A stretch of DNA of 64,000 nt from Clostridia bacterium (GTDB lineage: Bacteria > Bacillota > Clostridia > Oscillospirales > CAG-382). Shown piece after piece: positions 1-64,000 of the stretch. Position 1 is the first letter of the stretch, and each line of letters begins with the position of its first letter. The notes below the pieces were generated by a model. The model saw nothing but the letters and a program-made list of their open reading frames with translations. It made no database searches and had not been told where the DNA came from. The DNA lies in assembly GCA_017620655.1 (NCBI GenBank), contig JAGAUT010000034.1, forward strand, positions 68,844 through 132,843, written 5' to 3'. Position numbers and translations under genes: made by a program.

Positions 1-1
1 A

Positions 2-274
2 ATCAAAGACGGAGGTCTCAAGATGGATTTTGAGGTTGACGTCAACGGCGTTTTTGTCCTGCGTTCAAAAAGCACGGTTGTCTCTTCCATGTCGCAAAAC
101 GACGAGAAAGACATGTGCAGAAAAGGCGGAGAAATCATCATTTACTATCCAAAAAAAGGCGAATCCCTCTGGGAAATTGCAAAAAGGTACAGAGTAAGTC
201 CCGAAAAGATATGTCTTGCCAACGGCAAAGAAGAAAATCAACTCAAAGACTGCCGCACGGTTATAATTCCATAG
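2..274 (+). CDS. LysM-domain protein, C-terminal fragment (5' end lies outside the window)
   Basis: The frame is open from base 2 with no upstream stop. The tail GESLWEIAKRYRVSPEKICLANGK...TVIIP reads as a LysM peptidoglycan-binding motif. It resembles the C-termini of DUF3794/LysM (SpoVID-like) sporulation proteins; that family call is from memory. Confidence 0.6.
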   Translation: MKDGGLKMDFEVDVNGVFVLRSKSTVVSSMSQNDEKDMCRKGGEIIIYYPKKGESLWEIAKRYRVSPEKICLANGKEENQLKDCRTVIIP

Positions 275-280
275 AAAAAA

Positions 281-301
281 GCCCTTGCCGAATGCAAGGG
301 C
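281..301. terminator. Bidirectional hairpin between the convergent LysM gene and pncB
   Basis: gcccttgc (281-288) pairs with gcaagggc (294-301) around a 5-nt loop. It has an A-run on the left and a T-rich right flank. Confidence 0.5.
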
Positions 302-309
302 TGTATTTG

Positions 310-1743
310 TCATTTAAGCGATATAAGAAGATTCTGCTTGATATCCCAGAGCTTCTTCGAAAGGTCGACATAGTATTCGTGGGGATTTTCAAATCTCTTG
401 AGTTCGTCCCAAAGGTTATCAATCTGCTCGAGGCAGTATTTCTGGATTTCAGGAAGCGAGGGACTTTCATAAACGCACTTTCCGTCTTTGAAAACATCCA
501 CAAGCAGCTTCTTTGCCGTAAAGTTTTCAACAGTCTTTGTCTTCCATGGTTCGTTAGGGTCAAAGATTGTCAGAGGTTTTGTGTCGTCTATAGTTTCATC
601 ATAAACGCAGAGCTGGTCGGCAATGGCCTTTCCCGTTTCGTTATCATAAAGTCTGTATACCGTCTTGAAGTGGGGATTTGTAATCTTTGCGCTGTTTTCG
701 CTTACCTTGATTTTCGGCACTATATTTCCGTCATCATCTTCAACTGCACACAGCTTATATACACCGCCGAATACGGGTGTCATCTTTGATGTGATAAGTC
801 TTTCACCTACGCCGAAAAGGTCAATTTTCGCCCCTTGATGAAGAAGGTCTCGGATAAGGTATTCGTCAAGGGAATTTGAAGCTACGATTTTTATATTGCA
901 AAGTCCCGCCTCGTCAAGAAGCTTTCTTGCTTTCTTTGAAAGATAGGCAATGTCACCCGAGTCAAGACGGATACCTCCATTGGTAATCCCCAATTCTTTG
1001 AACACCTTTATTGCATTAGGAACGCCCGACTTTATTGTATTGTAGGTGTCAACCAAAAGCGTGGGATTATCAGGATATGTTTCGCAATAGGTTTTGAATG
1101 CCTCATATTCCGAGTCAAACATCTGCACCCATGCGTGCGCTATGGTACCGACAGCTTTGACGCCGTAAAGCTCATCCGACACAGTACAGGCAGTTGAACT
1201 GCAACCGCCGATGAATGCACTTCTTGCACCTATTACGGCACCGCTTTCACCCTGAGCACGACGCGAGCCGAATTCCATAACTCCTCTGCCTTCTGCACTT
1301 CTCACAATTCTGTTTGCCTTTGTTGCAATAAGAGACTGGTGGTTGAGTGTAAGAAGAAGATATGTTTCGATAAGCTGTGCTTCGATAGCAGGTGCCTTTA
1401 CAGTAAGTATGGGTTCATGAGGAAACACGGGTGTTCCTTCGGGCACGGCATAAATATCGCCTGTAAACTTCAGATTTGAAAGGTATTCAAGAAAATCTTC
1501 ACCGAACATATTTCTGCTTCTGAGGTAGTCTATATCCTCTTTTTCAAAGTGAAAATCCTTTATATACTCAATAACGCTTTCGAGTCCTGCGGCAATGGCA
1601 AAGCCGCCGCCGTCGGGTACTTTTCTGAAGAAAACATCAAAATATGTCGTTTTTTTATAGTAGCCGTTTTGAAAATAGCCGTTTGACATGGTGAATTCGT
1701 AAAAGTCACACAGCATTGCGGGGTTGTAGTTTCTCATTGTCAT
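310..1743 (-). CDS. pncB: Nicotinate phosphoribosyltransferase
   Basis: 477 aa. The N-terminus NPAMLCDFYEFTMSNGYF and overall length and architecture are typical of NAPRTase. Confidence 0.9.
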   Translation of the reverse strand: MTMRNYNPAMLCDFYEFTMSNGYFQNGYYKKTTYFDVFFRKVPDGGGFAIAAGLESVIEYIKDFHFEKEDIDYLRSRNMFGEDFLEYLSNLKFTGDIYAVPEGTPVFPHEPILTVKAPAIEAQLIETYLLLTLNHQSLIATKANRIVRSAEGRGVMEFGSRRAQGESGAVIGARSAFIGGCSSTACTVSDELYGVKAVGTIAHAWVQMFDSEYEAFKTYCETYPDNPTLLVDTYNTIKSGVPNAIKVFKELGITNGGIRLDSGDIAYLSKKARKLLDEAGLCNIKIVASNSLDEYLIRDLLHQGAKIDLFGVGERLITSKMTPVFGGVYKLCAVEDDDGNIVPKIKVSENSAKITNPHFKTVYRLYDNETGKAIADQLCVYDETIDDTKPLTIFDPNEPWKTKTVENFTAKKLLVDVFKDGKCVYESPSLPEIQKYCLEQIDNLWDELKRFENPHEYYVDLSKKLWDIKQNLLISLK

Positions 1744-1769
1744 TACCCTCCGAAAATATATTATTCAAA

Positions 1770-1798
1770 ATTATACAAATTAACACCCTTAATGTCAA
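1770..1798 (-). promoter_or_regulatory. Consensus sigma-A-type promoter of pncB
   Basis: Minus strand reads TTGACA (1793-1798), a 17-nt spacer, then TATAAT (1770-1775). The -10 element ends about 26 nt upstream of the ATG at 1743. Confidence 0.5.
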
Positions 1799-1803
1799 GT
1801 TTT

Positions 1804-2604
1804 TTACCTGATTTTAAAATACTCTTTAGGCGTTTTACCCGTTTCCTTTTTAAAGAGTCTGGCAAAATTACGTGCGTCAAGTCCCACAGACCTTGCCGCT
1901 TCCGACACGGACATGTTCTGCTGCCCCATAAGTGTACAAGCCTTTTTTATTCTAAGCGTTGTAAGATAGGCATGGGGTGTTTTACCTGTCTGTGCCTTGA
2001 AAAGAGTTGAAAAATAGCTTCTGTCAAGTCCTATTTCAAAGGCTATATCTTCAACCGTAATATTCTCATGATAGTTCGTTTCCATGACACCTATTGCCTT
2101 TTTTACCCATATGTTTTTATCCGAGCTTGCCGAGGTATACTTCATAAGTGCACCGAGAACCGAGTATATAAGTGCTGTTCTTCTCAAGTCTGCGCCTGCA
2201 TCGTTTTCGTCCCTCATATCGACAACACTGCTTACGGCACGAGTGATTTCATCAAAGGCTTCCTTTGGTGCAAAAGGAGACATACTTGTGATGCCTGCCT
2301 TCCTCAGTACCGCACCTATTCCGAGTCCGTCCATAGCGCACCATACGCCTTCTCTGGGGTTTACCTCTGCCGCAGTATGAGTAACGGTATCGCCCGGAAA
2401 CAGGAAGTAGCAATCGCCTTTTTTTAAAGGAAATTCGGTGCCGTTTATTATTACAGAGCCAAAGCCGTCTGTACAACATTCGACAATATAAATATCCCTG
2501 ATAACGGGACCGAATCTCACGCCGGGCTTTAAATTTTCGTCCCTGCCGCAATGGCATATGGACGGCTCTTCCCTGTGTTCCTTAACAAAACGCTCGTAAA
2601 GCAT
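1804..2604 (-). CDS. AraC-family transcriptional regulator (cupin sensor plus HTH)
   Basis: The C-terminus ITVEDIAFEIGLDRSYFSTLFKAQTGKTPHAYL...ARNFARLFKKETGKTPKEY is the AraC dual HTH. The ORF track starts at a TTG at 2640. I prefer the in-frame ATG at 2604 (MLYERF), which has a G-rich SD-like stretch upstream. Confidence 0.8.
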   Translation of the reverse strand: MLYERFVKEHREEPSICHCGRDENLKPGVRFGPVIRDIYIVECCTDGFGSVIINGTEFPLKKGDCYFLFPGDTVTHTAAEVNPREGVWCAMDGLGIGAVLRKAGITSMSPFAPKEAFDEITRAVSSVVDMRDENDAGADLRRTALIYSVLGALMKYTSASSDKNIWVKKAIGVMETNYHENITVEDIAFEIGLDRSYFSTLFKAQTGKTPHAYLTTLRIKKACTLMGQQNMSVSEAARSVGLDARNFARLFKKETGKTPKEYFKIR

Positions 2605-2651
2605 ATCCTCACCCACCCAACAAATTGAAGAAAATAACAAACAAATATGTG

Positions 2652-2680
2652 TTGCACCTTTCTTTTGTGTATGTTATAAT
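2652..2680 (+). promoter_or_regulatory. Sigma-A-type promoter of the oxidoreductase gene
   Basis: TTGCAC (2652-2657), 17-nt spacer, TATAAT (2675-2680). It is divergent from the AraC gene. Confidence 0.5.
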
Positions 2681-2700
2681 CATATCACAAAAAAGAAAGG

Positions 2701-3747
2701 ATGGCAAGTATTATGGCTAAAAACATTTTGAACATTGCAGCTATCGGCTGCTCCGAAATGGGAAGAATTCACTTAAAAGGTCTTACCGAAATCGAAGGCA
2801 TCAATCTCTATGCTATCTGTGATTCGGCAAGAGACGACAGGCTTCAGAAGTGCAAGGAGGAATTCAATGTTCCCGTTGCGGTAAAGGATTACAAGGAGCT
2901 TTTAGGAAACGAAAACATTGACGCAGTTCTTCTTGTTGTTCCCGACCAGATTCATTTAGAGATGACTCTTGCATTCCTCAGAGACGGCAAGCACGTTCTT
3001 TGCGAAAAGCCCATGGCTCTCACAATGGAAGAATGTCAGGAGATGATGAGGGTTGAAAAGGAAACAGGCAAGCAGCTTATGATTGGCCAGATTTGCCGTT
3101 TCACAGACAACTTCAAGAAAGCAAAAGAGCTTGTTGATGCAGGCAGAATCGGTGAGCTTTATTTTGTAGAAAGCGAATATGCACACCACTACGGACACGC
3201 AAGAGGCTACGACGACTGGAGAGTTACTCCCGAAAGAGACGGCTTTATCGGCGGCGGCTGTCATGCAGTTGACCTTCTTCGCTGGATTGCAGGCGACCCC
3301 ACAGAGGTTTATGCCCTTGCAAACCACAAGTGTCTTACAGACTGGCCCACAAACGACTGCACAGTTGCTCTTTACAAGTTTCCGAACAATGTTGCAGGTA
3401 AGGTTTTCGTTTCCACGGGCTGTAAGCGTCCCTACACCATGAGAACTGTTCTCTACGGTACAATGGGTACAATCATCTGCGACAACACATCCGACCATAT
3501 TCTTCTCTTTGAAGACAAGGGTGACGGTGACGACTGGAGACACGAAAGCAAAGCCGAAAAGATTTCCGCCGTCGTTAACAACCACAACACAAAGGGCGAA
3601 GCCCAGGTATTTGCAGAAGCACTTCTTTCGGGAAAGCCGGTTCCGATTTCCTCTATGGAAGGTGCTAAAACTGTTGCTGTCGCAGTAGCTACAGTTCAAT
3701 CTGCAAAGGAAAACAGACCTATTCAGATTAAGTACCCTGAAGTTTAA
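2701..3747 (+). CDS. Gfo/Idh/MocA-family NAD(P)-dependent oxidoreductase
   Basis: N-terminal Rossmann motif LNIAAIGCSEMGRIH, the EKP motif (VLCEKPMAL) and a length of 348 aa. Confidence 0.85.
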   Translation: MASIMAKNILNIAAIGCSEMGRIHLKGLTEIEGINLYAICDSARDDRLQKCKEEFNVPVAVKDYKELLGNENIDAVLLVVPDQIHLEMTLAFLRDGKHVLCEKPMALTMEECQEMMRVEKETGKQLMIGQICRFTDNFKKAKELVDAGRIGELYFVESEYAHHYGHARGYDDWRVTPERDGFIGGGCHAVDLLRWIAGDPTEVYALANHKCLTDWPTNDCTVALYKFPNNVAGKVFVSTGCKRPYTMRTVLYGTMGTIICDNTSDHILLFEDKGDGDDWRHESKAEKISAVVNNHNTKGEAQVFAEALLSGKPVPISSMEGAKTVAVAVATVQSAKENRPIQIKYPEV

Positions 3748-3772
3748 TTACTGCTTAACACCCACGCATCTA

Positions 3773-3806
3773 GAAACCGACATTTTTTGCGTCGGTTTTC
3801 TTTTTC
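3773..3806 (+). terminator. Rho-independent terminator after the oxidoreductase gene
   Basis: aaaccgac (3774-3781) pairs with gtcggttt (3791-3798), followed by ttctttttc. Confidence 0.6.
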
Positions 3807-3820
3807 TCTCACATTACACC

Positions 3821-3855
3821 TTTTGCAATGTATCATCGTACTTTTTGCAATGCAT
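3821..3855 (+). promoter_or_regulatory. Direct repeat TTTTGCAATGYAT x2, a candidate AraC-type operator overlapping the -35 region
   Basis: TTTTGCAATGTAT at 3821-3833 and TTTTGCAATGCAT at 3843-3855 start 22 nt apart. An extended -10 TGtGATAAT follows at 3868-3876, and the ATG is at 3923. Confidence 0.35.
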
Positions 3856-3922
3856 TTTGTTTCAAAATGTGATAATATGTGTTTAATTACAAAAATACGA
3901 TGAAATAAATGGAGTTTTTTAC

Positions 3923-4738
3923 ATGGAGTGTTTTTTCAACAAAGCTTTCTCAAGCTCGGTAAATAAGCTTGATCTTGAGATTCTTGACAGTGCATATGTT
4001 CACGGCGACAGCAACTGGTATGTTGCCGGAGTCTGCTCTCCTTATTCGCGTATTTACTTTATGGAAAGTGGAGAAGCTACGGCTACCGCAGGCGGTGAAA
4101 CAATCGTACTGAAGCCGGGGTATGTGTATATCGTCCCCACAGGTCTCACCTTTAACGGCAATTGCGAAAACGCATACACAAAGGTATATTTCCACTTCTG
4201 CATAAACCGTCCTGACGGTTATGACATGTTTTCGGGGTGCGGGAAAATTCTTTCGCTCTATCTCGGCGAAGAGAAAATCAGGGAAGTCAAAAAACTGTTC
4301 TTTTCTGAAAATCTCGTTGACACACTCAAGCTCAAGAACACAATACTCGAAATCGCACTTTCGCTCTTCCCCGAAGAAAACTCAAGAGAGCTTGCGTCGG
4401 TCATATATTCTCCGCAGGTTCAGCGTGCCATAGACTATATCAAGGAAAATCTTTCGATACAGCTTTCTGTCAAAACACTCTCGGACAATCTTTTTGTTGC
4501 ACAGACAACCCTCTCAAAGCACTTCCGCGACGAAGTAGGCGTAAATATCGGCAAGTACATAGACGACATTGTATTTGAAAGTGCCAAGAAGATGCTTATT
4601 AAAACCGACATTCCCATTCAGGAAATCAGCGAAAAGTTCGGTTTCTGTGACAGATTCTATTTTTCAAGACGCTTCAAAGAAAAGTTTGACTTTACTCCCT
4701 ACCGTTACCGCAAGATGAACACCACAACATTTTCATGA
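3923..4738 (+). CDS. AraC-family transcriptional regulator (tandem paralog 1)
   Basis: 271 aa with the C-terminal HTH GFCDRFYFSRRFKEKFDFTPYRYRK. A GGAG RBS sits 8 nt upstream. Confidence 0.8.
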   Translation: MECFFNKAFSSSVNKLDLEILDSAYVHGDSNWYVAGVCSPYSRIYFMESGEATATAGGETIVLKPGYVYIVPTGLTFNGNCENAYTKVYFHFCINRPDGYDMFSGCGKILSLYLGEEKIREVKKLFFSENLVDTLKLKNTILEIALSLFPEENSRELASVIYSPQVQRAIDYIKENLSIQLSVKTLSDNLFVAQTTLSKHFRDEVGVNIGKYIDDIVFESAKKMLIKTDIPIQEISEKFGFCDRFYFSRRFKEKFDFTPYRYRKMNTTTFS

Positions 4739-4772
4739 TTATCAATAACATTATATTTTCGGAGATAAACCT

Positions 4773-5588
4773 ATGAGAGATCAGCACAGCACGCTTTTTG
4801 ACAGTGCCGTAAGCAAAATACGTTTCGAAATCACCGACGGTGCATACAACATAAACGAAAACGGCTGGAAGCTGAACGATTCCATCGCCGCATTTACAAG
4901 GCTTTATTTCGTAGAAAGCGGAAAAGCCGTCATCGAGTACAATTCCACGACCATTGAATTACTTCCCGGACACGTTTATCTTGTTCCCACAAATCTCAAC
5001 TTCAAAGCATACAGCGAAAGCGAGCACACCAAGCTGTATTTCTTTTTCAAAATTCTTCTTCCCGACGGCAGCGACATGTTTTCAGGAGTAAACGATATTA
5101 TGTCACTTGATGTGGGGACTTCGGGGATAGCAAGAGTCAAAAAACTGTTTTTATCAAAAAACATAGTCGACATTGCAAAACTCAAAAGCACCATTATTGA
5201 ATATGCTCTTCGCATGATACCCGAAAACAAGCAAATAGACGTTTCTTCCGTTGTATATTCACCTGAAATCCAAAAGGTTATTGACTACATAGACAAAAAT
5301 CTTTCAATCCAGCTTTCGATAAAATCCATATCGGAGCATTTCGGTATTCCTGCCACCACCCTTTCGAAGCACTTTAACAAGGAAGTCGGCAGAAACATAG
5401 GCAAATATATCGACGATATGGTATTTGACAAGGCAAAGTCCATGCTTGCATCAAACGAATACTCTATCCAAGAAATCAGCGACACGCTGGGCTTCTGCGA
5501 CAGGTTCTATTTTTCGAGACGTTTCAAAGAAAAGATTGTTATAACACCCAACAAATACAGAAAGCTAAAAACAACAACCATAAGATAA
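4773..5588 (+). CDS. AraC-family transcriptional regulator (tandem paralog 2)
   Basis: 271 aa, colinear with the previous gene. It shares blocks such as GFCDRFYFSRRFKEK, GKYIDD and NLSIQLS. A GGAG RBS sits 8 nt upstream. Confidence 0.8.
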   Translation: MRDQHSTLFDSAVSKIRFEITDGAYNINENGWKLNDSIAAFTRLYFVESGKAVIEYNSTTIELLPGHVYLVPTNLNFKAYSESEHTKLYFFFKILLPDGSDMFSGVNDIMSLDVGTSGIARVKKLFLSKNIVDIAKLKSTIIEYALRMIPENKQIDVSSVVYSPEIQKVIDYIDKNLSIQLSIKSISEHFGIPATTLSKHFNKEVGRNIGKYIDDMVFDKAKSMLASNEYSIQEISDTLGFCDRFYFSRRFKEKIVITPNKYRKLKTTTIR

Positions 5589-5596
5589 AACAAAAG

Positions 5597-5623
5597 CCGA
5601 GGCTTCATTTTCTGAAGTCTCGG
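5597..5623. terminator. Hairpin between convergent AraC and VanZ genes
   Basis: ccgaggcttca (5597-5607) pairs with tgaagtctcgg (5613-5623) with one non-Watson-Crick position. It overlaps the VanZ stop codon, and both flanks are T-rich. Confidence 0.45.
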
Positions 5624-6027
5624 TAAATTTTATATATAAGGCATCCCAAAGCCGTGCCGAGTGTATTCAACACGAGGTCGTCGATTTCAAACATGCCTTT
5701 ATGTAAGGCAAGCTGACCCGTTTCAATAACCAGCGACAGCAAAAAGCCTAAGGGTATTGTGTGGTATGATTTGAGATTTTGCCATATGGCAGGAAGCATA
5801 AAGCCGAATGGCACAAACCATACAATATTGCCGACAACGAGGTACAGCACCATCCAAATGCCGTTTTCGTGGTATGTTGCAACAAGGTCGGTGAACAGGG
5901 ACAGGTTGACCGACATTTCTGTGGGGTAGGAATGTGAGCGGAAGACGGTGATGCGAAAGAGGATTAAAAGATAGACGGTGAGAAGGATAATAAGCAATGC
6001 TTGTTTATTGCGTTTATTTTTAAGCAT
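5605..6027 (-). CDS. VanZ-family membrane protein
   Basis: 140 aa with 4 predicted TM segments. The motif GNIVWFVPFGFMLP is typical of VanZ-like proteins. Confidence 0.7.
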   Translation of the reverse strand: MLKNKRNKQALLIILLTVYLLILFRITVFRSHSYPTEMSVNLSLFTDLVATYHENGIWMVLYLVVGNIVWFVPFGFMLPAIWQNLKSYHTIPLGFLLSLVIETGQLALHKGMFEIDDLVLNTLGTALGCLIYKIYRDFRK

Positions 6028-6042
6028 TACGCCTCTCCTTTC

Positions 6043-6474
6043 CTAAAAAGCAGCCTCGTAATAATAAAATCCGTCGACTATCTTTTCGGTATAATATCTT
6101 TTTGTTCCGTCTTCCGGCTCATACAAATAGCTATCGCCTTCAGCCTCTTTCGGAGTTCCCATTGCACACCATATTGCAGACATATCATTGTCGACGTTAT
6201 AATAAAATCCCGCATATGAAGTTGAGGGACCGAAGCCAAAACCGCCACAATCAAAATCTACAGTTCCGTCGTATTCAACATTTATGCCGCGAATTCCCAC
6301 AATATTAAGAGATGCTTCAAAATCGTTATTTTTTATATCTTTTCGAAGTTGCTCTTCGTTTTCAAGAACTATTCTAATTATTTCTTCCTTTCCGAGCCTT
6401 GTATCCTTTACTACACAGGAACAAAGCATAACAGACAAAACAGCAATACTTAAAAACACTATTGTTTTTTTCAT
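6043..6474 (-). CDS. Hypothetical lipoprotein
   Basis: MKKTIVFLSIAVLSVMLCSC is a signal peptide with a lipobox Cys. The ATG at 6474 has a GGTGA RBS 5 nt upstream; the track's start at 6486 is probably too long. I recognise no family. Confidence 0.6.
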   Translation of the reverse strand: MKKTIVFLSIAVLSVMLCSCVVKDTRLGKEEIIRIVLENEEQLRKDIKNNDFEASLNIVGIRGINVEYDGTVDFDCGGFGFGPSTSYAGFYYNVDNDMSAIWCAMGTPKEAEGDSYLYEPEDGTKRYYTEKIVDGFYYYEAAF

Positions 6475-6566
6475 TTCAATCACCATTCAAACATGAAATA
6501 TACCCAATGCCAAAAATAAGGATAGACGGTTTTATCGGCGGTGCCGGAAGTTGACCATCTTGTATC

Positions 6567-6857
6567 TCAGCTCACTTCATACCATTCTCCGTCTTCATAG
6601 CCGAGTGTAAACACATTTCCCGTTGTTGCATATTTGCCGCCAGATATAAGGTAGACCCTTGCAAAATCACATTCGCTGTAATCTAACACTTTGAAAAAGT
6701 CAAAATCATCCCCGACCATCGTGTTTTCTTTGCACACATCAATAAGTTCGTTCTTGTGGTTATGTGTCAGTATTTCGATTTTCACAAGTGTGCCGATATA
6801 TATGCAGATAAGGGTTAATATCACGCCGAGTAGGATATATCTAAGTTTTTGTTTCAT
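6567..6857 (-). CDS. Hypothetical small membrane-anchored protein
   Basis: 96 aa with one N-terminal TM (ILLGVILTLICIYIGTLV). It is tightly packed with its neighbours. Confidence 0.5.
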   Translation of the reverse strand: MKQKLRYILLGVILTLICIYIGTLVKIEILTHNHKNELIDVCKENTMVGDDFDFFKVLDYSECDFARVYLISGGKYATTGNVFTLGYEDGEWYEVS

Positions 6858-6860
6858 TTT

Positions 6861-7349
6861 CTATGTATCCATCCCATATATATAAATCACTTTATCTTCT
6901 ATTGAACACACCGCAGCTATATAATTATAAGAATACGAACCTGTTTTTGGAAAAGAAAAACTTTCCATCTGCTTATCATATATGCAGAAATATCCGCTTT
7001 TTATTTCGGGCACCCAGCCCTGTAAATACCCTTCTGTATAAACACCCTCTGCACCGCCGTAAAGATACGCCCATGCTTCTTCATCAATGGTTTTCCAGTT
7101 AGAGTTTTCTTCAATATCTGCTTTTAGTTTTTCCACTTCCTTTTCATTCAACAAAAAGCTCATAAATATATCTCCGTCGCCGACCATACCTCCGTGGGTA
7201 TCCTCATAATAATCGGCTTGTCTCGATGGAAAATATACATCCAGATATTTTGTGTACATTTTTCCATCGCTCTGCGTTGCGTCATTACACGACACTACAG
7301 TGACTAAAAACAATAATACAAGTGATAACACAAGAATTTTTCGTTTCAT
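6861..7349 (-). CDS. Hypothetical lipoprotein
   Basis: MKRKILVLSLVLLFLVTVVSC is a signal peptide with a lipobox. 162 aa with a Tyr/Asp/Glu-rich ectodomain. Confidence 0.6.
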   Translation of the reverse strand: MKRKILVLSLVLLFLVTVVSCNDATQSDGKMYTKYLDVYFPSRQADYYEDTHGGMVGDGDIFMSFLLNEKEVEKLKADIEENSNWKTIDEEAWAYLYGGAEGVYTEGYLQGWVPEIKSGYFCIYDKQMESFSFPKTGSYSYNYIAAVCSIEDKVIYIYGMDT

Positions 7350-7358
7350 ATTCCCTCT

Positions 7359-7838
7359 CTAAATATTATTATGAATCATATACATAGTCATGGTTTCGGC
7401 ATCATAATAATACAAATCATAGTCATAATACCGGTGATCGTCTCCGTCATTTTCCCATTTGTTGATTAAATACCAGTAGTCAGACGTGTCAATACACTCA
7501 GAATCAAATTTACATTCGTTTTCAAAATTCGTATGTTTCAGCCAATCCTTGAAATTCTCAAGATATCCATTTATCACATCAACGTCATCTTCTTCAACTT
7601 TTTGAAAAAACAAACTTTTTTCGAGACCTTTATTCATTTTCTTGCTGTTGGAATAATGATATTCACGGTAGATTGTGTAGTCCTGAAAACCGTCGCTGAT
7701 ATACCCCTTTTCACTCTTATATCTCGGAAGACTCGCCAAAGCAGGGTTTTCCAAAAACCTGAAAAACATTATCAGCAAATACAGGCACGCAAGCACACCC
7801 ACTGTAATAAGTACAGGTGTTAAAATTTTCCGCTTCAT
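7359..7838 (-). CDS. Hypothetical membrane-anchored protein, possibly a distant paralog of 6861-7349
   Basis: It shares the MKRKIL start, has one TM, and a similar size with a similar acidic, aromatic ectodomain. The paralogy call is by eye only. Confidence 0.55.
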   Translation of the reverse strand: MKRKILTPVLITVGVLACLYLLIMFFRFLENPALASLPRYKSEKGYISDGFQDYTIYREYHYSNSKKMNKGLEKSLFFQKVEEDDVDVINGYLENFKDWLKHTNFENECKFDSECIDTSDYWYLINKWENDGDDHRYYDYDLYYYDAETMTMYMIHNNI

Positions 7839-7841
7839 CCC

Positions 7842-8048
7842 CTAATCCTCCACCCACTCCAAAATGTCAGAAGGTTGACAGTCAAGTGCCTTACATATGG
7901 CATCAAGGGTTGAAAAGCGCACCGCCTTTGCCTTATTGTTCTTGAGAATCGAAAGGTTTGCAGGCGTTATATCTATCTTTTCGGCAAGCTCCATAAGTCC
8001 GATTTTCCGCTTTGCCATCATTACATCGAGGTTTACGTTTATTGCCAT
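7842..8048 (-). CDS. XRE-family HTH regulator (YozG-like)
   Basis: MAINVNLDVMMAKRKIGLMELAEKIDITPANLSILKNNKAKAVRFSTLDAICKALDCQPSDILEW is the classic short XRE protein that pairs with DUF2975 genes. The ATG at 8048 lies 2 nt after the upstream gene's stop. Confidence 0.8.
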   Translation of the reverse strand: MAINVNLDVMMAKRKIGLMELAEKIDITPANLSILKNNKAKAVRFSTLDAICKALDCQPSDILEWVED

Positions 8049-8050
8049 AT

Positions 8051-8479
8051 TTACACCGTCCAATCGTTTTCTTCTTTATACTTTACGGCTTCCCCGAACA
8101 AATCCATGAGGGTTACGCAGAAAAGTGAAGCAATGACAAAAACTACCACCACAATAACCGTTCCAAGTGAGAAAACAACAAAGCATTTTACAATATAGCA
8201 AAGTGCAATAATCAGACAGCTTACCGCCATTCTGCGAAATGCCTTAACATTGCTTTGTACAAAGGGATTTCCCGAAATAAGTGTTTTGTACATACCTCGA
8301 AGAGTAATGAGGATATACACACCGACAGCACCCGTCACCATGAGAACAACCATTGTAAAGAGCCACTTATCGTTCAGCTTTTCCCAAAGCGGAACCGTTA
8401 CAACGGATATTGCACCAACAAGAATCAGCACATCAATAATAATTTTTGCCGCATAATGCGAGAGATTTTTATTTTTCAT
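8051..8479 (-). CDS. DUF2975-like 4-TM membrane protein
   Basis: 142 aa with four hydrophobic segments, placed immediately upstream of the YozG-type XRE gene. The family name is from memory of this conserved gene pair. Confidence 0.6.
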   Translation of the reverse strand: MKNKNLSHYAAKIIIDVLILVGAISVVTVPLWEKLNDKWLFTMVVLMVTGAVGVYILITLRGMYKTLISGNPFVQSNVKAFRRMAVSCLIIALCYIVKCFVVFSLGTVIVVVVFVIASLFCVTLMDLFGEAVKYKEENDWTV

Positions 8480-8509
8480 AGCCAGCCTCCAATTGTTTAC
8501 TGCACTTGT

Positions 8510-8562
8510 AGTTTATCATGAATTTTTGCGTTTGTCAATATATTTTTATCGTTTTTCGATAA
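8510..8562 (-). promoter_or_regulatory. Promoter of the DUF2975/XRE pair with an upstream palindrome
   Basis: Minus strand reads TTGACA (8533-8538), 17-nt spacer, TAAACT (8510-8515). The palindrome TTATCG-N5-CGATAA at 8546-8562 lies just upstream of the -35 and could be the XRE operator. Confidence 0.3.
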
Positions 8563-8565
8563 ATT

Positions 8566-8609
8566 AATGATAAAAGTGAAACGAAGCACCAATATCGGCG
8601 CTTCGTTTC
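8566..8609 (-). terminator. Rho-independent terminator directly after the tRNA
   Basis: gaaacgaagc (8578-8587) pairs with gcttcgtttc (8600-8609), a 10-bp stem. On the minus strand it is followed by cacTTTTatc. Confidence 0.6.
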
Positions 8610-8684
8610 TGGCACCCGCAGCGGGAATCGAACCCACAACTAGCCCTTAGGAGGGGCTTGTTATATCCATTTAACTATGCAGGC
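8610..8684 (-). tRNA. tRNA-Arg (anticodon CCT)
   Basis: Hand-folded 75-nt cloverleaf on the minus strand. The acceptor is GCCTGCA/TGCGGGT, with G1-U72 and U4-G69 wobbles. The D arm is GTTA-AATGGATA-TAAC. The anticodon arm is AGCCC-CTCCTAA-GGGCT. The T arm is GTGGG-TTCGATT-CCCGC. The discriminator is G and CCA is encoded. Confidence 0.85.
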
Positions 8685-8700
8685 ATATTTTACTATTGAT

Positions 8701-8728
8701 ATTATACACAAAATCACACGTTTGTCAA
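8701..8728 (-). promoter_or_regulatory. Consensus promoter of tRNA-Arg
   Basis: Minus strand reads TTGACA (8723-8728), 16-nt spacer, TATAAT (8701-8706). The tRNA 5' end at 8684 is about 17 nt downstream of the -10. Confidence 0.6.
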
Positions 8729-8737
8729 GTCGAAACA

Positions 8738-8757
8738 CGGCACCCTTTCGGGTGCCG
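8738..8757 (-). terminator. Hairpin after the GH13 gene
   Basis: cggcaccc (8738-8745) pairs with gggtgccg (8750-8757) around a tttc loop, 6 nt after the GH13 stop. The T-tract is weak. Confidence 0.45.
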
Positions 8758-8763
8758 ATTTGT

Positions 8764-10653
8764 TTACTTGAGTATTTTTGCACTCATGGCAGGAAGAATT
8801 ACTTCATCCTTTTCGGGTTTTCCGACAAGAAGCTCTGTGTACTTGCCTTTAACCTCAAATGATTTTTCCTCATCCGAGGTGTTTACGAGAATCAAAAGAC
8901 TGCCTCTTTTATAAACCACAAGTCCGTCGTTACGGCATACAAATTCGAGGGGTGACGAATGAAGCGATGATTCTTCTTTCTTTATATGGCATAGCCTTGT
9001 ATAGTGGCTGACAAGCTCTTTATTTTCCCTGCCCCACGGATAGGGTCTGCGGCAGAACGGGTCGTGATAACCCTCCATTCCCGCCTCATCGCCGTAGTAA
9101 ATCATGGGCATACCCGGAAGCGTAAACTGCAAAACGGATGCAACCTTCAGCTTTTGTATACCGTCACGTAGCTGCTCGGGTGTCATTTTCTTTGTCGAAA
9201 GTTCTGCATTGGTCTTGCCTTCGGGAGACTCACCGCCGAGGATTGTAAGTATTCTCTCGGTATCGTGGCTTCCCACAAGATTCATAAGAACATCCGAGCA
9301 GAACTGCGGATAACTCGAATATATTTCGGTTACAGAGTTATAAAACTTTTCGGCGTTTTTATCCTTGATAAAGTCGATAATTGCGTACTTTACGGGGTAG
9401 TTCATAACAGAATCAAGCTGTTTACCGCGGAAGTATTTACGTCTTTTATCGTAGGACACCTTATCTGCGGCGTTTTCCCACACTTCGCCTATTATGAGAG
9501 CGTCTTTCTTTTCTTGTTTTGCCGCCTTATTCAGACCTTCAAGAAAAGATTCGGAAAGCTCATCGGCAACATCGAGTCTCCAGCCGTCAATTCCGCTTTT
9601 TATCCATTTTCTGACAATGCCCCTCTCAGACAGGAAATAGTCCTGTACCTTAGGGTTATCCCCCATAAGCCGAGGCAGGATTTCAATGCCCCACCAAGCC
9701 TCATATTTATTCGGGAACTCCTCAAACTTATACCAGTCAAAATACTTACTCTTTTGCGACTGATACGCTCCGACACTCTTATACTTACCGTAGCGGTTGA
9801 AGTATTTACTGTCATCGCCCGTATGATTGAAAACGCCATCGAGAACAATTCTCATGTCACGTTTTTTTGCTTCTTTGATAAGTTCGTCAAATGCGCTTTG
9901 TCCGCCAAACATTTCATCGACAGTTTCATAGTCACCCGTGTCGTACTTATGATTTGAAAAAGCCTTGAATATGGGACAAAAATAGAGGATATTTACGCCG
10001 AGTTCTTTAAGATAATCAAGCTTTTCGATAACGCCCCACAAAGTTCCGCCGAAGAACATATTATTCTCCAAGGGCTCACCGTTTTTTGCGGCAAATTCAG
10101 GGATGCCGTCATACCAATCGTCATTGATTTTGCAGTCATCTCTGACAGGCACTTTTTTGTTTCCCTTACAAAAGCGGTCAACAAAAATCTGGTACATAAC
10201 TCCATTCTTTGCCCAATCGGGTGTGGAAAAATCCTTATTATACACTAAAAGTCTGAAGGGTTTTGTGCTATCAAGATCGGAAAAGCAATAATCAACGTTA
10301 TTTATGGAATGGGAATAAAAAGCACGGTTTCCGACAAAAAGCTTTATCTTCCAGAAAAACAGACCGTCGCCGTCGGGACAAAGCTTACTGAAATCAAGGC
10401 TTACCGAATAAAAGTCGGTATTACCTTCGAGATTTTCAAAAGGAAGCTCAATTTCGCTGTATTTTTCAAGGTTGTCGTCGTCAAGGCAGAGATATACCTT
10501 TGTTACGCCCAGTTTTCTTGTGATTTCAAGCTCTATTTTCAGTTTTTCAGAACATGAAAATGCACCTCTGCCAAAGGCGTTTTTACCTTTGGCAGATTTT
10601 TTGATGTTTATAAAGTTTTTAATATCGTCACTTGCGATAAGATGAGGCAGCAT
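8764..10653 (-). CDS. GH13 alpha-glucan hydrolase (neopullulanase/alpha-amylase-like)
   Basis: The GH13 conserved regions are present: DGVFNHTG, GWRLDVADE, GEVWE and VGSHDT. Its start overlaps the glgP stop (TAATG). Confidence 0.85.
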   Translation of the reverse strand: MLPHLIASDDIKNFINIKKSAKGKNAFGRGAFSCSEKLKIELEITRKLGVTKVYLCLDDDNLEKYSEIELPFENLEGNTDFYSVSLDFSKLCPDGDGLFFWKIKLFVGNRAFYSHSINNVDYCFSDLDSTKPFRLLVYNKDFSTPDWAKNGVMYQIFVDRFCKGNKKVPVRDDCKINDDWYDGIPEFAAKNGEPLENNMFFGGTLWGVIEKLDYLKELGVNILYFCPIFKAFSNHKYDTGDYETVDEMFGGQSAFDELIKEAKKRDMRIVLDGVFNHTGDDSKYFNRYGKYKSVGAYQSQKSKYFDWYKFEEFPNKYEAWWGIEILPRLMGDNPKVQDYFLSERGIVRKWIKSGIDGWRLDVADELSESFLEGLNKAAKQEKKDALIIGEVWENAADKVSYDKRRKYFRGKQLDSVMNYPVKYAIIDFIKDKNAEKFYNSVTEIYSSYPQFCSDVLMNLVGSHDTERILTILGGESPEGKTNAELSTKKMTPEQLRDGIQKLKVASVLQFTLPGMPMIYYGDEAGMEGYHDPFCRRPYPWGRENKELVSHYTRLCHIKKEESSLHSSPLEFVCRNDGLVVYKRGSLLILVNTSDEEKSFEVKGKYTELLVGKPEKDEVILPAMSAKILK

Positions 10654-13088
10654 TACTTTTTCTTATTCTCCGATGTGATTTTGGAAAGGTGCCAGATATT
10701 CTTTGCATAGTCTTCTATGCTTCTGTCGGATGCAAACTTACCAGATGCTGCAATATTCATAAGCGACATTCTCTGCCACTTATCCTTATTAAGGTAATCT
10801 TTTGCCACCTGATCCTTACAAAGCATATAAGAATCAAAGTCTGCAAGGCACATATAGGGGTCGGAAATACCGCCTCTGCCGACGAGAAGATAGTCATAAA
10901 CATTTGCAAAGCTTTCGCCGTTAAAGCCTGTATTGAAGGCATCAACAACCTTTTTAAGTCTTGCGTTATGATGATAGTAGGAGGAAGCATTGTAGCCCTT
11001 GAGCCAGAGGTCATCAACCTCGGGAGTTGTAAGACCGAAGATATAGATGTTATCCTTACCTACCTCTTCAAGCATTTCAACATTTGCTCCGTCAAGAGTA
11101 CCAACAGTAAGCGCACCGTTTATCATAAACTTCATGTTACCCGTACCGCTTGCTTCCTTACCTGCAAGGCTTATCTGTTCACTGATATCAGCGGCAGGCA
11201 TAAGGCTTTCAGCAAGGCTTACGCAGTAGTTTTCAAGGAACACAACCTGAAGCTTTTCGGAAAGCTTGGGGTTCTTATTGATATCGGCAGAAATAGCGCA
11301 GATAAGCTTTATAATCTGCTTTGCCATATCGTAACCGGGAGCCGCCTTTGCACCGAAGATAAAGGTCTGAGGTGTAACATCAAGGTCGGGGTTTTCCTTG
11401 AGGGCAATATATCTGTCAACAATTCTCATGGCATTGAGAAGCTGTCTCTTATATTCGTGAAGACGCTTAGCCTGTACGTCAAATACCGAATCGGGATTGA
11501 TCTTGACACCTGTCTTCTTGAACACGAGGTCAGAGAATGCCACCTTATTGGAGTGCTTAATCTGACTGAGTCTTTCAAGAACGCTCTTGTCGTCTGCATA
11601 TTTTTCAAACTTACGAAGTTCATACGGCTTTGTTCTGTAGCCGCTTCCGATTGTTTCGTCAAGAAGTGCCGCAAGCGACGGGTTGGAATAGCAGAGCCAT
11701 CTTCTGTGGGCAATACCGTTTGTGACATTAGTGAACTTTTCGGGATACATCTTATAAAGATCCTTGAAGCAGGAATTCTTTAAGATTTCCGAGTGAAGTG
11801 CAGAAACGCCGTTTACCGTATGGGATGCGATAACAGAAAGATTCGCCATTCTTATCTGGTTATATGCCATAATTGACATGGCACTTATCTTATCAAAGTT
11901 ACCAACCTTATCCCATGCTTCAATACAGAAGCGTCTGTTGATTTCGCAAAGGATGTTATAGATTCTGGGAAGCTTGAGACGGAAGAGATCTTCATTCCAT
12001 GTTTCAAGCGCTTCGGGCATAACTGTATGGTTTGTATAGGAAACAATCTTTGTAACAAGATCCCATGCCTTTTCCCACGAGAAGCAGTAATCATCAAGGA
12101 AGATTCTCATAAGCTCGGGAATACAGAGGGCAGGATGTGTATCGTTGATATGGATTGCAACCTTTTCGTGAAGGTTTTCCAAGGTTCCGTATACCGCCAT
12201 ATGGTCGCGGATAATGCTCTGGCAGGATGCAGAGGTAAGGAAATACTGCTGGGTAAGTCGAAGCATCTTACCTTCAAGGTGGTTATCGGAGGGATAAAGT
12301 ACCTTGCAGATAGCTTCTGCGTTGGTATTCTTTTCCATCGCCTTCATATACTGACCCTGTGTAAATGCCTTCATATCGAAGTTTGTTATATCTCTTGCTT
12401 TCCATAGGCGCAGAAGCGACACAGCTTCGCTGTTTGCACCCGAAATCATCATATCGTATGCACATGCTTCAACTTCTTCTGCATCCTCATAAAGGATTTC
12501 GCATCTGCCATCCTTCCACTCTTCCTTTATTCTTCCGTCAAAACGAACCTTGAAGGTTCTGTCGGTTCTGGGAACAAGCCACACTTCACCGCCGGGAAGC
12601 CATACGTCTGGAAGCTCTACCTGAAGTCCGTCAACAAGCTTCTGTTTGAAAAGACCGTATTCATAAAGAATGGAAAAGCCTGTTGCAGGATAGTCAAGAG
12701 ACGAAAGCGAGTCCATAAAGCAGGCTGCAAGTCGGCCGAGACCGCCGTTGCCAAGACCTGCATCGGGTTCTTCTTCATACAGGTCATTAAGATTAAAGCC
12801 CATTTCGGAAAGTACGTCCGAATACTGCTTTTCAAGACCCAAATTGCAAAGATTTGTTTTGAATGATCTTCCGAGAAGGAATTCCATACACATATAGTAA
12901 ACTCTCTTGCCGCCCTTGGCATTTACGAGCTTCTTATAGTCGTTTCTCTTTTCGGTAAGAATATCCTTAACCGTAATTGCACAAGCCTTATACATCTGCT
13001 CGCGTGTTGCCTCTTTGGGAGAAACACCGAAATGACGTGAAAGCTTTATTTCAATATTCTGTTTTACCTGTGTTTTACTAAGCGCCAT
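10653..13088 (-). CDS. glgP: Glycogen/maltodextrin phosphorylase (GT35)
   Basis: 811 aa with the pyridoxal-phosphate region EASGTGNMKFMINGALTVGTLDGANVE. Confidence 0.92.
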   Translation of the reverse strand: MALSKTQVKQNIEIKLSRHFGVSPKEATREQMYKACAITVKDILTEKRNDYKKLVNAKGGKRVYYMCMEFLLGRSFKTNLCNLGLEKQYSDVLSEMGFNLNDLYEEEPDAGLGNGGLGRLAACFMDSLSSLDYPATGFSILYEYGLFKQKLVDGLQVELPDVWLPGGEVWLVPRTDRTFKVRFDGRIKEEWKDGRCEILYEDAEEVEACAYDMMISGANSEAVSLLRLWKARDITNFDMKAFTQGQYMKAMEKNTNAEAICKVLYPSDNHLEGKMLRLTQQYFLTSASCQSIIRDHMAVYGTLENLHEKVAIHINDTHPALCIPELMRIFLDDYCFSWEKAWDLVTKIVSYTNHTVMPEALETWNEDLFRLKLPRIYNILCEINRRFCIEAWDKVGNFDKISAMSIMAYNQIRMANLSVIASHTVNGVSALHSEILKNSCFKDLYKMYPEKFTNVTNGIAHRRWLCYSNPSLAALLDETIGSGYRTKPYELRKFEKYADDKSVLERLSQIKHSNKVAFSDLVFKKTGVKINPDSVFDVQAKRLHEYKRQLLNAMRIVDRYIALKENPDLDVTPQTFIFGAKAAPGYDMAKQIIKLICAISADINKNPKLSEKLQVVFLENYCVSLAESLMPAADISEQISLAGKEASGTGNMKFMINGALTVGTLDGANVEMLEEVGKDNIYIFGLTTPEVDDLWLKGYNASSYYHHNARLKKVVDAFNTGFNGESFANVYDYLLVGRGGISDPYMCLADFDSYMLCKDQVAKDYLNKDKWQRMSLMNIAASGKFASDRSIEDYAKNIWHLSKITSENKKK

Positions 13089-13120
13089 TATATATATTCA
13101 ACCTTTCAGTTTTATTGCCA

Positions 13121-13157
13121 ATAAAAAAACTCAAACGGGGTGAATAATATCACCCCG
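13121..13157 (-). terminator. Terminator-like hairpin between glgA and glgP
   Basis: cggggtga (13136-13143) pairs with tcaccccg (13150-13157). On the minus strand it is followed by tttgagTTTTTTTat. Confidence 0.5.
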
Positions 13158-13182
13158 AAGAATAAAATTATCTAAAGTAATT

Positions 13183-14637
13183 CTAACACAGATTCTCGTA
13201 CATTTCAATATACTTTTTAGCTGAAATATTCCAGCTGAAGTCTATGTTCATTATCTTTTTTGTCAAACGGGTCCACTTGTCACCGTCTCCATAGAGCCCG
13301 AGTGCTGCCTCGATGCGGTCTTTGAGCTCTGCCTCAGAGTAATTTGCAAAAGTAAAGCCGTTGCCGTAAATCTCGCCGTCAAGCTCATAATAACCCTTGA
13401 TTGAGTCGTAAAGACCGCCCGTTTCTCTTGTTACGGGCACTGTACCGTAGCGGGATGCAATCATCTGTGCAAGTCCGCAAGGCTCGCTCTTTGAGGGCAT
13501 TACGAATATATCCGCACCTGCGTAAATTCTCTTTGACAGGTCTCTGTCATAAGTGATAAGTGCCTTTACCTTTTCGGGATACTTGGCATCGAGATACTTA
13601 AAGTAGTTTTCGTATCTTTCTTCACCCTTGCCGAGTATTACAAGCTGAACATCGTTATTCGCCACAACACTTTCCATTATGCGTTCAACAAGGTCAAGAC
13701 CCTTATGTCCTGCAAGACGTGTAATGATAGCAATGAGCGGAACATTCTTCTTTTCGGGAAGTCCGCATTCCTTCTGAAGTGCCTTTTTGCACTTTGCCTT
13801 ACCCGAAAGGTCATCAGCGGTAAATGTTGCCTTAATTGCCTTATCGGTTTCGGGATTATAGTAATCGTAGTCGATACCGTTAAGGATGCCCGAAAGCTTA
13901 TAATTGTTTTCACGAAGGATATAATGAAGTCCTTCGGAATGTTCGGGGTACTTAATTTCCTTGGAGTATGTGGGGCTTACGGTTGTAACTCTGTCGGCAC
14001 ACACAATAGCACCCTTCATGAGATTGATGCAGCCGTCATACGACATAATCGATGCATACTTATAGTCTATGCCGAAAATATCCCAGAGTATACCCATATC
14101 ATATTTCCCCTGATATGCGATATTATGGATGGTATATATACCACGCATATTCTTATATTCGGGAACTTCTCTGTACTCTGTCTTGAGGTACACCATAGTA
14201 AGTGCACTCTGCCAGTCATGGGCGTGAAGAATGTCGGGATAGAAGCCGAGTCTCGGCATCATCTGCATTACCGCCTTACAGAAGTAGGCATATCTTTCGC
14301 CATCGTCAAAGTTTCCGTACATATCGGGACGCTTGAAATAATACTCATTGTCGATAAAGTAATATATCACACCGTCCTTTTCAAGGCTGAGTACTCCGCA
14401 GTACTGCTTACGCCATGCAAGGTCAACCTCGAAAACGCACTCAAGTTGAAGCATTTTTCTGTATTCGTCCTTCATGGCACTGTAAAGCGGCATTACTAGT
14501 CTTACGTCGGCATTCTTCATTTCAGCCTGAACTGCCGCGGGAAGTGAACCGAGAACGTCGCCGAGACCGCCTGTTGCGGCAAAGGGCATTGCCTCGCCGC
14601 CCACCATCAATATTTTCTTTTTCTTCTTTGTAGCCAT
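13183..14637 (-). CDS. glgA: Glycogen synthase (ADP-glucose type, GT5)
   Basis: The N-terminus ILMVGGEAMPFAATGGLGDV (KTGGL-type motif) and the length fit GlgA. I prefer the ATG at 14637, which has an AGGTGA RBS 6 nt upstream, over the GTG at 14646. Confidence 0.9.
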   Translation of the reverse strand: MATKKKKKILMVGGEAMPFAATGGLGDVLGSLPAAVQAEMKNADVRLVMPLYSAMKDEYRKMLQLECVFEVDLAWRKQYCGVLSLEKDGVIYYFIDNEYYFKRPDMYGNFDDGERYAYFCKAVMQMMPRLGFYPDILHAHDWQSALTMVYLKTEYREVPEYKNMRGIYTIHNIAYQGKYDMGILWDIFGIDYKYASIMSYDGCINLMKGAIVCADRVTTVSPTYSKEIKYPEHSEGLHYILRENNYKLSGILNGIDYDYYNPETDKAIKATFTADDLSGKAKCKKALQKECGLPEKKNVPLIAIITRLAGHKGLDLVERIMESVVANNDVQLVILGKGEERYENYFKYLDAKYPEKVKALITYDRDLSKRIYAGADIFVMPSKSEPCGLAQMIASRYGTVPVTRETGGLYDSIKGYYELDGEIYGNGFTFANYSEAELKDRIEAALGLYGDGDKWTRLTKKIMNIDFSWNISAKKYIEMYENLC

Positions 14638-14703
14638 ATATTTCACCTGTCAAATCAATTTTGAGGAAAGCCTGAGGCTTTCAACCATAATTCTGCGTTC
14701 CGC

Positions 14704-15840
14704 CTATATAACCGGTCCCTTTGCAAGCGAGAAGGGATGTGTCTCATGACCCGAAAGGTTTCTGCCGTCCTTGATAACAACGTTCTTATCTGCAATTACA
14801 CAGTTGAGATTTACGTCCTTACCGACGGTGGAATCCTGCATGATAATACAGTTCTTGATAACCGTACCCTTGCCAACGTGAACGCCTCTGAACAGGATGG
14901 AATTCTCAACTACGCCTTCAATCACACAGCCATCAGCGATAAGAGAATTCTTGACAGACGCACCCTCCATATACTTTGCGGGTGCAGAGTTCTTGACCTT
15001 TGTATAAACAGGTCTTGACTTTACGCCGAAGACACAGTCTCTTACCTCTGCGCTGAGCAAATCCATGCTGCTCTTGAAGTAGCCGTCAAGGGTGTTGATT
15101 GTTGCAAAATAGCCGGCATACTCATACTTCATGAACTTCATGTTATCCTTGTTCGCCGCAATGATATCCTTTGTAAAGCTCTTATAGCCGCGGGAAAGGG
15201 TATCAATGATAATTCTGTTGAGGTATTCACGTCTCAGAACAAAAATATTAAGGCAGACATCGAGCATGCCTTCCATAGAGGCAGGATTATCAACAAGATT
15301 TGTAACTCTGCCGTTATCATCAGATTCAACGATTGTACAGTTCTTTGCGTTTTCCTTTGTCATGTATACATTCTTTGTGACAAGAGTGATATCCGCACCG
15401 TTGTCAACATGGAACTTTATAACATCCTTGAGGTCAATATTGCATACGATATCGCAGTCGGAAAGAACTATGTATTCCTCTGTGCTCTTGGAAACAAAGT
15501 TATATGCATTCATGAGAGCATCAAGACGGGAGGAGAATACTGTCTTTGTACCGGCGTTGTCAAAGGTTGTAATCTGGGGAGGAAGAATTTTGAGACCGCC
15601 TGTGCTTCGAGCCAGATCCCAGTCCTTACCTGTGCCGAGGTGGTCAACAAGTGACTGATAGTTATAGTGTGTAATAATACCCACCTTTGTGATATTTGCA
15701 TTTACCATATTGGAAAGTGCAAAGTCAACAAGTCTGTATCTGCCGCCGAAGGGAACAGACGCCATGCTTCTCTTGCCCGTAAGCTCGGGGACATTTCTGT
15801 CATGAATATTTGAGAATATAAGTCCTGCTGCTGTAGCCAT
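14704..15840 (-). CDS. glgD: Glucose-1-phosphate adenylyltransferase regulatory subunit GlgD
   Basis: 378 aa, homologous in layout to GlgC but lacking its GGxGxRL motif. It follows glgC with a 1-nt stop/start overlap, as in Bacillus-type glgBCDAP operons. Confidence 0.85.
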   Translation of the reverse strand: MATAAGLIFSNIHDRNVPELTGKRSMASVPFGGRYRLVDFALSNMVNANITKVGIITHYNYQSLVDHLGTGKDWDLARSTGGLKILPPQITTFDNAGTKTVFSSRLDALMNAYNFVSKSTEEYIVLSDCDIVCNIDLKDVIKFHVDNGADITLVTKNVYMTKENAKNCTIVESDDNGRVTNLVDNPASMEGMLDVCLNIFVLRREYLNRIIIDTLSRGYKSFTKDIIAANKDNMKFMKYEYAGYFATINTLDGYFKSSMDLLSAEVRDCVFGVKSRPVYTKVKNSAPAKYMEGASVKNSLIADGCVIEGVVENSILFRGVHVGKGTVIKNCIIMQDSTVGKDVNLNCVIADKNVVIKDGRNLSGHETHPFSLAKGPVI

Positions 15841-17045
15841 TACTTGTTTCCTCCCTTCACATCTTCTGCACTGAGGATTTTTCCTTCATCAATTTTTGTG
15901 CCTGCAGGAAGGACTGCTCCCATTCCGAGAACCGTAACTTCCTTTGCCTTTTCCTTGTCGTTTCCGACAACGGCTCCTTCGCCCACAATTGCTTCTTCGT
16001 CAATGATTGAGTAAAGCACAGACGCGTTCTTCTTCACGGTTGTACCCTGCATAATAACGGAATCCTTGACTACCGCACCTTCTTCTACCGTGACGTTTGC
16101 AGAAAGAACAGAGTTTATAACTGTACCGTTAATTACGCAGCCTTCTGTGATAATCGAGTTTTCCACAACTGCGTTTTCGCCGATAAACTGGGGAGCTGCC
16201 GCAACGTTTCTCGAACGGAATCTCCAATTATCATCGTCAATGTCAAATTCGGGGTTCTTTCCGAGAAGATCCATATTTGCTTCCCAGAGACTCTTGATAG
16301 TTCCTACATCCTTCCAGTAGCCGTCAAACTCATATGCATACATAGGCTCGCCTCTCTGGAGCATGGTGGGAATAATATTCTTACCGAAGTCATTGGAGGA
16401 GCCTTCTGTGTTTTCGTCCTCAATGAGGTACTTGAACAGCACGTCCTTATTGAATATGTAAATACCCATGGACGCCTTTGTACTCTGAGGTTTGGGAGGC
16501 TTTTCCTCAAACTTGAATATCTTATTGTTTTCGTCGGACGAAAGAATGCCGAATCTGCTTGCTTCTTCGATGGGCACATTGAGTACACTGATTGTGCAGG
16601 CAGCACCCGTCTTCTTATGGAACTGAAGCATCTTTGCATAGTCCATTTTATAGATATGGTCTCCCGAAAGAATGAGAACATATTCGGGGTCGTATCTTTC
16701 AATATATTTGAGGTTCTGATAAATGGCATTTGCCGTACCCTTATACCAGTCAGCACCGTTCTTGCCCTGATAAGGGGGAAGCACCGTTACGCCGCCGAAG
16801 GTTCTGTCAAGGTCCCACGGCTGGCCGTTGCCGATATATTCATTGAGCTGCAAGGGCTGATACTGCGTGAGAACACCTACAGTATCGATATTGGAGTTGA
16901 TACAGTTAGAGAGGGGAAAATCGATGATGCGGTACTTTGAGCCAAAGGAAACGGCAGGCTTTGCCGTAAATTCGGTAAGAGCATAGAGTCTTGAGCCCTG
17001 ACCGCCTGCAAGTAACATTGCTACGCACTCTTTTTTCTTGAACAT
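15840..17045 (-). CDS. glgC: Glucose-1-phosphate adenylyltransferase
   Basis: [16 protein letters not shown] nucleotidyltransferase motif plus a C-terminal left-handed beta-helix region. Confidence 0.92.
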
Positions 17046-17080
17046 TTATATAAAACCTCCATACGTTTTATTATCGTTTT

Positions 17081-18970
17081 TTATTTCGCCTTTTTCTTGA
17101 TGTTTTTAAGAACAACCGAGCCATACGGTCCGATATCCAGCTGTATTGAATATGGCATATTGTGACAGCCTTCATATCTTACGGAAATCGGTTCATTATT
17201 TACCATACCCGTGCCGCCGTATTTAAAATCGTCGCTGTTTATCAGCTCTTCGTAAACACCGTCATAAGGGACTCCGCAGATATATCCGTATCTGCCGACG
17301 GGTGTAAGATTTACAATGACAATATCCGCATTACCCTTTGCATCATATCTCACATAGGAAAGCATACTCCAGTCCCGGTTATCTGCATCTATCCACTGAA
17401 ATCCCGACCAGGAGTTTTCTACCTCCCACATGGATTTGTTTTCAAGATATACAAAATTCAAATCTCTTGAGAAGTCTTTAAATTTGGAATGGGATTCGTA
17501 ATCGAGAAGGAACCACTCAATACTTCCCTTGTAGTCCCACTCCCTGAACTGACCGATTTCATTGCCCATAAAGTGCAGTTTCTTTCCCGGATGGGTCATC
17601 ATATACGTAAGAAACGCCCTTGTGGATGCAAACTTCTGCCAGTAATCCCCCACCGCCTTATCAAGAAGTGACTTCTTTCCATGCACCACTTCATCGTGCG
17701 ATATGGGAAGAATGAAGTTTTCGTTAAAGGCGTACATGAGCGAGAAAGTCAGCTTTTCGTGATGATACTTTCTAAACACCGGGTCTGTTTCGATATATTT
17801 GAGAACATCGTTCATCCAGCCCATGTTCCACTTATGCGTAAAGCCGAGTCCCTCGGGTTTTGTAACATCCTTCCAGCTTGTGGATTCCTCGGCAATGAGA
17901 AGCGTGTCCGGGCAGGTATCACGTATAACACGCGAAAGCTTTTGGAAAAAGGCAACCGCCTCTTTGCAGTGATTGCTTCCGTCTTCGTTGGGAAACCACT
18001 CGCCCGGTTCTCTGTCAAAGTCAAGATACAGCATGGATGCCACCGCATCAACCCTCAACCCGTCGGCGTGATATTCCTTTAACCAGAATAGTGCATTTGA
18101 TATGAGGAAGGACTGAACTTCGTTGCGTCCCACGTCAAAACGTCTTGTTCCCCATCCTCTGCTTTCCATTCTGTCCCAGCCCTGATATTCGTAAAGCGGA
18201 CCGCCGTCAAATTCGTAGAGTCCGTGTGCGTCTTTCGGGAAATGCGCAGGCACCCAGTCGAGAATTACTCCGATTCCGGCCGAGTGCATATAGTCAATGA
18301 AAAACTTGAAATCATCGGGGTTTCCGTATCTTGATGTCGGTGCAAAATAGCCCGTCACCTGATATCCCCACGAGCCGTCAAAGGGATGCTCCATAATGGG
18401 CATCAGCTCAACATGGGTATATCCCATGCTCTTGACATAGGGTGCAAGCTCGAGGGCAAGCTCCCTGTAGCTGAGAAAACTTCCGTCCTCTTTGAGCTTC
18501 CACGAACCTGCATGCACCTCATAAATATTCATAGGGGTGCCGTAAGGCTCCTTCATTGTCTTTTTTCTGTATTTGAGCCATGAAGCATCCTGCCATTCAT
18601 ACTTTGAAATATCAAAAAGTCTTGATGCCGTTTTTGGAGGAAGCTCGGCATAAAAGGCATAGGGGTCAGCCTTATACTCCGTCTTCAGGTCCCTGACAAT
18701 TACATACTTGTAAATGTCGCTTTCGGAAAAGCTGTCGGCAGGGACTTCAATGCTCCACACACCGCCCTCGCTCTCTCTTGTCATGGGATGGGTTTTCTTC
18801 CATTCGTTGAAGTCGGCGGCAAGATAAACCTCATCGGCATTGGGCGCCCATGTGCGGAAGATGTAAACGTTTTTCTTGCTGTCAAAATGAGCACCCATAT
18901 AATTGAAAGCATTAAAATTTGTGCCTTCGTGAAAATAATACTGTGCCGTATTTGTCTTCTTTACAGCCAT
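17081..18970 (-). CDS. glgB: 1,4-alpha-glucan branching enzyme
   Basis: 629 aa with the GH13 branching-enzyme motifs DWVPAHF, GLRVDAVASM and AEESTSW. Confidence 0.92.
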   Translation of the reverse strand: MAVKKTNTAQYYFHEGTNFNAFNYMGAHFDSKKNVYIFRTWAPNADEVYLAADFNEWKKTHPMTRESEGGVWSIEVPADSFSESDIYKYVIVRDLKTEYKADPYAFYAELPPKTASRLFDISKYEWQDASWLKYRKKTMKEPYGTPMNIYEVHAGSWKLKEDGSFLSYRELALELAPYVKSMGYTHVELMPIMEHPFDGSWGYQVTGYFAPTSRYGNPDDFKFFIDYMHSAGIGVILDWVPAHFPKDAHGLYEFDGGPLYEYQGWDRMESRGWGTRRFDVGRNEVQSFLISNALFWLKEYHADGLRVDAVASMLYLDFDREPGEWFPNEDGSNHCKEAVAFFQKLSRVIRDTCPDTLLIAEESTSWKDVTKPEGLGFTHKWNMGWMNDVLKYIETDPVFRKYHHEKLTFSLMYAFNENFILPISHDEVVHGKKSLLDKAVGDYWQKFASTRAFLTYMMTHPGKKLHFMGNEIGQFREWDYKGSIEWFLLDYESHSKFKDFSRDLNFVYLENKSMWEVENSWSGFQWIDADNRDWSMLSYVRYDAKGNADIVIVNLTPVGRYGYICGVPYDGVYEELINSDDFKYGGTGMVNNEPISVRYEGCHNMPYSIQLDIGPYGSVVLKNIKKKAK

Positions 18971-19170
18971 ACTTCTCCCCTTCTACAGTTATTCTTATAT
19001 ATATAATACCACACTCACGCATTTAAATCAACAATTTGGAAGCAGAATATTAAAAGTTTTTTATCATAATTTGTTATTTATATGTAAACGTGTAAAAAAT
19101 ATCGTTTGTTTTTGTGCAATATATACATATTTTGTCGAATGTTCAATGAGCATGTATTTTTCATTTGTTA

Positions 19171-19210
19171 ACAATCAAAAAAGGGACGGCTGCAAAAAAA
19201 GCAACCGTCC
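19171..19210 (-). terminator. Terminator after the MFS gene
   Basis: ggacggctgc (19184-19193) pairs with gcaaccgtcc (19201-19210). The single odd pair is a G-U only on the minus strand. It is followed by cTTTTTTgatt on the minus strand. Confidence 0.6.
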
Positions 19211-19220
19211 AAAAAACTCT

Positions 19221-20504
19221 TTATTCTACTCTTTTTTGTCTTGACAGCACAAATCTTACATACAAAAGCACAAGGGTCGTCAGGACAAATGACACCGCCG
19301 AAAGAAGCTGCTGACCGAACATCGGAATGCCTAAAAACATATTTCCGTTTGCCTGTACAAACGAAAGAAGCTTTCCTGCAATAAGAGCTGCTGCAAACCC
19401 CGAAACGCCCGCAATACAGTTCTTTATGGCAAGTGCCTCGGATATGTAGCTGTTGTCAACATAGCTGTAGAGAATGTTGTAGCTGTTTGAGTTTATTCCG
19501 ACATAGCAAAGCTGATGAAGTACCGTATAAATGACAACAAAAAACCATGTTTCTTTTGTCGTAAACATATTTGCTAAAAATGCAAGACAAGCAATCACAA
19601 GCCCCAGCTGGAAACCCATGCCGTATCCGTGTTTATCTGAAAATCTCGCCACAGGCTTTGACAAAAGAAGCCTCATTCCGTAACCGACCATATTTATTAC
19701 CTGAATGGCAGATACTGATATAAGCAGATCCTTTGTTTTGAAGGTACCCATAAAGCCGAGCTGGAAAAATCTTGCAAACTCCCACACCGACACGGCAAGC
19801 ACGCAGCTGTTGAAGCCCTTATTGCCAAAGGTGTTTCTGACAACCTCTGAGAAATTTCTTTTGCTCTTACGGCTTTCTTCAACAGGCTCGCTTTCCATAG
19901 ACATCAGACACACAAAGTTACACACGCTTATCACCGCCATTGAAACGGCAATGAGAAGAAACGCTCCGCTTATATTGCCAAGTCCCTCAAATCTGTCAAT
20001 TACCCTGCCTATAACAAGGGTAAATGCTATACCAAGTCCTAACGACAGCATTTCCTTTGTTGCCGAGAAGCTCGCCCTTTTATCGGGAGATACAAATTTA
20101 TACGCCCACCTGTACATTACCGGCCACACCACATACATTGCGGCATAGGCTACAAGTATAAACACCACCGCAAGAAACTTTTTGAAAGAGACAGCTATAG
20201 GCAGAAACGGTATCACATACACAAATGCAAACAGCACCTGGCTTACCGTCGAACAGACAGTAACCGTGGTTTTGGATCGGGTTCCTGTTCCAGAAACGAA
20301 AAGAGAACCCAGCTGTATAACCATGGCAAGCGAAATGAAGGTGGCAATTATACCTATCATCGAATCGCTGATTCCCAGATGCGTCAGAATCTTTGCAAGG
20401 AAAGCATCCGTCACCATGAGGGTGATAAGATATTCAAGTGTTGCCTGAAGTGCATACGCAGTCCTTGTGCGTTTATATTCTCTTTTATCAAACATGTTAT
20501 TCAT
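19221..20504 (-). CDS. MFS-type transporter
   Basis: 427 aa with about 12 hydrophobic segments in a 6+6 layout and a central charged loop. The substrate is unknown. Confidence 0.7.
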   Translation of the reverse strand: MNNMFDKREYKRTRTAYALQATLEYLITLMVTDAFLAKILTHLGISDSMIGIIATFISLAMVIQLGSLFVSGTGTRSKTTVTVCSTVSQVLFAFVYVIPFLPIAVSFKKFLAVVFILVAYAAMYVVWPVMYRWAYKFVSPDKRASFSATKEMLSLGLGIAFTLVIGRVIDRFEGLGNISGAFLLIAVSMAVISVCNFVCLMSMESEPVEESRKSKRNFSEVVRNTFGNKGFNSCVLAVSVWEFARFFQLGFMGTFKTKDLLISVSAIQVINMVGYGMRLLLSKPVARFSDKHGYGMGFQLGLVIACLAFLANMFTTKETWFFVVIYTVLHQLCYVGINSNSYNILYSYVDNSYISEALAIKNCIAGVSGFAAALIAGKLLSFVQANGNMFLGIPMFGQQLLSAVSFVLTTLVLLYVRFVLSRQKRVE

Positions 20505-20565
20505 CGCACATCCTCCCCGCCTGACACTTGACGATTATACATCGCAATCTGCAGAAAGTCAATAC

Positions 20566-20601
20566 CTGCAAAAAAGAAAAATGCCCCGAAAAAATCGGGG
20601 C
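20566..20601 (-). terminator. Terminator after the 89-aa ORF
   Basis: gccccga (20583-20589) pairs with tcggggc (20595-20601). On the minus strand it is followed by atTTTTcTTTTTTg. Confidence 0.6.
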
Positions 20602-20608
20602 GTAAAAA

Positions 20609-20878
20609 TTATTCTGCAAGCTGCTTTTCAAGCCAGAGCGAACCGATTTCAAAAGCGTCGAAAAGGTTCTTTCTCTCTGCTTCCTTTACGATTTTCTCGT
20701 TGGAAAATGCAAGGGCAGGATCTGTGTTCTGAAGCTGTACAAGAATTCTCGAAGGAACATCGTTTACGTTCTGCAAAACCGTGAGAACTACCATGAAGGG
20801 GTTCTGAGGTTCACCGAAGTAAAGCTTGTTGCCGTCTCTGACAACAGGACGTCCCTTATAAACCATAGGCTGTGCCAT
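20609..20878 (-). CDS. Hypothetical 89-aa protein
   Basis: A clean ORF with its own terminator, immediately downstream of ireB. I recognise no family. Confidence 0.5.
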   Translation of the reverse strand: MAQPMVYKGRPVVRDGNKLYFGEPQNPFMVVLTVLQNVNDVPSRILVQLQNTDPALAFSNEKIVKEAERKNLFDAFEIGSLWLEKQLAE

Positions 20879-20899
20879 TCAATATCTTCCTTTCGGCAT

Positions 20900-21160
20900 T
20901 TAGTCGTTCTTCAGATAGCTGTTGACAAGAATCTTCATAAGTTCATCTCTGTCAAGCTTTCTGATAAGTCCGCGGGCATTATTATAGCTTGTGATATAAG
21001 TCGGGTCCTCGGACAGAATATAGCCGACAATCTGGTTTATGGGGTTGTAGCCTTTTTCTATAAGTGCGTCGTAAACCTGACGAAGCGTCTGCTTTGTCTC
21101 AAGCTCCTTGAGCTGGGATATGGAAAAGGTTTTTGTCTGGTCGTTTCTGCTTTCAAACAT
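20900..21160 (-). CDS. ireB: IreB-family regulatory phosphoprotein (UPF0297)
   Basis: [47 protein letters not shown] matches the UPF0297/IreB signature. Confidence 0.85.
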
Positions 21161-21300
21161 TTATATCACTCACTTTCGCCTTGGATACTTTTATCCGTCT
21201 TTAATTATAGACCATTCGTTCTCAAATATCAAGTGAATTTCGCATAAATTAACAATTTTATAAACATTGGGAAAAGTAATACTGCAAAAAGCACTTTTTT

Positions 21301-21492
21301 CTACTGTTTTCTTGCGATTTTATATTCATCATAGGCCTGGAAATAGGGACAGTTTTTGTACTGGCCTTTGAGGAAATACACCATTTCGTCTTCATCGAGA
21401 CTCATGTTGCATTCGTAGTATTCCCCTTCCTCGTCCCAGTCGTAATGTACACAGTAATCGCAGTTGCAGCCGGTTTCTTTTTTATCCATCAA
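21301..21492 (-). CDS. Small Cys-rich acidic protein (63 aa)
   Basis: It carries CNCDYC...C...C cysteines and a DE-rich core. It is possibly the DUF6472 type of Clostridia, a name I recall only with low certainty. Confidence 0.45.
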   Translation of the reverse strand: MMDKKETGCNCDYCVHYDWDEEGEYYECNMSLDEDEMVYFLKGQYKNCPYFQAYDEYKIARKQ

Positions 21493-21530
21493 ACGCCCTC
21501 CCGATTCCTAATTCCTGATTTTTAATTATA

Positions 21531-22700
21531 TCACACCATTTTGCGATCAACATCCACAACGGCATTATATTTTTTGTCGATTGTCTTGACAAGCCTGTCG
21601 GCTTCTTTTTTGATTTCGTCGGTCTCCATTTTCACTTCAAAGGGGACAACAATATCAAAAATGAGATTTGTAAGGGTATTTCCGTCAACCATGCGGAAGT
21701 CGTGAATGGTGACTTCCTCATGAATGGAAAGCAGCACCTCGCTCACCTTTTGTTTGACCGCGTTTACTCTTTCATCATCGGTGGAAATGGGATCCATGTG
21801 AATTACTGCCTCACAGTCCAGCTTTTCGGCAATCTCGCGTTCCACGTTATCAATAAGCTCGTGTGCCTCGATTATATCGGATTTGTCGGAAATTTCGGCA
21901 TGTACCGAAATCATGATGTGACCGGGGGCATAGTCATGCACCACAAGGTCGTGAATGCCCACAATCTCCTCATGTGCAAGAAGCAATGAGGAGACCTTGT
22001 CTACAAACTCCTTGCTTGGCGGTGTTCCGAGAAGCGGATTTATGGTTTCCCTTGCGGCGTTTACGCCTGCTACAATTATCATGAAGGATACAATAAGACC
22101 GCACCAGCCGTCTGCCGCAAAGCTTGTGACATTGGAAATCACAGCAGAAACAATGATTGCAAAGGTCGCAATGCAATCGGAAAGAGCATCCGCTCCCGTG
22201 GCAATGAGAGTGGGAGAAGAAATCTTTTTTCCTATGCTCCTGTTGAAAACACAAATGTATACCTTGACAAGAATTGAAAGAGCCAGTATACCGCCCGTGA
22301 GAAGTGTAAAATGCGTATCGTTCTCGCCCGAAATTATCTTGCCGACAGAGGTTTTTATAAATTCAACACCCATGACAACTATAAGCACCGACACTACAAG
22401 TCCTGCGATATATTCATATCTTCCGTGACCGAAGGGATGGTCGCTGTCAGCTTTTTTCGACGCCGCCTTGAAGCCGAAAAGTGTGACAAGACTCGAACCT
22501 GCATCCGAAAGGTTGTTGAAGGCATCGGCAAGCACAGACACGGAATTTGCAAGCATGCCTGCAATCATTTTTGCAGCAAAGAGAAGTAGATTAAGAACTA
22601 TCCCCCATACGCCGCACAATAGTCCGTACTGTCCGCGCACAGCCGCGCTTTCGTAATTTTTTCTGTCCTTTATAAACAGCTTTGACAAAAGGGTAATCAT
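21531..22700 (-). CDS. Cation diffusion facilitator (CDF) family metal efflux transporter
   Basis: Six TM segments with the motifs SVLADAFNNLSDAGS and HPFGHGRYE, plus a C-terminal cytoplasmic domain. Confidence 0.85.
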   Translation of the reverse strand: MITLLSKLFIKDRKNYESAAVRGQYGLLCGVWGIVLNLLLFAAKMIAGMLANSVSVLADAFNNLSDAGSSLVTLFGFKAASKKADSDHPFGHGRYEYIAGLVVSVLIVVMGVEFIKTSVGKIISGENDTHFTLLTGGILALSILVKVYICVFNRSIGKKISSPTLIATGADALSDCIATFAIIVSAVISNVTSFAADGWCGLIVSFMIIVAGVNAARETINPLLGTPPSKEFVDKVSSLLLAHEEIVGIHDLVVHDYAPGHIMISVHAEISDKSDIIEAHELIDNVEREIAEKLDCEAVIHMDPISTDDERVNAVKQKVSEVLLSIHEEVTIHDFRMVDGNTLTNLIFDIVVPFEVKMETDEIKKEADRLVKTIDKKYNAVVDVDRKMV

Positions 22701-22728
22701 ATAAGTACAACCTCACCAAAAGTGATTT

Positions 22729-23394
22729 TTATACATTATACTCCCCGCCGTCTTTTTTGTCAACCGAGCTTTTTTCATACCCCATCTTTTTTATGCTGAT
22801 ATGTATGTCATAGCCGTCCTTGTGCTCTGTCTTTTCGTTTTTCACGTCAAAGCCCGCATTTCTTGCAAGCCTTATGGCGTTTTCGATGGAATTGAGAAAA
22901 AAGCCGATATCACTGACAATAAACTTTTTGACGCTTTCCGCCCTTTCCTTTGTCTTCTCCTTTTTGGCACTCTTTGTGGCAACAACGCCGTCCACATATT
23001 CCTTTATCTCATTTTCGTCAAAGCCGCTTTTACGGCAGTATTCGATTGTATAAAGCCTTGTCACCTTATCAAGCTTCAAAAATTCGAGAGCACCCGACTC
23101 CGAAAAGCCGTATTCGAGAATGGCACTCCTTTCCTTTTGTGAAAATTCAAGCAGCCTGAGTTTATTTGCCACATCCGTCTTTTTCAAAGACAGCACACGG
23201 GCTGTTTCTTCAAGTCCCAGCTTTTCAATACTCATTAGATTCTTTACTGCCGCCGCCCTTGTGAACATATTTCCCGACGGAGACAGCAGGTTGTCTATGG
23301 CAGACACCACCGTTGGCGAGAGCTTTTCATTTTTGATGTTGATAACGGGTGAAAAGATAGGACCCAGCCTTTCCTTATAAAAAAAATCCGACAC
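22729..23394 (-). CDS. ParB/Noc-like DNA-binding protein lacking the N-terminal ParB (CTP-binding) domain
   Basis: The HTH block ETARVLSLKKTDVANKLRLLEF aligns with ParB/Noc (STIANKLRLL). The C-terminus FFLNSIENAIRLARNAGFDV...YDIHISIKK resembles the Noc C-terminus. The GTG start has an AGGAGG RBS 8 nt upstream. An in-frame TAA two codons upstream rules out a longer N-terminus. Confidence 0.65.
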   Translation of the reverse strand: MSDFFYKERLGPIFSPVINIKNEKLSPTVVSAIDNLLSPSGNMFTRAAAVKNLMSIEKLGLEETARVLSLKKTDVANKLRLLEFSQKERSAILEYGFSESGALEFLKLDKVTRLYTIEYCRKSGFDENEIKEYVDGVVATKSAKKEKTKERAESVKKFIVSDIGFFLNSIENAIRLARNAGFDVKNEKTEHKDGYDIHISIKKMGYEKSSVDKKDGGEYNV

Positions 23395-23483
23395 GTTTTA
23401 TACCTCCTGAAATTACATACAAGGGTATTCTACTATACCCCATGCAAAAAAAGGCTAAAAGCGTGTCGAGTAAATATTAAATT

Positions 23484-24230
23484 TTAAAGTGGTTTCTTGA
23501 GAATCTGTGCATAGCGTCTCGGGAAAGAATCGGGGGTTTTGCCTGTCTTTCTGATTACGATAAGAGAATGCTTTTGGGTTTCATCATTGGTTCCGGGAAG
23601 CGAGGCGTCGAGAATGCCCTCAACCTTGCCGCCGAGTTTTTTAATACCGCCCATCGCCTTTGAAAGCTCGCTGTCTTTATTGTTTACATCGGCTTCAATC
23701 GAGCTTTTGTATGCAACAAAACAGCCGCCTGTTTTAATATAAGGAAGCACAAGCTCGCAAAGCACGGGAAGCGAGGCTACAGCGCGTGATACGGCAACGT
23801 CATATTTTTCACGTTTTCCCTTTGCCACAAGTTCTTCTGCTCTATCGGGACAGGTTTCAACATCTGTCATTGAGAAAGCCTCAGCCACGGAATTCGTGAA
23901 TTTCAGCTTCTTAGCCGTACTGTCAACAAAGGTGATTTTTATGTCGGGACGGAGCATCTTTATGGGAAGACCGGGAAAGCCTGCACCGCAACCGATATCA
24001 ATGACGGATGCGTTCTTCTTAATAAGGTCATATTTCAGCACCGCAATGGAGTCGGCAAAATGCTTTATTGCGATATCCTCCCGTGTTTTAAGTGCCGTTA
24101 CATTCGTATGGGAATTGAACTCGAGAAGCATATCCGAAAGTGTTTCAAACTTCTCTGCAACATCGTCGGAAATTTCAATACCGTTAAGTTTGCAGTAGTC
24201 AAGTATAGCGTCTTTTGTTGAAAAGCTCAT
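23484..24230 (-). CDS. rsmG: 16S rRNA (guanine527-N7)-methyltransferase
   Basis: SAM motif VIDIGCGAGFPGLPIKM. The length and the neighbouring ParB-like gene are typical for rsmG/gidB. Confidence 0.88.
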   Translation of the reverse strand: MSFSTKDAILDYCKLNGIEISDDVAEKFETLSDMLLEFNSHTNVTALKTREDIAIKHFADSIAVLKYDLIKKNASVIDIGCGAGFPGLPIKMLRPDIKITFVDSTAKKLKFTNSVAEAFSMTDVETCPDRAEELVAKGKREKYDVAVSRAVASLPVLCELVLPYIKTGGCFVAYKSSIEADVNNKDSELSKAMGGIKKLGGKVEGILDASLPGTNDETQKHSLIVIRKTGKTPDSFPRRYAQILKKPL

Positions 24231-24646
24231 TTGTTTCCTCTTTTCATATCGAGATAAGTCTGAAGTATTATCTGTGCAGACAGGGTGTCTACCGAGTCTT
24301 TGCGTTTTTTGCCGCGGGTGCCCGTTTCGTTCATGAAGCCATGTGCCATGATGGTAGTGCGTCTCTCATCGACAAAGTCAATTTCAAGACCCGAAGCCAC
24401 TTTCAGCTTCTCGGCAAAAACCTTGATTTTTTCCGCCTTGTCTCCGTGGGAACCGTTCATGTTCACAGGAAGCCCGAGAACTACTTTTTCTGCGCCTGTT
24501 TCTTTTATTTTTTCGCAGACTTTTTCTACTGCATCGTTCATGCCTTTTATTACTATGTTGCCGATGCCGCTTGCTAAAAATTCCGTGGGGTCACAGATTG
24601 CAAGACCGACACGCACGTCGCCGTAGTCGATACCGAGGATTCTCAT
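24227..24646 (-). CDS. ruvX: Holliday-junction resolvase-like pre-16S rRNA nuclease RuvX (YqgF)
   Basis: MRILGIDYGDVRVGLAI...DERRTT is the YqgF signature. It has a 4-nt overlap with rsmG. Confidence 0.88.
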   Translation of the reverse strand: MRILGIDYGDVRVGLAICDPTEFLASGIGNIVIKGMNDAVEKVCEKIKETGAEKVVLGLPVNMNGSHGDKAEKIKVFAEKLKVASGLEIDFVDERRTTIMAHGFMNETGTRGKKRKDSVDTLSAQIILQTYLDMKRGNK

Positions 24647-24684
24647 GTTTTTACTCCTATTTACTAATGGAATATAGTGCTAAT

Positions 24685-25047
24685 TTCTGTGTGATGGGAG
24701 TTCCGCAGTCTGCGGACTGCGTTTTCCGTTCATTTTCACTCGGGAAAATGAACCAAAACCGACCACTCAAAAAGAGGAGATGGCTCGACACCAATCTTAG
24801 CAAAAAGGGATATCGCAGCGAGTCTGCGCTGACCTCTCCTCTTTCGCCGTGGCGGCTTAACTCCTCACATTTGGTGTAGTGCCAACTAATTTGCAGTTCG
24901 CAACCGTCGGTGTTTGACGGTTGTGAACGGACAATCGTGCATTTTGCTTATATGCTTTGCTTAACTTTCGTCGGTGTTTCGATGAGTTTGCGTTGTTGGA
25001 TTTATGCAACGCAAACGGTGTCCTTTGCGCGACACCTTTTGTTTGTT
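24685..25047 (+). ncRNA. Candidate structured non-coding RNA of unknown class (boundaries and strand tentative)
   Basis: The spacer between ruvX and rnpB has no credible ORF and is packed with perfect hairpins. It ends in a plus-strand-specific intrinsic terminator. A weak plus-strand promoter may sit at 24650-24678 (TTTACT, 17 nt, TATAGT). See the finding for this region. Confidence 0.3.
25017..25047 (+). terminator. Plus-strand intrinsic terminator with no upstream plus-strand gene
   Basis: ggtgtc (25017-25022) pairs with gacacc (25031-25036), followed by TTTTgTTTgTT. A 9-bp hairpin precedes it (24987-24995 with 25007-25015). The T-tract exists only in the plus orientation. Confidence 0.55.
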
Positions 25048-25085
25048 AAAATCAAGCACCGCCCGCGAAATTGCCAGCGGGTGCT
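25047..25085 (-). terminator. Terminator of rnpB
   Basis: On the minus strand, agcac-cccgc / gcggg-(cg)-gtgct forms a stem across 25055-25085, followed by tgaTTTT. Confidence 0.55.
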
Positions 25086-25089
25086 ACCC

Positions 25090-25435
25090 GCGACTGGGGC
25101 TGTAAGCCGGGTTCTGTCGAGAACAATCATCTATCTTGGCTTTATGTTGCCATAAAGCTCTGTTGCCACCTCACAGATTCCGTCGAGCAAACGTAGCTTA
25201 AAGCTCTCTGCATTCGGTGTTGCTTCGGATAGGGTTTACAGGGCCGTGATGTCACCACCACGCCGGTGAGCTCTTACCTCGCCTTTCCACCCTTACCGTA
25301 AAAATACGGCGGTATATCTCTGTTGCACTATCCCGGGAGTCGCCTCCGGCGGACGTTATCCGTTATCCTGCTCTGTGAAGCCCGGACTTTCCTCACCGAC
25401 ATTTCTGTCCAGCGCGATTGTTCACCCCAGTCGTA
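25090..25435 (-). ncRNA. rnpB: RNase P RNA (bacterial, type A-like)
   Basis: The minus strand contains the universal GAGGAAAGTCCGGGCTTCACAGAGCAGG near the 5' end and ACAGAACCCGGCTTACAG near the 3' end (the P4 strands). P1 pairs gactgggg (5' strand, revcomp of 25425-25432) with ccccagtc (3' strand, revcomp of 25092-25099). Length is about 345 nt. Confidence 0.92.
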
Positions 25436-25441
25436 ACTTGT

Positions 25442-25470
25442 ATTATACATATTTTTCGCCTTTTTGTCAA
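25442..25470 (-). promoter_or_regulatory. Consensus promoter of rnpB
   Basis: Minus strand reads TTGACA (25465-25470), 17-nt spacer, TATAAT (25442-25447). The predicted start is about 25435, next to the P1 stem. Confidence 0.65.
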
Positions 25471-25531
25471 GCACACCGAAAGAACACATGGCATAGGATA
25501 AAGTATAGAACCCTGAAAGGAGTAAGCAGCC

Positions 25532-26635
25532 ATGAACAATTTATATAAAATGGGTGGAAAACGCTATTTTGCCGCCGCAAACACCAAAGACGGCTTTATA
25601 AGTTACTTTGATAAAATCTTCTCTGAAAATGAGTGCGAAAGATTGTATATACTTAAAGGAGGCCCCGGTGTCGGTAAAAGTACTTTCATGAAAGCTTTGG
25701 GTAACCTTTTGGAGGAAAAAGGTTACGAAACCGAGTATTTCCATTGCTCGTCCGACCCCGAATCGCTTGACGGTATTATAATAAAGGATAAGAGAATTGC
25801 CGTAATTGACGGCACAAGTCCCCATGCCGTAGAGCCGTCCCTGGCAGGTGCAAGGGAAATAATCGTCGATCTCGGTAAGGCTTGGGATACAGATATGCTT
25901 TTCGACAAAAAAGCTGAAATTGAAAGGCTGTCAAAGATAAAAAAACAGCATTATAAGGATTGCTATACATTCCTATACAGCAAAAGTGTAATGGACTCGC
26001 TTGTGTATAACCTGATTTTTCCGTATATTCTCTTTGATAAGCTGGACAAAAGCGCAATGAGGATGTCCAAAAGTCTCTTTGCACGCATTAAAACCAAGGA
26101 AAAAGGCAATGTTTCGATAAGGATAACAAACGCCGTATCGGCTCTCGGCAGAATAAGACTTTCCACCTTTGAAGATGAGGCAGAGACCTGCGTTTTTCTC
26201 AAAGAGCCGTTCCTTCAAAGCCGTCTTGCCTTTCACTTTCTCAGAGCTGTGTATGAGTACGCAAAATCACAAAACGCCGATGTCACCGCAAGCTTTAACC
26301 CCGAAAGCAAGGGGGAAATTGATGCGCTTTATTTCCCGCAGATCAAAACTTCCGTCTCGCTCTACGACGAAAAGCTCGTCTCGGATTGCGACCGAATAAT
26401 GAAAAAATGCAAAATTGTCAACTGCGCAAGATTTCTTGACTTGAAGGCACTCAGACCCTTGACGCCTTTACGGAAATTCTACTGCAAGTTGTCCGAAAAC
26501 ATGGGAAAGCAAGCACTTGAAAGCCTTGAAAAAGCAGGCAAAGTACACATGGAAATAGAAAAAATCTACCGCCCCTGCACAGACTACGGAACGGTAGAAA
26601 AAATCTCAGATGAAATTTTCAAAAAAATACTCTAA
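25532..26635 (+). CDS. P-loop NTPase of unknown function
   Basis: Walker A motif LKGGPGVGKST in a 367-aa protein. It resembles the uncharacterized PRK06851-type ATPases of Firmicutes; the name is from memory. The RBS is GAAAGGAG. Confidence 0.55.
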   Translation: MNNLYKMGGKRYFAAANTKDGFISYFDKIFSENECERLYILKGGPGVGKSTFMKALGNLLEEKGYETEYFHCSSDPESLDGIIIKDKRIAVIDGTSPHAVEPSLAGAREIIVDLGKAWDTDMLFDKKAEIERLSKIKKQHYKDCYTFLYSKSVMDSLVYNLIFPYILFDKLDKSAMRMSKSLFARIKTKEKGNVSIRITNAVSALGRIRLSTFEDEAETCVFLKEPFLQSRLAFHFLRAVYEYAKSQNADVTASFNPESKGEIDALYFPQIKTSVSLYDEKLVSDCDRIMKKCKIVNCARFLDLKALRPLTPLRKFYCKLSENMGKQALESLEKAGKVHMEIEKIYRPCTDYGTVEKISDEIFKKIL

Positions 26636-27597
26636 AAGCCAAATGCCTCGTCTATAAGAGACATCATTTTGCTTGTGCTTTCGGCAAGGTTTACCCTGTT
26701 TCGCATAGATGCCGAACCCGGCTGTCCCTTAATGTACCACGCAACATGCTTTCTTGCCTCGCGGACACCCACATATTCGCCCTTGTCCTCAATCAGACGG
26801 GCAATGTGCTCCTTTACGCAATCGCGTTTCTGCTCGTTTGTAGGAGGTGTGTAGTCTCTGCCTTCAAGAAAGGCATTGATCTCATCAAAGACAAATGGGT
26901 TGCCCTGTGCGGCTCTGCCCACCATGACTCCGTCACAGCCCGTAAGCTCACGCAGCTTCACCGCATCCCTGCCGCACATTATGTCCCCGTTTCCTATAAC
27001 GGGGATTTTTACTGCCTTTTTTACTTCTGCTATTGTCGAATATTCAACGGGAGGCATATACATCTGCTCCCTTGTTCTTGCATGTACAAATACGGCATCT
27101 GCCCCGCCCTTCTGGCACATTTCAGCCACTTCCACGGCATTTATACTGTCCTTGTCAAAGCCGCGTCTCATCTTGACGGTAATGGGACATCTGTCACCGA
27201 GTGCCGCCTTCATGCGTGAGACAATTTCATAGCAGAGAGCAGGATTTTTCATGAGACTCGACCCTTCGCCGTTATTGACAATCTTGGGTGCGGGACAGCC
27301 CATGTTTACATCGATAAATTCGGGGTGAAACATATCAAAAACGATAAGTGCAGCCTTTGCCATAATGTCAGGCTCACTGCCGAAAAGCTGAAGTCCGCAG
27401 GGACGTTCAAAATCCGAAATATATGCAAGCTTTGCCGTCTTTCTGTCGCCGTAGCAGATTGCCTTTGCCGACACCATTTCGGTGACCATTCCACCTGCAC
27501 CGTACTTTTTGCACATGTAGCGGAAGGCAAGGTCGGTAACACCTGCCATAGGTGCAAGAAATACACCGTTTTTAATCTCTACATTTCCTATCTTCAT
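26632..27597 (-). CDS. dusB: tRNA-dihydrouridine synthase
   Basis: FLAPMAGVTDLAFR, VNMGCP and the TIM-barrel Dus signature in 321 aa. Confidence 0.88.
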   Translation of the reverse strand: MKIGNVEIKNGVFLAPMAGVTDLAFRYMCKKYGAGGMVTEMVSAKAICYGDRKTAKLAYISDFERPCGLQLFGSEPDIMAKAALIVFDMFHPEFIDVNMGCPAPKIVNNGEGSSLMKNPALCYEIVSRMKAALGDRCPITVKMRRGFDKDSINAVEVAEMCQKGGADAVFVHARTREQMYMPPVEYSTIAEVKKAVKIPVIGNGDIMCGRDAVKLRELTGCDGVMVGRAAQGNPFVFDEINAFLEGRDYTPPTNEQKRDCVKEHIARLIEDKGEYVGVREARKHVAWYIKGQPGSASMRNRVNLAESTSKMMSLIDEAFGF

Positions 27598-27599
27598 TA

Positions 27600-29588
27600 T
27601 TACTCCAACACATTAATCATTGCCATATCAATATTCATCTTTGACAACTTTTCCTCTTTCGAAAGTATGTCTGTCTCTACGGAATTATAGATAATATTTC
27701 TGCAGGGGTATCCGTCACCCGTAAGACGTCTTTCGCCGTACACGGGAAAATCCATACCCATTCTGTCATGAAGGACACCGCAAGGTGAATCATTCTTCCC
27801 TTTGCAGACACCGCCCGCCCTCACTATACAGCTCTCAAGCACCATAAGCGGAAGTCTTCCCCTTGTAAAGGCACAGAGCTTTGTGTCCTGCTTCTTACCA
27901 AGGTCCCTGACTTGAGCCTCGTTAAGTTCGGGAGAGACGGTGATAAGCGAAAATCCCATATTCTCAAGCACATCTATTGTACTTGAATTAAACACATTCA
28001 TGCCGATATTGCCGAAAAGAGAAAGTCCCGACTCCTTTACGGCATCAACTTGTCCTATATTTGACACAAGGGCGAACTCCGCACCCTTTTGCTTTGCGAC
28101 ACAAAGAAGTCTTTTGAACTCCTGCATTTCACAGGAATATATAACCCTCGGAAGAGCGACGCCGAAGCCGCTTCTGCCGTCGTATTTTTCTATATCCGAC
28201 AAAGGAATACAAACATTTTCCCCCTTGATTTTCTTTGCACTCTCAAGACTCGTGCAGACATAAAGCTTTTCAAAGTTCTCAGCCTTTTTGCGTCGTTCAA
28301 AGGTCTTTCGGCTCTCGTTCCTGACAATCTTTTCGGGGTTGTAAAGTACCTTTTCAAGCTCCTCTGCAAGGCTTCGTCTTACGGAATTGAGCATGGATTT
28401 ACTGAGAAAAACGTCTCCCTTTAAAGTAACGTCAATACTCTCCGCCTCAAAGAAGGTTGTGCCGAGCTTTGAAAGTGATTCCTTTACGTCATCCTCTGTC
28501 AGAGGTCTGCCGGTTGCAAAGGGAACTGTAAAATCCGATGTTATGCTAACCGACACATCACCGCAGAAAGCTGCTGCCTTAACAGGATTTTCAGCCTCGA
28601 TTTGACAGGAAATCCCAATGGTTCTCTTGCGTGTGGTTTTTGAAAAATCAAGCTTTTTCTCAGTTTCTCTTGTGTTTTGTTTATCGTCGCCGCTTCTTAT
28701 GCCGTACATATCACGGTTATCTTTTTTATACTCACCGGTAAAGTATTTGTCGGTATATCCGCCTCTTGAAAAGATATCGGAAAGCTCGTTCATCTGAGCC
28801 TTTGTGGCATTCTTTCTGCCGTCTATCAGCTCACGCCAGATTTTTGTCGTGCCGTAGACGTATTCGGGGCTTTTCATTCTGCCTTCGATTTTAAGGCTTG
28901 TGACGCCCATGGGAATAAGCTCTTCAATCCTTGTGCCAAGGGACAAATCCTTGAGGCTGAGAGGATATCTGTTCTTGTTTTCAGCCATTGCATAAGGCAG
29001 TCGGCAAGGCTGGGCGCAAAGCCCCCTGTTACCGCTTCTGCCTCCTATAACACTGCTCATAAGGCACATACCCGACTGGCATACGCAAAGTGCACCGTGG
29101 ACAAATATTTCGGTTTCAATGCCTTCGTCTATTACCTTTTGTATTTCTTCCTTTGGCATTTCTCTTGCAAGCACCACTCTTGAGAAGCCAAGTTCTGAAA
29201 GTTTCTTTGCTCCCTCAAGATTATGGCAGGCACACTGGGTACTTGCATGAAGGCAGACAGATGGCATCTCCTTTTTAATCAGAGAGGCAAACCCTAAGTC
29301 CTGCACGATAAAGGCATCTGCACCTAAAGATGCAGCATTATACACCATATCAAGTGCCTTTGGCATTTCCCTGTCGGTAATGAGGGTATTAACCGTTATA
29401 TTCGATTTTACTCCGAGCACCGAGCACATCTTCAGTGCCTCTCTCAGCTCCTCGTCCGAAAAGTTCTTTGCATTGTATCTCGCATTAAATTCGGGAAGTC
29501 CGAAATACACTTCATCTGCGCCGCCGTTTACCGCCGCACACAATGCCTCAAAGGAGCCTGCAGGTGAAAGAATTAAAGGTTTTGTCAT
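27600..29588 (-). CDS. Peptidase U32-family protein (RlhA/TrhP-type RNA hydroxylation factor family)
   Basis: The U32 signature region is E.F.HGALC..QSG.C..S (EIFVHGALCVCQSGMCLMS). I prefer the ATG at 29588 (MTKPLILSPAG), which has a GGAGA RBS upstream. The stop lies 2 nt before the dusB start. Confidence 0.8.
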   Translation of the reverse strand: MTKPLILSPAGSFEALCAAVNGGADEVYFGLPEFNARYNAKNFSDEELREALKMCSVLGVKSNITVNTLITDREMPKALDMVYNAASLGADAFIVQDLGFASLIKKEMPSVCLHASTQCACHNLEGAKKLSELGFSRVVLAREMPKEEIQKVIDEGIETEIFVHGALCVCQSGMCLMSSVIGGRSGNRGLCAQPCRLPYAMAENKNRYPLSLKDLSLGTRIEELIPMGVTSLKIEGRMKSPEYVYGTTKIWRELIDGRKNATKAQMNELSDIFSRGGYTDKYFTGEYKKDNRDMYGIRSGDDKQNTRETEKKLDFSKTTRKRTIGISCQIEAENPVKAAAFCGDVSVSITSDFTVPFATGRPLTEDDVKESLSKLGTTFFEAESIDVTLKGDVFLSKSMLNSVRRSLAEELEKVLYNPEKIVRNESRKTFERRKKAENFEKLYVCTSLESAKKIKGENVCIPLSDIEKYDGRSGFGVALPRVIYSCEMQEFKRLLCVAKQKGAEFALVSNIGQVDAVKESGLSLFGNIGMNVFNSSTIDVLENMGFSLITVSPELNEAQVRDLGKKQDTKLCAFTRGRLPLMVLESCIVRAGGVCKGKNDSPCGVLHDRMGMDFPVYGERRLTGDGYPCRNIIYNSVETDILSKEEKLSKMNIDMAMINVLE

Positions 29589-29714
29589 ATACTCTCCGTG
29601 TTTACATTTTTCGTATTGCAAATGCTTATTTATTACATTATAATATATAGAAAGGCAAAAGTAAATTACAATTTTTTAATTTTGATAAAATCCTTACAAA
29701 AGGACGTGAAAACA

Positions 29715-30563
29715 TTGAAAATCCCCCACAGAAAAAAAGACATGCGTCTGCCAATAATGTTTGCAATATCCCTGCTTCTTTGTTTTATATGCTTTGCTTC
29801 CCATTCTTCTGGTACAAGCACCCTTCTTTCAAAAGGTCTGTCGATTGTGACAACACCCTTAAGGGCTGTAGCAAAGGGTACATATAACGCCGCAAGCTCA
29901 GTCGGCACATACTTCACCGACATAAACAAGCTCAAAAAAGAAAACGAACGTCTGACAAAACAGAACAAGGCTCTTTCCGAGGAAAACGCCGAATATCAGG
30001 CACTCAAGGACGAAAACGACTCTCTTTACAAGTTCCTTGATCTGAAAAAAGAGAGAACCGACTACAAGTTCACCAACGCCAATATTGTTTCAAAGGCGTC
30101 CTCCGGCTACTTGTCAATTTTCACAATAGACAAAGGTTCCTTCCACGGCATCAAGGAAAACATGCCAATCATCTCAGACGAGGGTGCCCTCCTTGGCGTC
30201 ACATACTCCGTCGAGGGCTCATCAACCCGCTGCAAGTCTATTTTATCCTATGACATGAATGTTGGTGTTTACGATAAGGAAACAGGCGAAACAGGCATAC
30301 TTTCAGGCTCATTTGACACCTTTTCGCAGAGCAGATGCGTCATGAAAGCTCTTCCCAACGAAAGTTCTCTTGCCCTCGGCAGTAAAATATACACCAGCGG
30401 TCTTGGCGAGGTTTACCCGAGAGATTTGTTTATAGGCACCGTTTACGGATTTATCCCCGAACAGGGCAGTCACACAAAGAACGCCGTTATTGCCCTCGAT
30501 GACTCCATAATAACCAGCGACAGCATAATGGTTATCACATCCTTTGAAAGGGTATACGAATAG
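29715..30563 (+). CDS. mreC: Rod shape-determining protein MreC
   Basis: An N-terminal TM, a coiled coil (LKKENERLTKQNKALSEENAEYQALKDEND) and a beta-rich C-domain. The start is ambiguous between a TTG at 29715 and an ATG at 29742. The GTG at 29598 from the ORF track runs into the U32 promoter region and is unlikely. Confidence 0.75.
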   Translation: MKIPHRKKDMRLPIMFAISLLLCFICFASHSSGTSTLLSKGLSIVTTPLRAVAKGTYNAASSVGTYFTDINKLKKENERLTKQNKALSEENAEYQALKDENDSLYKFLDLKKERTDYKFTNANIVSKASSGYLSIFTIDKGSFHGIKENMPIISDEGALLGVTYSVEGSSTRCKSILSYDMNVGVYDKETGETGILSGSFDTFSQSRCVMKALPNESSLALGSKIYTSGLGEVYPRDLFIGTVYGFIPEQGSHTKNAVIALDDSIITSDSIMVITSFERVYE

Positions 30564-30566
30564 ACC

Positions 30567-32774
30567 ATGCTCCGCCGTCCTGCCGTTCTTTGTGCGGTAA
30601 TTGCATTTATACAAACAAGCATTTGCCTTGCATTTCCTGAGGCTTTTTTGCCGTTATTTATATTATCTCTCATTCTCTGCGGGATATCTTTTCCGGTATG
30701 TGCAAAAACCAAGAATTACATAATACTGCTTATGATAATTCCTTCGTTGCTTTTTTCTGTAATCATCCCGCATCATATGTACACAAAATACGAGAAAAGC
30801 TCGTTATCCTTAGTGGAAAGACTGAGAGAAAAGGAAAACCGGCAATACACCGCCGTTGTCACCGAATGCAGGAGCTACTCATCATACTCGCAGATTTTTG
30901 CCGAGATAACGGCTGTCGAAAATACACCTTTGCCCTCTCCGCTCAATGCGAGGCTCGGCTGTTATTCGGGGTATTCTCTGTCCGTCGGCGACACATTCAT
31001 CTTTGAGGGAACACCCATATCCGTTTACGAAACGCAAAACGACAATTTCGACACAACCAGCTATCTTAGGAGCAAGATGGTTTTTGCGGATTTTCCGTCG
31101 GTTTCGATAATCTCATCGTTTCCCTCGGAAAAAGCGTCTTTTCTGCAGAGCCTCAGAGAATACACCAAAAACGTAATTTACAGATACATACCCCAAAACT
31201 ACAATTATGAAACGGCTTCTGTCTGCCACGCGATGTTTGCAGGTGACAGAAACCACATTCCGAAGGATATCAAAAACGACTTTTCGAAGTGCGGACTTAC
31301 GCACATACTCTGTGTATCGGGAATGCACCTTGCAATTCTGGCAGGCACACTTTACAGCATAATGTCAATGCTGACTCTTCACAAGAAAACAAGATGTATT
31401 GCCGTAATAATTCTGTGTATATTTTACACAGCTTTCACCGGCTTTTCGCTGTCAACGATACGTTCATGCATAATGTGCATTTTCGGTTATCTCGGCATGA
31501 TGTGGGGACGCAAAACGGATGGATACATTTCGCTTTTCTTCTCGCTTCTGGCAATTATACTCTTTTCTCCCTACAGCGTACTTGACATTTCACTTATTCT
31601 GTCATTCTGTGCAACACTGGGCATTATCTGCACTTCGGAGATGCTCACGCCGTGCAAAAGCGAAAAAAACTTTGTAAAGGGATTATACGCAGTACTTTCG
31701 GCACTTGTGTCGAACCTTGGTGCGGTTATATTCACTCTGCCCGTCTGTGCATTCTTCTTTGGCGGAATATCCTTGCTGTCAATAGTATCAACACTTACCG
31801 TTTCGACGGTGTTTGAAATTCTGCTGACATTCATCCTCTTTCTCATGCTCATTTCTCCCCTGTCGGAAATCACTTTTTTCGATACGGCATTGCAGTTTAT
31901 CGGAAAGGCTTGCGATACCTTATGTCAGTCAATAGTTGATACGGCACATTTCTTTTCGGGCTTTAAATTTGCACGCATTACATCGGTATTCCCCAAAATC
32001 TTCATGCTTCTGTTTGTCATTTCGGTTATCATCCTTTCGGTTTTCATAGCCTTTGAAAAAGTGTCGGCAAGAAAAACATGCATCTGTGCCATCATTGCCC
32101 TCGGTATTACCTTTTCCTTTCTTTCGCTGATTACTGCAATCATCGACGACGGTGTTTACAAGGTATCCTACTACCGCAAAAATGAGGATGACAGAGAAGT
32201 TTGCATAAAGCTAAAACAAAATGGATTTCTGTTAGTCAACGCCGACAGCAGTCTTTGCAGCGACAAAAACGACATTCCCTTTGAATACGGTAAGCAGGAT
32301 ATATATCTTCTGATAGTACCGGACGAGGCAGTAAACCCTTATATCCTGTCAGAGAGCATAAAGCTTTTTTCATCGCGTTTCAATCTTGATAAGATACTTA
32401 TTTCCGACACCGATGAAGGCAAAGTCCTTGCCGAAAGCCTTTCGGAATACGGCGTAGACTGCAGTTATATGCCCAAAATTGCCAATTTCGGAAAGCTGGA
32501 AATCACCTGCAACGACACCGATTTCTTCTCGCTTACCGTAAACGACGGCAAAACAAAGACAAACATCGTTTACGGAGACAGCTATGACAGTACATACTTT
32601 GATAAAGACTCAGACATCTGTGCCTACTTTACAAGAAAAACGAAAAATCAGTTTAATACCGAAAAAGACTCTCTTCCAGAATGCTCCGTCTTTTATACAC
32701 GTCTGAAAAAGGATGAGGTTCATAAGAAAACCGTCAACACATTCGGGCAGAAAAACGTAATTATAAAGGGGTGA
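30567..32774 (+). CDS. comEC: ComEC/Rec2-family DNA internalization channel protein
   Basis: Competence-domain motif GLTHILCVSGMHLAIL, an N-terminal OB-like region and many TM segments. The C-terminal ~220 aa lack the HxHxDH metallo-beta-lactamase motif. Confidence 0.8.
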   Translation: MLRRPAVLCAVIAFIQTSICLAFPEAFLPLFILSLILCGISFPVCAKTKNYIILLMIIPSLLFSVIIPHHMYTKYEKSSLSLVERLREKENRQYTAVVTECRSYSSYSQIFAEITAVENTPLPSPLNARLGCYSGYSLSVGDTFIFEGTPISVYETQNDNFDTTSYLRSKMVFADFPSVSIISSFPSEKASFLQSLREYTKNVIYRYIPQNYNYETASVCHAMFAGDRNHIPKDIKNDFSKCGLTHILCVSGMHLAILAGTLYSIMSMLTLHKKTRCIAVIILCIFYTAFTGFSLSTIRSCIMCIFGYLGMMWGRKTDGYISLFFSLLAIILFSPYSVLDISLILSFCATLGIICTSEMLTPCKSEKNFVKGLYAVLSALVSNLGAVIFTLPVCAFFFGGISLLSIVSTLTVSTVFEILLTFILFLMLISPLSEITFFDTALQFIGKACDTLCQSIVDTAHFFSGFKFARITSVFPKIFMLLFVISVIILSVFIAFEKVSARKTCICAIIALGITFSFLSLITAIIDDGVYKVSYYRKNEDDREVCIKLKQNGFLLVNADSSLCSDKNDIPFEYGKQDIYLLIVPDEAVNPYILSESIKLFSSRFNLDKILISDTDEGKVLAESLSEYGVDCSYMPKIANFGKLEITCNDTDFFSLTVNDGKTKTNIVYGDSYDSTYFDKDSDICAYFTRKTKNQFNTEKDSLPECSVFYTRLKKDEVHKKTVNTFGQKNVIIKG

Positions 32775-32778
32775 AAAC

Positions 32779-33927
32779 ATGCAAAATCAAACCCAAAAAC
32801 GAAAAGAAAAGCCGCAGGACATACATGCAAACAATCTTCAGCTTCTGAAAGACAAAATCAAACAAAAACAGACCGAAGGCTGTTATATTTTCTACGGCGA
32901 CGAGGAATACACCAAGAATCACTACACAAATCTTCTTCTCGGTGCGGCAGGCTCCGCCCTTAACGTAAGCTCGATATACGGCAAGGATTTTACCCTTGAA
33001 GGCTTTATTTCGGCGTGTGAAACAAGTGCCGTCGAGAGCTTTGACATGTTTTCCATAGACGAGCCGGAGGAGGATGATGACGGTGCCTTCAGAGTTGTAA
33101 AGCTCTATACCCCTGACCTTTCGGTACTCTCAAAAAAGGATACCGATCAGCTTTTATCCTTCCTGCAGGACCTCCCCCAGAAAACAATCGTAATCTTTAT
33201 GTTTCACACAGGTGCCGAGGAAACGGTGCTCAAAAACAGTTTCTACAAAAGCGTCGGCGAGTTTGCCCTCACCGTCAATTTCAAAAGAGAGCCTGTCGGC
33301 AGCAGCGTTCTTATAACATGGATTTTGCGTCATTTTTCAAGGGAAAAGATAACCGTTGACCGTCACGTTGCCGTACATCTCTGCCAGACCGTCGGCAACA
33401 GCATGACAGACCTAAAAAACGAAATTGACAAGCTCATTGACTATCTCCGCTTTGAAAACAGAGATGTACTTCAAAAAGATGATATAGAATTCATCTGCAT
33501 CAAAAGTGCAGAGGCACAGATTTTCGACATAGCAGACGGTGCTTTATCAGGTGATTTTGTCAAGTCGGCACGTGCCCTCGGAATTATCCGTGACAAGCAC
33601 GACAGCGAGCTTAGTCCCGTAAACGTTGCGGCAACAATATCAAAGGCTGTCAACACCCTTTGCGTCATTGACAACTGCATAAAAAAAGGAACGCCCCTTG
33701 CAACAATAGCGAAAGAAAAAAAACTACACGAATTCACAGTCAAGAAAAATGCTTCAATTCTCACATCCCGAGCAAGGGATTTCAAGGGTAAGGACAATTA
33801 TCCTGCACTTGCTGCACGCCTTTGCATGGAATATGACCAAAAAATAAAAAGCTCACGCACAAACGGCTATGAGCTTATTCTTGAGTTATTATTCAAATTA
33901 TCCTTCGCGGGGAAAGATATTTCGTGA
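32779..33927 (+). CDS. holA: DNA polymerase III delta subunit
   Basis: Size and the conserved Firmicute comEC-holA synteny. The N-terminal region YIFYGDEEY is delta-like. Sequence-level support is moderate. Confidence 0.65.
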   Translation: MQNQTQKRKEKPQDIHANNLQLLKDKIKQKQTEGCYIFYGDEEYTKNHYTNLLLGAAGSALNVSSIYGKDFTLEGFISACETSAVESFDMFSIDEPEEDDDGAFRVVKLYTPDLSVLSKKDTDQLLSFLQDLPQKTIVIFMFHTGAEETVLKNSFYKSVGEFALTVNFKREPVGSSVLITWILRHFSREKITVDRHVAVHLCQTVGNSMTDLKNEIDKLIDYLRFENRDVLQKDDIEFICIKSAEAQIFDIADGALSGDFVKSARALGIIRDKHDSELSPVNVAATISKAVNTLCVIDNCIKKGTPLATIAKEKKLHEFTVKKNASILTSRARDFKGKDNYPALAARLCMEYDQKIKSSRTNGYELILELLFKLSFAGKDIS

Positions 33928-34548
33928 GGCAAGGCAAACTACTGTCACGCTGACGTTATTACCTGTTTTCTGCAACGCCGAAATACATTCCCCAACGGTA
34001 CTTCCCGTAGTAATAACATCATCGCAAATGAGGATATTCTTAGGAATATCCTTTTTTATTACCCTGAACTTATCTTTTACATTCTCTGCCCTTTCATTCT
34101 GAGAGAGCATTTTCTGTTCCTTGGACAACCCATGTCTGTTGACAAGATGCTTGTATTTAAGCCCTTTTCTGCCTTTACACATGATTCTGCAAGGCGCCTC
34201 GACCTGATCGTAGCCGTATTTACGCTTACCGACACCTCTTCTCGGACAGTTGGTCACAAACCCCTCAAAGTTTTCGGGCAAAGCAAGGGCGTAAAGCTCT
34301 GCGGCGTACTTAAACAAATCTTTATTTGACAAGCGTTTGAGCCTGAACAAAAGGTCCTTTACAATCGGCACTCCATAGTCAAACAGATATCTTACTTCAT
34401 ACCCCTTTGTTCCGACATAAATCCTGCGGCTTCTTACATTTATATGGGAGGCAATTTCTTTTTCGCACTTTCCGCACACCGCACCCTCATATATTTTCTC
34501 ACCGCATATTCCGCACCGTCTGTCAAAAAACAAATCGGAAAGCTTCAT
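33898..34548 (-). CDS. comFC: ComF-family protein (phosphoribosyltransferase domain with N-terminal Zn finger)
   Basis: CGICGEK...CGKC zinc-ribbon at the N-terminus and the PRTase motif ILICDDVITTGST. Confidence 0.85.
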   Translation of the reverse strand: MKLSDLFFDRRCGICGEKIYEGAVCGKCEKEIASHINVRSRRIYVGTKGYEVRYLFDYGVPIVKDLLFRLKRLSNKDLFKYAAELYALALPENFEGFVTNCPRRGVGKRKYGYDQVEAPCRIMCKGRKGLKYKHLVNRHGLSKEQKMLSQNERAENVKDKFRVIKKDIPKNILICDDVITTGSTVGECISALQKTGNNVSVTVVCLASRNIFPREG

Positions 34549-35159
34549 TATTTATAAAATCGGATATCGGCAACAACCTGACCGAGTATCGAAACCTCGT
34601 CTGCAATGATAGGCTGCATTTCATGATTTTCAGGCTGGAGTCTGTACTTACCGTTTTCCTTATAAAAACGCTTGACAGTTGCTTCGTCCTCAATCATTGC
34701 AACAACAATCTTACCGTTATCGGCATAGTCGCACTTCTCAACAATTACTATGTCGCCGTTCATGATGCCGATTTCTCTCATACTTTCGCCCTTGACAGTA
34801 AGTGCAAAAAGCTGTGATTCATCATACTTCTTTTCGGTGGCATAATTGATATATCCGTCAAAATTCTCAGCAGTAAGAATCGGTGTACCGGCCGCAACCT
34901 GTCCGATAAGCGGAACCTTGTAGTTATGAACCGACGGTTCCTCATCCGAGCATGTGAGCTTTAGAGTTCTGCTCTTGCCGTTTTCTCTTTCAAGATAACC
35001 CTTAGCAATAAGTCGGTCAATATACATCTGGGATGTGGATGTGGACTTGATATTGAGATCGGCACAGATTTCTCTTACCGACGGAGCATAGCCCTGCTCC
35101 CCTATTCTACCCTTTATAAATTCGTAAACTCTGAGTTCTTTTGGCTTAAGGTCATTCAT
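34548..35159 (-). CDS. lexA: LexA repressor
   Basis: A winged-helix N-domain, the AG cleavage site (VAAG), and the S24 peptidase Ser (VKGESM) and Lys (ATVKRF). Confidence 0.92.
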   Translation of the reverse strand: MNDLKPKELRVYEFIKGRIGEQGYAPSVREICADLNIKSTSTSQMYIDRLIAKGYLERENGKSRTLKLTCSDEEPSVHNYKVPLIGQVAAGTPILTAENFDGYINYATEKKYDESQLFALTVKGESMREIGIMNGDIVIVEKCDYADNGKIVVAMIEDEATVKRFYKENGKYRLQPENHEMQPIIADEVSILGQVVADIRFYK

Positions 35160-35190
35160 GATAACCGCCCTTTCTGACTTTTATATTTAA

Positions 35191-35219
35191 ATTATAGCAA
35201 ACAAACGTTCTTTTGTCAA
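35191..35219 (-). promoter_or_regulatory. lexA promoter with an embedded LexA (Cheo-type) box
   Basis: Minus strand reads TTGACA (35214-35219), 17-nt spacer, TATAAT (35191-35196). The spacer contains AGAACGTTTGTTTG (35198-35211), which fits GAAC-N4-GTTY. Confidence 0.7.
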
Positions 35220-35242
35220 TGCCTTTTTGACTTTTAACGGAA

Positions 35243-35275
35243 TAAAAAAACGTGTGCTTTCGCACACGTTTTTAT
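35243..35275. terminator. Bidirectional terminator at the end of the ABC operon
   Basis: cgtgtgc (35251-35257) pairs with gcacacg (35262-35268), flanked by A7 and T5 runs. It lies 12 nt beyond the last permease stop. Confidence 0.7.
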
Positions 35276-35286
35276 CTTGATGATAA

Positions 35287-36309
35287 TTAACCAACGATAC
35301 CCGAACGTTCAATACCTTCAACAAACTGTCTCTGAGCAAAGAGGAAGATAATGAAGAGGGGCAGGATAACAAGCATACCGCATGTATTTGTAACAATGGA
35401 TTCCCAAAGTCCTGTTGCTGCGAAGTCCATCTTAAGGCTCTGAGGCATTTCCACAATATTGGGAAGAAGATGAATGTCGCTTGTTGTGAAGAAGGGAGAT
35501 GCTGTATAGAAGGTATCTGTCCACTGCCATGAGAAGGAGAACAGGAATACTGTTGTCATCATGGGGATTGACAGAGGAAGGATGATCTGGAAGAATGTCT
35601 TGAACACGCCTGTACCGTCAATATAAGCAGCTTCTTCAAGTTCGTCGGGAACGCCGCGGTAGAACTGTCTGAAGATAAAGATATAAAGACCGTTCTTGAA
35701 TGCAAGACCTGTGATGGAAAGGAAGAAGAGAGGCCATACCGTATTGATAAGGTTGATTTCCAATCCAAAAAGTCCGAACAAGCCGTAAATATCAAAATAT
35801 CTGAACTTCATGAACATGGCAAGAAGAAGAGTATCATGAGGGATAAGCATTGTAATGATTACGAAAAGGAAGAGAAGATTTCTTCCCTTGAACTTGAACT
35901 TTGCAAATCCGTAACCGATAATAGCACAAATAAGTGTCTGGAAGAAAGCACAGCCGAGTGAAATAAGTGCTGTGTTGATAAGTGCCAAAAAGTAGTCGTT
36001 TTCGAGAATGATAAACTTCCACTGGTCAATATTGGGATGACGGGGAATAAGTTTTACCGTTACGTCTACTAGATCTTCAGGGCTCATGAAAGAGTTGAGG
36101 ATCTTTGTAAGGAAAGGATAAATAATGATGTATGAAATACCGATAAGAAGAACAAATCTGAAAATCTTATACACCAATTCGCCCGCGAATTTCCATGAGA
36201 AATACTTGAGACGAAGTCTTTCTTTAAACGAAAGCTTGCCTTCGAAGTCAATCTGCATTTCTTTTCTTGAAATTTTTCTGAGCTGAGCATCTGTTGTGTT
36301 ATTGTTCAT
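35287..36309 (-). CDS. Carbohydrate ABC transporter permease (MalG-like, extended N-terminus)
   Basis: EAA loop EEAAYIDGTGVFKTFFQIILP with 6 TM segments. Confidence 0.85.
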   Translation of the reverse strand: MNNNTTDAQLRKISRKEMQIDFEGKLSFKERLRLKYFSWKFAGELVYKIFRFVLLIGISYIIIYPFLTKILNSFMSPEDLVDVTVKLIPRHPNIDQWKFIILENDYFLALINTALISLGCAFFQTLICAIIGYGFAKFKFKGRNLLFLFVIITMLIPHDTLLLAMFMKFRYFDIYGLFGLFGLEINLINTVWPLFFLSITGLAFKNGLYIFIFRQFYRGVPDELEEAAYIDGTGVFKTFFQIILPLSIPMMTTVFLFSFSWQWTDTFYTASPFFTTSDIHLLPNIVEMPQSLKMDFAATGLWESIVTNTCGMLVILPLFIIFLFAQRQFVEGIERSGIVG

Positions 36310-36327
36310 TTTATTATCCCCCTTTCC

Positions 36328-37290
36328 TTAGTCTCTTCTCTGATAGAATACGAATGCCGATACAAGAAGCGATACAAGACCGATAAGTGCAAGTACAAGC
36401 AGGAAGTAAATCCAGCTCATGGCACTACTGAGTTCACGGGGTCTGAGACTACCTGTGTTATATACTCTGTTGATATATCTCATTACGACATTGGATTCTG
36501 ATGTAAACGAGTCGATTACTGTGTAAATTGTATTTACAAGAATCATGGGGCTTATCATGGGGAATGTAATCTTCCAGAATGTTTCCCAGCCTGTAGCACC
36601 GTCCATCTTACAGGATTCGTAGATGGCAGGAGAAATAGACTGAAGACCCGAGAGGAAGATAAGCATCTGTACGCCGGAGCGGTTTACAATGTTGAAGATG
36701 TTGTTTACGACACCTACAACGTACTCAACAAGCTCTGTACCGATTACCATATTACCGAGAAGGTTTGTAATATCCATTGTATTGATAAGACCTTCGGATT
36801 CTGCACCGCCGGCACCTGTGTCGATACCGCCGCTGTTCATGTAGTCCATCGCCGCATTACCCTGGTCAATCTGGTCGATAAGACCTGTTGCAAGGATAAC
36901 GGGGATGAAGAAGATTGCTCTGAACACTGCACGACCAAGCATCTTCTGATTGAGGACGATTGCCATGAAGAGAGAGAAGATTACGATAGCAGGTACGTCA
37001 AGTACGAGCTGCTGGATACTCTCTGTAAGTGTTCTTACGAATTCCGCGTCGGAGAAAAGTGCGTCGCGGTAGTTTTCAAGGCCGATAAATTCAAGCGCAT
37101 AACCTGCTTTACCGAGCACATGAATCTTACTGAATGAAAACTCAATCGAGCTTATAAGCATCGGAATGTAAAGAATTACGAAACCGATTACGAAAGGCAG
37201 TACAAAGAACCAGCCTGCTCTTGCCTTCTTTGCATCAAGTGATGCCGGCTTTTTCTTTTTAGCCACTTTTACACTTGCTGTGTTATTCAT
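36328..37290 (-). CDS. Sugar ABC transporter permease (MalF-like)
   Basis: EAA-like loop ESCKMDGATGWETFWKITFPMISP in a multi-TM protein. Confidence 0.85.
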   Translation of the reverse strand: MNNTASVKVAKKKKPASLDAKKARAGWFFVLPFVIGFVILYIPMLISSIEFSFSKIHVLGKAGYALEFIGLENYRDALFSDAEFVRTLTESIQQLVLDVPAIVIFSLFMAIVLNQKMLGRAVFRAIFFIPVILATGLIDQIDQGNAAMDYMNSGGIDTGAGGAESEGLINTMDITNLLGNMVIGTELVEYVVGVVNNIFNIVNRSGVQMLIFLSGLQSISPAIYESCKMDGATGWETFWKITFPMISPMILVNTIYTVIDSFTSESNVVMRYINRVYNTGSLRPRELSSAMSWIYFLLVLALIGLVSLLVSAFVFYQRRD

Positions 37291-37309
37291 AAAAGCTGCA
37301 CCCCTTTCC

Positions 37310-40177
37310 TTATCTTACTGCGAAGCTCATGGCTTCTACAGTTGTTCCGTCTTCTGTTGTTACATCGTGAGTGTTATAGTTGAGAATGAATTCTGTACCG
37401 TTATCGTACTTTACTCTTACAAGTCTTGTACCAAGGTATTCGTGTTCATCAATGAGTGAGTACTTAACACCCTTCATTGCTCCGTTGAAAGAAGCATATG
37501 TTGATTCAATATCATTTGCCCAGTTATCGTAGCTGATAGCGTAGTACTTACTGAATTCAGGGAACGCCTTGAGCTCTGATGTATTATCCTTGGATACTAC
37601 ATAGTAAAGGCTTGCACCGTTTTCAATTGCCTTGAGGACACTGTAGTCATAGTCACCGTCAAGGTTAATAGGTGTACCTGCGAATTCAACATAGCCATGG
37701 AGAATCATGCCCATGAAAGGAACAGACTGGCTTGTGTTAATATTCATACTGCTTTCAAGGGGCACGCTGAGGATATGGTCTGCATAACCCAAAGAATATG
37801 CGTTACCGCCGTCTACCATTACGCTGCCGTTTTCCTTTTCGAGAGTCTTGAGGAAGTCTTCAACGAGTTCCTGAGATTCATCTCTGTTAAGAACGTATTC
37901 ATCGTTATGGTCGGAGTTGAGGTCATAGCCGATAGAAGCTACCGAGATACCACCTGCACCTATCTTCTTATACTTCTTATTGATCTTTTCATAAAGCTCT
38001 GAAATTGAGCCGGGGCTGATTACAGCCTTATCGTCTTCTTCAAAGCCCTGATAGAGTGCATTGTAAACTCTGTGAACAGCTCCTCTGCCGTCGAGAGTCT
38101 TGACTGTATCATCCTTTACGGACAGACCGTCAAAGGACTTGAAGTATTCAACATAAGTGAAGTCAAGGTCGGGATAGAGTCCCACGCCGTTTTCCTTTGC
38201 AAATGCTGCAAGCTTCTTGAGACCGCCCATGCCGCCGATTTTACCAGGAACGCTGAGGGTTGAAGGAGCTGTATGTTCCATACCGCCGTTATACCAGCCG
38301 GTAAGCTTTACGTTGATATTGTCAACGCCTCTTTCCTTGAGGTTAGTGATGATATCCTGAGTCTGCTCAAAGGTTGTGAGAGGAGTCTGGAGCTTTGTGG
38401 GGAAACCGAGAATCTTTTCATCTGTCTTGATTGTACCGAAGTTTTCGATGTAGAGAGCCACATCTTCAGACTTATCGTTTTCGGGAGTAAGTCTTGTAAG
38501 AACTTCTGTCTTTTCAAGGTAATTTCTTACGATTTCAGCCATATCGGTATAGTCAACATCCTTACCGTATACGGGGAAAAGTCTCATGGAGTAGTCGCCA
38601 ACGTACTTTCTGTCGCCGGAAACAGACCATTCTGCATCGCCTGTGGAGGAGATACCTGTAAGTGAATATGTATCTGTTGCCTTGGGATAGAAGGTTGCGT
38701 AAACAGAGCTGTAGTTATGAACTCCGCCGCCGTGGTCGGAAGAAAGTTCTGTGAGTGAGTCACCGTCAACGAAGTAAGCTACAAAGCCCTGACCGATAAG
38801 GTTATCAGCATCTGCTGCTTCCTCTGCGGGAGCTACATCGGCAACGGCTTCAACTTCTGCCTCTGCCTCAGCTTCGACAGCAGCTTCCTCAGTGTTTTCT
38901 TCACCCTCTGCTGCTTCTTCTGTCACTTCTTCAGCTGTTTCTTCAACAACCTCTTCAACAACAGGAGCCAAAGCTGTTTCGGGTCTGTTTTCGATAATGC
39001 CGAAAGCAGGTATTCTCATTGTTTCCTGATTATAACCTGCGATGGAATGGTAGGAGTAATCCTTACCGTAAACCTTACCTGTAAGTGTAAAAGGCTTACC
39101 CTTGATATCTTCAAATCTTGTGATTGTACCCGAACCGTCGGGAAGGAGTGTAAAGCCTGTGTTATCATTATTACCTGCAGAGAGGTAAGGAAGAAGCTTT
39201 ACGTTTACAAGTGTATAGTTTGAAGAGTCATATGTGATACTGTTGGCAGGCATTGAAATCATAATGCCGTTTTCATCGAGAGAATACTCAATAGCGAATC
39301 TGAAGATAGCAGGAGCTGCGGAGGTATCGATGTAGTCGATAAGCTCGTAGTCAGCAGCCATCTGTTCAGCGTCGTAATCTGTATTGTTTTCGATATAGCC
39401 GGAAAGCATTTCAAGTTCTCTGTTGGATACACCGGGGTCAAGTACGTAGATTGCGTAATTTTCGGTTGCAGGGAACTGAGCCTTCATGGATGTAAGAACG
39501 GCAGGAGCAAGCGACTTATCGAAGGGGTCTTTAAGATCGTAGTAAGCTACGAACTGAGCAAAGTCTCTTGCAGACTTGTCTTCCCACTGTTCGATAAGGT
39601 TCTTTTCAAAGCTTTCCTTTTCGATCTGCTTAGGAACAACATACTTTGCCTGTTCCTTACCGAGAGTATATTCTACTCTGATACCTGTTCTTGTATTTTT
39701 AACCTGAATCTGTCCGATGTTCTGGTTTCTTACAACCTTACCGTTGAGAGCAGCATCCTTATAGGAGTTGAATTCAACGATTGCTCCCGAGCTATCCTTA
39801 TACTGGATAACAATCTGGGAAAGGAGCTTCTGCTTAACAGCTTCGTTAGCAGTAGACTGGCTTACGTCATAGGGGTTTGTAAGAATAATCTGACCTGTTG
39901 CCTTAACCTTGATACCAACTTCACCTGTCTCAGCATGAGCCCAGATTTCGTATTCGTCATTTTCAAAGTTAGGCTTATTTTCGCCTGTCGCTTCGTCCTT
40001 GATACCCATTGTAGCGAGCTTTTCTTCAGGGCTGTTATAAAGAACTCCCTTATCGCCTGTCGAAGTGATGTAATCCTTCGAGAGTGTAAAGTCATCATCA
40101 GCCATTGCAACAGTGCAAAGAACTGCAGCGAGCATAAGAACGGAAAGAATAAGGCTTGCGATTTTTGTATATTTCAT
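37310..40177 (-). CDS. Large secreted protein, DUF5696-like; possible TIM-barrel glycosidase-like C-terminal half
   Basis: The signal peptide has a probable AMA/DD cleavage site. A 50-aa Glu/Ala-rich linker sits mid-protein. The C-terminal segment LTGWYNGGMEHTAPS...GGMGGLKKLAAFAKENGVGLYPDLDF resembles GH31-like or DUF5696 proteins. The family name is from memory and unverified. Confidence 0.5.
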   Translation of the reverse strand: MKYTKIASLILSVLMLAAVLCTVAMADDDFTLSKDYITSTGDKGVLYNSPEEKLATMGIKDEATGENKPNFENDEYEIWAHAETGEVGIKVKATGQIILTNPYDVSQSTANEAVKQKLLSQIVIQYKDSSGAIVEFNSYKDAALNGKVVRNQNIGQIQVKNTRTGIRVEYTLGKEQAKYVVPKQIEKESFEKNLIEQWEDKSARDFAQFVAYYDLKDPFDKSLAPAVLTSMKAQFPATENYAIYVLDPGVSNRELEMLSGYIENNTDYDAEQMAADYELIDYIDTSAAPAIFRFAIEYSLDENGIMISMPANSITYDSSNYTLVNVKLLPYLSAGNNDNTGFTLLPDGSGTITRFEDIKGKPFTLTGKVYGKDYSYHSIAGYNQETMRIPAFGIIENRPETALAPVVEEVVEETAEEVTEEAAEGEENTEEAAVEAEAEAEVEAVADVAPAEEAADADNLIGQGFVAYFVDGDSLTELSSDHGGGVHNYSSVYATFYPKATDTYSLTGISSTGDAEWSVSGDRKYVGDYSMRLFPVYGKDVDYTDMAEIVRNYLEKTEVLTRLTPENDKSEDVALYIENFGTIKTDEKILGFPTKLQTPLTTFEQTQDIITNLKERGVDNINVKLTGWYNGGMEHTAPSTLSVPGKIGGMGGLKKLAAFAKENGVGLYPDLDFTYVEYFKSFDGLSVKDDTVKTLDGRGAVHRVYNALYQGFEEDDKAVISPGSISELYEKINKKYKKIGAGGISVASIGYDLNSDHNDEYVLNRDESQELVEDFLKTLEKENGSVMVDGGNAYSLGYADHILSVPLESSMNINTSQSVPFMGMILHGYVEFAGTPINLDGDYDYSVLKAIENGASLYYVVSKDNTSELKAFPEFSKYYAISYDNWANDIESTYASFNGAMKGVKYSLIDEHEYLGTRLVRVKYDNGTEFILNYNTHDVTTEDGTTVEAMSFAVR

Positions 40178-40194
40178 TTTTTCTTTCTCCTTTC

Positions 40195-42465
40195 TTATAC
40201 TCTGTATGAAAGTTCAACGACGATATTAATAATAAATGTAACAATCTTACCGAGAAGGCTCGAGAAGAGTACGCCGATGAACATGATGAACGCCATACCT
40301 ACAATAGATGCAAGTGTTGTGAGAACGTTCTTGAAAAGTGTGTAGTCGTGAATTACCTGCATACCGAAGAAGAGCAGGAAGCCGCACCAGAAGAGTGCAA
40401 CGCCAAGGGCGAGTGTGAGAAGACCTGCTTCATCAACCGTTACGATATTCGAAAGAAGTGTTGTGAGAATAAGGAACGGAGGAAGCGGGAAGAGTGCATA
40501 ACATGTTGCAATATAGATATCCTTGATACTGCCTTCGCCGTCAAACAGTGTTGTGAGACACCAGTTTGAAATTACCCAGAGAAGGATAGGAAGAAGAATA
40601 CCTACTGCCATCATAAGCACGCCTGTATCATCAGGTGTGGGCTTAATTACATAGGACTGACCTATGGAATAGTATACAAACGAAACGATTGTTATTGCAA
40701 GTATGAGAGTTGCACCCTTTGCGGAAGCTCTGTATTCATGCTTGATATCCCAATATCCGTCGAAGGGATGGAACATTACATGGAAGCCGTACATAAATTC
40801 TTCCTTCAAGGTTCTCTTCTTTCTGAGAGCAAGACCTGCGTCGTTGACCTTTGCAGCATACTTGAATATCTTGGAAACGATAATAAAGAATGCCACAACA
40901 ACTATGGGAACTACGATAACGTACTTTTCAACCCATTCCTTTCTTACCTGCTGCCAAGCCTCGGAGTAGTTCTGTGTATCGTAAGCAGCCTTGAACATTT
41001 CCATGGCTTCTTCGTACTTTTCCTGTCTTGAAAGGCTCTTACCGATACCGATGTAGGACATGTCGAAGTTGGAGTTTCTCTGAAGGATTTCTCTCCAGTC
41101 TTCTTCCGACTTATCGAACTGTCTGTCTCTCTGATTCTTGAGAGCCTGAACAAGTACATCGCCGTACTCTGTTCTCTTATATACTGTAATTGCGTCGTTT
41201 GTTCCGTCGAGAACCATAAGGTAGTTCATGGATTCGCCGCCATCTGCATCGCCGTAAGCATAGTCAACAGCCTTAACGAGAGAGATATTACCGAGCTGGG
41301 AACCCTTATCGCCGAAAGCGAAGAGAAGGTTACCGTCTTCGTCGTATGTAAATATCTTCTGTCTCTTTGCGTCAACAATAGACCAAGTACCTTCCGGACC
41401 GAGACCGACGTCAACAACCTTGGAAGGACCAGTTGTATCATACTCGGGAGTTACCTGAGTCTGATATGTGATTTCACCTACGGGAGGATAGAAGCCCGAA
41501 CGCTTCATTACGTCTTCACCGTTAGGGTTAAGCATCTTAACGGGAGAAACGTCACTTGTAATGGACTTTGCGGTGATAGCCTTGAGAAGGTCATCATCGT
41601 TGATGGAGTCTGTTGTTGCGTATACAAAGCCCTTTTCATTGATGTTGAGGTTGTTGAAAGAGGTCGATACGTTCTTTACAGACTTATTTCTCTGTTCTTC
41701 TGTCTGAAGCTTTCTCCAGAGCATATCGAAAAAGCTGAGGGACTGGGACTGAGTACCGATAAAGCCGGCAAACTCACCGTCGCTGTTGATGGAGATAACA
41801 CCCTGGTGGGTAGATTCACCTACAACGTAGATATAACCGGACGAGCTTACTGCAACTGCAAGAGGTCTGTAAACGTGGTTATCTGTGATAACTTCACTTT
41901 CGGGCTCTGCGATTGTTCTGATAAAGTCGCCCATTTCATACTGTACGCCGTCGACTTCAACATCTGCAGTTGCGAATACAAGGATTCTAGCAGAGTCAAT
42001 ATCGCAGACATAAAGCTGATTGTCAATAGCGTAGAGGCCGCGGGGAGATGTAATCTTATCGGGAATACCCCATTCGTTTACGAACTCCTTGATTTCAGCA
42101 ACATATCTGAAACCTGATTCCTCTGTGCTGTATTCGGCAATTACAACTCTGGGTTCTTCTGCTGTGGAGTTTGTATCGGAGATATAAATTCTGCCGTCCC
42201 AGTAGAAGTATCTCTGAGCGTGTTCATCGATTGCCGAGATGCGTCCCGTACAGAAGTCCTGAGGGTCTGTAATGGGCTCATCACCCATTCCGAGTGTTGC
42301 AGATGTGATTACTTCGTAAGGAACATATGCATGGGGAGATTCAACGTAGTTACCGTCGATATCATATGTATATGTAGAGTAAGGAATAATCGCACCGGCG
42401 GGCATTGCTCCAAGCACCATGAGAACAACAAGTGAGAGGAGAACTATTCGTTTTAAATTTTTCAT
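40195..42465 (-). CDS. Fusion protein: secreted beta-propeller-like repeat domain, helical linker and C-terminal Yip1-like 5-TM domain
   Basis: A signal peptide is followed by about 430 aa with recurring hydrophobic-Gly/Asp strand motifs (YVCDIDSARILVF, YIYVVGESTHQGVISI, LLFAFGDKGS, YLMVLDGTNDAITVY). A TPR-like helical segment comes next. The rest is a TM plus a multi-TM region resembling bacterial YIP1-family proteins. Confidence 0.5.
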   Translation of the reverse strand: MKNLKRIVLLSLVVLMVLGAMPAGAIIPYSTYTYDIDGNYVESPHAYVPYEVITSATLGMGDEPITDPQDFCTGRISAIDEHAQRYFYWDGRIYISDTNSTAEEPRVVIAEYSTEESGFRYVAEIKEFVNEWGIPDKITSPRGLYAIDNQLYVCDIDSARILVFATADVEVDGVQYEMGDFIRTIAEPESEVITDNHVYRPLAVAVSSSGYIYVVGESTHQGVISINSDGEFAGFIGTQSQSLSFFDMLWRKLQTEEQRNKSVKNVSTSFNNLNINEKGFVYATTDSINDDDLLKAITAKSITSDVSPVKMLNPNGEDVMKRSGFYPPVGEITYQTQVTPEYDTTGPSKVVDVGLGPEGTWSIVDAKRQKIFTYDEDGNLLFAFGDKGSQLGNISLVKAVDYAYGDADGGESMNYLMVLDGTNDAITVYKRTEYGDVLVQALKNQRDRQFDKSEEDWREILQRNSNFDMSYIGIGKSLSRQEKYEEAMEMFKAAYDTQNYSEAWQQVRKEWVEKYVIVVPIVVVAFFIIVSKIFKYAAKVNDAGLALRKKRTLKEEFMYGFHVMFHPFDGYWDIKHEYRASAKGATLILAITIVSFVYYSIGQSYVIKPTPDDTGVLMMAVGILLPILLWVISNWCLTTLFDGEGSIKDIYIATCYALFPLPPFLILTTLLSNIVTVDEAGLLTLALGVALFWCGFLLFFGMQVIHDYTLFKNVLTTLASIVGMAFIMFIGVLFSSLLGKIVTFIINIVVELSYRV

Positions 42466-42482
42466 ATATTTTCTCCTCCTTC

Positions 42483-43355
42483 TTAGTCTTTCATACCCGA
42501 GCTTGCCATTGTTTCGATGATATTACTCTGAGTGATAACGAATACTGTAACAGGAACGATCATCATGATAACCGTAGATGCTGCAGCCGCACCGCTTCGT
42601 GTAATACCGCCGGCAAGAATTTGCTGGATAGCGTAGTTGAATGTCTTGAGCTGTTCGGAATAGATGTAGATTGAAGTACCGCTGTTCCAAAGGCCCTGGA
42701 AGGAGTAAACGATAAGTGTGAGCCAAGCAGGCTTTACCATCGGCATTACTATCTTCCAATAAATTGTAAGTTCCTTTGCACCATCAAGTCTTGCAGATTC
42801 AAGTACTGAATCCGGAACTGTTGTTTCGATAAACTGTCTCATCAGGTAGAAGCCGAGGGTGTAACCGAAGGCGGGAATAATGAGTGAGAAGTATGTATCA
42901 ATCCAACCGAACGCAGACATGATAATGAAGTTGGAAAGGCTTGTTACTGTGGAGTTGAACATAAGGGAGTAGTAAACGAGCTGGAACATACCCTTGCGTC
43001 CGGGGAACTTAATCTTAGTCATAGCATATGCAGCCATGGAGGCAAGGAACAGGTGTCCGAATGTACCACCCACGGAAACAAGTGCTGTGTTGAATATGTA
43101 TCTTGAGAAGGGAACCCAGCTTTCGCTCATGAGTCTGAAGAGTTCGCCGAAATTCTTGAATGTAGGATTGATAACGAAGAATCTCGGAGGGAACATCCAG
43201 AGTTCATCAAGAGGCTTTAAGGACTGGGATATAGCATAAACCATAGGAAGGAACATGAATGCACCGAAAACGAAGAGCATTACGTTGATTCCCACGTCAC
43301 CGCCGACGGAACGGTTAAATGAACGTCTTTTAATCTTTGGCAATTTCATCATCAT
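42483..43355 (-). CDS. Carbohydrate ABC transporter permease (MalG-like)
   Basis: EAA loop LESARLDGAKELTIYWKIVMPMVKP. Confidence 0.88.
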   Translation of the reverse strand: MMMKLPKIKRRSFNRSVGGDVGINVMLFVFGAFMFLPMVYAISQSLKPLDELWMFPPRFFVINPTFKNFGELFRLMSESWVPFSRYIFNTALVSVGGTFGHLFLASMAAYAMTKIKFPGRKGMFQLVYYSLMFNSTVTSLSNFIIMSAFGWIDTYFSLIIPAFGYTLGFYLMRQFIETTVPDSVLESARLDGAKELTIYWKIVMPMVKPAWLTLIVYSFQGLWNSGTSIYIYSEQLKTFNYAIQQILAGGITRSGAAAASTVIMMIVPVTVFVITQSNIIETMASSGMKD

Positions 43356-44308
43356 TTACCTACCTTCGACAGTAATTTATTTACAAGCAGGTTAGATCCG
43401 ATCATTACTGCAAACAGGATTGTCGCAATAGCCGATGCGTAACCTACCTCCCAACGCTGTCCACCGTAGTCATCAAGGTGGTGCATGATGGTATGAGCGC
43501 AATAGTCAACGGACGGGAATCCACAGAGAGCTGTTACGATTGCACCGAAACCGAAGGACTGGGTGATTGCCATGATAGCACCGAACATCATCTGGTTCTT
43601 CATTACGGGAAGTGTGATGTACCAGAGTTCCTGCCATCTGTTCTTTACACCGTCAACGCTTCCTGCTTCGTAGAGCGACTTATCTACTACCTGGAAGCCG
43701 GCGATAAAGGAAAGGAAGGATGTACCGAGTGATGTCCAGAGGGCAACTACGATTACAAGTGTCATGATATAGTCGGTATCCTGGAACCAGAGTATCGGAC
43801 CGTTGATGATACCGAGCTTCATAAGAGTACCGTTAACCCAACCGTACTGGTCAGAGGAGAACAGTGTCTGCCAGATGAGGTAAACCTGACCGGAAATACT
43901 GGGGGCATAGAATATAAGTGTTACAACCGCACGGATTTTTGGTGTAAGTTCATTGATGAACCACGCAAACATAAGGCTGAGAAGGTACGATACGGGACCT
44001 GTCATTGTTGCAAAAACGAGGGTGTTTTCAACAGCAAGAAGGAAGGTATCGTCATCAAGCAGAAGTCTTATGTAGTTATCAACACCTACGAATACAGGTG
44101 CTTCGAGCATATTAAACTGTGTGAGGCTGAGGAAAAGGGACACGAATACGGGAACGATTGTGAAAAGCATAAATACTATATAGTAAGGAGCTACCATGAA
44201 GTAACCTACCTTATTTACTTTCATTTCACGGAGAGTCCATTCCCATTTGGTCATGTCTTTTCTAAGCTTCGGCGCAGCCTGCTGCTGCATTACAGCTTTT
44301 TCTGACAT
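43352..44308 (-). CDS. Sugar ABC transporter permease (MalF-like)
   Basis: EAA loop YEAGSVDGVKNRWQELWYITLPVMKN. It has a 4-nt overlap with the next permease. Confidence 0.88.
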   Translation of the reverse strand: MSEKAVMQQQAAPKLRKDMTKWEWTLREMKVNKVGYFMVAPYYIVFMLFTIVPVFVSLFLSLTQFNMLEAPVFVGVDNYIRLLLDDDTFLLAVENTLVFATMTGPVSYLLSLMFAWFINELTPKIRAVVTLIFYAPSISGQVYLIWQTLFSSDQYGWVNGTLMKLGIINGPILWFQDTDYIMTLVIVVALWTSLGTSFLSFIAGFQVVDKSLYEAGSVDGVKNRWQELWYITLPVMKNQMMFGAIMAITQSFGFGAIVTALCGFPSVDYCAHTIMHHLDDYGGQRWEVGYASAIATILFAVMIGSNLLVNKLLSKVGK

Positions 44309-44342
44309 TTATTTCACTCCTTAATCAATTTCTTTTGAGGGA

Positions 44343-47300
44343 TTATCTCTCTATCCCAAGTTCTTCAAAGTATTCTTCCTTTGTGAGGAAGCCGTACTCT
44401 GCTCTCTTTCTCGAAAGCTCGTGGTCGATATCGTCGATATAGCCGCGCATTGCTTCCGAAGCAACTTCACCGTCATCTACAACATTGTAGAATGCAAAGT
44501 TTGTATATCTTGCAACGATGTAGTTACCGGGGGACATGGGAGTTCCCTTGAGTGATGCAAACTGCTGCTCGAGGTTTTTCTTTTCCTGTGCTGTCCAGGA
44601 CTGACCGAGAAGAGCATCTACATTCGCTGTATTATACTTGGCAGCCGTACCCATGAGGGCTACCTGTTCCTGACCGAATCTTTCCTGAGTATCCTTGGAA
44701 ACCCACCACTGGAGGAATGCCCATGCATTCTGTGCCTTCTTGGACTCAGTTATATCCTGACCGTCCTTGAGGTCGTCAACAGCATCCTTCATCATCATTA
44801 CTGCCTGAGGAGTACCGGGTGTGGAGTGGTCAATATACTTATTACCTTCATCGTCAACTCTTTCAACACCAGGAAGCTGAACGAATTCCCAGAGACCTGC
44901 GATTTCGGGTGCGAATACCTTAAGCTGGTTATATACTGTGTACGCCGCAATAGAGATAGGCATTTCACCTGTTCTGAATCTGTTTGCGAAGTCATAGGTA
45001 ACAGGTTCGCCGTAGAGAGTGAACCATTCTGTCATTCTCTGGAACGCATCGAGTGCTCCGTTGGAGCCGAGGTTGGATGCGATACCTACAGTTCTCAGAT
45101 ATTCTCTGCTGTCGCGTGTGATTTCTTCGGGATTTTCGTAATATTCCTTATAATCTTCAGCAGACTCGAACCATTCAATACCCGACTGGTACATATAAAT
45201 CTGAGTCATAGCCTGTGAGAAGCCCATTTCCATCTGGTTTTCGGAAAGTGCTCTGATTATTGCTTCAACGTCATCCCATGTTTCGGGAACTTCGAGACCG
45301 AGTTCTACGAAGATATCCTTTCTGTAGAAGAGCATCGGGAAGTCGATTGTGTAAGGAAGACCGTAGGATACAACACCGTTTCTTTCAACGCCGTCGATAT
45401 TCTTATATGTCTTGCCGTCTTCTTCGTACTCTACTCTGTCGGGGTCGAGAAGTGTGAGAGGAACAAAGAGTTCATCGTTATCTCTGAAATATGTCTTCTT
45501 AACCTCGTCATATGTAAGAATCTTCTTGTCGCCGGGAAGAGTAATACGTTCATTAATCTTGGCAACGGTTTCGTCCTGGAAGTAGTTAAGAGGAACAACA
45601 GCGTTTCTGATACCGTAACCGTTAGGGTCAGCATCCATGGAAACGTCAGGGCCAACGCCTGCGAGTGTCGCAGGAAGAAGTGTACCGGCTGCAATGAGCT
45701 TTAAGTTTACGGCTACACTTTCGTTATTGAAGGAGTCGTCAACCATCTGTCTCATGATTGTAGCCTGGTCACGGCCTGTTGTGATCCATACTTCTACCGC
45801 ATTGGGGTCGTCATCGTCAATCTTTGTGGCAGAACCTATGGAGTTATAGTCTGTAAAGAAGGACATGATAAAAGACTTGAGCTCATGCGCCATGGACTGG
45901 AAGAAGTTTGCATTAGCCTTAGGAAGCTTGTTGCCGGCAGGCTGTACGAGAACGTAGTCAAGCTGGAGAGGCTGTGCCTTTGTGCTGAGAAGCCATGTAC
46001 CGAGAGAACCGATGTAACTCTTGAAGTTACCGAGATTTGCTGCTATTTTGTTTTCGTCCTTGCTCATTTCATCAAGGAGGAAGGAGATTCTGTCAAGGAT
46101 TACTGTGTTTTCACCCTTTGTACCGATCTTTTCTTCGAGTTCCTTGGAAACCTTGTCAAGGTTCTTCTTTTCCTGCTTCATACCCGTGAGAACACTGGGA
46201 ATGAGCTTGGAAAATTCGTAGTCTGTATAATCATCGGGTTCGGAACCTGTGATCATAAGAATCTGTCTGTAGTAGTCATTGAGCTTTGTCTGAATGTTTT
46301 CGATTTCACCGAGAACGTTGGACATGTCACCGAGAACAGCTCTGAATTCAAGTGTGTGTGCACCTTTTGTGAGGTAGAACTTGAAATCCTGATTACCGTC
46401 ATTAAGCTTCTTTACCTGCCAGTCGTCGCCGTACTTGAACTGCAAAGACTTTGCTTCAAGGAAGGGATACTCGCCGTCAATCTTAAGTGAACGAGACGAG
46501 AAGAGACCCTGGTTGATAGTCTGCTTGAATCTGGGAACTATGTCATACCAGCCATCCTCAGCAATTTCAACCTCATACTTGATCCACTGACCGGGGCTCT
46601 TCCACTTGTCACCGCCGTTACCGCCGATGGTGTTGAGAAGAGATGCTGCAGGGTCCTGAGGATATGTAATACCGCTGGTTCTGTCGTTCATTGCATAGAT
46701 AACCTGTTCACTTGTCTGGTAGGGAGTTTCTGCATGAATCATAACTTCCTTAACATTTTCAGGTACCTTTGCATCGGCATACTTTTCGAGGTATTCTTCG
46801 TATGTGATAACCTCATCGGCATAACCCACTTCAATCCACGCAATAGCCATGGGCTCGCATGCCGCTTCAAAAGTGATAACGTGCTCACCTTCCTCAAGCA
46901 TAAACTTGAGAGGTGCATCAAAGAATGTTTCGGAGTCTGTAATGTAGGTTTCAACCCACTCGGGAGCTTCCGATTTTGTAGGACGCATTTCATTCTTATT
47001 GAAGTCGAGTCTGAAGTTGTATCTGCCGTCTTCACCCTTAACAGATTCATATCCGGAATTGAGAACATAGTTATCAGCCCAGAAACGCGAGAAGTTAAGA
47101 GTACGTGCTTCCTTATAGGGAACGAGATCATCGATGATGAGAATACGTTCAATGTTGGAGCCGTGGCTGTCATCGTCGGTTCTGGATTCATCCCAGCTGC
47201 CGACGAGGGGACGGTACTTAATCTTGATTGTATACATCGCGGTCTTAGGAACGTTAACCTTGAAAGAAACTTTGCCGGAACCGGGTGTATAAAGAACTTC

Positions 47301-47645
47301 TTCCCCTGTTTCTTCATCTGTTACAACAGAAACATCCGCATAATCCTTCACCTTTTCCGCAGTTTCTTCATCTACAACCTCGGGGATGTAGTAGTCTGCC
47401 GCAGAAATCTTGGGAAGATTTTCGGTAGCGTCGGGGATTTCGTCGTGAAGAGCAAGGTAATCACTGTAAGTAGTGGAAACCATAAGCTCAGCCATTGCAT
47501 CCAGCGAATGTGCGGTCGTCGAGTTTTCGAGCTTCAACTGTGAAACAGGAGCTGCGAACATTGCAACCGAACCGAAGAGCTGGAGAAGCATACTTGTCAC
47601 CAGTAAAAGAACAACAAGCTTGCTTTTGTTTTTCGCAATCATCAT
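44343..47645 (-). CDS. Giant extracellular solute-binding protein (1100 aa): N-terminal CBM-like modules, coiled coil and C-terminal family-1-type SBP domain
   Basis: The signal/anchor has no lipobox Cys. Two segments follow the G.W..Y.V...DG.Y pattern of CBM6/35-like modules (MYTIKIKYRP..., GQWIKYEVEIAEDGWYDIVPRF). The C-terminal ~500 aa are colinear with sugar SBPs, and the gene heads an operon of permeases. Confidence 0.6.
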   Translation of the reverse strand: MMIAKNKSKLVVLLLVTSMLLQLFGSVAMFAAPVSQLKLENSTTAHSLDAMAELMVSTTYSDYLALHDEIPDATENLPKISAADYYIPEVVDEETAEKVKDYADVSVVTDEETGEEVLYTPGSGKVSFKVNVPKTAMYTIKIKYRPLVGSWDESRTDDDSHGSNIERILIIDDLVPYKEARTLNFSRFWADNYVLNSGYESVKGEDGRYNFRLDFNKNEMRPTKSEAPEWVETYITDSETFFDAPLKFMLEEGEHVITFEAACEPMAIAWIEVGYADEVITYEEYLEKYADAKVPENVKEVMIHAETPYQTSEQVIYAMNDRTSGITYPQDPAASLLNTIGGNGGDKWKSPGQWIKYEVEIAEDGWYDIVPRFKQTINQGLFSSRSLKIDGEYPFLEAKSLQFKYGDDWQVKKLNDGNQDFKFYLTKGAHTLEFRAVLGDMSNVLGEIENIQTKLNDYYRQILMITGSEPDDYTDYEFSKLIPSVLTGMKQEKKNLDKVSKELEEKIGTKGENTVILDRISFLLDEMSKDENKIAANLGNFKSYIGSLGTWLLSTKAQPLQLDYVLVQPAGNKLPKANANFFQSMAHELKSFIMSFFTDYNSIGSATKIDDDDPNAVEVWITTGRDQATIMRQMVDDSFNNESVAVNLKLIAAGTLLPATLAGVGPDVSMDADPNGYGIRNAVVPLNYFQDETVAKINERITLPGDKKILTYDEVKKTYFRDNDELFVPLTLLDPDRVEYEEDGKTYKNIDGVERNGVVSYGLPYTIDFPMLFYRKDIFVELGLEVPETWDDVEAIIRALSENQMEMGFSQAMTQIYMYQSGIEWFESAEDYKEYYENPEEITRDSREYLRTVGIASNLGSNGALDAFQRMTEWFTLYGEPVTYDFANRFRTGEMPISIAAYTVYNQLKVFAPEIAGLWEFVQLPGVERVDDEGNKYIDHSTPGTPQAVMMMKDAVDDLKDGQDITESKKAQNAWAFLQWWVSKDTQERFGQEQVALMGTAAKYNTANVDALLGQSWTAQEKKNLEQQFASLKGTPMSPGNYIVARYTNFAFYNVVDDGEVASEAMRGYIDDIDHELSRKRAEYGFLTKEEYFEELGIER

Positions 47646-47811
47646 TGCTATTTCCTCCTCTGTTGAGAATTGCTCGGTACAGGTCTTCCCGCACTTTTCT
47701 TCATATTATATATGCAGCGACAAACAGAAAGGCATAACTCACACCTTTGTCACTTTGCCGTCACACAGACAACACTAAAAAAGGGCAAAAAGCACCCAAT
47801 TACATGGTTAT

Positions 47812-47840
47812 AGTATATCAACGCAAAAATGGTTTGTCAA
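47812..47840 (-). promoter_or_regulatory. Promoter of the seven-gene ABC operon
   Basis: Minus strand reads TTGACA (47835-47840), 17-nt spacer, TATACT (47812-47817). The leader before the ATG at 47645 is about 160 nt. Confidence 0.5.
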
Positions 47841-48214
47841 TAGCGGTAAACGGCTTAAAATCAAGCTGTCAGGATGCTTAAAATTCAAAATTTTTACAAT
47901 TATTTTTACTCTCAAACACGGCATGTTAATTTTATCAAATCCGCTTTTTTTACAAATTCATAACTTTAACTTTATTTATTTATAATTGTTCCGATATATA
48001 ATTTTGGCGTTTTTTCTCGGTTTTACGTCATATTTAGCCAGTTGCAAAAAAATTATTTTTATAACATTAATCAATTTAATGCATCAGTTGGTTTTCTTAT
48101 ATTAATTTACATTATAGGTATTTTTTGCGCCAAATGTTAACTTTTTATGGCGTTTTTGTTGATTTACCAAAATTGCGATTGTGATATTTGCACAAATTTT
48201 AAACCGTTTTTTCT

Positions 48215-48262
48215 ACACTAAAAAAATTTTGACCATAAACGCTTTTTCGCACGTTTACGGTC
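48215..48262 (-). terminator. Terminator after the ABC-F gene
   Basis: An 11-bp stem pairs 48231-48241 with 48252-48262. Its single odd pair is a G-U only on the minus strand. It is followed by aaaaTTTTTTTag on the minus strand. Confidence 0.6.
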
Positions 48263-48284
48263 AATTGAATGTTATTTCGCAATT

Positions 48285-50210
48285 TTACTGAATTTCATCG
48301 AGAATCGTCTGCAGTTCGTCCCATGTCTCATACAGCTTTTCAAGTTTGTCGTTCAGCTCAGAAAGCTCGGAAAACAGCCTTGAAATCTGCTCATAATCCG
48401 AAGCACACTGCTCCTGTTTTCTCTGATTCTCTTCGATTTTCGCCTCGGTTTCGGCAATCTGTTTTTCAGTCTCCGCGAGCTTCTTTTCGGCACTCTTTCG
48501 TCTGTTCTTGAGTTCTTTTGCCTTCTCGTAGTCCATTTGCGAATTGGTTACACCCGTCTGCTCCGAAGTGCCGCCATCGATTATGTTCTTTTTCTTTTCT
48601 TTATAAGAGCAGAAATCCTCATATCCGCCCTTGAAGTCAAAGGTTCCGTCCTCTCTCATCTCGAAAATACGGCTTGCCAGCTTCTTTACGAAATATCTGT
48701 CATGGGACACACAAAGCACGGTGCCATCGTATTCGGCAAGTGCCTGTTCGAGCACTTCTCTCGACGGCGCATCAAGGTGGTTGGTAGGTTCGTCAAGGAT
48801 AAGCATGTCGCTCTTTTCAAGCATGAGCTTTGCAAAGGTAAGTCTTGCCTTTTCTCCGCCCGAAAGCACATCAATCTTCTTGAATACATCCTCGCTTGTA
48901 AATAGAAACCCTGCAAGAACGCTTCTGATTTCGGTCTGCGTCTTATTTGGGAAGCACTCCCACAGCTCATCTATCACCGTATTGCTCGAGTCAAGTCCCT
49001 GATGCTCCTGATCATAGTAGCCTATCGACAGTCCCCTTGCGTATTCAAATGTGCCGAAGTCCTGACCGATTTTTCCGCAAAGAATTTTAAGCATGGTGGA
49101 CTTACCCACCCCGTTCTGACCGAGAATGAACATCTTATCTCTGCCGTGAAGCAGAAAGGACACATTTTCAAAGAGCTGTTTGCCGGGAAATCCCTTTGTA
49201 AGTCCCGTAACTTCAAGCATTTTATCGGGACATCTGCCGTTTTCGCTCATCTGGAAACGGAATCGGATATTTGACGGCAAATCCTTGGGCTTTTCCAGTT
49301 TTTCCATGCGGTCGATAGCCTTCATTCTGCTTTCTGCGGCAATGATGTTGCGTTCTCTGTTCCATCTGCGCTGGTTTTCAATAAAGGCTTCAAGTCTTGC
49401 TATTTCCTTCTGCTGAAGGTCATAGTGCTTCTGATCTATTTTTCTGTCGATTTCCTTCTGCTTTACATAGTCTGTATAAGAAGTGTTGTAGAGCTTGCCT
49501 TCCCTGTTCTCGATTTCAAAGGTCTTTTTCGTTACCTTATCGAGAAAATATCTGTCATGGGAAATAACAATGAGGCACTTTTTATAGTTTTTTAAGTATT
49601 CTTCAAGCCATTCAACCGTCTCAATGTCAAGGTGGTTGGTAGGCTCGTCAAGCATAAGTATGTCGGGCTCTGACAAAAGAAGACGTGCTATGGCAAGCCT
49701 TGTTTTCTGACCTCCCGAAAGGGTATTAATTCTTCTCGTATGGGTATCCTTTTCAAAGCCGAGACCTGTGAGCATACTTGAAATTCTGCTTCGGAATTCA
49801 TATCCGCCCTCACGCTTGAAGTTATCTTCGAGGGTTGTATACTCTTTGGCAAGGCTCATATGCTTATCGTCGTCATGAGCCTCATTCATAAGCCTTTCAA
49901 GGTCGGCAAGACGTTTTTCCATGTCGAGAAGCTTCGGGAATGCGTTGCACATCTCCTCGAACATCTCTCCGTTGGATTCAAGACCCGTATTCTGTTCGAG
50001 ATAGCCGACGGTTGTATCCTTGGCAAGAAACACGTTGCCCTCGCTCTGCTCCTGTCTGCCTGCAAGTATCTTCATAAAAAGACTTTTGCCTGCACCGTTT
50101 ACGCCCACTATTCCTATTTTATCGTTTTCCTGTATGCCGAGACTTACTCTGTCAAGTATTACGTCTGTTCCGAAGGACAGAGTTACGTCTGAGGCACTGA
50201 GTATTATCAC
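48285..50210 (-). CDS. ABC-F family ATPase (two NBDs, no TMD, coiled-coil C-terminal extension)
   Basis: Two Walker A motifs (GVNGAGKS, GQNGVGKS), two LSGG signatures and a Lys/Glu-rich C-terminal tail. Confidence 0.88.
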   Translation of the reverse strand: MIILSASDVTLSFGTDVILDRVSLGIQENDKIGIVGVNGAGKSLFMKILAGRQEQSEGNVFLAKDTTVGYLEQNTGLESNGEMFEEMCNAFPKLLDMEKRLADLERLMNEAHDDDKHMSLAKEYTTLEDNFKREGGYEFRSRISSMLTGLGFEKDTHTRRINTLSGGQKTRLAIARLLLSEPDILMLDEPTNHLDIETVEWLEEYLKNYKKCLIVISHDRYFLDKVTKKTFEIENREGKLYNTSYTDYVKQKEIDRKIDQKHYDLQQKEIARLEAFIENQRRWNRERNIIAAESRMKAIDRMEKLEKPKDLPSNIRFRFQMSENGRCPDKMLEVTGLTKGFPGKQLFENVSFLLHGRDKMFILGQNGVGKSTMLKILCGKIGQDFGTFEYARGLSIGYYDQEHQGLDSSNTVIDELWECFPNKTQTEIRSVLAGFLFTSEDVFKKIDVLSGGEKARLTFAKLMLEKSDMLILDEPTNHLDAPSREVLEQALAEYDGTVLCVSHDRYFVKKLASRIFEMREDGTFDFKGGYEDFCSYKEKKKNIIDGGTSEQTGVTNSQMDYEKAKELKNRRKSAEKKLAETEKQIAETEAKIEENQRKQEQCASDYEQISRLFSELSELNDKLEKLYETWDELQTILDEIQ

Positions 50211-50246
50211 TTTAGCATTTTCCTTTCCTGCAATATTTGAAGGGAA

Positions 50247-53072
50247 TTATTCAAGTATTTTTTTAAGGTACACACCCGTGTAGGACTTTTCACATTCCGC
50301 CACCTGCTCAGGTGTACCTGTATACACGATTTCGCCGCCTGCATCTCCACCCTCGGGGCCGAGGTCTATAATGTAGTCTGCGTTCTTTATCATGTCAAGA
50401 TTGTGTTCGATTACAATCACGGTGTTTCCTGCATCAACAAGCTTCTGAAGCACGTCAATAAGCTTTTCAACGTCAGCCGTATGCAGTCCTGTTGTAGGTT
50501 CATCGAGAATATACAATGTCTTTCCCGTACTCTTTTTTGAAAGCTCGGTTGCAAGCTTTACTCTCTGTGCTTCACCGCCCGAAAGAGTTGTGGAGGACTG
50601 ACCGATTTTGATATATCCGAGACCTACGTCGCACAGGGTTTTAAGTTTTCTGTGCATGGTCGGGATGTTTTCAAAGAATTCCCTGCCCTCATCGCAGGTC
50701 ATTTCAAGGATATCGGATATACTCTTGCCCTTGTACTTGACTTCAAGCGTTTCCTTGTTATATCTCTTGCCCTTACAAACGTCACAAGTCACATAAACGT
50801 CGGGTAAAAAGTGCATTTCCACAAGAAGCGTACCGTCGCCGGCACATGCCTCACATCTGCCGCCCTTGAGGTTGAAGGAGAATCTGTCCTTCTTATAGCC
50901 CCGCATCTTTGCACCCTGAGTTGCGGCAAAAAGGTCTCTTACGTCGGTAAATAGACCGGTATACGTAGCGGGGTTGGATCTTGGTGTTCTGCCGATGGGC
51001 GACTGATCGATGGCAATGACTTTATCAAGGTGTTCTACACCCTCGATTTTCTTATGCTTACCTGCCGTTGTCTGGGCACGGTTAAGCTGTTTTGCAAGCG
51101 AGTTCAGAAGAATTGAATTTACAAGCGAAGATTTACCCGAACCCGAAACACCCGTGACACAAGTCAGGGTTCCGAGGGGGAATGAAACGTCGATGTTCTT
51201 TAAGTTATGCTCCTCGGCGCCTATTACTTTAAGGAAGTTGCCGTTGCCTTTTCTTCTTTCCTTGGGAACGGCGATCTTACGTCTACCCGAAAGAAAATCG
51301 CCCGTTACCGAGTTTTTGTTGTTCATTATCTGCTTAGGCGTGCCCGTTGCCACAATCTGTCCGCCGTGAATACCTGCCGCAGGGCCGATATCCACGATGT
51401 AATCCGATTCAAGCATGGTTTCTTCGTCATGCTCTACAACAATTACGGTGTTTCCGATATCACGCAGATTCTTAAGTGTTGCAATAAGTTTTGAGTTATC
51501 CCTCTGATGAAGACCGATGCTGGGTTCATCAAGGATATACAGCACACCCATAAGCGACGAGCCGATCTGCGTTGCAAGTCTGATTCTCTGGCTTTCACCG
51601 CCCGAAAGTGTACCTGAACGGCGTGAAAGAGAAAGGTATCCGAGACCGACATTTTCGAGGAAGCTGAGACGTGACAGAATTTCCTTTAAGATTTCCTTTG
51701 CAATAACAGCTTCTGTCTTACCGAACTTCAAGTTTTCAAAAAAGACTTTCGCCTTTTCAACCGAAAGATTACAAAGCTCTGCGATATTAAGTCCGCCGAC
51801 TGTCACCGAAAGGGATTCGGGCTTTAAGCGTTTTCCTTCGCATGATGAGCACGGAACAGTATCCATAAACTGCTCGTAGTAGGCTCTCATTTCGGGTGTT
51901 GTATAGTTCTGATTATATCTTCTTTCAATTTCACGGACAATACCGATAAAGCTGAGATTATATCCTCTGTAGCCATAGCGGATTTTTTCATCGCCCTTAC
52001 CGTAGAACAGCACGTCTCTTGCTTTCTTTGACATTCTGTCAAGGGGCGTATTAACGTCACAGCCGAATTCACGAAGTGCCGCATTTATACCTTCAGCACC
52101 CCATGTTCCGTCCTTTGCACTCTTATATCCGTTGCATACGCAGGCACCCTCGGAAAGTGACTTTGACATATCGGGAAAGAGCTTTTCAGGTGAAAGAACA
52201 AAGCTTTCGCCAAGACCGTCACAATCGGGGCAGGCACCGAAGGGACTGTTGAAGGAGAACATTCGAGGTTCAAGCTCTCCGAGGCTTATGCCGTGTTCGG
52301 CACAGGAGAAATTCTGCGAGAACATCATTTCACTCATGCCCTCAAATTCGCCCTCGTGAAGTGCGATAACGCACAGTCCGTCACTCAGCTTGAATGCAGT
52401 TTCAACGGAATCGGCAAGACGTGAACGGATATCCTCTTTCATTACAAGTCTGTCGACTACGATTTCAATATTATGTCTTTTATTCTTATCAAGCTCGATA
52501 TTATCCGAAAGAGACATTATCTCGCCGTTGATTCTTGCTCTGACATAACCGTTCTTCTGAGAATCGGCAAGAAGCTTTTCATGTGTACCCTTTTTACCTC
52601 TGACAACGGGTGAGAGCACATAAAACTTTGTTCCCTCGGGAAGATGCAGAATCTTATCGAGAATTGTATCTATAGACTGCTTTTCGATAACCTTGCCGCA
52701 AACGGGACAGTGAGGTGTACCCACTCTTGCATAGAGAAGTCTGAGATAGTCATATATTTCGGTAACTGTACCCACGGTGGAACGGGGGTTTTTGCTTGTG
52801 GTTTTCTGGTCGATGGAAATGGCGGGAGAAAGCCCCTCAACACCGTCGATGTCGGGCTTGTCAAGCTGACCGAGGAACTGTCTTGCATAAGAGGACAGGG
52901 ATTCCACAAAGCGTCGGTGGCCTTCGGCATAGATTGTATCAAAGGCAAGGGACGATTTTCCCGAACCCGAAAGTCCCGTAAAGACAACCAGCTTGTCCCT
53001 GGGTATTTCAACATCTACATTTTTAAGGTTATGGACTCTTGCACCCGTAATTTTAAGTGATTTATAACCCAA
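50247..53072 (-). CDS. uvrA: Excinuclease ABC subunit A
   Basis: [25 protein letters not shown], zinc-finger cysteines and duplicated ABC modules. The TTG start has a GGAGA RBS 9 nt upstream and overlaps the recG 3' end by 11 nt. Confidence 0.93.
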
Positions 53073-55152
53073 TTTTTTCTATCTCCAATTCTCTTTTTTC
53101 TTTTGCATGGCGTGTTGCCAATGTTTTGGTCTGTTCGAGGAGCTTTACGTCACCCATGGCATCCGCCATTCTGAAGCACAAAGCTCCGTGCTGGCGTTTC
53201 CCGAAAAATTCACCGGGGCCTCTGAGCTCCAAATCCTTCTTCGCAATTTCAAAGCCGTCGCCGCTGTCACAGAGGATTTTCACTCTTTTTGCAAAGTCGG
53301 AATCCTTGGACTTATTCATTAAAGGCGACACGAGTATACAATAGGATTTATGAGAACCTCTGCCGACACGTCCCCTTAACTGATGCAGCTGTGAAAGACC
53401 GAAGCGTTCGGCATTTTCTATGAGCATTACAACGCTGTTCGGCACATTTACGCCCACTTCAATTACCGTTGTAGAAACAAGTACATCAATTTCACCGTCG
53501 GCAAATCTCGACATTATTTCGTCCTTTTCGGTCTGCTTCATTCTGCCGTGGACATATTCAACATTAAGTCCCTTTAGTTCTTCATTCTTTAACTTTTCGC
53601 AGAAGGATTTTGCCGATTTCAATTCATAGTTTGCCGTCTGGATATACTCGCCCTCGGCGTTCTTTTCCTCGGCAAGAGGACACACGATATAGGCTTGTCT
53701 GCCCTCCTCTACCCTCTCACGTATAAATTTATAAACACGTGTGTGATAATCCTCGCCCACAGCATAGGTATCTATCTTCTGTCTGCCCTTCGGCAATTCG
53801 TCTATTATGCTTATATCAAGGTCGCAGTAAAGAATCATTGCAAGTGTTCTCGGTATGGGTGTTGCCGACATTACAAGGGTATGAGGGAATATTCTGTTTT
53901 CTCCCTTTTCTTCAAGCGTCTTTCGCTGACCGACACCGAATCTGTGCTGTTCGTCTGTCACGGCAAGGGCAATATTCTTAAACTCAACATTGTCTTCAAT
54001 AAGTGCATGAGTACCGATAAGACAGTCTATTTCTCCCGACTTCAGCTCTGCTAAAATCTGCTTCTTTTCAGCTGCCTTTGTTCCGCCCGTGAGAAGTGCC
54101 ACGTGAAGTCCCATTTTCGACAGCAATCTTCCTGCATCCTCATAATGCTGTCTTGCAAGTATGCCCGTCGGTACCATGAGTGCCGACTGATATCCCGATT
54201 TTGCCGCAGCGTACATTGCCGCAAGGGCAACAACCGTTTTACCGCTTCCCACATCGCCCTGAACAAGTCTTCTTGCAGGCGAAACAAATTCGTCACTTGT
54301 ATTATCTTCGGGTTTTGTCACGCCGCTCATATCCCAAAGTATGTCATGCAGTGCCTTTTTCTGTGCCCGTGTCATTTCAAAGGGCAGGTGTGACAGAAAT
54401 TCACGCATTTCGGGATAATCCACCCTGTAAGCCTTGCCCGATTTTACGTTTTCGCCGAGAAGTATGGAATTTAACTGGAAGGCATACATTTCATCAAAGG
54501 CAAGTCTGCGCTTTGCCTGCCTTAGTATTTCCTCGTTTTCGGGAAAATGAATGCCGCAGAGTGCCTCATAATGGGTACAGAGGTCAAATTCTTCACGTTC
54601 CGCATCAGTGAGGTAGTCATCTATATCATTTTTACATATTTCAAGTGCCTGTTTTATACAAGATGAAAGTATATTTGAGGTAAGTCCTGCCGTCAGCGGA
54701 TATCTCGGAACATACGGCAAAAGCACCTTACCGTCTGCCGCTTCAATCGCAGGGCTTGTCATGCTGCAAAGCCCTGCAATGCCGTTGATTATACCGTAAA
54801 AACGGTACTTATTCCCAACTTTCACACTCTGTCCGAGAAACTCTCTGTTAAAGCAGGTGACCTTGACAGAGCCTGTTTCATCGGCGGCGGTAAACTTCTG
54901 TACCGTCATGGCTCTGCCGCCTTTTGATTTTATACGGGTATTTGTTACAGGTGTTATTATTTCAAGTATAAGCGAAGCGTATTCGCCGTTTTGTGCATCG
55001 TCAACACACACGGTATTGCCTCTGTTTTCGTGGTCGGCAGGAAAATGATAGAGAAGGTCAAAAAGAGTTTTGATGCCGAGCTTTGAAAAGAGTTTTTCTC
55101 TTGCCGTACTCACTCCAAAAAGACGGGTAATCGGATACTGCGTCGTCTTCAT
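53062..55152 (-). CDS. recG: ATP-dependent DNA helicase RecG
   Basis: A wedge domain plus the SF2 motifs [23 protein letters not shown] and [12 protein letters not shown]. Confidence 0.93.
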
Positions 55153-55333
55153 GTTTCTCTACCTCCTTTTTTTACATATCTATGGCATTCTAATCTAGTA
55201 TGTATTATATACCATAATAAGGCACATTTGTTTGTATAAATTGTAAAATGTTGCAATTACTTCACACGTCTTTCATACAAAAGGGGTATTCTGTTATTTG
55301 TATTATCAATTAATATGAAAGGACGATTATCAG

Positions 55334-56509
55334 ATGAAAAAGATTCTCGCATTAATTCTCGCACTCACAATGGTGGTTTGCTTTGCACTCACATCCTGCA
55401 CAGCAGAAAAGAACGACAACAATAATGACAGCAATAACGGTCTCGCACTTGAAGAAACCGATCTCTTTCTTTACAATGCAGCTCTTGAAGAAGCACTCGA
55501 AGAATTTGAACCTAAAGATGAGCTTGACAAGGAAATTCTTGCTACAATCAACGGTCTTCCCATTTCCGCGGCGGCAGTAAGATACACCACAATGGTGGTA
55601 AAGGCTCCCTCTGTCGGTTCCATGTCCGACGAAGAAATAAAGACAGAAATTGAAAACTTCTACAAAGAAAACGCAGCCCTCGTGGATTTTGCTTTCAAGA
55701 ATGGCGTTGAGCTTGAAGAAAAGGACATCACCGCCATCAAGGCAAACATCACAGGTATGCAGCTCCAGCTCGGAGAAGAATACGAAACAATATTTGAAGA
55801 ATACCCCTTCACAAAGTTCTTCTACTTCTCCCAGACAGCACTTTATCAGACACTTTATTCCAAGATTTATGAACAGTTCATGGCAGATACAGAATCCGAT
55901 ATAACAAAGAAAGCTCTTGAGGAAACTCGCAAGTACGGCGAAGAAAACGATTATATCAGAGCCAAGCACATCCTCATTCAGTTCCCTGAAGGCGAAAATG
56001 AAGACGGCTCTCTCACAGATGCACAGAAAGCCGAAACTCTCGCAAAGGCAAACGAGGTTCTCGACAAGGTAAATGCAATGGCAAGCGAGGATGAATTCGA
56101 TGCCCTTGTGGCAGAATACAACGAAGACCCCGGCATGCAGAGCTATCCCGAAGGTTACTACTTCGGCAAGGGTGAAATGGTTAAGCCCTTTGAAGACGCC
56201 GCATACGCCCTCGAAGAAGGCAAAACAAGCGGTCTTGTTGAAACAGACTTCGGCTACCATATCATCCAGAGACTTCCCGTTACAGACGAAGTTATCAAGA
56301 ACGGCAATGCATACACTTCCCTCTTTGGCGAAGCATTGTACGAGGAACTCTCCAAAGATGCTGACAGCTACGAAATCGTATATGCTGACAACCACGACGA
56401 AAGAGTAGCAGACTTCATGGCTGAATACGAAGAACTCATGGCAGAAGAAGAAACAGAAGTACCCGCCGAAGAATCTTCCGAAGAACTCTCTGAAGAAACA
56501 GCAGAATAA
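55334..56509 (+). CDS. prsA: Parvulin-type peptidyl-prolyl isomerase lipoprotein (PrsA-like)
   Basis: Lipobox ALTSC, a PPIC rotamase core (RAKHILIQF...GYHIIQRL) and an acidic C-terminal tail. Confidence 0.8.
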   Translation: MKKILALILALTMVVCFALTSCTAEKNDNNNDSNNGLALEETDLFLYNAALEEALEEFEPKDELDKEILATINGLPISAAAVRYTTMVVKAPSVGSMSDEEIKTEIENFYKENAALVDFAFKNGVELEEKDITAIKANITGMQLQLGEEYETIFEEYPFTKFFYFSQTALYQTLYSKIYEQFMADTESDITKKALEETRKYGEENDYIRAKHILIQFPEGENEDGSLTDAQKAETLAKANEVLDKVNAMASEDEFDALVAEYNEDPGMQSYPEGYYFGKGEMVKPFEDAAYALEEGKTSGLVETDFGYHIIQRLPVTDEVIKNGNAYTSLFGEALYEELSKDADSYEIVYADNHDERVADFMAEYEELMAEEETEVPAEESSEELSEETAE

Positions 56510-56532
56510 TCACAATTTAAGGAAAACAAAAT

Positions 56533-57909
56533 ATGGCAGGCTTAAAGAAAAACGACAACCTTGAACTTCATGTTGAAATGCTTCTCGGCAACGGAAACGG
56601 TCTTTGCAGGCTGGACGACGGCTTTGTGGTATTCGTACCGTCCGCCGCACCGGGAGATGTTATAAAGGCACATGTAATCAAGGTGACAAAAAGCTATGCC
56701 GTCGCAAAAATACTCGAAATAATACAGCCGTCACCATACCGAAATGAGGACGGCTGTCCTTTTTCAAAGAGTTGCGGCGGATGCACATTCCAACACATCA
56801 GCTATGAAAAAGAATGCGAGTTCAAGGAAAATACGGTAAACGATGCCCTGGAAAGAATAGGAAAGCTGAGTCTTCGTGTAGAAAAGTTCTACGGTGCAGA
56901 GAACGTCTGCTCATACAGAAACAAAGCTGTCTATCCCGTAGGAGTAAATAAAGACGGTAAGGCAATCTCGGGCTTTTATGCACCTATGTCACACAGGATT
57001 GCAGAGCATGACAAATGTATGATTTCAAACCCGGAATTTGCAAAAATACGTGACTGTGTAATTGAATTTATAAACGCAAGGGGCATTTCCGTTTACAACG
57101 AGGAAAACGGCAAGGGTCTTGTCAGAAGCATACATTTAAGAAGCGTAAAATCAGGTAACGTTTCACTGTCGCTTATTCTTAACGGCGACGCTCTTTTGTC
57201 AAAGGCGACAGAGGATGCCTTTGTAAAGGAAATTACTAAAAGCTTCCCATTCATAAAGACAATTCTTATAAATGTAAACACAAAAAACACAAATGTAATC
57301 CTAGGCAACAGCTGGAGAACACTTTACGGAGACGGTTTTATTTACGATGAGCTTCTCGGAAGACGCTTCCGCATTACCCCCGCTTCCTTCTGGCAGGTTA
57401 ACAGAGAGCAGGCAGAGGTTTTATACTCTGTGGCAAAGGAATATGCCGACATCAAGGAAGGCGAAAGCCTTGTCGACCTCTACTGCGGCACGGGTTCCGT
57501 GGGTCTTTGTCTTGCAGATAAAGGCACAAGGCTTTACGGTGTGGAGGTTGTTGAAGAAGCAGCAAAGGATGCACAGTTCAACGCCAACCTCAACGGCATT
57601 GACGGCAAGTTTATTGCCATCGAAACGGAAAACGCCCTTGACGACGAATATGTAAAGAATCTCCACCCTGACGTTATTACCGTTGACCCGCCACGAAAAG
57701 GCTGTGTAGGTGCGGTTGAGAAAATTGCAGCTTTGGGAGCAAAGCGAATCGTTTACATCTCCTGTGACCCTGCAACGCTTGCAAGGGATCTTAATGAGTT
57801 TGAGACGCTTGGGTATAAGGCAGTAAGGGCTAGTGCTGTTGATATGTTCCCGAGGACGGGGCATGTTGAATCCGTTGTTCTTTTAGAACAAGCGGATTCA
57901 GCGATATAA
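56533..57909 (+). CDS. rlmD: 23S rRNA (uracil-5-)-methyltransferase (RlmD/RumA family)
   Basis: A TRAM domain, the Fe-S cysteines CPFSKSCGGC, the SAM motif VDLYCGTGS and the catalytic region ISCDPATLARD. The last ~16 codons appear to be supplied by an inserted element (see findings). Confidence 0.85.
   Translation: MAGLKKNDNLELHVEMLLGNGNGLCRLDDGFVVFVPSAAPGDVIKAHVIKVTKSYAVAKILEIIQPSPYRNEDGCPFSKSCGGCTFQHISYEKECEFKENTVNDALERIGKLSLRVEKFYGAENVCSYRNKAVYPVGVNKDGKAISGFYAPMSHRIAEHDKCMISNPEFAKIRDCVIEFINARGISVYNEENGKGLVRSIHLRSVKSGNVSLSLILNGDALLSKATEDAFVKEITKSFPFIKTILINVNTKNTNVILGNSWRTLYGDGFIYDELLGRRFRITPASFWQVNREQAEVLYSVAKEYADIKEGESLVDLYCGTGSVGLCLADKGTRLYGVEVVEEAAKDAQFNANLNGIDGKFIAIETENALDDEYVKNLHPDVITVDPPRKGCVGAVEKIAALGAKRIVYISCDPATLARDLNEFETLGYKAVRASAVDMFPRTGHVESVVLLEQADSAI
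57862..57890 (+). repeat. Left copy of a 29-nt imperfect direct repeat (rlmD 3' codons HVESVVLLE)
   Basis: catgttgaaTCCgtTgtTcttttagaaca here versus catgttgaaAGTgtCgtGcttttagaaca at 59418-59446. 24 of 29 positions are identical, and every difference is synonymous. Confidence 0.8.
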
Positions 57910-58083
57910 ATTCCTGCCGGAATTTGCGATATACACCGTTGGCGTGCGATATACCTACGGTGCGATATGTCCCTTCGGGACGTGAAAAGGAATTTATATC
58001 ATATCGCAGTCGAACGAATGTGAGACTATATCGCATTTTGTCGAAGTCAAAATATATCGCACGAGCAAGGCGAGTATATCGCA
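57900..58083. repeat. Array of eight TGCGATAT(A/G) motifs, four direct then four inverted
   Basis: Forward copies are at 57901 (the preceding base is A instead of T, and it overlaps the rlmD stop), 57925, 57945 and 57961. Reverse-complement copies are at 58000-58008, 58027-58035, 58053-58061 and 58075-58083. A small hairpin gtccc-ttc-gggac sits at the centre (57969-57981). Confidence 0.85.
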
Positions 58084-58096
58084 AAAGGAGTAAACC

Positions 58097-58447
58097 ATGG
58101 AGAATAAAACAATCAAGGAATTAGCTATAGAACTCACAGTTGAAACAACTGCTATTTGTGATAGTATAAAAGGACGTACCGTTTTTACGAACCAATTACT
58201 TCGTTCTTGTTCATCAATTGGTGCTAACACACATGAAGCAAAATATGCTCAAAGCACTCCTGATTTCATAAGCAAGTTAGAAATTGCACTAAAAGAATGT
58301 TACGAAACAGAATATTGGCTTGAAGTTCTTTTCAAAGTGAATTCTATTGATGAAACTACATATAAACATTTAATTAACGAATGTGGAACAATAAGAAGAA
58401 AGCTCATTGCTTCTATAACTACAACAAAGAAAAAAAGGAATGTCTAA
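58097..58447 (+). CDS. Four-helix-bundle protein (23S rRNA intervening-sequence protein / Avd-like family)
   Basis: 116 aa. The block LLRSCSSIGANTHEAKYAQSTPDFISKLEIALKECYETEYWLEVL is the typical signature of this family. The RBS is AAAGGAG. Confidence 0.8.
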   Translation: MENKTIKELAIELTVETTAICDSIKGRTVFTNQLLRSCSSIGANTHEAKYAQSTPDFISKLEIALKECYETEYWLEVLFKVNSIDETTYKHLINECGTIRRKLIASITTTKKKRNV

Positions 58448-59048
58448 TATGAAATACACTGATGTTTTTAAAATGCCAAAGGCAACAACAATAATGGCAA
58501 GAACATCTAGTATAACAAATTCTTTTGTGAACGGAATAATACCTTGTATTGCTCCAGCAGAAGAAGAAATAAAAAGAGTTCTTAACATTTTAGATATGGA
58601 CAAGGATAATGTCAAATGCTCTTATTGTGGTGATAAATGTACTGAATGGGATCATTTTAGACCGCTTGTAAGAAACAAGCGACCAACAGGGTATATTTCT
58701 GAGATAAATAATCTTGTTCCCGCTTGTGGTAAATGCAATCAATCAAAAGGTAATAAATATTGGAAAGATTGGATATTAAGCGACGCACAACTTTCACCAA
58801 AAACTAGAAATATTCCTAATCTTGATATAATAATAGAAAAATTAGAAAATTTAGAGAGGCAAACAAAGCCTATAAAAATAGATTTTGAAATTATTATTGG
58901 TCATGAACTTTGGGAAAAGCACTGGGATAATTGTATTAAATTACATAATCAAATGCGAGAATGTCAAATAGTTTCAGAACAAATCAGAGAGATAATTAAC
59001 GAATCATTGAACGAAGAAAAAAGTTCAAAATACACTAACATTACATAG
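58440..59048 (+). CDS. HNH endonuclease
   Basis: CSYCG...EWDHFRPL...NLVPACGKCNQSKGNK is an HNH/Cys-box motif. It overlaps the upstream gene by 8 nt. Confidence 0.8.
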   Translation: MSNMKYTDVFKMPKATTIMARTSSITNSFVNGIIPCIAPAEEEIKRVLNILDMDKDNVKCSYCGDKCTEWDHFRPLVRNKRPTGYISEINNLVPACGKCNQSKGNKYWKDWILSDAQLSPKTRNIPNLDIIIEKLENLERQTKPIKIDFEIIIGHELWEKHWDNCIKLHNQMRECQIVSEQIREIINESLNEEKSSKYTNIT

Positions 59049-59105
59049 CGATAACTGTACTAACATCTTAAAAGAGAAAAAAGTTGGTATAATAGTTCAA
59101 AATGA

Positions 59106-59393
59106 TTTAAAAAACTTCTCGAATCAAATATTTTATCAGAATGCATAATTGAGAAACTCCAAGAGCAAGAATATTGCAAAAGTATTTTTGATATAAACTT
59201 TGCGGTTTTATCAAAACTACAAAATGGAACAAATATATCTGAACAGCGAAAAGACCTTTTAGTTCGTGATAGATATTATGCTACACCTATAACAATAAAT
59301 GACGAAAAGTATTTTTCGTCTTCTCAATGGTATGATAGGAACAAACAAAAACTAATTAACTTTCTAACAAAACACAACTCAGAAACTATGTGA
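59106..59393 (+). pseudogene. Start-less 95-codon open frame, probably the C-terminal remnant of a larger gene
   Basis: The frame is open from 59106 to the TGA at 59391-59393 with no ATG/GTG/TTG near its start. The translation is ...SECIIEKLQEQEYCKSIFDINFAVLSKLQNGTNISEQRKDLLVRDRYYATPITINDEKYFSSSQWYDRNKQKLINFLTKHNSETM. Confidence 0.4.
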
Positions 59394-59402
59394 TACTGTG
59401 GC

Positions 59403-59462
59403 ATACCCCACACAACACATGTTGAAAGTGTCGTGCTTTTAGAACATCGCACAACCCCTTGA
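59403..59462 (+). pseudogene. Displaced relic of an rlmD 3' end (IPHTTHVESVVLLEHRTTP*)
   Basis: It aligns codon for codon with FPRTGHVESVVLLEQADSAI* at 57847-57909. It contains the right copy of the direct repeat (59418-59446) and has no upstream coding continuity. Confidence 0.7.
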
Positions 59463-59487
59463 TTTTTCAAACACACAGTGCTATAAT
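59459..59487 (+). promoter_or_regulatory. coaX promoter with an extended -10
   Basis: TTGATT (59459-59464), 17-nt spacer, TGcTATAAT (59479-59487). Confidence 0.55.
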
Positions 59488-59518
59488 ATGCCCATATAAC
59501 ATGAAAGGAGCGATTGCT

Positions 59519-60283
59519 TTGACACTCTGTATCGACATAGGCAATTCAAACATAGTCTTTGGCGGCTTTGAAGACGAAAAGCTGTCATTTGTGGCAAGGA
59601 TTTCCACAAATACAGCCAAAACGGAGGACGAATATGCCGTTACAATTTTGGATGTGCTGTCGCTCCGTAATGTTGACAAGGAATCAATCAATGGATGTAT
59701 TATTTCATCGGTTGTTCCTCCCCTTAACTCGGTTATTAAAAATGCCGTAAAATCCGCCTTCGGCATCGACTCACTTGTTGTGGGTCCCGGTATCAAGACG
59801 GGTCTCGGTATTCATTGCGACAATCCCTCATCGGTGGGCTCGGACATCATCTGCGCCTGCGTTGCAGCAAACAAGCTCTACGGCAGTCCCTGTCTTGTTA
59901 TCGACATGGGCACGGCAACAAAAATGTCAGTCATTGACAAATCGGGCACATTTATCGGCGTTTCCATTATCCCCGGTGTTATCATGGGCATGAAGGCTTT
60001 ATCCGAGGGAACGGCACAGCTTCCGCAGATAAGCCTGGAAGCCCCAAAGGCACTTATCGGCAAAAACACCGCCGACAGCATGAAGTCGGGTATCGTTTTC
60101 GGAAACGCTTCCATGATTGACGGCATGATTGACAGATTCTGCGAAGAAACAAAAGAGGCTCTCAAGGTTATTGCAACGGGCGGTGTTTGCGAAACAATAA
60201 CCGGTTTTTGCAAGCACGGCATTATGGTTGACGAGCATCTTGTTCTCAAGGGACTTGACATTATATACAAAAAGAACAAATAA
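59519..60283 (+). CDS. coaX: Type III pantothenate kinase
   Basis: LTLCIDIGNSNIVFG at the N-terminus is the CoaX/ASKHA signature, along with LVIDMGTATK and ATGG. I prefer the TTG at 59519, which has an AAAGGAG RBS 8 nt upstream. An in-frame ATG at 59501 is the alternative. Confidence 0.85.
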   Translation: MTLCIDIGNSNIVFGGFEDEKLSFVARISTNTAKTEDEYAVTILDVLSLRNVDKESINGCIISSVVPPLNSVIKNAVKSAFGIDSLVVGPGIKTGLGIHCDNPSSVGSDIICACVAANKLYGSPCLVIDMGTATKMSVIDKSGTFIGVSIIPGVIMGMKALSEGTAQLPQISLEAPKALIGKNTADSMKSGIVFGNASMIDGMIDRFCEETKEALKVIATGGVCETITGFCKHGIMVDEHLVLKGLDIIYKKNK

Positions 60284-60368
60284 GAATGTGTATATTGCCC
60301 TTTAGGGGTTTATATAAAATTTATGCGTTGTACCTCGTTGGTGAGGACGACAGCAAGGAGGAATTCTC

Positions 60369-60950
60369 ATGGCATCAAACAGCAAGATGTCGACACAAAA
60401 GCTTGCATTGCTTGCCCTTCTCGGTGCGCTGGTTGCAATTCTTGCATACCTCGGCGGTTTTATCAGAATAGGCGGCTTTGCTTCAATCTCACTCACCCTT
60501 ATCCCCGTAGTTGTGGGGGCAGCACTATGCGGACCGGGAGCCGGCGGTTTCCTCGGAGGAGTTTCAGGCGCGGTATTTTTCCTGACGGCAGACTCGGTTT
60601 TCTGGCTCGGTCTCAGCATCCCCGGAACAATTATTACAGTTATGGTAAAGGGTATTTTATCAGGTTATCTTGCAGGTCTAACTTACAAGGCACTTGAAAA
60701 CAAAAACCGCTATCTTGCGGTTATTTGCTCGGCAATTGTATGCCCAGTAGTAAACACCGGCATATTCATTCTCGGCTGTTTTGTATTCTTTATGGATACA
60801 ATCAATGCAGGTGCTTCGGCCGAAGGAATGTCTGTAGGTGCATACCTCATCATTTTCTTTGTGGGTCTTAACTTTGTATTTGAGCTTTTATCCAACATAA
60901 TTTTAAGTCCCGTGATTTTAAGGCTTATAAACCTGAGAAAAAACAAATAA
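60369..60950 (+). CDS. ECF-transporter substrate-specific (S) component; substrate possibly pantothenate
   Basis: 193 aa with about 6 TM segments, Gly-rich helices and the usual S-component size. The pantothenate guess rests only on its position next to coaX. Confidence 0.6.
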   Translation: MASNSKMSTQKLALLALLGALVAILAYLGGFIRIGGFASISLTLIPVVVGAALCGPGAGGFLGGVSGAVFFLTADSVFWLGLSIPGTIITVMVKGILSGYLAGLTYKALENKNRYLAVICSAIVCPVVNTGIFILGCFVFFMDTINAGASAEGMSVGAYLIIFFVGLNFVFELLSNIILSPVILRLINLRKNK

Positions 60951-60957
60951 CATTCCC

Positions 60958-60977
60958 CCCTCGGCAAATGCCGAGGG
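60958..60977 (+). terminator. Hairpin after the ECF S-component gene
   Basis: ccctcggc (60958-60965) pairs with gccgaggg (60970-60977), followed by attcttta. Confidence 0.5.
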
Positions 60978-61108
60978 ATTCTTTATGTCTTTCGTAAAAA
61001 GTACGACAAAGATAAATTTTGTCTATATACGGTATGCTTTTTTGCTAGATATGGCAACCCGTAAATGCTACAATCTATTTATAACATAACACCTTGGAGG
61101 TATTAAGT

Positions 61109-62809
61109 ATGTCAAAGGTAGTAATAGACGTAAAGTTTCACGACGACGATTTTATATTTATCCCTGCCGCCTGCTATGATGGCAACCGATTCAGATGCTT
61201 AAAGAAAAAGTATCCGCCCATATTCACACCCGAAGAAGCAAAACTCGACATGGAAACCTGTATAACAGACGTTCCGAGGCTCAATCCCGACGGAAGCGGT
61301 AAAATCGAGCTTACAAGTGCTGACCCCGCAGTACCGTGTATAGGTGTATATAAAAGATGCGAGAACAAGGGTTATCTTCTCTTTACCGTTCAGGAAATAA
61401 ATGGCAAGAATTTGGGAATTGCTTACGAAAACGGCAAGATGATTCTCACATATCCCGCAAAGCGAGACGAGATATACTGCTGTTTCAAGATGATTAAGAA
61501 CGAAAAGCCGTATGTGGATGAAGAAGCCGAGATTCCCTACCAGCTTCTCGAATTTGAATGTCATTCCATTGAAGAGTTTTATCAAAAATTCTTTGACAAC
61601 CGCAAAATCATGGGACTCGACGACACGCTTCCGCCCGTTCTTTCCAAAGAAGAACAATGGGCAATCCACGCAGAAAAATATGACAACTACTGCTGGAGAG
61701 AAAAAGGCGAATACTATTCCCACAACGGCGAAAAGGGTCATCACGGCAACTGGCAACCCGGCTGGGTCGGCGGTGCAATGCAGACCTATGCCTTCTTAAA
61801 ATTAGGCACACCCCTTGAAAAAGAAAGTGCAATGAAAACTCTTAAGCACCTGTTCAAATATCAGGGCAAAAGCGGTCTATTCTACGGCGCAGTTGACAGA
61901 GAAGGAAACATTTTCAACGACGGCTTCTCAACAAAGGGCACAGAGGATTGGCTTCTCACGAGAAAATCCGCCGACTGTCTCTACTACGTGCTTCGTCAGT
62001 TTGAGCTTATGGAAAAGGTTCCCGAAGATTTTGAAAACGGTATAAAGAAAACAGCCGACTGTTTTGTAAATTTATGGCAAAGGTACGGTCAGATAGGTCA
62101 GTTTGCAGGTGCAGACAACGAAATTCTCTACGTCGGCGGTTCGACAAGCGCGGCCATAGTCTCTGCAGGACTTGTACTCGCCTTCAGATATTTCGGCGAC
62201 AAAAAGTATCTTGACGTAGCAATTGAAGCAGGCGAATACTACTACAAAAACTTTGCCTCAAAGGGTTACACAACAGGAGGTCCCGGCGAAATACTCTCCT
62301 GCCCCGACTCCGAGAGTGCATTCGGACTTTTAGAGAGTTATGTATGGCTCTACGACGAAACAAAAGACGAAAAGTGGTTAGAGTATGCAAAGCATACCGC
62401 CAACATCTGTTCAAGCTGGGTAGTTGCATACAACTTCAACTTCCCGAAAAACTGCGAGTTTGGAAGACTTGACATGAAAACAATCGGCTCTGTCATTGCC
62501 AACATTCAAAACAAGCATTCAGCTCCCGGCATCTGCACGTTATCGGGTACATCCCTCAGAAAGCTTGCCGAATGGACAGGCGACGACAGATACATGACTC
62601 TTTACAGAGAAGTGTCCGAAACGGTCAGCCAGTACATGTCAACAGACGCACGCCCTATTTTCGACCGTGAGGGCAACAAATCAAGAAGCGGCTTTATCTG
62701 CGAGAGAGTAAACATGTCCGACTGGGAAACAGATGCATGGATAGGCTCAATCTGGGCAGGCTCATGCTGGTGTGAAACTTCAAACATGGTCTGGCTTGCC
62801 GACATGTAG
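61109..62809 (+). CDS. Uncharacterized 566-aa protein, possibly an (alpha/alpha)6-barrel glycoside-hydrolase-like fold
   Basis: The ATG at 61109 has a GGAGG RBS 8 nt upstream. Helical repeat blocks (WQPGWVGGAMQTYAFLKL, DSESAFGLLESYVWLYDETKDEKWLEYAKH) recall GH88/GH105/epimerase-type toroids. This is a weak call made by eye. Confidence 0.4.
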   Translation: MSKVVIDVKFHDDDFIFIPAACYDGNRFRCLKKKYPPIFTPEEAKLDMETCITDVPRLNPDGSGKIELTSADPAVPCIGVYKRCENKGYLLFTVQEINGKNLGIAYENGKMILTYPAKRDEIYCCFKMIKNEKPYVDEEAEIPYQLLEFECHSIEEFYQKFFDNRKIMGLDDTLPPVLSKEEQWAIHAEKYDNYCWREKGEYYSHNGEKGHHGNWQPGWVGGAMQTYAFLKLGTPLEKESAMKTLKHLFKYQGKSGLFYGAVDREGNIFNDGFSTKGTEDWLLTRKSADCLYYVLRQFELMEKVPEDFENGIKKTADCFVNLWQRYGQIGQFAGADNEILYVGGSTSAAIVSAGLVLAFRYFGDKKYLDVAIEAGEYYYKNFASKGYTTGGPGEILSCPDSESAFGLLESYVWLYDETKDEKWLEYAKHTANICSSWVVAYNFNFPKNCEFGRLDMKTIGSVIANIQNKHSAPGICTLSGTSLRKLAEWTGDDRYMTLYREVSETVSQYMSTDARPIFDREGNKSRSGFICERVNMSDWETDAWIGSIWAGSCWCETSNMVWLADM

Positions 62810-62939
62810 CGGAGAGCCTCCGCCGGAAAACACACGGGTTGTGTTCTCAATAAACATTCCTTTAGTGTCGCTTAAACACCCCTTTGCGGTCATCAATCTC
62901 CGGCGACCGCAAAGTCAAAAGTCTACAATTACCAAACTC

Positions 62940-62963
62940 AAAGCCTCCCTTTCGGGAGGCTTT
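62940..62963. terminator. Bidirectional terminator between convergent genes
   Basis: aaagcctccc (62940-62949) pairs with gggaggcttt (62954-62963) around a tttc loop. The right flank is T-rich. Confidence 0.65.
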
Positions 62964-62976
62964 CTCATTTTTATTT

Positions 62977-63777
62977 TCATTTTTTATCTTCGATCATAGT
63001 CTTCAGTTTCGTTGCCGCTTCTCCAGCACGTTTATAATACTCCTCCGGTGACATGTCATCGTAGTAATTGGAGTTATGGCGTATAACCTCGAGCATAAGT
63101 GTACCTGTATACTTATGCTTTGCTATCTGCTCTGCAACATAATCATAGTCAAGCCTTCCGTCAAAGGGAAGCATATGCTCATCCATATTGAACTCGCGGT
63201 GGTTATCGTGAAGATGAAGTGCCGACAGTCTTTCGCCGAACAGCGGCATATATCTTCTGCCGTTTGTAAAGCACTCCTCATGTCCCACGTCCCAGCAAAA
63301 GCCTGCGTCTTTATATTCCTCAAGCACCGCCGCAATGTTTGCGACAAATCTTTGATTTTCATAGGCTATCTTTACGTTTTTCTTTGCGGCATGCTCCATA
63401 AGCCTGTCGAAACGGGAAAAGCCCACATCATTGATTCTGGGTGCGGGAATCCCTGAGGACAGGTGGACTATAAGCGTATCTGCACCGACAATTGTACATT
63501 TGTCGACACCGTCCAAAAGTTTTGACAGCATTTTTTCGCCGACGTCCGAATCTTTCCACATATCATTTATGCCCCTGAAAGGTGCATGCAAGGTATCAAA
63601 AACAATGCCGTATTTTGCCAGAAGCTTTGCGTTACTTTCGCACACTTCCTTTTTATGCGGAAAATCAAATGTTTTTGTAAAGCCGTTTTCCTTCATCAGC
63701 TCTGCCTGACATTCAAGACAAAGCTCGTTTTCTTCACCGTAACAGTAAAGGTTTATTCCCAAGTTCATTACAGGCAC
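62977..63777 (-). CDS. Sugar phosphate isomerase/epimerase (xylose isomerase-like TIM barrel)
   Basis: 266 aa with LHLHDN and CWDVGHE metal-site motifs typical of the AP endonuclease 2 / xylose-isomerase-like TIM family. Confidence 0.75.
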   Translation of the reverse strand: MPVMNLGINLYCYGEENELCLECQAELMKENGFTKTFDFPHKKEVCESNAKLLAKYGIVFDTLHAPFRGINDMWKDSDVGEKMLSKLLDGVDKCTIVGADTLIVHLSSGIPAPRINDVGFSRFDRLMEHAAKKNVKIAYENQRFVANIAAVLEEYKDAGFCWDVGHEECFTNGRRYMPLFGERLSALHLHDNHREFNMDEHMLPFDGRLDYDYVAEQIAKHKYTGTLMLEVIRHNSNYYDDMSPEEYYKRAGEAATKLKTMIEDKK

Positions 63778-63911
63778 CTCTTTTCACTTAAATTCTATCA
63801 CTTTTCTTCATCTATTTCAACACTTTTTTGAGCTCTGTGCATTTTTTGAGTGTGCAGGAGAATAATATTAAATGCACACGAGTGTAATCAAACAAAGAAA
63901 GGTGAGAATTT

Positions 63912-64000
63912 ATGAATCCCTTTGAAATGAAATCAAAACCTGTTGACGCGGCGTTTTACGACTGGTCACACCTCTACCCCGTCTCCTACAACAAGATGTC
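63912..64000 (+). CDS. Hypothetical protein, N-terminal fragment (continues beyond the window)
   Basis: The ATG at 63912 is preceded by an AAAGGTGAG RBS. The frame stays open to the window end (MNPFEMKSKPVDAAFYDWSHLYPVSYNKM). Confidence 0.4.
   Translation, partial: MNPFEMKSKPVDAAFYDWSHLYPVSYNKM

Follow-up and report, generated by a model that had tools for sequence, protein, structure and literature searches.

A Conserved Seven-Gene Operon for Probable Carbohydrate Uptake Combining Two CUT1-Type Permease Pairs With Large Extracytoplasmic Accessory Proteins

Gene Content and Control Signals

The window, i.e., the whole 64-kb stretch of DNA that has been analysed, contains a seven-gene operon for probable carbohydrate uptake. 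An ORF check has placed seven minus-strand ORFs at 35287-47645, exactly where an earlier sequence-only reading had located them, and the gene anatomy, promoter, terminator and lexA/ABC-F flanks described there have been borne out by the ORFs, a motif scan, reading of the sequence and Pfam searches. In operon order, the features are the following:

47812..47840, minus strand: predicted sigma-70-type promoter, TTGACA-17 nt-TATACT with extended TG, 11/12 consensus matches (motif scan and sequence reading)
47646..47811, minus strand: 5' leader (~160 nt) containing a weak terminator-like hairpin (47797-47783) and the ribosome-binding site GAGGAGG
44343..47645, minus strand: giant solute-binding protein (SBP), 1100 aa, type-I signal peptide without lipobox, followed by two modelled beta-sandwiches, a helical bundle and a CUT1 SBP domain
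43352..44308, minus strand: P1, MalF/UgpA-type permease of translocator A, 318 aa (BPD_transp_1; EAA loop EAGSVDG)
42483..43355, minus strand: P2, MalG/UgpE-type permease of translocator A, 290 aa (EAA loop ESARLDG; overlaps P1 by 4 nt)
40195..42465, minus strand: NHL/Yip1 membrane-anchored accessory protein, 756 aa (Pfam Yip1, NHL and TPR; hydropathy)
37310..40177, minus strand: secreted DUF5696 protein, 955 aa (Pfam DUF5696, PF18952; GH129-like fold in the AF2 model)
36328..37290, minus strand: P3, MalF-type permease of translocator B, 320 aa (BPD_transp_1; EAA loop ESCKMDG)
35287..36309, minus strand: P4, MalG-type permease of translocator B, 340 aa (BPD_transp_1; EAA loop EAAYIDG)
35243..35275, minus strand: bidirectional intrinsic terminator with an 8-bp GC-rich stem, a GAAA loop and a minus-strand T-run (sequence reading)

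The intergenic gaps amount to 34, -4, 17, 17, 19 and 18 nt in operon order, and promoter-like and terminator-like matches within the operon have been found by the scan at chance frequency. GAGGAGG serves as the ribosome-binding site ahead of the giant SBP start codon, and an Rfam search of the leader (47646..47811) has returned no family match. Past the P4 stop codon the minus strand reads aaaaaCGTGTGC-gaaa-GCACACGttttttt; the terminator scan has reported this hairpin (35252-35265) in the plus-strand sense only, and its minus-strand sense has been read from the sequence. Neither an SBP nor a CAZyme gene follows P4 in the window, where the terminator is succeeded by lexA, which has a separate 12/12 promoter of its own. 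It is plausible that the seven genes are expressed as a single transcript. On the other side, the operon is flanked by an ABC-F gene and uvrA; recG is also among the genes near this flank.

The missing NBD and regulator genes had been regarded as a peculiarity of the locus. Their absence is real, as none lies nearby: no MalK/MsmX-type ATPase is encoded within the 64-kb window, in which the LSGGQ signature occurs in ABC-F and UvrA only, and the regulators of the window are of AraC type only and ~30 kb away from the operon. It is, however, not peculiar: a lack of ATPase and regulator genes is ordinary for Bacillota CUT1 systems, which share an unlinked MsmK, as documented for oligosaccharide import by ABC transporters in A. 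bescii (PMC12838199). Paenibacillus-type orthologous loci carry a MalK-type ATPase gene (ABC_tran+OB_MalK+TOBE_2) directly upstream.

Permeases and the Giant Solute-Binding Protein

BPD_transp_1 has been found above the Pfam gathering score in all four permeases, which match UgpA/UgpE, MalF/MalG and GlcT/GlcU models (UgpA, GlcT and MalF in the case of P1). The EAA motif is present in the orthologues of P2 (79/79), P3 (83/84) and P4 (67/80), the median identity of P1 is 69% (69 loci), and the conservation profile of the orthologues reveals a variable extracytoplasmic loop of ~60 aa after TM3 of P3. Judged by these features, all four permeases are classed as transmembrane subunits of CUT1-type (type I) ABC importers.

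The 1100-aa protein had been read as an SBP with CBM-like modules. Its Pfam search has given zero matches, whereas the NHL, Yip1, TPR and DUF5696 assignments of the other two large proteins have been recovered. The AF2 model (pLDDT 80.5, pTM 0.79) places beta-sandwiches at ~aa 100-275 and 300-437, a helical bundle at 439-556 and a CUT1 oligosaccharide-SBP domain at ~560-1100, the last of which has been matched by Foldseek to SBPs for sophoro-oligosaccharides and maltose at TM ~0.7 (E 1e-12). Weak matches to CUT1 SBPs among PDB sequences are located at aa 760-810, and SBP_bac_1/8 domains are present in the orthologues. On this model, the C-terminal half is an SBP and would provide the extracytoplasmic MalE-like-fold component of a CUT1 importer. 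A CBM-like nature of the two other modules is faintly hinted at by their beta-sandwich folds and by a single sequence match (E 0.004) within a cycloisomaltooligosaccharide glucanotransferase, at residues 426-510, which we take to be the CBM35 insert of that enzyme. A lipoprotein tether is a typical, though not a strictly defining, trait of Gram-positive CUT1 SBPs. The giant SBP departs from this pattern, as a lipobox is lacking in the window protein and in its orthologues (0/120), which have type-I signal peptides instead; consequently, its retention at the cell needs a partner or an uncleaved anchor.

Two Large Accessory Proteins

The accessory proteins had been singled out as unusual, and indeed one is an NHL/TPR/Yip1 fusion and the other matches DUF5696 (PF18952) with E 1.2e-146 (490 bits versus a gathering cut-off of 25.6). 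The NHL/Yip1 protein is composed of a signal peptide, an extracytoplasmic NHL-type beta-propeller region, TPR-like helices, a single TM segment at 516-534 and a Yip1 domain with five TM segments (PF04893, aa 561-730, E 5.1e-15, model positions 1-170 of 173), within whose span hydropathy has revealed the five hydrophobic segments of a five-helix membrane domain. Its orthologues carry propellers of the NHL, SGL and SBBP families. NHL and Yip1 are fused in some lineages and split in others, with separate genes in Butyrivibrio and in ~24 metagenome loci.

The AF2 model of the DUF5696 protein (pLDDT 81, pTM 0.77) consists of an N-terminal beta-sandwich, a (beta/alpha)8 barrel and a C-terminal beta-sandwich; an acidic low-complexity insert occupies aa 400-460, and many homologues contain a helical insertion of ~1000 aa. 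The top Foldseek matches, at probability 1.00, are 5opq and 8rzk (ZgGH129, 2.5e-31) and 5wzn (NagBb GH129, 2e-22), followed by GH101, GH31 and GH36, and the target TM for the GH129 structures is 0.67-0.73 at a sequence identity of ~10-13% in the structural alignments. As modelled, the protein thus has the three-domain GH129 fold with its central (beta/alpha)8 barrel. Its sequence does not reach family-level similarity to GH129: NagBb is matched in part, the single sequence giving E 0.3 and the profile E 0.0024 over barrel strands 1-3. In Pfam, the DUF5696 model is matched and no GH family is. D683, D756, D842, E852 and H827 are conserved within the barrel from Oscillospiraceae to Paenibacillus. 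The four acidic residues lie at or after barrel strands in the AF2 model, as candidate catalytic carboxylates; D756, the candidate nucleophile, is N in one orthologue.

A literature search on DUF5696 / PF18952 has returned zero papers, and according to a 2025 paper the substrate predictions for A. bescii transporters lack experimental validation (PMC12838199). The literature found is consistent with the assertion that the roles of the accessory proteins have not been worked out experimentally.

Conservation and Two-Block Structure

Conservation of the seven-gene order, which had been left to a neighbourhood survey, has been confirmed. The order is identical in 66/83 related loci, every exception being a contig end or a split ORF, and position-by-position orthology extends to Butyrivibrio fibrisolvens pNP243 and a Paenibacillus cellulosilyticus plasmid. 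In the related loci the seven proteins diverge in step (r 0.86-0.98), and the operon type is found across hundreds of Gram-positive species.

The operon is made up of two separable blocks. Block B (NHL/Yip1-DUF5696-P3-P4) is the invariant core: it is present in all 80 loci of a metagenome sample, as far as the contigs reach, and its four genes have never been separated or reordered in ~160 loci from Bacilli and Clostridia, in which the flanks vary freely. Block A (giant SBP-P1-P2) lies upstream of it in 40/51, downstream in 5/51 and is absent in 6/51 assessable metagenome loci; two of these 6 loci are without any adjacent SBP, and one of the two looks degraded. An ordinary extra SBP adjoins the second permease pair in 29/51 assessable metagenome loci, but in 1/83 loci only of the window's clade. 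Two translocator pairs with one SBP, as originally proposed, therefore describe the clade and not a general rule.

The surroundings are lineage-dependent as well. In 68 related loci no CAZyme, regulator or ATPase is found nearby, and the flanks are housekeeping genes (IscS, NifU, MnmA, RNase H, ABC-F, formyltransferase). The neighbourhoods of relatives comprise GH43 with a two-component system, and GH26, GH5, GH3 and CBM35 as well as AraC, LacI and two-component regulators.

Proposed Function and Alternatives

We consider it somewhat better than even (probability roughly 0.55) that the locus encodes two CUT1-family (type I) ABC sugar importers with dedicated surface accessory proteins, which take up oligosaccharides of plant-type polysaccharides. 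The beta-sandwiches of the SBP, the GH129-like fold of the DUF5696 protein and the CAZyme and sugar-regulator context of the relatives fit surface capture, processing and uptake of a glycan; the sequence-only reading had postulated such a machine for a polymeric substrate. The giant SBP would hold long or polymer-attached chains and deliver them to P1P2, the DUF5696 protein may trim or debranch the captured oligosaccharides, and P3P4 would import the products of this trimming. By analogy with YknW for the YknXYZ exporter, the Yip1 domain could anchor and organise the complex at the membrane. Both translocators have intact EAA loops and would draw their energy from an MsmK/MsmX-type ATPase whose gene lies outside the window. 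Most other lineages have an ordinary SBP gene beside P4, the product of which would feed P3P4. The window's clade would have lost this SBP or never had it, which leaves P3P4 to rely on the giant SBP, on an SBP from another locus or on the accessory proteins themselves. Against this reading stand the location of the clade's operon among housekeeping genes, which is atypical for a substrate-inducible polysaccharide locus, the occurrence of block B alone in 6 loci, and the N that one orthologue has in place of D756. CAZyme neighbours differ by lineage (xylanases, GH43, GH26, GH5), which makes it difficult to envisage one glycosidase specificity conserved throughout.

Alternatively, the locus might comprise two ordinary CUT1 transporters that work independently and have only their co-regulation in common, with NHL/Yip1 and DUF5696 as free-standing membrane or secreted proteins (e.g., a lectin or an exo-glycosidase) that do not contact the translocators. 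This is unlikely, though a serious contender, as blocks A and B are separable and permutable, the second pair has its own ordinary SBP in many loci, each permease pair has its own EAA loops, and the published reconstruction distinguishes XloEFG and AxoFGE (PMC8579813). Independence is difficult to reconcile with NHL/Yip1, DUF5696, P3 and P4 being inseparable in ~160 loci while the flanks change, or with a giant SBP and a DUF5696 protein that are without anchors of their own. Moreover, it is not obvious what a Yip1 domain fused to an extracytoplasmic propeller would do by itself, and the Yip1 protein YknW is an ABC-transporter assembly factor (PMC4887032).

We regard it as improbable that DUF5696 is a catalytically inactive glycosidase-like module that serves P3P4 as glycan receptor or docking platform, in place of an SBP or as an adaptor to one. 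Such a role would agree with the missing P3P4-adjacent SBP in the window's clade and some block-B-only loci, with the marginal similarity to characterised GH families (E 0.0024 over part of the barrel), with a protein that stays constant while the CAZyme context varies widely, and with the ~1000-aa helical insertion of many homologues, which is typical of structural surface proteins. The end-to-end fold match to active retaining glycosidases argues for catalysis instead, as does the active-site-like conservation, from Oscillospiraceae to Paenibacillus, of H827 and of D683, D756, D842 and E852 at the modelled C-terminal ends of barrel strands.

A housekeeping role in the window's clade instead of growth on dietary polysaccharide, for example the salvage or remodelling of glycans from the cell's own surface (turnover products of capsule, exopolysaccharide or wall) by a constitutively expressed operon, is very doubtful: the strong consensus promoter without local regulator, the position between lexA and ABC-F/uvrA/recG and the housekeeping, never CAZyme, flanks of the 68 related loci are in its favour, but distant orthologues lie in classic polysaccharide-utilisation contexts, the C. 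bescii counterpart (by annotation) is xylan-induced (PMC8579813), the CBM-like modules of the SBP suggest an external polymer, and unlinked CAZymes are common in gut Clostridia.

Comparison With Known Systems

The GH129 enzymes (Bifidobacterium bifidum NagBb, an alpha-N-acetylgalactosaminidase, and the Zobellia galactanivorans 3,6-anhydro-D-galactosidase) share the fold of the DUF5696 model, as do the related families GH101, GH31 and GH36. Compared to GH129, the DUF5696 protein (identity ~10-13%) is secreted and always encoded between the Yip1 protein and an ABC permease pair. In the Sus-like 'utilisomes' of Bacteroidota, a SusCD transporter is encoded together with surface glycan-binding proteins and glycosidases. 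Their capture, trimming and import offer a functional analogy only to the window operon, as the two differ completely in proteins, membrane architecture and energy coupling, and homology is not implied.

YknW of the Bacillus YknWXYZ ABC exporter, a Yip1-family membrane protein reported to modulate transporter assembly (PMC4887032), resembles the NHL/Yip1 protein in being a bacterial Yip1-domain membrane protein encoded with an ABC transporter. However, YknW is small, stands alone and belongs to a MacB-type exporter with a membrane-fusion protein, whereas the Yip1 domain of the window operon type is fused to, or encoded beside, a large NHL propeller and accompanies a type I importer. With canonical Bacillota CUT1 (TC 3.A.1.1) importers, e.g., A. 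bescii Athe_0595-0598 (PMC12838199), the window shares MalF/MalG-type heterodimers with EAA loops, a MalE-fold SBP and the lack of a linked ATPase gene. It differs in its non-lipoprotein SBP, which is ~2.5x the normal size and has two beta-sandwiches and a helical bundle, and in combining two permease pairs with two large dedicated extracytoplasmic accessory proteins.

The xylan degradation locus Athe_0174-0181 of Caldicellulosiruptor (Anaerocellum) bescii, xloEFG-X-GH129-axoFGE (Rodionov et al., 2021, PMC8579813), is matched to the window by annotation and gene order: it starts with an SBP and two permeases, followed by an 'NHL repeat-containing protein', a 'putative GH129' of extracellular location and two further permeases. 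In the C. bescii locus, too, an ATPase gene is absent, and an unlinked MsmK is regarded as powering the oligosaccharide importers of this organism (PMC12838199). The locus is induced on xylan and Avicel, is part of the XynR/AraR regulon and has been read as two transporters, XloEFG and AxoFGE, with no roles given to X and GH129 (PMC8579813). Unlike the window operon, which is without a second SBP, CAZymes and regulator, it continues with the ordinary SBP AxoE and xylanase genes and is under XynR/AraR control. The sequence-only reading had named an already characterised homologous cluster as counting against it; the published cluster looks homologous by annotation, and its accessories X and GH129 are uncharacterised (PMC8579813). 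Since a homologous-looking cluster has already been published, the locus type is not unseen, only unstudied, and the biochemically unstudied operon stands as a large conserved accessory system around CUT1 importers.

Operon Layout and Predicted Signals

All seven minus-strand open reading frames proposed by the sequence-only reading have been found as it described them, with spacings in operon order of 34, -4, 17, 17, 19, and 18 nt.

Genes of the operon, in operon order
44343-47645, minus: SBP, giant solute-binding protein, 1100 aa
43352-44308, minus: P1, permease of the first MalF+MalG-type pair (P1P2), 318 aa
42483-43355, minus: P2, permease of the first pair, 290 aa
40195-42465, minus: NHL/Yip1, propeller-membrane protein, 756 aa
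37310-40177, minus: DUF5696, secreted GH129-like protein, 955 aa
36328-37290, minus: P3, permease of the second pair (P3P4), 320 aa
35287-36309, minus: P4, permease of the second pair, 340 aa

The first ATG is preceded by the ribosome-binding site GAGGAGG, and a promoter-like site with 11/12 matches and an extended TG has been located at 47840-47812 on the minus strand. At the other end, the terminator scan listed the hairpin at 35252-35265 as a plus-strand reading only; the minus-strand sequence 3' of the P4 stop is aaaaaCGTGTGC-gaaa-GCACACGttttttt, and the operon terminator postulated earlier is therefore real and bidirectional. Promoter-like and terminator-like matches inside the operon occur at chance frequency, and the seven genes are likely to form a single predicted transcript. 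Downstream follows lexA with its own promoter (12/12); the upstream neighbours are an ABC-F gene, which has a terminator of its own, and beyond it uvrA and recG. Rfam scans, which covered the entire window and the 5' leader, have found no riboswitch or leader family, and control by a riboswitch is rejected on these grounds.

Just downstream of the predicted promoter, the 5' leader holds a small terminator-like hairpin (GGGTGC-TTTTT-GCCC, then TTTTTT; 47783-47797, minus), which may be an attenuator or a product of chance. The spacer of the perfect lexA promoter (35191-35219, minus) contains GAACGTTTGTTT, which resembles the Gram-positive SOS box GAAC-N4-GTTC and suggests autoregulation of lexA.

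Components of the System

The four permeases all belong to BPD_transp_1, of the UgpAE/MalFG/GlcTU type, and carry EAA coupling loops in 4/4 cases. P1 and P3 share 24% identity, P2 and P4 22%, and the two pairs can be regarded as old paralogues. The P3 loop was considered as a docking motif and dropped, its centre being variable.

For the giant SBP, Pfam has returned no match, and in its structural model (pLDDT 80.5, pTM 0.79) a signal peptide at the N-terminus is followed by two beta-sandwiches, by ~120 aa of helical bundle, and by a domain of the MalE fold. A fold search with the whole protein, the matches of which are dominated by the SBP domain, has placed the latter with oligosaccharide SBPs (E 1e-12, TM ~0.7), and SBP_bac_1/8 has been found in orthologues. 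The CBM-like modules expected from sequence are weakly supported by the two modelled beta-sandwiches, and membership in CBM6/35 has not been established by Pfam and PDB sequence searches, which over the N-terminal 400 aa gave noise only, except for a single weak match of the second beta-sandwich (E 0.004) to residues 426-510 of a cycloisomaltooligosaccharide glucanotransferase, its CBM35 insert. A lipobox has been detected in 0/120 orthologues, which is unusual among Gram-positive SBPs, and retention of the giant SBP must consequently depend on a partner or on an anchor that is not cleaved.

The NHL/Yip1 protein consists, in this order, of a signal peptide, an NHL/SBBP-type propeller region, TPR-like helices, one transmembrane segment, and a five-TM Yip1 domain; in Butyrivibrio, the NHL and Yip1 parts are two separate genes. 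Among bacterial Yip1 proteins, a functional precedent has been found only in YknW, a modulator of the assembly of the ABC exporter YknXYZ (PMC4887032).

The 955-aa protein matches the DUF5696 family at E 1e-146, is secreted, and has been modelled with pLDDT 81 and pTM 0.77. Its best fold matches are GH129 enzymes (ZgGH129, E 2.5e-31; NagBb, E 2e-22; target TM 0.67-0.73), followed by GH101, GH31, and GH36, and the family profile reaches NagBb by sequence at E 0.0024. Within the barrel, D683, D756, H827, D842, and E852 are kept as far as the Butyrivibrio and Paenibacillus proteins; this fold and these residues speak against the less probable rival reading of DUF5696 as a non-catalytic protein. 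D752 lies in a D-L-N motif that resembles the nucleophile motifs of GH31 and GH36, and it was set aside as a candidate catalytic residue because neither the Butyrivibrio nor the Paenibacillus protein conserves it. The family comprises 5,916 clusters at 50% identity, and a literature search under the names DUF5696 or PF18952 has found nothing.

An acidic low-complexity insert of Glu, Ala, and Val (aa 400-460, window 38800-38980, pLDDT <50) breaks up the N-terminal region of the protein and divides the Pfam match into two stretches. Many homologues are 1.2-2.5 kaa long. In two of them (P0390, P0430), the barrel is separated from the last beta-sandwich by ~900-1100 aa of inserted sequence, rich in Ala/Thr/Lys/Glu and apparently helical, which might be a stalk or wall-spanning spacer; Pfam searches of homologues of 1.8-2.5 kaa, including this insertion, have shown no extra domains.

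Conservation Within the Clade

Scanning species-representative genomes with a DUF5696 alignment has revealed relatives in at least 556 encoding stretches, the best 79 of which stem nearly all from uncultured gut Clostridia, Oscillospiraceae, or 'Eubacteriales'. Together with four earlier loci, these 79 form a set of 83 clade loci, in which the exact order SBP-P1-P2-YIP-DUF-P3-P4 (YIP, NHL/Yip1; DUF, DUF5696) is found 66 times, every deviation being explained by a contig end or a split ORF. The permeases are most conserved (median identity 56-69%; extracytoplasmic proteins, medians 40-46%), and the seven proteins have diverged in close correlation (r 0.86-0.98). A rival reading takes the parts as independent neighbours. 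If NHL/Yip1 and DUF5696 were co-regulated neighbours only, the finding would amount to a useful annotation correction and no more.

The genes flanking the operon in this clade are freely variable and of housekeeping type; a conserved neighbouring ATPase, regulator, or CAZyme has been found in none of 68 clade loci, any flank family occurring in ten at most. Upstream 'ATP' BLAST matches were considered as MalK and set aside, as they are most likely ABC-F genes like that of the window. A housekeeping role in glycan recycling is a further rival for this clade.

Outside the clade, all seven genes recur in the same order on the Butyrivibrio fibrisolvens plasmid pNP243 and on a Paenibacillus cellulosilyticus plasmid, where the best match of every gene is its positional counterpart. 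The Butyrivibrio locus additionally holds a two-component system, a GH43 gene, and two ordinary SBPs, and the Paenibacillus locus a MalK-type ATPase gene directly upstream.

Some individual loci deserve mention. L038 and L039 are near-identical, with the same layout and match coordinates 95 bases apart, and one is labelled Clostridiales, the other 'Candidatus Margulisbacteria'; the second of these labels seems to result from misbinning or contamination. The giant SBP of L001 (2711-5807) is called as two ORFs of 762 and 287 aa, and in L156 (9878-14211) the DUF5696 and P4 genes are each in pieces; frameshifts, assembly errors, or decaying copies may account for both. The P. cellulosilyticus module (L085, 1-4127) lies a few genes downstream of recG, and in the window recG, uvrA, and ABC-F (48285-55158) lie just upstream of the operon, which is probably a coincidence.

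Two Separable Blocks

A metagenome scan seeded with the Paenibacillus protein has yielded 80 loci of far greater diversity, 25-70% identical to the seed. The four-gene core NHL/Yip1-DUF5696-P3-P4 is present in 80/80 of them, as far as the contigs reach. Among the 51 assessable loci, giant SBP-P1-P2 stands upstream of the core in 40, downstream in 5, and is absent from 6, in each of which the sequence extends at least 5.5 kb to either side; the giant SBP always accompanies P1P2. The single seven-gene unit suggested before thus keeps its order in the clade but falls into two separable blocks in the wider sample. With the core constant and the other block mobile or absent, NHL/Yip1 and DUF5696 belong with P3P4.

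An ordinary SBP is adjacent in 29/51 assessable metagenome loci and in 1/83 loci of the clade, and the window operon is a variant without a second SBP, regulator, or ATPase gene. The absence of the latter two, emphasized by the sequence-only reading, is true of the locus but ordinary for the CUT1-type transporter family. In the flanks of these diverse loci, regulators of the AraC, LacI, and two-component types have been found along with GH26, GH5, GH3, CBM35, and MalK-type ATPases; the polysaccharide-utilisation loci in which the system is thus embedded vary in specificity.

Other Features of the Window

1807-5585: three AraC-family regulator genes and a GFO/IDH/MocA oxidoreductase gene, ~30 kb from the operon, with no evident link
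8613-8684, minus: tRNA gene (Rfam)
8767-18982, minus: glycogen metabolism cluster (GH13 amylase-like, glycogen phosphorylase, starch/glycogen synthase, two ADP-glucose pyrophosphorylase-type genes, branching enzyme with CBM48)
25087-25433, minus: bacterial RNase P RNA class A (Rfam, 272 bits)
61085-62806, plus: ORF with a weak match to the GH127 beta-L-arabinofuranosidase catalytic domain (E 1e-6), the sole CAZyme-like gene seen in the window besides the glycogen genes

Interpretation

In Gram-positive gut and biomass degraders, the route of polysaccharide fragments from the wall exterior to the membrane ABC importers is far less understood than the Sus paradigm of Bacteroidota. The best-supported reading of the operon is that it encodes two CUT1 oligosaccharide importers together with surface accessories of their own. 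Long or polymer-bound chains would be caught by the giant SBP on behalf of P1P2. P3P4 would have as partners the Yip1-anchored propeller and the GH129-like protein, which would plausibly tether and trim substrate, and an unlinked MsmK-type ATPase would power both translocators. Complex formation, catalysis by DUF5696, the identity of the substrate, and its source for P3P4 in the clade without a second SBP are what we infer.

A more far-reaching and tentative proposal, to which we give a probability of roughly one in four, is that NHL/Yip1, DUF5696, and P3P4 form one membrane-anchored surface complex, usually accompanied by the unanchored giant SBP and P1P2, a Gram-positive equivalent of what the utilisome is in Bacteroidota. 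Its assembly would be scaffolded by the Yip1 domain, and the accessories would hand substrate to an ABC importer without, or besides, a conventional lipoprotein SBP. The complex would constitute a previously unrecognised accessory class for type I ABC importers in thousands of Bacillota. If an enzyme and scaffold pair were indeed coupled to the transporter, the large DUF5696 family could be assigned a function, perhaps that of a new glycoside hydrolase family, and re-annotation would be due for thousands of loci whose present label is 'two ABC transporters plus hypotheticals'. The module is very common and deeply conserved, from Paenibacillus to Oscillospiraceae.

Comparison With Known Systems

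A literature search combining Yip1, NHL, GH129, and CUT1 has found one match, the xylan degradation locus of Caldicellulosiruptor (Anaerocellum) bescii, organized as xloEFG-X-GH129-axoFGE followed by xylanase genes (Rodionov et al., 2021, PMC8579813). In that locus, the product of Athe_0177 is annotated as an 'NHL repeat-containing protein' and that of Athe_0178 as a 'putative GH129' located outside the cell. Growth on xylan or on Avicel induces all these genes, which have been placed in the XynR/AraR regulon (PMC8579813). Binding of XynR to the operator of this locus has been measured in published work, the C. saccharolyticus counterparts respond to xylan-rich biomass, and the substrate predictions for these transporters lack validation according to a 2025 paper (PMC12838199). 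The likeness of the window operon to the C. bescii locus consists in matching gene order and annotation; by annotation, the module stands first in the chief xylan locus of an organism used as a biofuel model. The locus type is one already seen and partly annotated, and what appears to have gone unrecognised is that the four-gene core does not vary, that an unanchored giant SBP is its partner almost throughout, and how widely it is distributed.

Follow-up and report, generated by a model that had tools for sequence, protein, structure and literature searches.

A probable integrase-less insert between putative recombinase attachment sites at the 3' end of rlmD in an uncultured gut Oscillospiraceae bacterium

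Why should the end of a gene be encoded twice, once in its proper place and again as an orphan about 1.5 kb downstream? The question arises from the rlmD locus in a window of 64,000 nucleotides (the whole stretch of DNA analysed here), in which all features discussed lie on the forward strand. The rlmD gene (56533-57909) encodes a rumA-type 23S rRNA m5U methyltransferase of 458 aa (PF05958, E 4.7e-20; TRAM), with orthologues at 85% identity in the genus, and its C-terminal end reads ...FPRTGHVESVVLLEQADSAI, followed by the stop codon at 57909. A direct-repeat search gave 57862-57890 versus 59418-59446 as the longest direct repeat listed, with 24 of 29 nt identical (83%). Local alignment of the rlmD end with the 6 kb downstream reached a score of 19, where the 95th percentile of shuffled queries was 13 and none of 200 shuffles did as well, so the similarity is significant. 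The initial annotation had described this second C-terminal-type copy, and its coordinates and sequences are borne out, as is its statement that all five nucleotide differences within the 29-nt core (TCC/AGT, GTT/GTC and GTT/GTG) are synonymous; both copies encode HVESVVLLE. The five differences all fall in the 5' arm of a hairpin, hp0, described below. The orphan had been drawn from 59403 to 59462, which holds from 59418 onward, whereas IPHTT, encoded by 59403-59417, was rejected as a homologue of FPRTG in the rlmD copy, since only 5 of 15 nt match, which is chance level. Under the attachment-site model developed here, 59403-59417 derives from the element (P-left) and not from the old gene end. 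The core reading holds as well: the two copies are gene ends that have diverged and did not arise as a target-site duplication. Orphans of the same kind were significant in four other genomes with a four-helix-bundle (4HB) gene cassette behind rlmD (G003, G147, G252 and G286), and were absent from relatives without such a cassette behind rlmD.

Which of the two copies is native was decided only by position, namely beside the coaX promoter. The sequence to the right of the GA dinucleotide at 59424-59425 is the displaced rlmD tail, ...ESVVLLEHRTTP and its stop codon. As read from the sequence, this tail ((E)SVVLLEHRTTP, 59424-59462) comprises 12 codons, the Glu codon included, and adjoins the coaX promoter; its TGA stop codon (59460-59462) overlaps the -35 box. 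The promoter and the type III pantothenate kinase gene that it precedes together span 59459-60283 (PF03309, E 3.5e-63), with the -35 box TTGATT at 59459-59464, the -10 box TATAAT at 59482-59487 and the coaX coding sequence at 59519-60283. The promoter aligns with those of relatives and is conserved in G005, G008 and G010. A codon comparison with relatives was also tried as a guide to the native copy and was dropped, TCC and AGT/AGC serine codons both occurring among them.

Between the repeats lies an islet of about 1.5 kb that contains a heptamer array, a 4HB gene, an HNH gene and a truncated gene. The islet had been judged by eye to be more AT-rich than its flanks, and the computed GC content agrees, with 0.32 in the islet and 0.45-0.47 in the genes on either side (0.318 for 57910-59402 and 0.30 for 58097-59402; rlmD 0.454, coaX 0.467, whole window 0.434). 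It had also been said to carry no integrase; indeed, we found no recombinase gene between 57910 and 59417, and no mobilisation or conjugation module, relaxase included, in the islet. The 4HB gene (58097-58447) encodes a 116-aa protein of the 23S rRNA IVS protein family that scores above the curated cut-offs of both PF05635 (E 2.9e-22; 79.3 bits, cut-off 33.8) and TIGR02436 (E 7.7e-26; 90.5 bits, cut-off 24). This protein is 75-82% identical to 4HB proteins from other families, as against 63% to that of the congeneric G003. The HNH endonuclease gene (58449-59048; PF01844, E 3.8e-7) starts 2 nt past the 4HB stop codon and encodes 199 aa (202 aa if the start is at 58440), the length called in conspecific contigs being 199 aa; its product has weak PADLOC matches to the defence-type nucleases PDC-M01B and PtuB. 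Translation of 59106-59393 gave 95 codons without a start codon, for which a similarity search found 33% identity (E 2e-8) with the C-terminal part of a hypothetical protein of 412 aa from a Bacillus mycoides plasmid, encoded there beside a Sau3AI-family enzyme. This truncated frame matched no Pfam, NCBIfam or PADLOC family and no phage, and as a gene remnant it shows the islet to be apparently decayed.

The end that rlmD now carries is unusual in its structure. The rlmD frame runs in phase through the GA of the left copy (57868-57869) into a replacement tail of 13 codons, ESVVLLEQADSAI, and terminates within the first heptamer of the array; the rlmD codons from 57870 onward would be element-encoded. 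The codons ESVVLLEQADS of this tail build hp0 (57868-57899; GAATCCGTTGTTC-TTTTA-GAACAAGCGGATTC), for which the predicted fold energy is -22.3 kcal/mol in the left copy and -5.0 in the right, and homologous hairpins with compensatory changes were found in G004 and L169. The purely synonymous differences between the two gene ends are explained by a double demand on the end that comes in, which has to form the hairpin and still specify a tail that RlmD can tolerate. The array that follows (57901-58090) consists of four forward GCGATAT(A/G) and four inverted (C/T)ATATCGC heptamers with mini-hairpins between them, its last heptamer abutting the Shine-Dalgarno sequence of the 4HB gene. The array has a fold z-score of -4.2 and shows compensatory changes when aligned with G003 and G004. 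It resembles Gut-1 RNA (RF01706; Weinberg et al., 2010, PMC2864571) in that an invariant heptamer alternates with variable hairpins, the canonical Gut-1 motif corresponding to the first third of a unit of about 190-270 nt with an inverted second half. The Rfam match at 57924-57993 (37.7 bits, E 3e-5) does not, however, reach the gathering score of 50; the heptamer is GCGAUAU where that of Gut-1 is GUGAAAU; and the array in the window takes in the rlmD stop codon at one end and runs straight into a 4HB gene at the other. We call it Gut-1-type.

Other contigs point to the system to which the repeats belong. The conspecific metagenome contig L114 is 99.96% identical to window positions 57865-60344 and diverges upstream of 57865-57868, where a mobilizable element has its junction precisely on the GA of the left copy and the islet follows in tandem. 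The 563-aa large serine recombinase (LSR) of this element (PF00239, PF07508, PF13408) is fused in frame to the tail found in the window, reading ...ETETTV/ESVVLLEQADSAI and stop. L114 is a metagenome scaffold, and its element junction recurs in seven contexts: in other contigs the same element, with an identical 76-aa protein, is joined after ETETTV/E to six other rlmD-type tails. Besides the 76-aa protein, the genes of this element type include a Mob_Pre relaxase and a primase. Look-ups with the LSR and the 76-aa protein did not reach the left end of the L114 element, that is, its junction with the 5' part of rlmD. Two independent contigs, L149 and L151, end exactly at ...CATGTTGA, corresponding to 57869 of the window. 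More widely, an rlmD-type tail, VE[TS].., ends 11 of 13 LSR homologues in the order. Intact elements of 10-19 kb were seen in six genomes of the order; in these, rlmD and the LSR gene share a strand, rlmD being 10-19 kb upstream and ending in a tail of about 95 aa that the element encodes. Three of these six elements (G153, G169 and G313) were read at both junctions, and in each attL and attR share an imperfect repeat of about 27 nt from the Val codon onward, with differences mostly in third positions. The right repeat in the window, where CATGTTGA/AAGTGTCGTGCTTTTAGAACA would be the attR core (the slash marking the proposed crossover), is built like the attR sites of such intact elements, and the left repeat, with CATGTTGA/ATCCGTTGTTCTTTTAGAACA as its putative attL core, is also delimited by the L114, L149 and L151 junctions. 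Published rumA elements, those of streptococci among them, behave alike and enter the gene at a GA some 11-12 codons before its 3' end (PMC4120198, PMC4701971). The hot spot is known from streptococci, enterococci and clostridia.

Taken together, these observations make it probable that the repeats are attL and attR of an rlmD/rumA-targeting LSR system and that the islet is an integrase-less insert, most likely the remnant of an internal deletion. The initial annotation had proposed an element that inserted into the rlmD 3' end with its own replacement terminus, the displaced end surviving beside the coaX promoter, and this is supported; the absence of an integrase, which it had noted, is explained by the site being a GA-centred att site of rumA/rlmD-targeting LSRs, and an islet without a recombinase between att sites is therefore an integrase-less, att-flanked insert. 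A single LSR would have integrated at the GA that forms part of the Glu codon in the conserved H-V-E motif, and crossover at this dinucleotide is suggested both by the junctions and by analogy to the published elements. Integration would exchange the 3' ends, RlmD gaining the 13-codon element tail with its hairpin and first array heptamer, and the former tail ending up on the coaX side of the insert. If a larger element then lost its interior, the recombinase-less remnant of 1.5 kb would be left, a decayed element or one resembling a cis-mobilizable element (CIME). The sequences themselves show the repeat, the L114 junction, the joining of LSR genes to rlmD-type tails and the truncation of the gene; we infer the crossover at the GA, the succession of events, and that the recombinase was deleted instead of the insert having been mobilised in trans. 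The empty rlmD junction (attB) reconstructed on this model would read ...CATGTTGAAAGTGTCG..., that is, ...GGGGCATGTTGA/AAGTGTCGTGC..., and the predicted circle junction (attP) ...ACACAACACATGTTGA/ATCCGTTGTTC....

Traces of the intermediates were sought in several ways. The conspecific contigs, gathered by exact-protein look-ups with CoaX, the 4HB protein, the upstream rotamase and the ECF S-component, included no empty site, every one of them containing the islet, and no excised circle of the islet was observed in assembled contigs. The degenerate pattern ...GHVESVVLLEH had no match in the genome contig collection. In the metagenome contig collection the reconstructed empty junction also had no match, a result made uninformative by the control, the orphan itself, which likewise had none; that collection therefore lacks the host species. 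We found no intact LSR element whose left end consists of an array and a 4HB gene; at attL, all six that were examined have the tail of about 95 aa. This genome contains no rlmD-targeting LSR, its two other LSR-domain genes being 21-24% identical and without VE[ST]V tails. Next to attR there is no trace of a recombinase gene, the truncated gene ending 24 nt short of the right repeat. A possible LSR C-terminus within these 24 nt was considered (ACA ACA versus ACA ACC) and rejected as too weak.

An alternative that we regard as unlikely is that the insert never had a recombinase, its array and 4HB gene being one of a class of rlmD-GA cassettes, some with cargo and some without, moved in trans by rumA-targeting LSRs in the manner of integron cassettes. 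The initial annotation had suggested searching for the same cassette elsewhere, and the hairpin/array/4HB cassette does recur at rlmD ends across families, where about 13 of about 32 examined 4HB loci are located. Minimal units of about 560 nt, consisting of hairpin, array and 4HB gene flanked by rlmD-end repeats, are present in G003 and G147/G163, and there the GA core is supplied by the TGA stop codon of the 4HB gene; the rlmD stop codon lies within the first heptamer in the sequences inspected, and in two hosts (L114 and L169) a mobilizable element sits directly upstream of such a cassette. On the other hand, we saw no cassette in circular form and none that occupied two different sites in identical form; for several cassettes linked to rlmD (G266, G240 and G363) no right repeat could be detected; some 4HB cassettes lie at tRNA ends and at further places beyond the known use of this LSR family; and the truncated gene in the window points to decay. 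Like integron gene cassettes, such units would be small, promoterless and of one or two genes, placed behind a fixed platform gene and bounded by hairpin-folding recombination sites; unlike them, they would depend on a serine recombinase instead of the tyrosine recombinase IntI and on sites derived from a gene end, and the cassette array and capture in trans that characterise integrons are here only putative. We offer with reserve, as a possibility on the improbable side, the broader suggestion that the rlmD 3' end in gut Oscillospirales is an integron-like platform for GA-bounded hairpin/array/4HB units moved in trans by rumA-targeting LSRs. If this were true, the hairpin would be both an att half-site and part of a structured RNA leader, and the islet in the window would be one such cassette with acquired defence-type cargo.

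Could the cassette or its nuclease have moved on its own? Insertion of a Gut-1-type array/4HB cassette by a mechanism of its own, with duplication of a hairpin-containing target of 24-45 nt that later diverged, seems to us very improbable. Canonical Gut-1 copies are indeed numerous, breaking assemblies in 177 of 401 genomes, some cassettes away from rlmD are flanked by identical 30-nt terminator-hairpin copies (L080 and L100), and at three loci (G003, G147 and G286) the repeat ends exactly where the array starts. At four of five loci, however, the left edge of the repeat falls on the LSR crossover (the H/V codon); the TCC/AGT serine switch is unreachable from an identical duplicate by synonymous single steps; the right copy in the window lies about 1 kb (971 nt) past the 4HB gene end, beyond unrelated cargo; and most tRNA-linked cassettes have no flanking repeat. 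Homing driven by the HNH endonuclease, which the initial annotation had raised, is the least credible reading and can be almost discounted. It would have the islet home into empty rlmD alleles, with the synonymous changes protecting the occupied allele, and the HNH motif in the window is intact; moreover, a different HNH-type gene lies directly behind rlmD in G008, and relatives of that gene follow a 4HB gene in G303 and G168. Yet 400 other genomes of the order yielded a single weak match to the HNH gene of the window (27% identity, E 4.5e-6), the product of this gene resembles defence-type nucleases, the synonymous changes are accounted for by the hairpin, and homing creates no flanking repeat of the kind present here. 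The marks of a homing cassette, namely a nuclease gene recurring at the site in relatives, presence/absence alleles and freedom from repeats, were not found.

The preferred reading, an att-flanked insert that lost its recombinase, places the locus among the ICEs and IMEs that use a single LSR to enter rumA, such as the vanG elements and ICE-r of Streptococcus, Enterococcus and Roseburia, the ICE_rumA class (Ambroset et al., 2016) and CTn5 of C. difficile 630 delta-erm. Shared features are the GA as insertion point, the in-frame fusion of RumA to a new tail, an imperfect short repeat, tandem occupation of one site (PMC4120198, PMC4701971), and displaced rumA codons on the distal side of the insert, which are joined to the recombinase gene in the L114 element of the sister strain but not in the islet of the window. 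Differences are the size of 1.5 kb, the lack of recombinase, relaxase and conjugation genes, the 13-codon hairpin tail, with a Gut-1-type array and a 4HB gene behind it, in place of a left-end ORF of 101-115 codons, and the host, an uncultured Oscillospiraceae bacterium of the animal gut. The locus would thus be a natural example, in uncultured gut Oscillospiraceae, of a hot spot known from other groups, and it would place an orphan Gut-1-type array and a 23S-IVS-type 4HB gene on the element-supplied side of an attachment site. A point for annotation is that in Clostridia the C-terminus of RlmD, like RlmD proteins labelled "extended", is often chimeric with sequence from mobile elements.

Classic CIMEs are defined for tyrosine-integrase ICEs of the ICESt1/ICESt3 family. 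The term is in use in PMC6323972 and PMC7563491, and the islet, with attL- and attR-like flanks and no integrase or transfer genes, agrees with what is described for CIMEs and decayed ICEs (dICEs). Mobilisation in cis, and excision together with an incoming element, would be hypothetical for the islet. A further likeness is the tandem array in L114, in which an incoming element occupies one att site of the islet. The left site is apparently still a working target, and a stranded insert without an integrase may therefore continue to offer an attachment site, the one at which a mobilizable element landed in the sister strain.

The RlmD protein of the window ends in ...FPRTGHVESVVLLEQADSAI, its gene (PF05958 plus a TRAM domain) closing at 57909. 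The longest direct repeat of the region, 29 nt with 24 matches, couples this gene end (57862-57890) to 59418-59446, beside the coaX promoter. Local alignment of the rlmD end with the 6 kb that follow gave a score of 19, which none of 200 shuffled queries reached (95th percentile 13). The AT-rich islet with a diverged second rlmD end beyond it, as proposed in the initial annotation, thus stands, and the similarity did not vanish on proper alignment, as the annotation had allowed it might. The orphan copy is shorter than proposed, however, since 59403-59417 has no significant similarity to the rlmD copy (5 of 15 nt). The five differences between the copies (TCC/AGT, GTT/GTC, GTT/GTG) are indeed all synonymous, HVESVVLLE being encoded on both sides. 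The AT-richness, previously judged by eye, is borne out by a GC content of 0.318 between the repeats (0.30 for 58097-59402) versus 0.454 in rlmD and 0.467 in coaX. The tail encoded by the right repeat stops at a TGA (59460-59462) within the coaX -35 box.

The last RlmD codons form a strong hairpin, hp0 (57868-57899), with a folding energy of -22.3 kcal/mol for the left copy and -5.0 for the right; its 5' arm holds all five synonymous differences, which let the arm pair with the sequence on its right. The hairpin is followed by an array (57901-58090) of four forward GCGATAT(A/G) and four inverted (C/T)ATATCGC heptamers with mini-hairpins in between, on which the Rfam Gut-1 model scores 37.7 bits (57924-57993), below its threshold of 50. 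The rlmD stop codon lies inside the first heptamer, and the last heptamer abuts the Shine-Dalgarno sequence of a four-helix-bundle (4HB) gene (58097-58447; PF05635/TIGR02436). An HNH nuclease gene (58449-59048) starts 2 nt past the 4HB stop codon, and a 95-codon gene remnant without a start (59106-59393) is similar to the C-terminal part of a plasmid protein of 412 aa. As annotated initially, the islet lacks a recombinase gene.

The host is an uncultured Oscillospiraceae bacterium, and its closest genomes (G005, G008, G010; RlmD 84-85% identical) keep the rlmD...coaX order. The space between them is taken up by other genes (for a lipoprotein; for a membrane protein; or for the latter together with an HNH-type protein), with neither array nor orphan. 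Hence the islet was not part of the ancestral state of the genus, and the annotation's counter-scenario of 4HB and HNH genes as old neighbours of rlmD does not hold. No strictly empty rlmD-coaX site, of the kind the annotation had proposed to look for, occurs in the data examined. The window's cassette is present once in its own genome. Its HNH gene is nearly unique, with one weak match among 400 other genomes, and its 4HB protein is 75-82% identical to those of other families and only 63% to that of the congeneric G003, which together indicate that the islet arrived horizontally. Upstream of coaX, the window and the three relatives (L022, L023, L024) share a conserved (C)TTGATTT containing the -35 box TTGATT (window 59459-59464), and the lipoprotein and membrane protein ORFs of the relatives apparently end at the same TGA. 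Downstream of rlmD in G008 (C13, L023), the reading frame of a ~290-aa protein opens within the rlmD stop region and ends with an HNH motif; relatives of this protein are encoded behind rlmD-linked 4HB genes in two other families (G303, L107; G168, L108), so nuclease-type cargo recurs at this hot spot.

Conspecific metagenome contigs were found by exact-protein look-ups, and most have the window's arrangement. One contig, L114, is 99.96% identical to window 57865-60344, and upstream of 57865 encodes a 563-aa large serine recombinase (LSR; PF00239, PF07508, PF13408; CcrB-like by NCBIfam), whose frame runs from ...ETETTV directly into ESVVLLEQADSAI and its stop, passing into the window's tail, hairpin and array. 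The L114 element is mobilizable: besides the LSR it has primase genes, a Mob_Pre relaxase and an HTH-like protein of 76 aa. On other contigs the same element, with an identical 76-aa protein, is joined after ETETTV-E to six other rlmD-type tails, and behind one of these (L169) lies another GTGAAGT-class cassette of hairpin, array and 4HB. In other samples, two more contigs end exactly at ...CATGTTGA (window 57869), which is assembler behaviour at a strain polymorphism. From the L114 junction, the tail fusions and these contig ends, we infer a crossover at the GA of a Glu codon (57868-57869), six bases inside the left repeat. The junction and fusions at GA also support the earlier proposal of an element inserting at the rlmD 3' end with its own terminus.

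Across the order, 11 of 13 homologues of the L114 recombinase have an rlmD-type tail, VE[TS].., at the C-terminus. In G153, G169, G120, G222, G270 and G313, rlmD lies 10-19 kb upstream of the LSR gene on the same strand, and RlmD has a ~95-aa tail encoded by the left end of the element. Both junctions were read in three of these genomes (G153, G169, G313). In each, an imperfect repeat of ~27 nt is common to attL and attR; it begins at the Val codon, either copy translates as VETV(V/A)LLS, and most differences fall on third positions, just as in the window repeat. In many of the long RlmD proteins (~545-595 aa; L030 G007, L036 G020, L028 G012, L141-L146), an integrated serine-recombinase element has supplied, from its left end, a ~95-aa C-terminal extension (...IEVELxLDELDLTxAExKATYxEIKxYV...ALKHFxMI, then stop); G009 has a frameshifted remnant of this tail behind rlmD. 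For rumA (rlmD), Srinivasan et al. describe right-end serine recombinase genes that are fused to the 3' codons of rumA, rumA genes joined to element-encoded tails, and elements in tandem; Ambroset et al. (2016; PMC4701971) describe a reciprocal exchange of 3' parts, with direct repeats, 2-21 bp long, in rumA and the integrase gene. The window's site is exactly this system, a known serine-recombinase hot spot, here most likely with a stranded remnant; less ordinary is the new gene end, whose codons themselves build a hairpin that runs on into a Gut-1-type array and a 4HB gene.

The most probable course of events is integration of an element at the GA of an rlmD ending ...HVESVVLLEHRTTP and directly abutting the coaX promoter. 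The left junction, attL, would then combine B-left (...GGGGCATGTTGA) with P-right (ATCCGTTG..., then hairpin, array and 4HB), and attR would combine P-left (...ACACAACACATGTTGA) with B-right (AAGTGTCG...CCCCTTGA). On this reading, P-right has been under selection both for a tolerable RlmD tail and for the hp0 fold, B-right was a working gene end until displaced, and the differences are accordingly only synonymous. As the islet has no recombinase and contains a truncated gene, and the window's genome lacks a cognate LSR, the islet is most likely a deletion remnant, either CIME-like (an att-flanked island without recombination genes) or a decayed element, whose attL is still a competent target. 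We infer the order of events and the deletion.

An unlikely alternative, albeit one worth weighing, is a recombinase-less cassette mobilised in trans. It would account for the minimal cassettes of G003 and G147/G163, 560 nt long, in which hairpin, array and 4HB lie between rlmD-end repeats and the GA comes from the TGA stop of the 4HB gene, and for the presence of about 13 of ~32 examined 4HB loci, from several families, at rlmD ends. Self-transposition of the cassette with a long target duplication fits poorly, because the repeat has its left edge at the LSR crossover and the TCC/AGT switch is out of reach of synonymous drift. HNH-driven homing, the alternative raised in the annotation, is not supported, given the single weak match to the islet HNH among 400 other genomes.

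In minimal cassettes (L031 G003 590-640; L105/L106 ~900-950), the right att-like repeat has its GA core in the 4HB TGA, and the GA-to-GA unit is therefore exactly hairpin, array and 4HB. Among PF05635 genes (L073-L101; 4HB loci from 181 of 401 genomes), nearly all have a heptamer array upstream. The heptamer classes (GCGATAT, TCGATAT, GTGATAT, GTGAAAT, GTGAAGT, GTGATATT, ATGATAT), in which forward and inverted copies change together, track 4HB sequence identity; in the GTGAAAT class, a separate TGnTATAAT promoter lies between array and 4HB gene. The window's genome has two further 4HB cassettes (L166, G000:C40:~200-780; L167, G000:C44:~14700-15300). One, whose array is TATATCAT/ATGATATA, lies behind tRNA genes. 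The second sits inside a putative histidine-biosynthesis operon, between two of its genes, and is flanked by inverted GCGGAAT/GCGGAGT heptamer runs that lack hairpin spacers and resemble an IVS stem.

Gut-1 itself is a high-copy repeat in the order, with matches in 177 of 401 genomes (132 above threshold), at least 11 copies in many, often at contig ends (L042-L071; e.g. G131:C8:113312-113388), and numerous copies in G298, G194 and G355. The Rfam model spans just the first 77 nt of a ~190-270-nt unit, whose second half carries the inverted heptamer ATTTCAC and which usually lies behind a tRNA or tmRNA 3' end and a terminator hairpin. Upstream of canonical Gut-1 (L047 G071:C57, L042 G131:C8) we observed duplicated tRNA 3' ends (GAGTCCTTTCGCCCCTGCCA twice, at a distance of ~130 nt) and a tRNA-like gene interrupted by ~150 nt, which suggests that tRNA 3' ends are replaced by further small elements.
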